In this document: one piece after another, positions 1-23,899 of the stretch
Layout of the letters: each line of letters begins with the position of its first letter
Numbering within the stretch: position 1 is the first letter of the stretch
Origin: an uncultured Pseudomonadota bacterium
GTDB lineage: Bacteria; BMS3Abin14
Direction of reading: 5' to 3'
Length of the DNA: 23,899 nt
Assembly (NCBI GenBank): GCA_964454175.1
Contig: CAYVSA010000003.1
Span: forward strand, 1 to 23,899
Program-made: the position numbers and the translations under genes
Notes under the pieces: generated by a model
Databases searched by the model: none
The model's input: the letters and a program-made list of their open reading frames with translations, nothing else
Told to the model about the DNA's origin: nothing

Positions 1-147
1 AGTCGGAGCTAATATGGCATATTGACCGTGGTCATCATCTGCCAATCCAGTTAATCCTCCGTGGTCTATTGTTCCATCTGCTTGAGAAGTTAAAGCAATT
101 ATTCCATTGGCGTCTGGTATTTGTAGAGTCCTTGTGGTAGCTGTGTA

Positions 148-1341
148 TTGAAACAGGGGACAGGATCGGAGACGCACGGTGGAGATTCCCTTGCCGGCGG
201 CGCCGACAAGAAATCCCCCGGTATCCACCAGCTCCTTAAGTTCATGGTGGAAAACGACGCCAGCGATCTTCACATCACCCCTGGAACACCACCGCAGCTG
301 CGGGTTGACGGGAGGCTCCGACCTCTAAACCTGGACATTATTGGCCCAGCCGAGACAAAGAATATTGCCTACAGCCTCCTGACGGATGCTCAGAAGCACA
401 CCTTCGAAGAGGAAAAGGAGCTTGACTTTTCTTTTGGTGTAAAGGGCCTGTCCAGGTTCAGAGCCAACATGTTCATGACAAGGGGCTCTGTGGGCCTTGC
501 CATAAGAACCATCCCCTTCGAAAACTGGACCTTTGACGAACTCGGCCTGCCTCCTGTTGTAGAAGAGCTCACAAAAAAGCCCACTGGTCTCCTGCTGGTA
601 ACGGGGCCGACCGGCAGCGGCAAATCCACGACGCTGGCAGCCATGGTGGACCGTATCAACAACAGCCGCAACGAGCACATAGTGACCATCGAGGATCCGA
701 TAGAGTTTCTTCATCCTCACAAGAACTGCGTAGTTAACCAGAGGGAAGTGGGATCCGACACCGATTCATTTAAAAAAGCTCTTAAGTACATTCTCCGTCA
801 GGATCCCGATATTGTTCTTATTGGTGAGATGAGGGATCTTGAAACTATTGAAGCAGCGCTGAAAGTTGCAGAGACCGGCCATCTCGTACTGGCCACACTT
901 CACACCAACGGATGTGTTCAGACCATCAACAGGGTAATTGATGTATTCCCGCCGCATCAGCAGTCCCAGATAAGGGCTCAGCTCTCTTTTGTTCTGGAGG
1001 GAGTGCTTTCCCAGGCCCTTATCCCGAAGAAGACGGGCGGCAGGATCCTCTCGCTGGAGATAATGATCCCCAACGCAGCCATTCGCAACCTGATCAGGGA
1101 GGATAAGGTCCACCAGATCTATTCCAGCATGCAGGTAGGTCAGACAAAATACGGCATGCAGACCATGAACCAATCTCTTCTGGAGCTATATCTTAAGGGA
1201 TCAGTCAACCTGGAAGATATTCTCGGCAGGACAACCAACCTTGAGGAACTTCGCCAGATGCTTACCCAGGCCGGTGTTAACCTTGCAGAAGGCCAGGGGA
1301 GCAGTGGGAGGTCCGATGGTTCCGCAGGTCATCGGCGATAA
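148..1341 (+). CDS. pilT: Type IV pilus retraction ATPase PilT
   Basis: ASDLHI N-terminal motif, Walker A GPTGSGKST, TIEDPIE, LRQDPD...GEMRD, ETGH/TLHT His box and the PilT-diagnostic AIRNLIRE motif. The TTG start is uncertain (weak RBS). Confidence 0.96.
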   Translation: MKQGTGSETHGGDSLAGGADKKSPGIHQLLKFMVENDASDLHITPGTPPQLRVDGRLRPLNLDIIGPAETKNIAYSLLTDAQKHTFEEEKELDFSFGVKGLSRFRANMFMTRGSVGLAIRTIPFENWTFDELGLPPVVEELTKKPTGLLLVTGPTGSGKSTTLAAMVDRINNSRNEHIVTIEDPIEFLHPHKNCVVNQREVGSDTDSFKKALKYILRQDPDIVLIGEMRDLETIEAALKVAETGHLVLATLHTNGCVQTINRVIDVFPPHQQSQIRAQLSFVLEGVLSQALIPKKTGGRILSLEIMIPNAAIRNLIREDKVHQIYSSMQVGQTKYGMQTMNQSLLELYLKGSVNLEDILGRTTNLEELRQMLTQAGVNLAEGQGSSGRSDGSAGHRR

Positions 1342-1369
1342 CGGCCCAGCTAAACCCGGGAGGTAATCA

Positions 1370-2581
1370 ATGCCTGTTTTCAAATGGGAAGCTCGAACAA
1401 GACAGGGTGGTGTTAAAAAGGGTGAGCTCGAGGCCCCTAACGCAGAGGCTGTTCACGCTGCGCTGCGCAGGCAGGGACTTAACCCCACCAAGGTCAAGGC
1501 CAAGCCGAAGGAGATCAAGATCAACATCCCCGGGCTTCGCGGGAAGAGGATCAAGGACAAAGACATAGTCGTGTTTACACGCCAGTTCGCCACCATGATC
1601 GATGCCGGGCTTCCCCTTGTCCAGTGTCTTGAGATCCTTTCCAGCCAGTCCGACAACCAGATGCTGGGTACTACACTGGGAACTATTCAGTCTGACGTCG
1701 AAGGCGGCGCTTCCTATGCCGAGGCCCTGGAAAAGCACCCCAAGGTCTTTGACGATCTATACGTGAATATGGTAGCAGCCGGTGAGACTGGAGGTATCCT
1801 GGACACCATCCTGAACCGTCTGGCAGCTTATATGGAAAAGGCCATTGCCTTGAAGAAGAAGGTCAAGTCAGCGATGGTCTATCCCATAACGATCCTCGCT
1901 GTTGCGGTTCTCGTGGTAGCGATCCTCATGGTGTTCGTCATTCCCAAGTTCGCCGACATGTTCACAGGCATGGGTGGTGAACTGCCTGCCATCACACAGA
2001 TCGTAATTAACATGAGTGATTTCGCGGCCAGCTGGAAAATGGGAGCTCTCGTGGGAGTGATCATCTTCTTCATTTTCCTGATGAAGAGGTACTACGGCAC
2101 CGAGAACGGGAAGAGGAGATTAGACGGTATCATGCTCAAGGCGCCAGTCTTTGGCATGCTCATCAGAAAAGTTGCCGTGGCAAAATTTACACGGACCCTG
2201 GGCACCATGCTCTCCAGCGGAGTCCCGCTCCTCGAAGCCCTGGAAATATGCGCCAGGACCTCGGGCAACAAAGTTGTGGAAGATTCGGTTTTCAAGACCA
2301 AGGTCAGCATCAGCGAGGGTAAGACCATTGCCGAACCCCTGGAGGAAACGGGTGTGTTCCCCCCCATGGTCGTTCAGATGATAAGCGTGGGCGAAGCCAC
2401 CGGTGCCCTGGACGCCATGCTCAGCAAGATCGCCGACTTCTACGACGATGAAGTGGATGTTGCCGTTGAGGCTCTGACCTCTCTCATGGAGCCGATGATG
2501 ATGGTGTTTCTGGGCGGTGCCATCGGTTTCGTGGTCATCGCCATGTACCTGCCTATCTTCAAGATGGCCTCCCTGGGCTGA
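1370..2581 (+). CDS. pilC: Type IV pilus inner-membrane platform protein PilC (GspF family)
   Basis: FTRQFATMIDAGLP, AGETGG.L, K.KSAM.YP, GEATGAL and EP...YLPIF motifs; GGAGG RBS upstream; follows pilT. Confidence 0.96.
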   Translation: MPVFKWEARTRQGGVKKGELEAPNAEAVHAALRRQGLNPTKVKAKPKEIKINIPGLRGKRIKDKDIVVFTRQFATMIDAGLPLVQCLEILSSQSDNQMLGTTLGTIQSDVEGGASYAEALEKHPKVFDDLYVNMVAAGETGGILDTILNRLAAYMEKAIALKKKVKSAMVYPITILAVAVLVVAILMVFVIPKFADMFTGMGGELPAITQIVINMSDFAASWKMGALVGVIIFFIFLMKRYYGTENGKRRLDGIMLKAPVFGMLIRKVAVAKFTRTLGTMLSSGVPLLEALEICARTSGNKVVEDSVFKTKVSISEGKTIAEPLEETGVFPPMVVQMISVGEATGALDAMLSKIADFYDDEVDVAVEALTSLMEPMMMVFLGGAIGFVVIAMYLPIFKMASLG

Positions 2582-2589
2582 CCGAAGGC

Positions 2590-4266
2590 ATGGGCAGCGG
2601 CCCTGACAGCGAGGCAGTAATACCAACAGCCGGGCTGGATTTCCTCCTTAAAGTCCTGATGTTATTCAGGGTGGTTACCATCACCCTGCTCCTGGGCGTG
2701 ACAGTAGTTGCCCAGGTCAAGGGCAGCCAGGTACTTTTCTTCGCGCCCCTGTATTTTGTATATCTTCTGATAGTAGCGGTCTACCTCGCTACCATATTAT
2801 TCTCCTCCATCTTCGATCAGGTAGCTGACCTGAAGAAATTCAGCATGGTCCAGGTCGGGTTCGATCTTATTCTGTACACTGCCATCGTTTTCCTGTCGGG
2901 CGGCTTCGAAAGTCCCTTCCCTTTCCTTTATCTTTTCGCCATCCTGTGGACGTCACTGGGGTTCCCCGGAGGTGGTGGCTACTGGACCGCCTCCTTTTCG
3001 TCGATCCTTTACGGAGCCATTGTGGACCTTGAATATTACAAGGTCCTCCTGCCGCCGCACGAGAAGGTTTTCGCCCTCATAGCCTCCTCAAACCCCTGGG
3101 ACATAATGACCAGGATCTCCCTGTACATAACGGCATTCTTTGCCGTTGCTTTTCTGGGCAGCCAGATGGGGAGAAGGTACCAGACCACTGAAGACGCACT
3201 GACGGAAAAAGCAGCAGATCTTGAGAGCCTCAGACATCTGAGTGATGTTGTCTTCGACAGCATCAACAGCGGGATCCTCGTCCTCGACACGGAGGGAAAG
3301 ATAATTACAATAAACGCTTCGGGAGGCCATATTCTGGGTATCGACAGAACGGACAAGATCGGCAGCTATGCGCGGGATATCTTCAACGACGTGCCCATTG
3401 ATAACCTCTGCAGGAGCGCCGCTTCGGGTATGCTCAACAGGTGGGAGGGTATATTTACCCACATCTCAGGAAGGCACTGCAGTTTCGGCCTCTCCATCTC
3501 GAAGCTGATGGAGCCTGAGGAGGGATACGTAGTCATATTCCAGGACCTTACGGACTTTCGTGAAATGGAGGAGAAACTCAAGTCTGCTGAGAAGCTGTCC
3601 GCCATCGGCCGAATGGCGGCCAATATAGCCCACGAAGTAAGAAATCCCCTGGCTTCCATGAGTGGGTCGATCCAGATCCTGAAGGATTCCCTTGACATCG
3701 CTATAGAAGACCGGAATCTTATGGACATTGTTCTCCGGGAGACCGAGAGGCTGAACACTCTTGTTGAGGAGTTTTTAACCTATGCAAGGCCGCCTTCCCC
3801 CAGGTTCGAGAACGAGGATTTGAGGAAGATCGTTTCAGAGACCATGAAAATACTTGAAGGCAGCGTTGATGCAGACGGAATTGAGCTCATCGAGGAGATC
3901 CCGGATGAGCCTGTGATAACTGCTATGGACCCGGGTCAGATGTCCCAGGTCCTGCATAACCTGGCAAAAAACTCCCTGGAGGCGATGGAAACCGGAGGCG
4001 AGCTTCGGATCGGGCTGAAATTGACAGTTGTTGATGAGTCCCCCAGGGCGGTTCTGACAGTCTCCGACACAGGACACGGAATATCGGATGATATAATGGC
4101 CGAGATTTTCGAGCCATTTAAGACCACGAAATCCAAGGGAACAGGCCTGGGTCTTGCGATAGTCTACCAGCTGATCCAGATACATAAGGGAATTATCGAT
4201 ATTTCGTCCGTCCCGGATAAGGGGACCACATTTACGATCTCGCTTCCGGCCAGGAGTGTGACATGA
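2590..4266 (+). CDS. pilS: Membrane sensor histidine kinase, PilS-like
   Basis: Multiple N-terminal TM segments, PAS-like region, H-box AHEVRNPL, N-box NLAKNS, DTGHG and GTGLGL; located between pilC and pilR. Confidence 0.88.
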
Positions 4267-5669
4267 GTTCAGGCAGCAGGGGAAGGATCCTCGTTGTTGA
4301 CGATGAAAGAAGCATGAGGGAAATGCTGGACATCTTCCTGGGCAGGGAAGGCTACACCGTCACGGAGTGTGCCGCTGGTACCGAGGCCCTGCGTCTTCTC
4401 GATGAAAAGGGTCCGTACGACCTGATCATTACAGACATTAACATGCCTGGTCTTTCGGGCTTTGACCTTCTCAGGGAAGTGAAGATAAAGTTTCCTGAGC
4501 TTCCCGTGCTGATGATAACCGCCTACGGATCACCCGACTCGGCGGTCGAGGCCATGAAGCTTGGCGCGACCGACTACATCACCAAACCGTTCAGGATTGA
4601 AGAGATAAAGGCCAGGATCAGCGCTGCTGTGGAACGCAGACGCCTTGCCGAAGAGAATGAAGAACTGCAGAAGCTCCTCGACGGTAAGTATGGATTTGAA
4701 AGCATCATAGGCAAAAGCGCGGGCATGAAGAATATCTTCGAAATGATCCGCCGGCTCTCGGAGATGGACAGCACTGTGGTTATCTCCGGTGAGAGTGGAA
4801 CGGGGAAAGAGTTGATCGCCAGAGCGCTTCATTACAACAGCCTCTCGGGGCCTGGGCCCTTCATCACAGTTAACTGCGGTGCATTGGTGGAGACCCTGCT
4901 GGAGAGTGAGCTGTTCGGGCACAGGAAAGGATCTTTCACGGGTGCTGACTCGGACAGGAAGGGGCTCTTTGAAACGGCCAGCGGAGGGACACTTTTCCTG
5001 GATGAGATAACAGAAACCTCTACCGCGCTCCAGGTCAAGCTTCTCAGGGCCATTCAGGAGGGAGAGGTAGTGCCCGTAGGGGATACCACTCCGGTTGTGG
5101 TTGACGTAAGGATAGTTGTGGCAACGAACAGGGATCTCGCTCGGGAGGTAAAGGAAGGCAGGTTCCGGGAGGATCTATACTACCGGCTCAACGTCATCCA
5201 TATCCAGGTTCCGCCCCTGAGGGACAGGAAAGAGGACATACCCCTTCTGATCGATCATTTCCTGAAAAGCCTCGCCGAAAAAAGGGGGCAGGAAGTGAAG
5301 TCCCTTTCCAGGGAAGCAGTGCTGATGTTGATGGACTATGGGTATCCGGGTAACGTCCGAGAACTGGAAAATATAATCGAGAGGGGTGTTGCTCTTGCCG
5401 ATGATAATATCATTGATCTGGATTCGCTGCCCCAGGAAATTCAGATGACTGCCGAACAGCCTGTCAGCCCGGCGGCGCTCCCGGCAGACGGTATAGACCT
5501 TGACTCACTCATGGAAAAATATGAGAGGGAGCTGATCGAGACCGCACTGGCGCGTTCGGGAGGCAACCGGACAAAAGCCGCCCGGATACTCGGCATAAGT
5601 TTCAGATCGCTGCGATACAGGCTAAAGAAGTTCGGTCCAGACGATGTAGATCCAGAACCAGTAAAATAG
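4263..5669 (+). CDS. pilR: Sigma54-dependent response regulator, PilR-like
   Basis: Receiver domain (VVDDE, DINMPG, KPF), AAA+ domain (GESGTGKE, ESELFGH, GSFTGA, FLDEI, FREDLYYRL, PGNVREL) and Fis-type HTH ending SLRYRLKK; 4-nt overlap with pilS; upstream of the sigma54 pilA promoter. Confidence 0.9.
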   Translation: MSSGSRGRILVVDDERSMREMLDIFLGREGYTVTECAAGTEALRLLDEKGPYDLIITDINMPGLSGFDLLREVKIKFPELPVLMITAYGSPDSAVEAMKLGATDYITKPFRIEEIKARISAAVERRRLAEENEELQKLLDGKYGFESIIGKSAGMKNIFEMIRRLSEMDSTVVISGESGTGKELIARALHYNSLSGPGPFITVNCGALVETLLESELFGHRKGSFTGADSDRKGLFETASGGTLFLDEITETSTALQVKLLRAIQEGEVVPVGDTTPVVVDVRIVVATNRDLAREVKEGRFREDLYYRLNVIHIQVPPLRDRKEDIPLLIDHFLKSLAEKRGQEVKSLSREAVLMLMDYGYPGNVRELENIIERGVALADDNIIDLDSLPQEIQMTAEQPVSPAALPADGIDLDSLMEKYERELIETALARSGGNRTKAARILGISFRSLRYRLKKFGPDDVDPEPVK

Positions 5670-5704
5670 CAAGTTTGCGAGGACTGTTCTCAGGGAGTTT
5701 AATT

Positions 5705-6130
5705 TTGGCCAAGAGGCATACATCAGGACAGAAGGGGTTTACGCTTATTGAACTACTGATGGTTATAGCTATCATGGGAATACTGGCGTCCTTTGCCATA
5801 CCGAGCTACATGGGCATGAAGGACAAGGCCACATGGGGAGTCACCAAGGCGAACCTGGATGTTATCAGGACGGCCCTGGCGAACTACGCGGCCAACTCGG
5901 CCGAGACCATGTATCCCCTTTCGGTGAGCAACTGGGCCAACCTTGTGGCCCTCCTGCCTGAGTCAAACCTGCCGCCTACCAGCGTCCAGGCAAAGGTGGC
6001 GGCGGGGACTTTCTCCTACGCCTCATCGGTGGGTGCGAATTTTACTGTAACGGTAACATCCACGAACAAATTCTTGGATGTTCTCACCGCAAAACCGTCA
6101 GGCATCTCTCCACAGGAGTATCCCCGTTAG
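5705..6130 (+). CDS. Type IV pilin, full-length paralog of the downstream PilA
   Basis: Class III signal QKG|FTLIELL with Glu5; aligns end to end with the 6391 pilin (about 64 of 131 identities by manual count). TTG 5705 is preferred over 5675 because GGGAG lies at 5693-5697. Confidence 0.88.
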   Translation: MAKRHTSGQKGFTLIELLMVIAIMGILASFAIPSYMGMKDKATWGVTKANLDVIRTALANYAANSAETMYPLSVSNWANLVALLPESNLPPTSVQAKVAAGTFSYASSVGANFTVTVTSTNKFLDVLTAKPSGISPQEYPR

Positions 6131-6135
6131 GGCAA

Positions 6136-6225
6136 TGTCGTGCAGGCATCTGTGTCTCCAAACGGAGATTACAGGACAGGAAAGGTCACAAAAACTGACA
6201 AATTTTGTCATTACCCTCCGGTGTC
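6136..6225. promoter_or_regulatory. Putative PilR enhancer region upstream of pilA
   Basis: Perfect dyad TGACAAA-T-TTTGTCA at 6196-6210 and six TGTC/GACA tetramers within 90 bp, about 100-185 bp upstream of the -24 element. Confidence 0.6.
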
Positions 6226-6269
6226 CGGCAATATGCATCCATTTTGCAATAATCCATATTTAGCTGTTT

Positions 6270-6282
6270 ATTCAATGAGTTA
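6270..6282 (+). promoter_or_regulatory. Putative IHF site
   Basis: ATTCAATGAGTTA has one mismatch to WATCAANNNNTTR and lies in an AT-rich stretch between the enhancer and the sigma54 promoter. Confidence 0.45.
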
Positions 6283-6320
6283 AACCACAAATTCTTTCTT
6301 ATCTCCCCCCAGTTAGAGAT

Positions 6321-6336
6321 TGGCACAACGCTTGCT
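6321..6336 (+). promoter_or_regulatory. Sigma54 (-24/-12) promoter of pilA
   Basis: TGGCAC-AACGC-TTGCT matches the TGGCAC-N5-TTGCW consensus exactly, 54 nt before the pilA ATG. Confidence 0.9.
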
Positions 6337-6390
6337 CCTTCCAGTGCGCGATCACAAACAATCAAATCTATTGAAAGGGAGGTATCGAAA

Positions 6391-6819
6391 ATGTTGATGA
6401 AGATGAGAGCAAGAAGAGGTGAAAAGGGTTTTACCCTTATCGAGCTGATGATCGTTGTGGCGATCATCGGAATCCTGGCAGCCATTGCCATTCCAAATTT
6501 CCTGAACCTCAAGGACAAGGCGATCTTCGGAACGGCCAAGGCCAACGTTGATGTACTGCGCTCGGCACTGGCAGCCTATGCAGCCGACGACTCGTCAAAC
6601 AGGTACCCGACAGCGACTGGTCGGACATTTAGTCAACTTAGCAACCTGGTTCCCAACGCCAATATGCCGTCAACCGCAGCTCTGGCAAAATTTGGTAGCT
6701 TTACCTACGACAGTGCTGCCGGCATGAGCTTCACCATCACGGTAACGGCGACGAACCGTGCCAGTGACCAGCTTGTTGGAACACCCTCGGGGATCACACC
6801 CAACGCGTATCCTCATTAA
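6391..6819 (+). CDS. pilA: Major type IVa pilin PilA
   Basis: EKG|FTLIELMIVVAIIGILAAIAIPNF canonical N-terminus; GGAGGT RBS at 6378-6383; own sigma54 promoter and terminator; 129-aa mature chain with no Cys. Confidence 0.93.
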   Translation: MLMKMRARRGEKGFTLIELMIVVAIIGILAAIAIPNFLNLKDKAIFGTAKANVDVLRSALAAYAADDSSNRYPTATGRTFSQLSNLVPNANMPSTAALAKFGSFTYDSAAGMSFTITVTATNRASDQLVGTPSGITPNAYPH

Positions 6820-6842
6820 TCTCCTCTGCAGTACTTTAGTGG

Positions 6843-6875
6843 GTGAACGGCGGCTTTTTGCCGCCGTTCGCTTTT
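6843..6875 (+). terminator. Intrinsic terminator or stabilising hairpin after pilA
   Basis: Perfect 10-bp stem GAACGGCGGC (6845-6854) / GCCGCCGTTC (6860-6869), T5 loop, followed by GCTTTT. Confidence 0.8.
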
Positions 6876-6888
6876 CCGGGGGGCAATC

Positions 6889-8736
6889 ATGAATGACACT
6901 GCAGACTTTGGTGCCACGAGAATTTCCGGGGTTGTGTTTTCCCTCCTTCTTATAGTACGCCCCCTGTTATCCGGTGCCGCGAGCCCTTACGTGGAAGGAC
7001 TTTTCGCGGTCATGGCCCTGCTGACAATTTCACTGCTGGTTCTTTCAGGTGCAGATGTACCTGTTTCAGGAAGCACCGACCTGACCCCCATTGTGTCTCT
7101 AATACTTATGTACGCGTGGATGGTTATATCCCTTGCGTGGAGTGTTGATACGGGCGCAGGTATCAACGAACTCGTAACCATGACAACGGCGGTCGCCGGT
7201 TTTTTTGCATCCTACTTCCTGGTTAAAATTTCTTCTGTTCGCGAAAAATATCTGGTAATACTCCTGCCCGCCGTAATTCTTCCTGTCGCAGCCAGAGCTC
7301 TTTATCAGAAATTTTTTGGCTTTGGAGCCATCGGTGAGGCACTTGCGCGTATGGCCGCGGCTGGGCAGGATGTAAGTGACCTTGCCGGTTACATTAAATC
7401 AGGAAGAGTTTTTGCCGGATTTCTAAACCCCAACATGCTCGCGGCGTTCTGTGCGATGACAATACCACTACTGATTTATCTTGCAGCGAGCGCCCGGAAA
7501 GTGCCGCACCGGGTGTTTTCAGGCAGCCTGCCTGTCCTCATGGCAGTCATCCTTTTTCTCACTGGCTCTCTGGGAGGTGCGTTGGCAGCAGCCTCCGGCG
7601 TATTCGTCCTGGTAGTTCTGTGGGGAAAAACCGGGAGGCGGGTCGGAACCGGCCTGTTGGCTGCAGCCGTAGTCCTGGTAACAGGAGTTATTTATTTCAG
7701 GGGCACCGGGTTCCTGTTTGGCAACGATGGTTCAGTAACACAACGGGCCGGCTATATGGCAGCCGGTATCCGGATGTTTTTTACCAGACCCCTGGCTGGA
7801 TGGGGCGTGGGGTCTGTGCCGGGAACCCTTATGGGGTTTGTAAGCAGTTCTGTCAGGCCCGTGAACGATCCCCATAATTTTTTTGTCAGGACCCTTGCTG
7901 CCTGGGGCCTTATCGGGACTCTTGTGCTAACAACATTTTTCCTTTCAATGGCAAGAAGCGTCAATGAGAGATTAAAAGCTGCCGGGGACAGGGGTTTATC
8001 CGCTGCCCTTATCGCGTCGTCTGCAGCTTTCCTGATCCACTCCCTTATTGACATGACTTTTTTTGTGCCTGAAACAGCCCTTTTCGGCTGGGTCGTTATG
8101 GGCGCCGCGTTAGGATCTTTAAGCGGTCCTTTTTCCCGGCCTCATCGGGAAACGGGCAGGGGACCTGCCAGGATCGCCCTGGGAGTAGTTCTGATCTTCC
8201 TGTGTGTCCCTACTTTGTATTTCTTCCAGACCGAGTTCGTCTATTTTCAGGGAAGACAGTCTTTTTTCAAGGGAGAATTTGCCGAGGCGGCAAAGCTCTT
8301 TGGCCAAGCGCGTTTCCTCATGCCCTTCAAGGGCCAGTATCCTCTAATGGAAGGAAGGTCAAAGATCGCTCTTGGTAACTATCAGGAGGCGCGCAATGAT
8401 TTTTCTGTAGCGTCAAAACTGCTTCCGGCAAGTCCATATCCCTTGTGGGAGCTCGCTCGGGCTGAGACAGGAATGGGCAACCAGGACAGGGCGTTAGCAC
8501 TTCTTGACGAGGCGGGAGATAAATTTCCCACCTCTCCCTGGATCCGCATCGAGCGGGCCCAGGCACTGATGAAAAAGGGCAGGGGAGAGGATGCCCTGTT
8601 GGAACTACTGGAGGCAAAAGCCTACTCGGCTTTTGATATGGAGGCAGCGAAGATCATCAACGATGCCCTTGCCGGTGTTGGCCAGGAAGCTATAGACAAC
8701 GTGCTTGGCCGACAGGATCTAGAGTTCAGGTTCTAG
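6889..8736 (+). CDS. O-antigen ligase (Wzy_C) family membrane protein with C-terminal TPR-like repeats; candidate pilin O-oligosaccharyltransferase
   Basis: About 12 hydrophobic segments; motifs FLNPNMLA, LTGSLGG, QR...PLAGWGVG, PHNFF, HSLID; helical TPR-pattern C-terminus; directly downstream of pilA. Confidence 0.75.
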   Translation: MNDTADFGATRISGVVFSLLLIVRPLLSGAASPYVEGLFAVMALLTISLLVLSGADVPVSGSTDLTPIVSLILMYAWMVISLAWSVDTGAGINELVTMTTAVAGFFASYFLVKISSVREKYLVILLPAVILPVAARALYQKFFGFGAIGEALARMAAAGQDVSDLAGYIKSGRVFAGFLNPNMLAAFCAMTIPLLIYLAASARKVPHRVFSGSLPVLMAVILFLTGSLGGALAAASGVFVLVVLWGKTGRRVGTGLLAAAVVLVTGVIYFRGTGFLFGNDGSVTQRAGYMAAGIRMFFTRPLAGWGVGSVPGTLMGFVSSSVRPVNDPHNFFVRTLAAWGLIGTLVLTTFFLSMARSVNERLKAAGDRGLSAALIASSAAFLIHSLIDMTFFVPETALFGWVVMGAALGSLSGPFSRPHRETGRGPARIALGVVLIFLCVPTLYFFQTEFVYFQGRQSFFKGEFAEAAKLFGQARFLMPFKGQYPLMEGRSKIALGNYQEARNDFSVASKLLPASPYPLWELARAETGMGNQDRALALLDEAGDKFPTSPWIRIERAQALMKKGRGEDALLELLEAKAYSAFDMEAAKIINDALAGVGQEAIDNVLGRQDLEFRF

Positions 8737-9659
8737 CGATGAAACACTCGGAAAATCTGACCGATCCTGTGTTCTATAGCAGCGAAAAATGCTCTGGGTT
8801 CTATTGTGAACCGGCGTGCCCTGAAAAGTGTTTTCATAAAAGTTCTGTCGATGAATCCTCTATCTCTCCCGAAGTAGTCCCTGAAGACAGCATCCACAGT
8901 AGGACCTCTGTGGCGGCGTACCTGCCCGGAACCGGTGAGAGAACGCGGGTGTACCCTGAATCCGGAAAGAAAACTGTCTGTCCTTCTGTAATTAGCTCCT
9001 TTGCGGATCATTCTGTAGAACATATCGTAGTCCATGGAGTACCGGCACTCCCGGAGCCCCCCGATCTTCCTGAAAAGATCAGACTTCCAGAATGCGGCTG
9101 GCTGGTTGAAAATGATGTTGACTTCGTAGAGGAAATCCCTGATATCGAAATCCACGGTATAGACCCTCTTTGTCACGCTGTCTCTGGCGTCGATCTCCAC
9201 CATATTGCCGTAGTAGATATCTGTGTCCGGATTTTTGGCAAGGAAGCTGCCGACCTTCATGAGTGATCCCGGGAGCAGTACATCATCGGAATTGATCCAG
9301 GTCATGTATCCTCCCGAAGCGAGTTCGACGCCTCTGTTAATGGCGTCCCACTGGCCACGGTCGCTGCCGCTTTCCCAATGTTTGAGAAGAGGTTCGTATC
9401 GTCTGATTATGTCAACAGTTCCGTCTGTGGAGCCCCCGTCCACCACGATGTGTTCCAGGTTGGGGTAGCCCTGGTTGTGGATCGACAGGATGGTCCGCTC
9501 CATGAAGGGCGCCTGATTGAGAGATGGCGTAATAATTGAGATTATCGGCAAAGAGGGGTCTGCCGCCGGTCTTGTCCCGGATTGAAGTACTGGACTTTCG
9601 AGAAAAGCCCTTAGTTCTTCAGTTATTATGCGGCTGGTATTGGAGATTCCCATCGACAT
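8733..9659 (-). CDS. Glycosyltransferase family 2
   Basis: ISIITPSLNQ, VVDGGSTDGT, DAINRG, WINSDD, QPAAFW and MDYD motifs; its stop codon overlaps the convergent gene's stop at CTAG 8733-8736. Confidence 0.9.
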   Translation of the reverse strand: MSMGISNTSRIITEELRAFLESPVLQSGTRPAADPSLPIISIITPSLNQAPFMERTILSIHNQGYPNLEHIVVDGGSTDGTVDIIRRYEPLLKHWESGSDRGQWDAINRGVELASGGYMTWINSDDVLLPGSLMKVGSFLAKNPDTDIYYGNMVEIDARDSVTKRVYTVDFDIRDFLYEVNIIFNQPAAFWKSDLFRKIGGLRECRYSMDYDMFYRMIRKGANYRRTDSFLSGFRVHPRSLTGSGQVRRHRGPTVDAVFRDYFGRDRGFIDRTFMKTLFRARRFTIEPRAFFAAIEHRIGQIFRVFHR

Positions 9660-9730
9660 TCCGTCAGTCCCGGCAGATTAACCATAACTGGGAGAATTGG
9701 TACTTGAATAAATGCACCCACCGGTTATAG

Positions 9731-9751
9731 TATGAAAAAAATTCATAGCAC
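9731..9751. promoter_or_regulatory. Dyad TATGAA-N5-TTCATA in the divergent GT2/wecA intergenic region
   Basis: TATGAA-AAAAA-TTCATAGCAC; a near-identical copy lies at 19401-19422. Confidence 0.55.
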
Positions 9752-9790
9752 AATTAAGTTTTTGTACCTCATGCCTGATAAAAGGTTCCA

Positions 9791-9940
9791 TATGTGGAGT
9801 ATATGGAGTTGGATTTCAAGTTTCAAGGTTGGGTTTAGAACATTAGAGCATTAGAAATTAAGTTGAATTGCATTTACCAATTACTAATCACCAATTACCA
9901 ATCACTCGTCACGTTGGACATTGGACGTTGGGCGTTGGGC
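9791..9940. repeat. Cluster of short tandem 7-9-nt repeats
   Basis: TATRTGGAG x2 (9791-9808), TTTCAAG x2 (9814-9827), TTAGARMW x3 (9835-9858), TYACYAA x4 (9874-9901), RCRTTGG x4 (9911-9938). Confidence 0.8.
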
Positions 9941-9984
9941 GCAGACCGGACTTCGGTCTTGTGCCGGGGAGAGGAGGGCAAGAC

Positions 9985-10986
9985 TTGAACCCGATTATTT
10001 ACGCTGCGAGTTTTGCCGTTTCTCTGGGTATTTCTCTTGCCCTGACGCCGTGGATCTCCGCGACGGCGACGCGCATAGGTCTCGTGGATATGCCCGACGG
10101 CCAACTGAAAAAGCACGTAGAGCCGGTGCCTTATCTGGGAGGCCTGTCTGTCTTCGTAGGTTTCCTGGTGGGGTTGTCCGTATTTTTCCGGTTTGACAGG
10201 GAAGTACTTGCTGTCCTTCTTGGGGGGACTCTCATTCTTTTGTTGGGGCTCCTTGATGACATGGGTGATTTCCCAGCCAGGACCAAACTCCTGGGGCAGG
10301 CCCTTGCCGTCCTCATCGTAATGAGGGCGGGTGTAGGTATCAAGATCACTTTCCTGCCGGTATATATTGCTCTGCCGCTCTCCTTTTTTTGGCTGCTCGG
10401 TCTTACCAATGCTTTTAACCTCATCGATATCATGGATGGGCTTTCCGCAGGGGTGGCTGCTGTAGGGTGCATTTTCCTGTTTGTTCTCTCTATTTCTGCG
10501 GGGCAATCGGGCGTGGCCCTCATGGTTGCCTGTCTTGCAGGCTCTCTCCTGGGATTTTTACGCTTCAATTTCAAGCCGGCGAAAATCTACCTGGGAGATG
10601 CCGGCAGCCTCTTTATCGGCTTTATGCTGGGCGCCCTGAGCCTTATCGGGGTCTATGCAAGAAAAAACCCTGTGGCCCTTCTGGCGCCGCTCCTCATACT
10701 GGGTGTCCCTATTTTCGACACGCTGTTCGTTATCCTGATCCGCTACCGGAGAGGTGTACCGGTTATGTGGGGAAGCCCCGATCACGTTGCTCTAAGGCTT
10801 CGCAAGTGGAGGCTTTCTGTTTTTCAGACCGTTATCCTGAGTTATGCAGTATCGGCACTGCTTGGTTTTCTGGCGCTGGTGATGGTTTTCGGCAGTCAGA
10901 AAGCAGCCCTGATAGTAATCGCGTGTGTCAGCGCCGTCACGTTGGCGACGGCCTTGTGGCTTAAAAGGATAGATATGACGCTCTGA
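9985..10986 (+). CDS. Polyprenyl-phosphate N-acetylhexosamine-1-phosphate transferase (WecA/TagO/MraY family)
   Basis: PYLGG, GLLDD, NAFNLIDIMDGL, NFKPAKIYLGDAGS and PIFDT motifs. Start moved to TTG 9985 (GGAGG at 9973-9977); the ORF-track extension from 9868 translates the repeat tract. Confidence 0.88.
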   Translation: MNPIIYAASFAVSLGISLALTPWISATATRIGLVDMPDGQLKKHVEPVPYLGGLSVFVGFLVGLSVFFRFDREVLAVLLGGTLILLLGLLDDMGDFPARTKLLGQALAVLIVMRAGVGIKITFLPVYIALPLSFFWLLGLTNAFNLIDIMDGLSAGVAAVGCIFLFVLSISAGQSGVALMVACLAGSLLGFLRFNFKPAKIYLGDAGSLFIGFMLGALSLIGVYARKNPVALLAPLLILGVPIFDTLFVILIRYRRGVPVMWGSPDHVALRLRKWRLSVFQTVILSYAVSALLGFLALVMVFGSQKAALIVIACVSAVTLATALWLKRIDMTL

Positions 10987-11057
10987 CCATACCCCGGGCG
11001 AAGATCGAAGGGAAACAGAATGGATCGTGGTTTTGCCGGGAGGAGATAGAGGATCAG

Positions 11058-13058
11058 ATGAGTGACAGCCAAAACGGGGCAGCTATTAAGCCTTCAGAGG
11101 TTTCGAGGAATTATTACGGCTGGTTTGCCGTCGCCCTGGTAGCGGTCCTGCTTGTTGCCGCCTCCAGGGTCGTGTACCCGATAAGATACCTGATCTGGCA
11201 CATCTCAGCTATTGCATGGTGGCTCGTTCTGTTGCTTTGCGCTCTTGGGCAGGGGACGTTTCTGCTGCGCCTGATAGGTGGCGAGAGGATCGAGGGGGAC
11301 CATGGCAATGATCTTGCTATAGCCCTTGGCCTCGGGCTGGGGGCCCTGTCTCTGGAGGCATTTGGCCTGGCAGCAGTTGATCTAATGAACACCAGGGTTT
11401 TGACCCTTCTGGCCCTTTTGGTCCTCACTGTCTCGGGATTGGCCGCACGGCGGCCGGCAGTGATTCTTGTCAAGGGAGCCATCAGTGAATTCAGCAGAGA
11501 TTTCAGGGAGGCTGCGGTGCCGCTCTATATCATTGCCGCGTCATCGGTGATGGTCTTTCCCTTCGTCCTTTTGCCCCCACGTTCTTTTGATGCGCTCGTG
11601 TACCACCTGGAAGTTCCCATACGCTACCTTCAGGCAGGAGGTGTCGTACAGATCAGGGAAAACCTGTATTCCTTTGCCCCGCTGCTCACGGAGATGCTCT
11701 ATGGAATTGCTCTCGGGCTGGAAGGTGTGGACCTTGCGGGCCTTGTCTACTTTTCCTTCTTCCTCCTCGTTCTCGTAACCCTCTGGCGGGGAGGCCAGGC
11801 CCGATTCGGGAACGAAGGAGGGGCCTGGACGGCTGCCTTCGTTGCTCTGACCCCTGTTTTCCTGATGGAGGTCCCTCGTGCGGGCTCTGACTGGTCAATG
11901 GTGTTTTTTATCCTCACCTCCCTGTTTTTGCTTGCGGAAGGAAAACGCGACACCAGGCGTATGGTTCTTGCCGGTGTACTTGCAGGTATGGCTGCCGGGT
12001 GCCGTCACCAGGCACTGGGCTATGCCATAGCCATCCCTTTTGCAGTTGGAATTGCTGACGACCTCATTGAAAAAAGGGGTTTGCCTTTCAGGCCATGGGG
12101 TTTATTCCTCGCAGTTTCGATCCTGGTCGCATCGCCCTGGTATATAAAAAACCTTATCATGACCGGAGACCCCATTTATCCTCTTTTTAGTTCCATTGCG
12201 GGAAAAACCGACGTGGGGCACGGCTTCGTCTCCGGTCTTGTTGGCCCGCGCCCCATATCCCTTTTATGGGATTGGCTCTTTTTCCCTTTCAGGGCTGTTT
12301 TTGACATAACCCACTATAATATGAGCTCGACCCTTGGCGTAATACCCCTGGCTCTGCTCCCGCTGCTCCCGTCCCTGAGAAAGTCGGGTTTCGGCAGCAG
12401 ATTCCTGGGCCTCTGGATGGTGTTTTCCTTCGCAGCCTGGTATCTCACCTTCAGAAGTTTCCGGTATGTCTTTCCCGTGGTGGCGGTCTTATATCTCTGG
12501 TACGGAGCTGCCCTGAGTATCGCCCTCAGTGGCAGTAAAAAGTTGAAAAAGTGGCTGCTGTCGGCCGTGTGCATCGCGCTTCTGGCTAATGCAGGGATCT
12601 TCCTTGGGCTATCAGATTTTGTGGACAAAAGTGTTGGCCCGGCCCTGGGCACCAGATCGTCTGAAAATTACCTGATGGCCACCTATGAAGTTTATCCGGC
12701 GATAAGTTACCTCAACAACCTCGATCCCCCTCCAGGAAAGGTGTTGTTCCTCGGGGAGATGCGCGGGTTTTACGCTGAGTTTCCCAGGGAAATTTCATCA
12801 CACAACGTGACAAATCGCCTGATCGAGATGGCTCGCGAAGGATTGTCACCTGACCGGATCCGATCTTCACTCGCCTCAGCAGGATTTACTCACTTGCTTG
12901 CCAACCCGTCCGAGTGGGAGAGGATGATAAACGCAGGCGAGGCCAAGTGGAGGGTAAGCACAAAGACCAAGGTCAGGATCAGGGATTTTCTGAGCAATTA
13001 CACAAAACCTGTTTTCTCCGAAAAAGGTTTAACCGTCCTGGAGTTGACCGGTGGCTGA
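11058..13058 (+). CDS. Polytopic membrane protein, probable GT-C fold (ArnT/GT39-like) lipid-carrier-dependent glycosyltransferase
   Basis: Many TM segments; loop motif FDALVYHLEVP..Y, PWYIKN...TGDPIYP and FRYVFP; soluble C-terminal domain; lies within a glycosylation block. Confidence 0.6.
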   Translation: MSDSQNGAAIKPSEVSRNYYGWFAVALVAVLLVAASRVVYPIRYLIWHISAIAWWLVLLLCALGQGTFLLRLIGGERIEGDHGNDLAIALGLGLGALSLEAFGLAAVDLMNTRVLTLLALLVLTVSGLAARRPAVILVKGAISEFSRDFREAAVPLYIIAASSVMVFPFVLLPPRSFDALVYHLEVPIRYLQAGGVVQIRENLYSFAPLLTEMLYGIALGLEGVDLAGLVYFSFFLLVLVTLWRGGQARFGNEGGAWTAAFVALTPVFLMEVPRAGSDWSMVFFILTSLFLLAEGKRDTRRMVLAGVLAGMAAGCRHQALGYAIAIPFAVGIADDLIEKRGLPFRPWGLFLAVSILVASPWYIKNLIMTGDPIYPLFSSIAGKTDVGHGFVSGLVGPRPISLLWDWLFFPFRAVFDITHYNMSSTLGVIPLALLPLLPSLRKSGFGSRFLGLWMVFSFAAWYLTFRSFRYVFPVVAVLYLWYGAALSIALSGSKKLKKWLLSAVCIALLANAGIFLGLSDFVDKSVGPALGTRSSENYLMATYEVYPAISYLNNLDPPPGKVLFLGEMRGFYAEFPREISSHNVTNRLIEMAREGLSPDRIRSSLASAGFTHLLANPSEWERMINAGEAKWRVSTKTKVRIRDFLSNYTKPVFSEKGLTVLELTGG

Positions 13059-14349
13059 TAGTCCCGTTGTTATCATTGGTGGAGGCCTGGCAGGCCTGAC
13101 AACCCTGGCAAAAATCACTCAGGCTGGTCAGGAATGCGTTCTTCTGGAAGCAGAAAACAGGGTAGGCGGTTTGTGCAGGACCGAGAAGGCTGGCGGTTTT
13201 TCCTTCGATTACACGGGGCACCTGCTCCATCTTAAGGAGGGCCAGGTACGGGATTTTGTTATGGAGCTTGTGGGGGATACGCTGGTGAATCATGCCAGGA
13301 GAGCTTCAGTTTTCACTAATGGCAAATTTGTGCCGTACCCCATTCAGGCAAATTTCGGAGCGCTTGACAAGGATACTGCAGAAAAGTGCATTGACTCTTT
13401 CAGAGCCCTGCGAGTTGAAGGGTCGGCTTGTGGTCCTGATTTTATCTCCTGGTCGAGGTCGACGTTCGGGGAAGGGCTTTCGGACATTTTCATGTTGCCC
13501 TATAACCGCAAGCTCTTCGTTCATCCCCTGGAAGAACTGGAGCCATCCTGGACGTCATGGTCTGTGCCTCGCCCCAGCGCTGAGGATATGGAACGCGCGG
13601 CAAGGGGAGAGGACACGGGGTCTTTCGGCTATAACGTTAATTTTTTATATCCATCCGAAGGCGGGATCGAGATCCTCGCCCGACGTTTGGCCAAAATCTC
13701 AGGCGACGCTGTTCAGCTAAACAGTAAAGTGACCGGTGTGAACCTTGAAAAGAAGACCCTGACGACAAGCGACGGAGAAGTCATCTCCTACAGCAGACTG
13801 ATATCGACTATGCCCCTTCCCGGCCTCCTTGGCATCATTAAGGAAAAGTCAGGATATTTCGGTGGTGCGGCAGGCAGTCTCAGGTACAGCTCTGTGCTGT
13901 CCCTGTGCATCGGTCTTGACGGCCCGGTGTCAAGAGATGAGCACTGGATCTATTTCCCCGAGGAGCGGTTTCCTTTCTACCGGGTTGGATTCCCTTCAAA
14001 CTTCTCTGGCGGTGTCGCGCCGGAGGGATGCGCGTCCATGTACGTGGAGGTGGCCCACGAGCCGTGTTCAACCCCAGACGGAAAAAAACTCCTCGCCGTT
14101 ACCATGGAACACCTGCGGGGAACCGGTATCATTCGGGAAGGAGTCGGTGTCGCTAATGAACTGATACTTCCCATTCAGTGTGCATATGTTTTCTACGATC
14201 GTTTCAGACTTGAGAATCTGCCGGGTATCCTCGAAGAACTGAAGATCGCGGGAGTCCACTCTGTCGGGCGTTATGGCGCCTGGGAATATTCTTCCATGGA
14301 AGACGCAATTTCCTGGGGGATGAGAGCCGCGGCCGAGGCACTTTCCTGA
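13051..14349 (+). CDS. FAD-dependent oxidoreductase, UDP-galactopyranose mutase-like (often auto-annotated as protoporphyrinogen oxidase-like)
   Basis: GGGLAG Rossmann motif, E....VGGLCRT, GFSFDYTGH, PYPIQ, MLPYNRK, WIYFPEERFPFYR...SNFS and GRYGAWEY; GTG start overlaps the previous gene by 8 nt. Confidence 0.7.
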   Translation: MADSPVVIIGGGLAGLTTLAKITQAGQECVLLEAENRVGGLCRTEKAGGFSFDYTGHLLHLKEGQVRDFVMELVGDTLVNHARRASVFTNGKFVPYPIQANFGALDKDTAEKCIDSFRALRVEGSACGPDFISWSRSTFGEGLSDIFMLPYNRKLFVHPLEELEPSWTSWSVPRPSAEDMERAARGEDTGSFGYNVNFLYPSEGGIEILARRLAKISGDAVQLNSKVTGVNLEKKTLTTSDGEVISYSRLISTMPLPGLLGIIKEKSGYFGGAAGSLRYSSVLSLCIGLDGPVSRDEHWIYFPEERFPFYRVGFPSNFSGGVAPEGCASMYVEVAHEPCSTPDGKKLLAVTMEHLRGTGIIREGVGVANELILPIQCAYVFYDRFRLENLPGILEELKIAGVHSVGRYGAWEYSSMEDAISWGMRAAAEALS

Positions 14350-15503
14350 TGCCGGTTCCTGTGGTTCACATCGTGACCAAGATGGAGCTGGGCGGGGCCC
14401 AGCAGGTGGCACTGGATATTCTATCAAACATGGACAACTCGCGGTTTGCTCCGATACTCGTGACTGGCCCGGAGGGGTATCTGCTGGAAGATGCGAGATC
14501 AAAAGGTTTTCCGGTGTACGTAGCAAGTCACATGGACAGGAGTATAAATCCGCTGAAGGATGCTGTGGCCGTGAGGGAGCTCAGGAGGATCATATCCGGA
14601 GTCGGGAATGCTGCTGTTGTACATACCCACAGCTCAAAGGCGGGTATCCTGGGAAGACTGGCCGCACACCGCGAAGGCATTCCAGTGGTAATGCACACAA
14701 TCCATGGTTTCGGAATTACGCCTGCGCAGAATCCGCTTGTGAGATCTGCACTCATCGCGGCCGAAAGGTATGCGTCAGGGATATCTACTCACCTTGTCGC
14801 TGTGTCAGACAGCAGCAGGATGGACGGTGTCCGCTGGGGTATTTTCGAACCGGAGAAGTGCTCGGTAATATACTGCGGTTTCGACCTGGATCCAATATAC
14901 GAAGCGGGTCCAATAAGGGATGACCTGGAGGCGGAAAACGGTATCCCCCGCGATGCGCCCCTGGTCCTGATGGTGGCATGCCTTAAACCTCAGAAAGCAC
15001 CGATGGATTTTGTGCGTATGGCTCAGTCGGTGAGGTCCCGCAGGGAGGATGTGCACTTCATGATCGCTGGGGACGGAGAACTCGGGGCCCAGATCAGGGA
15101 GGCCGCACAAAACGCCGGCCTGGGAGGGGTTTTACATCTGCTGGGGTGGAGAGATGATGTTTACAGCCTTATGAAGAGCTCAGATATTGTAGTCCTCACA
15201 TCAAGATGGGAGGGGCTCCCCCTGGTGATACCTCAGGCGCAGTCCGCTGAGCGGCCCGTAGTTGCAACAGCTGTCGACGGTTCAGTGGAGGCCATTGAAG
15301 ATGGGGTGAATGGAATTTTGTGCCCTCCCGGTGATATGGGAGCGATGGCCCGGAAGGTCCTTGATCTTCTCGGTGACCTGGAAAGTGCCCACCGTATGGG
15401 AATGGAGGGAAGAAGATCTGCGTCCCGGTTTGCCAGGGATCGCATGGTCAGGATGTACGAGGGTTTGTACGACCGTCTTCTCTCGGAAAGATATACACCC
15501 TGA
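14349..15503 (+). CDS. Glycosyltransferase family 4 (GT-B)
   Basis: GGAQ, HTHSSKAG, HTIHG, KPQKAP, LGWRDDV and SRWEGLP motifs; TGATG coupling to the upstream gene. Confidence 0.9.
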   Translation: MPVPVVHIVTKMELGGAQQVALDILSNMDNSRFAPILVTGPEGYLLEDARSKGFPVYVASHMDRSINPLKDAVAVRELRRIISGVGNAAVVHTHSSKAGILGRLAAHREGIPVVMHTIHGFGITPAQNPLVRSALIAAERYASGISTHLVAVSDSSRMDGVRWGIFEPEKCSVIYCGFDLDPIYEAGPIRDDLEAENGIPRDAPLVLMVACLKPQKAPMDFVRMAQSVRSRREDVHFMIAGDGELGAQIREAAQNAGLGGVLHLLGWRDDVYSLMKSSDIVVLTSRWEGLPLVIPQAQSAERPVVATAVDGSVEAIEDGVNGILCPPGDMGAMARKVLDLLGDLESAHRMGMEGRRSASRFARDRMVRMYEGLYDRLLSERYTP

Positions 15504-15591
15504 TGAGGCAGCGATCAGCGCCTGATATGTTCAAACAGCGGGCATCTTCTGGCGGGGATGTTCATCCGGTCAGCATGGAGGAAAAGGCAGA

Positions 15592-16362
15592 ATGTACTTT
15601 GCGGTTTTGATTTTAGTTTTTATTCTTGGGGCGGTGATCGGCAGCTTTGCCAACGTGGTCATCTATCGTCTGCCCGTGGGCGAGTCCATCGTTCGGCCCC
15701 GGTCCAGATGCCCTGGCTGTAAGACGACTATTGCCTGGTATGACAATATACCCGTATTGAGCTACCTGATCCTCCACGGACGCTGCAGGGCCTGCAGCCA
15801 CGACATCTCCTGGAGGTATCCCGCGGTAGAGACGGTAAACGGCCTGCTCTACCTCGGCCTGGTCATGAGGCTGGGTCTTCGGCCCTACACTGGCGTCCTC
15901 GCACTTTTCGGGACAGCCCTGTTGATCATTACCTTCATCGATCTGGATCACAGGATAATCCCGAACGTTATTAGCTTTCCCGGAATGGCTGCCGGTGTTG
16001 CTTTCAGTTTCATGCCCGGGTTTCCTGACCCTGCCGATTCCATCATAGGGCTGCTTGCTGGCGGAGGGTTTCTGTATGCAGTTGCTACAGGCTATTATCT
16101 CGTGACCAGGCGCGAGGGGATGGGGATGGGAGACGTAAAACTCCTGGGCATGATCGGTGCCTTTCTTGGCTGGCAGTCCCTTTTCGTAACGGTCATGTTT
16201 GCTGCCCTGACTGGCTCGGTCCTGGGACTTATAGCCATGAAGATAAATCGTGAGGACACAAAATACGCTGTACCCTTCGGGCCCTTTCTTTCTCTGGGCG
16301 CGATGGCCCACGTCTTTTTCGGAAGGGAGCTTATCCTGTGGTATCTGGGAAGGATGTTCTAG
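15592..16362 (+). CDS. pilD: Prepilin peptidase/N-methyltransferase PilD
   Basis: GSFANVVIYRLP, CPGC...CRAC Zn motif, IDLDH, GMGDVKL and PFGPFL. Confidence 0.96.
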   Translation: MYFAVLILVFILGAVIGSFANVVIYRLPVGESIVRPRSRCPGCKTTIAWYDNIPVLSYLILHGRCRACSHDISWRYPAVETVNGLLYLGLVMRLGLRPYTGVLALFGTALLIITFIDLDHRIIPNVISFPGMAAGVAFSFMPGFPDPADSIIGLLAGGGFLYAVATGYYLVTRREGMGMGDVKLLGMIGAFLGWQSLFVTVMFAALTGSVLGLIAMKINREDTKYAVPFGPFLSLGAMAHVFFGRELILWYLGRMF

Positions 16363-18005
16363 ACTCGATTTTCAGCAGGAAACAGCGGGGTCTCAGGTGG
16401 GAGATAATCGTGAGCCTCGGACTGCTGATGTTCGGAGGCATTGCTTTCATGGGTACCACCGCCCTGAAAGCTGCTGAAAGAGCCATTGTCATACAGAAAG
16501 TCGAGTCCCTCATCCGGGTGACGCGATCTGTTAAAGAGTCGATCACACTTGCCTGGGAAAAAGGCGATTCCGATCCCGGCTATCTCAATGCCATGGTTAA
16601 CCGCATGGTGGAGGGAATGGGCCTTTCCGACTTCGTCATTGCGGATATTGACGGGAAGATAGTCGCTCATCTGCGCCCGGAAAGTGTCGGCTCAGTGACT
16701 TCGGATCCGGGACTGCAGCGGGCATTGAAACAGCGGCGGATGGTTTCAACGGAAGAGTTTTCCGGGAAAAAACCCTTCATTCCCACTGGATCGTGGTCCT
16801 TTTCCTCGCCCCTTTACCGCGGTGAAGAAATTATTGGAGCATTTACGATCAGCTTTCCCATGGAGGATATCGGGGTGACCTTCAGGGTCCACAGAAAGAT
16901 CATACTGTCCTTTGCCCTGGCAGATGCCTTTGTAATAATTATTTTTGGCAGCTGGTTGATCGGCCGGGTGGCCATCAGGCCCCTGGTGCTCATTTCAGAA
17001 GGGGCCGCAGCTCTTGCGGCTGGGAATTACAGTTCACGTGTGAATGTGAGCGGCCCAAGGGAGATAGCTGCGCTTTCTGAAGTATTCAACTCCATGGCGG
17101 GGGAGATCGAGTCGGCTGTCCGCAAACAGGGTGAGCACCTTGCCGCACTTGAGAAGGCAAATCTGGATCTCATGGCTGCCCAGCTGGAGGTCATGCGGAA
17201 TGAAAAGCTTGCATCGGTTGGACGCCTTTCTGCGGGCATAGCGCACGAGATCGGCAATCCTCTCAGCGCTATCCTGGGCTATGCTTCCATTCTCCTCAAG
17301 GAGGAGCAGAGTGCCGAGGCAAGGGAATATCTACAGTACATCGAAAACGAAACTGAAAGGATCCAGCGGATAATTCGGGGGCTCCTCGATTTTTCGAGGC
17401 CCAGTGAGGCTACAATTGAGGCCCTGGAGGTGAACTCCCTCATAAAGTCAACCATGGACCTCGTGATCCCGCAGAATATTTTCAGCGGAGTCAGGATCGA
17501 TCTGGACATCTCCGATGACCTCCCTCCGATAAAAGGCGACCGCAGCCTCCTTTGCCAGGCACTGGTTAACGTTTTCGTAAACGGAGCTCAGGCGATGGAC
17601 GGTTCAGGTGTGCTGATCGTATCATCCTTTCTCAGGAAGCTGGATCAGGGGGAGGGCGTTGCTCCGAGGCGTCGTGCAGCAGACAGGGTGGACACCGACT
17701 TTCTTGCCCTCAGGCAGGGCATACCGGGCCTTGGTCCGCTGGGGGAGGGAGATGACGTGGTCAGTATCAGCGTGAAGGATTCGGGACCGGGGATACCGCC
17801 AGACCAGTTGAACCGTATTTTTGATCCGTTCTTTACCACCAAGGAGCCGGGGGAGGGGACGGGCCTGGGCCTGTCAATTACCTTCGGGATAATCCAGGCT
17901 CACCACGGCAGGATCTGGGCAAAGAGTGAAGCGGGAAGCGGGTCAGAGTTCATTATCGATCTGCCGGTCGAAGATATTTCAGGGAGGAAGAATGATGGAG
18001 TTTAA
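16338..18005 (+). CDS. HAMP-domain sensor histidine kinase (second pilus-locus two-component system, PilS2-like)
   Basis: Two TMs flanking a periplasmic domain, HAMP ([12 protein letters not shown]), [27 protein letters not shown] and GTGLGL; GTG start with GGGAG at 16325-16329, overlapping pilD. Confidence 0.88.
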
Positions 18006-19368
18006 GAAGATCCTGGTGGTCGATGACGAGGACAGCGTCAGGAATATGATCTCCGTCCTGCTGCAGAAAGAGGAGTTCGATGCCAGCGGGGCAAGGAGCG
18101 GTGAGGAAGCTCTTCAGTTTTTGAGTGAGCGGACCTTTGACGCGGTCCTGTGTGATGTCCGTATGCCGGGGATGGATGGACTTGAGGTGCTCTCAACCAT
18201 AAGGTCCCTTTACCCGGAAACGACCGTAATAATGATGTCGGCTTTCGGAACCGTGGACCTCGCTGTAGAAGCCATGAAGCAGGGCGCCTACGATTACATA
18301 AGCAAGCCGTTCAAAACGGACGAGATCCTGATCACCCTGCGCAAGGCCCGGGAACGGGAGAGCCTGCGCAGGGAAAATGTCCAGTTGAGGGAGCAGATAG
18401 AAGAGAAATTTTCTCTGGAAAACGTCATCGCCAAGAGCCCGTCGATGGTCAAAATAATCGATACTGCCCGGAAAGTGGCAGGCTACAGGAGCCACGTCCT
18501 GATAACGGGAGAGAGTGGGACGGGGAAAGAGGTCCTGGCCCGGGCGATCCACAATCTCAGCCCGTGGAAGGATGGACCTTTCGTGGGTGTTAACTGCGGA
18601 GCGGTACCATCATCCCTGTTGGAAAGTGAGTTTTTCGGTCATGTTAGAGGGGCTTTTACGGATGCTGTTGTGGATAAGACCGGCCTCTTTGAAGAGGCTG
18701 CAGAAGGTACGCTATTCCTCGACGAGATCGGAGAGATCCCCCTTGAGGTCCAGATAAAGTTCCTGAGGGCTATTCAGGAAGGGGAGATCCGCAGGGTTGG
18801 CGAGTCCAAAACAGTGAAGGTAAGCCCCAGGATCATTGCAGCGACAGCGGTGGACCTCGAAAAGGCAGTTAAAACCGGATCGTTCAGAGAGGATCTTTAC
18901 TACAGGCTCAGCGTTGTGCCCATCCACATCCCGCCTCTCAGGGAGAGAAGGGAAGACATCAAGCCTCTGGCCGAGCACCTGCTGAACCTGATCGCCTTCA
19001 GGGTCGGCGGTCACGATATGCACCTGACCCCGGGAGGGATGAAAGCCCTCCTGGGCTACCCGTGGCCGGGTAACGTCAGAGAGCTGGAAAATCTGCTTGA
19101 AAGAGCTGTCATCTTGTCGGGTTCAGCCGAACTCAGTGAGGACCAGATCACACCACTGCTGGCTGGCTTTGAAGAGGGCACAGGGACTGATGAGGTGTCA
19201 GATGAACTTTCCATCAAGAAGTCCGTTCGTGAACTGGAGCGAAGATTGATCGTCAGGGCCCTTCAGAAAACCATGTACAATAGAAGCAAGGCAGCCAGGC
19301 TCCTCGAGATCAGCCACAGGGCCCTGCTTTACAAGATAAAGGATTACGGGGTACAGGTCCCCCGTTAG
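17995..19368 (+). CDS. Sigma54-dependent response regulator (PilR2-like)
   Basis: Receiver domain, GESGTGKE, GAFTDA, FLDEI, WPGNVREL and HTH ALLYKIK. Start moved to ATG 17995 (GGGAGG at 17982-17987). Confidence 0.9.
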   Translation: MEFKKILVVDDEDSVRNMISVLLQKEEFDASGARSGEEALQFLSERTFDAVLCDVRMPGMDGLEVLSTIRSLYPETTVIMMSAFGTVDLAVEAMKQGAYDYISKPFKTDEILITLRKARERESLRRENVQLREQIEEKFSLENVIAKSPSMVKIIDTARKVAGYRSHVLITGESGTGKEVLARAIHNLSPWKDGPFVGVNCGAVPSSLLESEFFGHVRGAFTDAVVDKTGLFEEAAEGTLFLDEIGEIPLEVQIKFLRAIQEGEIRRVGESKTVKVSPRIIAATAVDLEKAVKTGSFREDLYYRLSVVPIHIPPLRERREDIKPLAEHLLNLIAFRVGGHDMHLTPGGMKALLGYPWPGNVRELENLLERAVILSGSAELSEDQITPLLAGFEEGTGTDEVSDELSIKKSVRELERRLIVRALQKTMYNRSKAARLLEISHRALLYKIKDYGVQVPR

Positions 19369-19400
19369 GAGTTCGGCATCAGGAGGAAAATAGTTAAGCA

Positions 19401-19422
19401 GTGCTATGAAAAAAGTTCATAG
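19401..19422. promoter_or_regulatory. Dyad CTATGAA-N5-TTCATAG, putative activator site of the minor-pilin operon
   Basis: Perfect 7-bp inverted repeat at 19404-19422, centred about 60 bp upstream of the -24 element. Confidence 0.6.
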
Positions 19423-19470
19423 GCTGTTGACCTCATACCCTGAGAGATGCATAAAATGGGCATCTGTACA

Positions 19471-19486
19471 TGGAACGCCTTTTGCT
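19471..19486 (+). promoter_or_regulatory. Sigma54 (-24/-12) promoter of the fimT-pilV-pilW operon
   Basis: TGGAAC-GCCTT-TTGCT has correct GG-N10-GC spacing with one mismatch to consensus; it lies just downstream of a sigma54 activator gene. Confidence 0.78.
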
Positions 19487-19523
19487 AAATACAAAAGGAG
19501 ATAAATGCGAATTGGAGATTGCT

Positions 19524-20159
19524 ATGATTGGCAGGTTTAATGGAGAAAAGGGTGTAACACTCATAGAGTTGATGCTGGTGGTTGTCATAATCGGCATCAT
19601 TCTTTCGGTGGGTACCTATAATTTTCTCCAGGAGCTCCCCACCTATCGTCTGAGGGGGGCGGCAAACAAGATTGGGGCATCGGTGCAGTACATCAAGATG
19701 CGGGCGATAACCACCAACAGGAACGGCTGGTTCGTCGTTGATACGACAAATGACTTTTTCACGGGTTTTGTAGACGACGATGCGGATTCGGCGGTGGATG
19801 CTCCCGGCGAGTACACCATGTCCGGACTCGATGCTTCCGACACCGTGGCAGGGGTGCCGGGATTTCTCCTCCCGCAGGATGTTTCTTTCGGTATGCCCAC
19901 AACCTATGCCGGAAGCGGGCCCGACGGAGTGGCCCCGGGGGGTGACACAGACGGTGTTTTTGTGTCAGGAAAACCGGGCGAGAACGACGTCGGTTTCAGG
20001 CCAACGGGACTTCCTGTTGTGGACCTGTCGGCAATATCAAGTCCCACTGAGTCAGTAATAATATTTCTCAAGAACACCAGGGAACAGGGCTATGCAGTGT
20101 CAGTTGGAGTTACGGGCAGGGTAAAGATCTACCAATGGTCAGGGGGCAGCTGGCAATGA
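19524..20159 (+). CDS. Minor pilin, FimT/FimU (GspH) family
   Basis: EKG|VTLIELM signal; RLRGAA...RAI helix and F.PTG / V.VGVTGRV C-terminal pattern typical of the family. Start moved to ATG 19524 (GGAG at 19514-19517) because ATG 19470 overlaps the promoter. Confidence 0.85.
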   Translation: MIGRFNGEKGVTLIELMLVVVIIGIILSVGTYNFLQELPTYRLRGAANKIGASVQYIKMRAITTNRNGWFVVDTTNDFFTGFVDDDADSAVDAPGEYTMSGLDASDTVAGVPGFLLPQDVSFGMPTTYAGSGPDGVAPGGDTDGVFVSGKPGENDVGFRPTGLPVVDLSAISSPTESVIIFLKNTREQGYAVSVGVTGRVKIYQWSGGSWQ

Positions 20160-20671
20160 AAAGGATAACTTTAATGAAGAGTATCAGGCAACCATACAGG
20201 AGTTCAGGTTTTTCCCTTCTTGAGCTTCTAATAGCAATGGCCATATTTGCCATTGGGATCCTCGGGATAGTCAAGCTCCAGATGCAGAGCGGCTACGGCA
20301 ATACCTCGGCGCGGCACATGTCATCGGCTGTTAATCTTGCCAGGAACAAGGTCGAGGAACTGAAAAAGATCAGGGAGTACTACATCCCCACTACCGGTGG
20401 GACGGAGATAGTGGGCACCGACCTGGTGGATCCGGACAGCGGTAACGACCTTGCCAACTGGACTACCCCGGATCATTCAGACGGGGCTCTTCTCGCCGAG
20501 GACGGGTCCGCCGGCGGGATATATACCAGGGCGTGGAATGTAGTGGACGATATGCCCGACACCGATGTCAAAACAGTCAGGGTCAGGGTGAGTTGGCCTG
20601 AAGGTTCGGTGACGCGTTCTGTAGTTCTGGACACACAGATAGCTCGCAAGAACCTCGACTATTATCAGTAG
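20156..20671 (+). CDS. pilV: Minor pilin, PilV-like
   Basis: SSG|FSLLELLIAMAIFAIGILG, A.NLA.NK.EEL and YTRAWNV...KTVRVRVSW; ATGA overlap with the fimT stop. Confidence 0.82.
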   Translation: MKRITLMKSIRQPYRSSGFSLLELLIAMAIFAIGILGIVKLQMQSGYGNTSARHMSSAVNLARNKVEELKKIREYYIPTTGGTEIVGTDLVDPDSGNDLANWTTPDHSDGALLAEDGSAGGIYTRAWNVVDDMPDTDVKTVRVRVSWPEGSVTRSVVLDTQIARKNLDYYQ

Positions 20672-20735
20672 TCTATTTAGCTGGAAATTAACTGAAACCG
20701 GCAGTGAAGGCGTTTGCCATTCAGGGAGGGATATC

Positions 20736-23700
20736 ATGATATCCAGGGCAGGCAGGTTTAAAATCAGCAGAATTGGCAGCAGGGCCGGCTTTACCTTTAT
20801 TGAGCTAATGATAGCTCTTCTGATAATGGGATTTCTCCTCACTGCTATCTACAGGGTTTTCACCTCCCAGGAAAGCATGTTCAGGGCCCAGGAACAGGCT
20901 GCCGAGATGCAGGAAAATATCAGAGCAACCACCGAGTTCCTCCACCAGGAGATGTCGTGGTTAGGGTACAGCGTCTCGGACCTGGCCGTAGTCTACGCTG
21001 GGGCCAGCCAGATAATCTACAAGTCGAATCTGCCCAACACGGGCAGTACCGTCAGCTTCATCCGATACACTTACGATGCCACCAACGAGAGCATCATGAG
21101 GGCTGTGGAAAGTACGCTGGTCGGCGCCCAGAACAACAACAATCTTAAGGTCCTCGCAAATGACGTTGACTCGCTGACGTTTTCATACTTCGACGGGTTT
21201 GGTACCGAGATAACTGCGATACCAGCGGTCAGCCCGACCAACGACAACGCCCTCGCAACAATACGACGGGTCCGTTCGGCAGTGGTGGTCAAATCAGCCA
21301 GGCCGGACTGGAATTACACCCATCCGACGGAAGGGGATAACTACAGGAGGCGGTCCTCCGTAGTCGATGTAAAGACCAGGAACGTCGAGGACGTGACTGT
21401 CGCCGGACTGGGTGTCGGGACAGGTACCTGCTCGTCATTTACCATGAACGTAACATACCCTGGTGTTGCCGGACGCTATTCAGCCTGTGATGACAAACAG
21501 GATGAGATAGCCACCAGTACGCAGGTCATTACTGATAATCCCTTGGTAACGGTTACTGTCGTCGATCCTGATGGTGCTCCGGACAACAACACGCCGGTAT
21601 CAATATCGGCAGACCACGGATATATCTTCAAGGACTCAGGCGGGACTGAAAGGAGCGTTATATCCGGCAGGTCCAACGGTATCGGGAACGTTTACCTGGG
21701 GGCTGGCATGACAGCCATTGCTACCGAGGGCACTGTGGTCACCGTCAGCACTTTTTTCACCCCCCCTGAGGCGGGGTGCCTCCAGCTTTCAAATACGGAG
21801 GTATTAACTATCACAAGCGGAAGCCCATCCAGGTTTGACACCACAGCACCGTACGGTACCAACAAGATGGACCTGAATTATATTGCCCTTGACAGCGGCA
21901 CCAACATCTCTCCAGCACCCTCCACAATGGCTATCTGCTCTTCTGCCAGCAACGTCGGTGCAAAGCTTGCCGTTCGTGTAGAGGACGACTGCGAAAACGG
22001 GATCGAGGGTGAAACGGTTGCCTATTCCATCAACCCGTCGGGCAAGGGAAGCTTCCAGGCGGGTACAAGTGACAATGGCGACGGCTCATATGACATTGTT
22101 TACGCCCCTCCGGACACCATTACTACGGGGGCCACCTCCGAGACCGTCACGATCAGCGCCCAGTGGGGTACGGCTACAGCGTCCAGCACCATTACCCTGG
22201 TACCGGGAGCGGCCTACGATATTGCCATTAACTCCATTGAAGGCCCCAAGGACGGGGGAGGCAGCTACCTATATCAGTTTACCAGCCCGACCAGCAACTC
22301 CTTTAACATTGAGCGGGTCAGCAACCAGCACGTGCAGATCAATTTCTCGGTGTTAGACGCCTGCGGCAACAGGGTCTTCGGCCGGGCACCGAACCTCACC
22401 GCGACCCCGAGCTACGGGAGCGTTACTACAATAACTGCTGAAGCTGACGGCACCTACACCCTTGACTGGTACTCTCCCTTCGGATGCGGCCCCGCTATCA
22501 GCAGCCAGACCATTATCATTAACGACTCTGGCATCTCCACTGCCCTTGCCAATGAGACCGTGGACTTTAACCTCCTGGCAAGCCTGGAGCCAAGGCTCAA
22601 CCTGAGTGTATCAAAGGGCGGCAGCCCGGTCGAGCTGTCGGCAGGATGCACAGCAGATGAGGTTGATATATCTGCCGTCCTCCAGGAATATGATCCTGTG
22701 GTGGACGAGTGCGTCAACATCGTCAGGCCGGAAGGCTCAGTAACGGATTACTATGGAGTGACATTTACTGTGACGGGTGCCGGCGCGGGCCTCGGCAACG
22801 GGTCTTTTTCACACTCAGACCTCACACAGGACACTGTCACCACCAATACCGACACCCTGGGTTATGCGTACGCGGTCCTCAACCCTGGTTCAGGGATGAA
22901 GGACCAGATCTTTACTGTCACTGCCAACGCTGATGTGGACGGGGAGATCTACCCGCAGACGGCTTCGGTCCAGGTGCCCCTGTCAGTGAGCACACCCAGC
23001 ACAGCGAGCGGGTTTTACGACAGCATCTACTCGGCCAAGAAGGGGGTCAACGAGTCCGTACGGCATTACGATCCGGGAGACACCATGTACTTCCAGGTAG
23101 GTGACTGCGACGAGAACGAGTACGTGTTCCAGGCAGATCCTCTGGGCGCTCCGGCAGTCTCTGTTGTCCTTGTCAGCGAACTCACAGGGGACAGCGAAAA
23201 GATATCTCTCACCGAGACCGGTGCCAACTCAGCCACCTTCAGGTTCCCCTCCGGTTTGGTAACCGAACTGAATACCGTTCCAAGTGCCAACGATTCCACG
23301 CTGCAGGTAGACTACGGCGACAAGGTGACAATGACGTACATAGACAACGACGATCCCTCACCCGCAACCAATTACACCTATGACGTCTTCATATCCGGCC
23401 CCAGGTGGTTGAATCTCTACAAAGATAACGGTGATGGTACCGAGAGCGTTATTATTTCAGGCGGAAGCCAGGTTCTCACCATGTACAACAACGACAAGCT
23501 CCGGCCAAAGGTATATATTCCAAGGCTGGAGGGAGACTCCTCCTTGAGCACGGATCTCGTTACGATCCTGGACAGCTCCGGCAGCGGGGGTGAATCTGAG
23601 ACTGTTACCCTCCGGGAGTCTGCCGATACCGGAATATTTGTTCCCGATAGTTCGACTTACGGTCAGGACTACATCCTGATGTCCACATCAGGGTCGGTGC

Positions 23701-23899
23701 CTCTGGCGCAGGAACTCTTTTTGCCTTACACACCCAAGACCATTACAGTACAGTATCCCGATACAGGCTCCATTAAGAGCGCGTCCTTTGTGATAGAGGA
23801 CGAGGACCTGCCAGAGGTCAGAGTCGATGCACCGACTGACGGTTCCACGGTGTCGGGCACTGTTACGGTGCAGGTTTACGCCGAAGACATCAACAACAC
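20736..23899 (+). CDS. Giant PilW-position minor pilin fused to tandem Ig-like domains (partial, at least 1054 aa, runs off window)
   Basis: Manual translation from ATG 20736 (GGGAGG at 20724-20729): MISRAGRFKISRIGSRAG|FTFIELMIALLIMG...EMQENIR...VLANDVDSLTFSYFD...IRRVR...VDVKTRN (aa 216), then no stop codon before the window end. The remainder is beta-rich, T/S/D/G/V-rich sequence with invasin/Big-type motifs. Confidence 0.88.
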   Translation, partial: MISRAGRFKISRIGSRAGFTFIELMIALLIMGFLLTAIYRVFTSQESMFRAQEQAAEMQENIRATTEFLHQEMSWLGYSVSDLAVVYAGASQIIYKSNLPNTGSTVSFIRYTYDATNESIMRAVESTLVGAQNNNNLKVLANDVDSLTFSYFDGFGTEITAIPAVSPTNDNALATIRRVRSAVVVKSARPDWNYTHPTEGDNYRRRSSVVDVKTRNVEDVTVAGLGVGTGTCSSFTMNVTYPGVAGRYSACDDKQDEIATSTQVITDNPLVTVTVVDPDGAPDNNTPVSISADHGYIFKDSGGTERSVISGRSNGIGNVYLGAGMTAIATEGTVVTVSTFFTPPEAGCLQLSNTEVLTITSGSPSRFDTTAPYGTNKMDLNYIALDSGTNISPAPSTMAICSSASNVGAKLAVRVEDDCENGIEGETVAYSINPSGKGSFQAGTSDNGDGSYDIVYAPPDTITTGATSETVTISAQWGTATASSTITLVPGAAYDIAINSIEGPKDGGGSYLYQFTSPTSNSFNIERVSNQHVQINFSVLDACGNRVFGRAPNLTATPSYGSVTTITAEADGTYTLDWYSPFGCGPAISSQTIIINDSGISTALANETVDFNLLASLEPRLNLSVSKGGSPVELSAGCTADEVDISAVLQEYDPVVDECVNIVRPEGSVTDYYGVTFTVTGAGAGLGNGSFSHSDLTQDTVTTNTDTLGYAYAVLNPGSGMKDQIFTVTANADVDGEIYPQTASVQVPLSVSTPSTASGFYDSIYSAKKGVNESVRHYDPGDTMYFQVGDCDENEYVFQADPLGAPAVSVVLVSELTGDSEKISLTETGANSATFRFPSGLVTELNTVPSANDSTLQVDYGDKVTMTYIDNDDPSPATNYTYDVFISGPRWLNLYKDNGDGTESVIISGGSQVLTMYNNDKLRPKVYIPRLEGDSSLSTDLVTILDSSGSGGESETVTLRESADTGIFVPDSSTYGQDYILMSTSGSVPLAQELFLPYTPKTITVQYPDTGSIKSASFVIEDEDLPEVRVDAPTDGSTVSGTVTVQVYAEDINN

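Follow-up and report, generated by a model that had tools for sequence, protein, structure and literature searches.

A conserved gene for a predicted PilW-type type IV pilus tip subunit with a string of Ig-like domains of about 1,450 residues in an uncultured diderm phylum

The window analysed here, that is, the whole stretch of 23,899 nucleotides, encodes a PilT/PilB-type ATPase, PilC, PilS and PilR, with a PilT-like ATPase gene at its start (148-1341) and the prepilin peptidase gene pilD at 15592-16362 (A24_N_bact and Peptidase_A24 domains). Peptidase and assembly machinery (pilD, the ATPase and pilC, with pilMNOPQ further downstream) are present in the same genome. A sigma-54 response regulator gene (17926..19368; Sigma54_activat, Response_reg and HTH_8 domains) is located directly upstream of a minor-pilin operon, and this position is kept in two relatives (G011 and G003). 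Its kinase partner is at 16338-18005 (HisKA, HATPase_c and HAMP domains), and the two are likely the regulator pair of the minor-pilin operon. A -24/-12-like site with one mismatch was found at 19471-19485, the count of such sites over the window not being above chance.

The operon has the order fimU-pilV-[giant pilin gene]-pilX, with pilMNOPQ downstream, so that the giant gene is the third of an H-I-J-K set; the identical order was found in three other genera. The response regulator gene, the minor-pilin genes of the window and all parts of the giant pilin described below are on the + strand. The first gene (19470..20159; Pfam N_methyl, E = 8.3e-06) encodes a fimU/GspH-like minor pilin at the H position, for which the ATG at 19525 is the probable true start; its best NCBIfam match, GspH, covers the N-terminal part only and is below the cut-off, and orthologues with 47-70% identity occupy the same position in the three other genera. 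The second (20135..20671) encodes a pilV/GspI-like minor pilin at the I position (Pfam N_methyl, 33.1 bits; NCBIfam type_IV_pilV, E = 2.8e-10, below the cut-off, together with a match to GspI). The fourth, pilX (L001:6878-8605; PilX_N, 47.3 bits), is followed by a terminator-like hairpin of 13 pairs, which closes the operon. The PilX profile matches Thermus ComZ (6qvi_A, E = 1.6e-11), the protein has no Glu at +5, which the giant pilin keeps, and its last seven residues, REWRRVY, are invariant in all six orthologues; judged by these sequence features, PilX is a predicted ComZ-type PilX/GspK ('K') cap pilin. In ComZ the solenoid is described as inserted between the penultimate and the last strand (PMC6561018), and PilK homologues are described as providing a strand in cis where PilY1 is absent (PMC13533445), both as given in the accessible text of these sources. 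The minor-pilin operon has no other PilW candidate, and the remaining pilin-like genes of the genome belong to a T2SS and to an MSHA-like cluster.

The preliminary description of this DNA had noted an open frame running from 20736 to the window end, and the frame 20736-23897 indeed encodes 1,054 amino acid residues with zero stops. The window stops at 23,899 solely because a 100-N scaffold gap, located inside the giant pilin gene, comes next. On the longer contig (C3) the frame continues across the gap to base 25556 (1,606 codons, of which 34 are X), and past the gap it remains collinear with the homologues. Compared with gap-free homologues, about 110 residues are absent from the gapped frame, and the true length is therefore about 1,680 amino acid residues.

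The N-terminus carries the class III prepilin signal that had been proposed for it. The leader peptide (aa 1-18, 20736..20789) is short and hydrophilic and ends with Gly18; the sequence reads MISRAGRFKISRIGSRAG|FTFIE, so that Gly is at -1, Phe at +1 and Glu at +5. In ...SRAG|FTFIELMIALLIMGFLLTAIY a hydrophobic helix comes after the leader, with about 21 hydrophobic residues. The predicted PilD cut site is before Phe19. Both Pfam N_methyl PF07963 (26.1 bits, cut-off 21.2) and TIGR02532 (22.3 bits, cut-off 16.3) were matched, and G18, F19, T20 and E23 are invariant in all ten aligned giant-pilin sequences.

The leader is followed by a pilin module (aa 19-216, 20790..21383), with a long alpha-1 helix and beta-sheets, which ends at ...VKTRN (aa 216, base 21383), exactly where the preliminary description had placed the end of a PilW-like domain, with an RNVED motif and a Gly-rich linker after it. 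A Foldseek search with the AlphaFold2 model of the module (mean pLDDT 76.4) gave 16 matches with E no higher than 1e-3. Those listed, 14 in number, are XcpW or XcpV-XcpW, EpsI-EpsJ, one chain of a pseudopilus filament model and Thermus TTHA1219, and GspJ (3ci0_J) is next at 1.8e-3. The quality of this model is middling, with a pLDDT of 76 and, for the top matches XcpW, EpsJ and GspJ (E from 4e-05 to 1.8e-03), TM of 0.40-0.56 and rmsd of 7-8 Å. The closest stand-alone relatives of the module are PilW-family pilins of 190-300 aa which end exactly at the fusion point. The link to the PilW family is indirect, since Pfam PilW (PF16074) is passed by three of the eight short relatives scanned and has no match on the module of the giant pilin or of its intact homologue P0003; TIGR01711 (GspJ) reached 15.4 bits on the giant pilin, covering the N-terminal helix only, against a cut-off of 64.85. 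The fold matches, the H-I-J-K gene order and the relatives that pass PilW support the proposed PilW/GspJ-type assignment, and the model shows a domain predicted to fold like GspJ/XcpW, consistent with a complete PilW/GspJ-type pilin module.

The Gly-rich linker after the RNVED motif (aa 217-230, 21384..21425) has a consensus, RNVEDxTVxGGGVGTG, that is conserved across the homologue alignment, and its pLDDT is below 50 (residues 1-13 of the extension model). The model of aa 217-1054 consists nearly entirely of beta-strand (mean pLDDT 80.1) and, together with matches to tandem Ig arrays, it supports the Ig-like nature of this region, in agreement with the chain of more than 830 residues described at first. 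The first three Ig-like beta-sandwich domains (aa 231-615, 21426..22580) superpose on invasin/FdeC/intimin-like arrays: VIA-align matched FdeC (4e9l; Z 14.6, 286 aligned, rmsd 6.3) and invasin (1cwv; Z 11.9, 282 aligned, rmsd 8.3), both over model residues 15-399, and also intimin, InvD and InvE (Z about 10). The invasin/Big_1-like character noted earlier stands for the fold, but the Pfam cut-offs of Big_1 and Invasin_D3 were not reached in the giant-pilin protein of the window (Invasin_D3 at aa 409-490, 18.6 bits against 33). The modules at aa 363-492 and 493-600 are mutually homologous (hhalign probability 95.9%), being the sole demonstrable pair. A fourth Ig-like domain (aa 618-752, 22587..22991) was matched by VIA-align to the Ig-like domains of GH2 beta-galactosidases (model 402-536; Z 10.0-10.6, rmsd 2.4-2.6 over about 100 residues).

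Further beta-sandwich modules without a Pfam family are predicted at aa 753-1022 (22992..23801). This region is nearly all beta-strand; most blocks have a pLDDT of 52-92, and a single stretch (model 768-783) is disordered at below 50. It has conserved acidic clusters (DCDENE at 790, DNDD at 870 and DNGDG at 897), in which D790, D792, N794, D870 and D872 are invariant across the giant-pilin alignment; the search for Pfam matches, made in P0003, gave none even at E <= 10. The idea that two copies of one module lie here was not confirmed, since the hhalign probability for aa 753-886 against 887-1022 is just 7.3%, and self-BLAST of the giant pilin gave no internal repeats at E <= 5. The start of a Big_7 Ig domain (aa 1026-1054, 23811..23897) is cut by the scaffold gap and is sub-threshold in the protein of the window (17.6 bits, cut-off 24.1), but the same domain was identified in P0003 (aa 1026-1107, E = 1.5e-10), which bears out its proposed position. 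The distal 518 residues gave no Pfam or PDB sequence match and have weak language-model look-alikes of Big_7/Big_13 (score 0.91; recognition 1842, under the 2300 mark). The giant pilin showed no recognisable binding head, be it a lectin, a vWA or another domain. Of the ten Cys in aa 1-1054, seven are invariant, as would suit an exported protein. In the extension of about 1,450 residues, every part that was modelled or scored shows a predicted Ig-like beta-sandwich, and pilin module, short linker and Ig-like domains together make the protein a modular type IV pilin in the sense of Raynaud et al. 2021 (PMC8179133, in its accessible text).

The gene is real and conserved. Nine full-length homologues (42-85% identity), drawn from independent ENA, NCBI, JGI and Logan assemblies, are all collinear across both the aa-216 junction and the gap, and three other genera (G011, G007 and G003) have intact matches of 1,600-1,760 aa on N-free contigs with the same gene order. 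The junction sits within contiguous sequence, and the residues on either side of it are invariant among the homologues. The giant gene was found in 11 of the 16 genomes of this small phylum; for the five of the 15 other genomes without a match, the assemblies of the three examined break at pilX, so the missing match there cannot be taken as a sign that the gene is absent. Mean pairwise identity is 0.55-0.60 over the pilin module but 0.32-0.47 over the distal third, the most variable part. Sequence change is also faster in the giant gene (33-67% identity) and in pilX (37-58%) than in pilM (79-82%) and pilQ (59-60%), and we counted both observations toward surface exposure. Among the 150 best relatives there are seven other long PilW-like pilins, and other lineages attach SdrD_B, FG-GAP, fn3 and cadherin-like modules at the same place of a PilW-position pilin. 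The architecture was first regarded as one without a characterised equivalent; our literature searches found none for a giant PilW-type pilin with an Ig chain, but the architecture is not unique, since it recurs in other lineages and a second phylum has a version of its own.

The preliminary description had asked whether pilX and pilY1 follow the giant gene. The former does, but no pilY1 accompanies it: the hairpin ends the operon, the PilY1 propeller (PF05567) was matched in none of the 16 genomes of the phylum, ten of them of high quality (positive control G033, 60.6 bits, over the cut-off), and tblastn with two PilY1 proteins gave no match at E <= 0.1 in this 98.5%-complete genome (control 2e-18). 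PF05567 has no match in the giant pilin or in P0003 either. A second phylum, that of G019, was counted as an independent replication, in that a genome there almost never has both a long PilW-position pilin and PilY1: among its 19 genomes, which are related and not independent for this count, 11 have the long PilW-position pilin only (1,049-1,104 aa), six have PilY1 only, one (G042) has both and one was not classed. The two sets of G042 are separate, one with a small W of 321 aa, an X-position protein of 156 aa and PilY1, the other with a long W of 1,114 aa, an X-position protein of 437 aa and no PilY1.

We consider it fairly probable that the giant pilin is a modular core minor pilin of a type IVa pilus whose Ig chain serves as a tip fibril for contact, and it would probably be a built-in pilus adhesin standing in for PilY1. 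Tip display, adhesion and passage through PilQ are what we infer from the features above. PilD would remove the leader, and the pilin module would pair with PilV and enter an H-I-J-K priming complex under the ComZ-like PilX cap. PilX may supply the licensing C-terminal beta-strand in cis, as its invariant REWRRVY end suggests, and we propose that no PilY1 would then be needed. The growing pilus would push the tip complex out through the PilQ secretin, and the Ig chain would hang from the tip as a thin, flexible fibril. An Ig domain is about 4 nm long, which would make the fibril tens of nm long. Its variable distal third may touch a surface, a polymer or another cell, and the PilT-like ATPase (148-1341) could let retraction pull on that contact.

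An unlikely but more serious alternative is that the Ig chain acts as a passive spacer, or that it plugs the PilQ channel or opens its gate, as is now ascribed to PilY1 after assembly, and that binding, for example of DNA, is by the ComZ-like PilX or by the pilus shaft. The giant pilin has no recognisable ligand-binding head, ComZ is described as the DNA receptor of Thermus (PMC6561018), and functions in assembly and gating, besides adhesion, have been proposed for PilY1 (PMC13533445, 10.64898/2026.09.18.752573), all in the accessible parts of these sources. However, the ComZ-type sets of Thermus and cyanobacteria are described there as working with ordinary-sized PilW-position pilins (PMC6561018, PMC13759059), and the Ig chain is therefore not required for assembly. 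The variability of the distal third is expected of a contact surface, not of a conserved plug, and the modules that other lineages graft at this place are typical of adhesins. The T2SS and T4bP are type IV filament systems that can serve secretion. Such a role for type IV filament systems (PMC13533445, in part of its text), together with the flexible Gly-rich linker behind the pilin module, would suit a protein in which this module is an export or anchor device only. PilD and the T4aP machinery would then process the protein, which would stay bound to the inner membrane or, once the linker is cut, be set free as a surface or matrix protein, never entering the pilus. We regard this as improbable, since the module is a complete J-type one with Glu5 in a conserved J position between pilV and pilX, and since the operon, with the other pilin-like genes of the genome belonging elsewhere, would be left with a priming set without a J subunit if it were removed. 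That a chimeric join of pilW to an unrelated adhesin, or a decaying gene, has been mistaken for a fusion is scarcely credible: the scaffold gap lies inside the gene and the assemblies of three relatives break at the locus, but the contiguous, invariant junction and the collinear, stop-free homologues and N-free contigs refute an artefactual fusion.

If the giant pilin is indeed a tip adhesin, it would be covalently anchored and not lost under load, which bears on retraction mechanics, and the question is raised how more than ten Ig domains thread through the PilQ secretin. An annotation rule would also follow for metagenomic T4aP loci that seem to 'lack PilY1'. Current models of the diderm T4aP place the non-pilin adhesin PilY1/PilC atop a four-pilin tip complex, and here a whole uncultured diderm phylum uses the 'monoderm' modular-pilin solution at a much larger scale. 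The exclusion of long PilW and PilY1 in the second phylum suggests that they are functional alternatives. We tentatively suggest, at somewhat less than even confidence, that the diderm T4aP has two interchangeable tip designs, which would replace each other within phyla and would both be present, as separate cassettes, in G042. The textbook design has a small PilW and a small PilX with PilY1 docked in trans, and the undescribed one might be a ComZ-type PilX closing its own sheet in cis with an adhesin chain on the J subunit PilW; the phylum of the window may be fixed on the latter.

Of the known systems, the modular pilins of Streptococcus sanguinis, PilC (pilin, Ig-like and lectin modules; pairing with the I-type PilA) and PilB (pilin and vWA modules) (PMC9934059, PMC8179133, in part), share with the giant pilin an N-terminal pilin module, a short linker, non-pilin modules and the lack of PilY1. 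Their display is predicted to be possible at the tip only, and the extension of PilC begins with an Ig-like domain, as does that of the giant pilin. However, these pilins come from monoderms, measure about 50 kDa and have one or two modules together with a defined binding head, whereas the giant pilin has about 1,680 aa and no recognisable head and belongs to a diderm T4aP with PilQ and the full H-I-J-K set. In a 2026 preprint, display on pilins is attributed to monoderms, and PilY1 to diderms (10.64898/2026.09.18.752573, accessible part), and modular pilins of diderms are already catalogued in outline (PMC8179133, in part). The competence-pilus set pilA1-pilA2-pilA3-comZ of Thermus thermophilus and the cyanobacterial sets with a beta-solenoid PilX are, as described in part of PMC6561018 and PMC13759059, PilY1-less diderm T4aP with a large ComZ-type K, as here, and one of the fold matches to our N-domain is a type IV-like pilin from Thermus, TTHA1219 (5g23). 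In these sets the J pilin is ordinary-sized and it is ComZ/PilX that is credited with the extra function (DNA binding, capping), unlike here, where the J subunit bears about 1,450 extra residues.

The PilY1/PilC tip adhesins of proteobacterial and Myxococcus T4aP and the giant pilin are alike in being large, fast-evolving, probably tip-exposed and encoded in the minor-pilin operon, with a presumed role in adhesion. PilY1 is described as a non-pilin with a C-terminal beta-propeller (PF05567) that donates its last strand to PilX/PilK (PMC13533445, in part), whereas the giant pilin has no propeller and would be covalently anchored via its own pilin module. The inverse-autotransporter adhesins (invasin, intimin, FdeC and InvD) have a Big_1-type Ig array that superposes on aa 231-615, with the weak Invasin_D3 signal, but the giant pilin has no beta-barrel translocator or C-type-lectin-like head and has a pilin-helix anchor; we rejected such an identity, the N-terminus being a pilin and not a barrel, Invasin_D3 being below its cut-off and only the Ig-array fold being alike. 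CofB/TcpB (T4bP), CpaL/TadG (Tad) and MshQ (MSHA) are large tip subunits or tip-associated partners that equip the end of the filament with a function. In the accessible parts of the sources (PMC8179133, PMC13533445), CofB and TcpB are T4bP homotrimers, CpaL, like ComZ, is K-type and MshQ is a non-pilin in the PilY1 position, and none of them combines a J-type pilin with a long chain of Ig domains. The giant pilin is an extreme, uncharacterised variant of the known modular-pilin idea and not a new kind of machine; the most extreme case quoted in the accessible part of the 2021 survey is 860 aa (PMC8179133), and no appendage borne by a pilin in the literature surveyed would be as long as an Ig fibril of about 1,450 residues.

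The giant gene, a putative PilW-type minor pilin with an Ig-like extension, is real and well conserved. It starts at 20736 and reads on for 1,054 codons without a stop to the end of the window, opening with a class III prepilin signal (...SRAG|FTFIELMIALLIMGFLLTAIY, in which Gly, Phe and Glu occupy -1, +1 and +5) that is recognized by the Pfam model N_methyl at 26.1 bits (cut-off, 21.2), so that both the open frame and the signal of the preliminary description were borne out. In the source assembly (2.17 Mb, 135 contigs, 98.5% complete), the window covers bases 1-23,899 of contig C3, and it stops at 23899 because 100 N come next. Extension of the contig, proposed earlier as the way to the full ORF, carried the frame in phase across the gap to a stop at C3:25556 (1,606 codons including 34 X). 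The likewise proposed search for homologues spanning the junction at aa 216 (base 21383), where the pilin module borders on the extension, gave nine proteins of 1,335-1,785 aa (sources: ENA, NCBI, JGI and Logan assemblies); they align over 99-100% of the 1,054 residues encoded in the window (42-85% identity), and no other of the 7,999 scored candidates reached E <= 1e-3. Their alignment is collinear across the junction, with K213, R215, N216, E218 and D219, then G228, G230 and C232, invariant, and stays so across the scaffold gap (C3:23900-23999), in which our own assembly lacks about 110 residues, or some 330 bases; the true protein is therefore expected to have about 1,680 aa. Mean pairwise identity is 0.55-0.60 for the pilin module but drops to 0.32-0.47 over the distal third. 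Three genomes from other genera (G011, G007 and G003) have the entire gene on N-free stretches. Public reads (a single source, share 0.09) gave two short contigs, at window positions 22464-22624 and 22951-23194, which are clear of the junction and the gap.

We filed the pilin module as PilW/GspJ-type because its predicted fold, the position of its gene and its relatives agree; the PilW-like N-domain of the preliminary description stands on these three grounds, although not on a direct match to curated Pfam/NCBIfam-type family models, which catch the prepilin helix only. Pfam gave no PilW match on the N-domain, and the GspJ and GspH models remained below their cut-offs, covering residues 16-78. 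For aa 18-222, a nine-sequence alignment gave an AlphaFold2 model (mean pLDDT, 76.4) with which Foldseek retrieved 16 PDB matches at E <= 1e-3; of these, the 14 listed comprise XcpW by itself (3nje), the XcpV-XcpW and XcpVWX complexes, EpsI-EpsJ, a single chain from the pseudopilus filament model 9a1f, and TTHA1219, a Thermus pilin. The next matches were GspJ of 3ci0 (1.8e-3) and then an unrelated one (3.8e-2). The TM-scores were modest (0.40-0.56), in part because the crystal constructs presumably lack the long helix. A profile of the N-domain found 5,692 proteins at E <= 1e-3 among 1.84 billion representatives, and the best of these after the giant-family members are mostly pilins of 190-300 aa, matched over their whole length and ending where the fusion starts; three of the eight such relatives scanned with Pfam passed the PilW threshold. 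The gene order (GspH-like, PilV/GspI-like, giant gene, PilX_N/GspK-like) places the giant gene at the J position of the H-I-J-K minor-pilin set (GspH/FimU, GspI/PilV, GspJ/PilW and GspK/PilX).

The extension within the window (aa 217-1054) was modelled from a 14-sequence alignment (mean pLDDT, 80.1) and is predicted to be beta-strand nearly throughout, its first 13 model residues being a disordered Gly-rich linker. Foldseek matches at E <= 1e-3 numbered at least 500 and were headed by tandem Ig-like chains (Nup210, the S-layer protein SbsC, invasin, RTX-adhesin repeats, complement MG domains, titin, InvD and FdeC). In VIA-align, the best match was FdeC, with Z 14.6 and an rmsd of 6.3 over 286 residues, and invasin came next, with Z 11.9 and an rmsd of 8.3 over 282 residues; the two alignments span model residues 15-399 (aa 231-615), a three-domain array. 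Intimin, InvD and InvE had Z of about 10, and superposition of the fourth domain (aa 618-752) on the Ig-like domains found in GH2 glycosidases gave rmsd 2.4-2.6. A chain of Ig-like modules, with two copies of a second module type, had been proposed from the sequence. The Ig-like beta-strand fold held; by profile comparison, mutual homology of modules was detected only between aa 363-492 and 493-600 (95.9%), and the duplicate of the second type was unsupported (7.3% in the profile comparison, and no internal repeats by self-BLAST). The Big_7-like module thought to begin at the window end is significant in an intact homologue (P0003; E 1.5e-10). For the distal 518 residues past the gap, neither a Pfam match nor a PDB match by phmmer was found; weak language-model look-alikes among Big_7/Big_13 proteins are a hint at most. 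We found no lectin, vWA or propeller head in the giant protein. Seven of the ten Cys residues in the window's part are invariant, as are the acidic clusters DNGDG, DCDENE and DNDD, and these features would fit a chain that is exported and possibly stabilised by Ca2+.

A complete T4aP system is encoded in the window together with its continuation. A PilT/PilB-type ATPase, pilC, pilS and pilR are followed by tandem pilin genes (5675-6130 and 6391-6819; 151 and 142 aa), a glycosylation-type island, pilD and a second kinase with a sigma-54 regulator, and the operon of fimU-like gene, pilV, giant gene and pilX runs on into the continuation (L001, the stretch of C3 reaching past the window). A GC-rich terminator-like hairpin of 13 pairs (L001:8671-8700) lies 3' of pilX, and a small ORF of 77 aa, HTH-looking by eye (L001:9025-9258), lies 5' of pilM, with a promoter-like site near it at L001:8938-8966; pilMNOPQ, aroC and aroB come beyond. 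PilQ has AMIN domains, which points to a diderm envelope. The second tandem pilin is likely the PilR/sigma-54-driven major pilin, because a perfect -24/-12 consensus (TGGCAC-N5-TTGC, 0 mismatches; 6321-6335) is located about 55 bases upstream of its gene; window-wide, the 23 sigma-54-like sites are not above chance (20.7 +/- 4.7), so that we treat the one preceding fimU as no more than a lead. The island (6889-15503, between the pilin genes and pilD) encodes a Wzy_C (O-antigen-ligase-like) protein with TPR repeats, GT2 (minus strand), GT4 and GT1 glycosyltransferases, a flavin amine oxidase and a 666-aa ORF (11058-13058) without a Pfam match, and may be a pilin glycosylation system. As listed, the ORFs of the kinase (16338-18005) and the sigma-54 regulator (17926-19368) overlap by 80 bases; the regulator probably begins at a later Met, and the fimU-like gene probably starts at 19525, not at 19470. 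The remaining pilin-like genes of the genome lie on contig C6, in a separate T2SS, and on contig C14, in an MSHA-like cluster. The latter, a third type IV filament cluster (L025:3393-13207), comprises an MshE-like ATPase, a GspF-like platform, four pilin-like genes, a 126-aa PilX_N protein, a 738-aa DUF7507 protein, which occupies the place of MshQ or PilY1, and a protein with AAA_22 and PG_binding domains.

PilX (575 aa; L001:6878-8605 = C3:25878-27605, just beyond the window) has no Glu5 and is ComZ-like. Its profile matches Thermus ComZ (6qvi) at E 1.6e-11, whereas the single sequence gave no match in the PDB, and its C-terminal heptapeptide REWRRVY is invariant in all six orthologues, although overall identity is only 40-61%. 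In ComZ, the GspK-like pilin fold has a beta-solenoid inserted between its last two strands (PMC6561018). Whether pilX and pilY1 follow the giant gene had been raised earlier: pilX does, and pilY1 was found neither with the PilY1 propeller model PF05567 nor by tblastn. PF05567 matched none of the 16 genomes of the phylum as sampled (one family, nine genera, 10 high-quality), the positive control (G033) scoring 60.6 bits in the same search, and tblastn of the PilY1 proteins of G033 and G042 against our own genome gave nothing at E <= 0.1, while these two proteins find each other at 2e-18. The giant gene was found in 11 of the 16 genomes (in 9 of the 10 of high quality), representing 8 of the 9 genera, and had no match in G001, G002, G010, G006 and G015. 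In the first three, a 100-N gap lies at or just 5' of pilX, with unrelated genes (ftsH, folP, corA) joined on, and we did not score them as lacking the gene because the assembly breaks there. Assemblies thus tend to break at the giant gene, our own 100-N gap lying inside it, and surveys based on MAGs may for this reason undercount giant pilins.

Long pilins at this position also occur elsewhere. Among the best 150 of the 5,692 relatives of the pilin module, 16 have at least 600 aa; nine are the giant family itself, and six of the seven others bear fn3, Big_7, Big_2 or cadherin-like domains, the seventh (P0154) having no recognised domain. The canonical set of G033 consists of a 193-aa pilin, a 346-aa PilW-like pilin, a 177-aa PilX and a 1,414-aa PilY1. 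G019, from another phylum, has a sigma-54 activator, a GspH-like protein, a pilin, a 1,040-aa pilin (N_methyl, SdrD_B and FG-GAP) and a 467-aa PilX_N protein, and no PilY1 was found in it; G030 has pilD, a GspH-like gene, a pilin gene and then a long frame reaching the contig end. Across 19 genomes of the phylum of G019, PilW-position frames of 1,049-1,201 aa were present in 12 and PilY1 matches in 7 (5 over the cut-off), with 11 genomes having the long pilin only, 6 PilY1 only, 1 both and 1 unassigned; these genomes are kin and the count overstates their independence, but the pattern needs several switches all the same. Both designs are found in G042 as two cassettes about 3 kb apart (L034 = G042:C7:4001-22000), one with a 321-aa W protein, a 156-aa X-position protein and PilY1, the other with a 1,114-aa SdrD_B-bearing W protein, a 437-aa X-position protein and no PilY1 (neither X-position protein has a Pfam match). 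In this phylum, long J-pilins and PilY1 appear almost mutually exclusive.

It is plausible that the giant pilin is a covalently anchored tip adhesin. The order of assembly H-I-J-K is established. The steps proposed here are derived from this order together with a strand-addition model. That model (PMC13533445) concerns the K subunit and PilY1. The pilin module would pair with PilV, and PilX would cap the complex by closing its own sheet in cis; the H-I-J-K complex would prime the pilus, the Ig chain would leave via PilQ and hang from the tip, and its variable distal end would make the contact on which retraction by the PilT-like ATPase would pull. The Ig chain could instead be a spacer or have a gating role, which we consider unlikely, and it is rather improbable that the pilin module serves for export only. 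That the gene is an assembly artefact is hardly conceivable, and an artefactual fusion at aa 216 was rejected, given nine homologues collinear through the junction with invariant residues on both sides and whole copies on N-free stretches in other genera.

With its pilin module and extension, the putative tip adhesin is a modular pilin by definition. More than 1,200 modular pilins in 264 architectures, from monoderms and diderms and with an extreme case of 860 aa, are reported by Raynaud et al. 2021 (PMC8179133). The general idea is therefore already in print, and the same design recurs; the present case yields a testable rule, and it contradicts the monoderm/diderm dichotomy recently stated in 10.64898/2026.09.18.752573. 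Our literature search found no paper on a long Ig chain carried by a PilW/J-type pilin or on PilY1 exclusivity, in keeping with the preliminary statement that there is no characterised equivalent, this comparison being with the literature outside Dataset S1 of PMC8179133, which may include such proteins. The closest characterised analogue (PMC9934059) is PilC of Streptococcus sanguinis, in which a pilin module carries Ig-like and lectin modules and is bound to the I-type PilA, and the closest system (PMC6561018, PMC13759059) is that of Thermus and cyanobacteria, a ComZ-type set without PilY1. The giant pilin differs from these in its J-type carrier within a diderm H-I-J-K set, its size, the lack of a recognisable head and its apparent exclusivity with PilY1.
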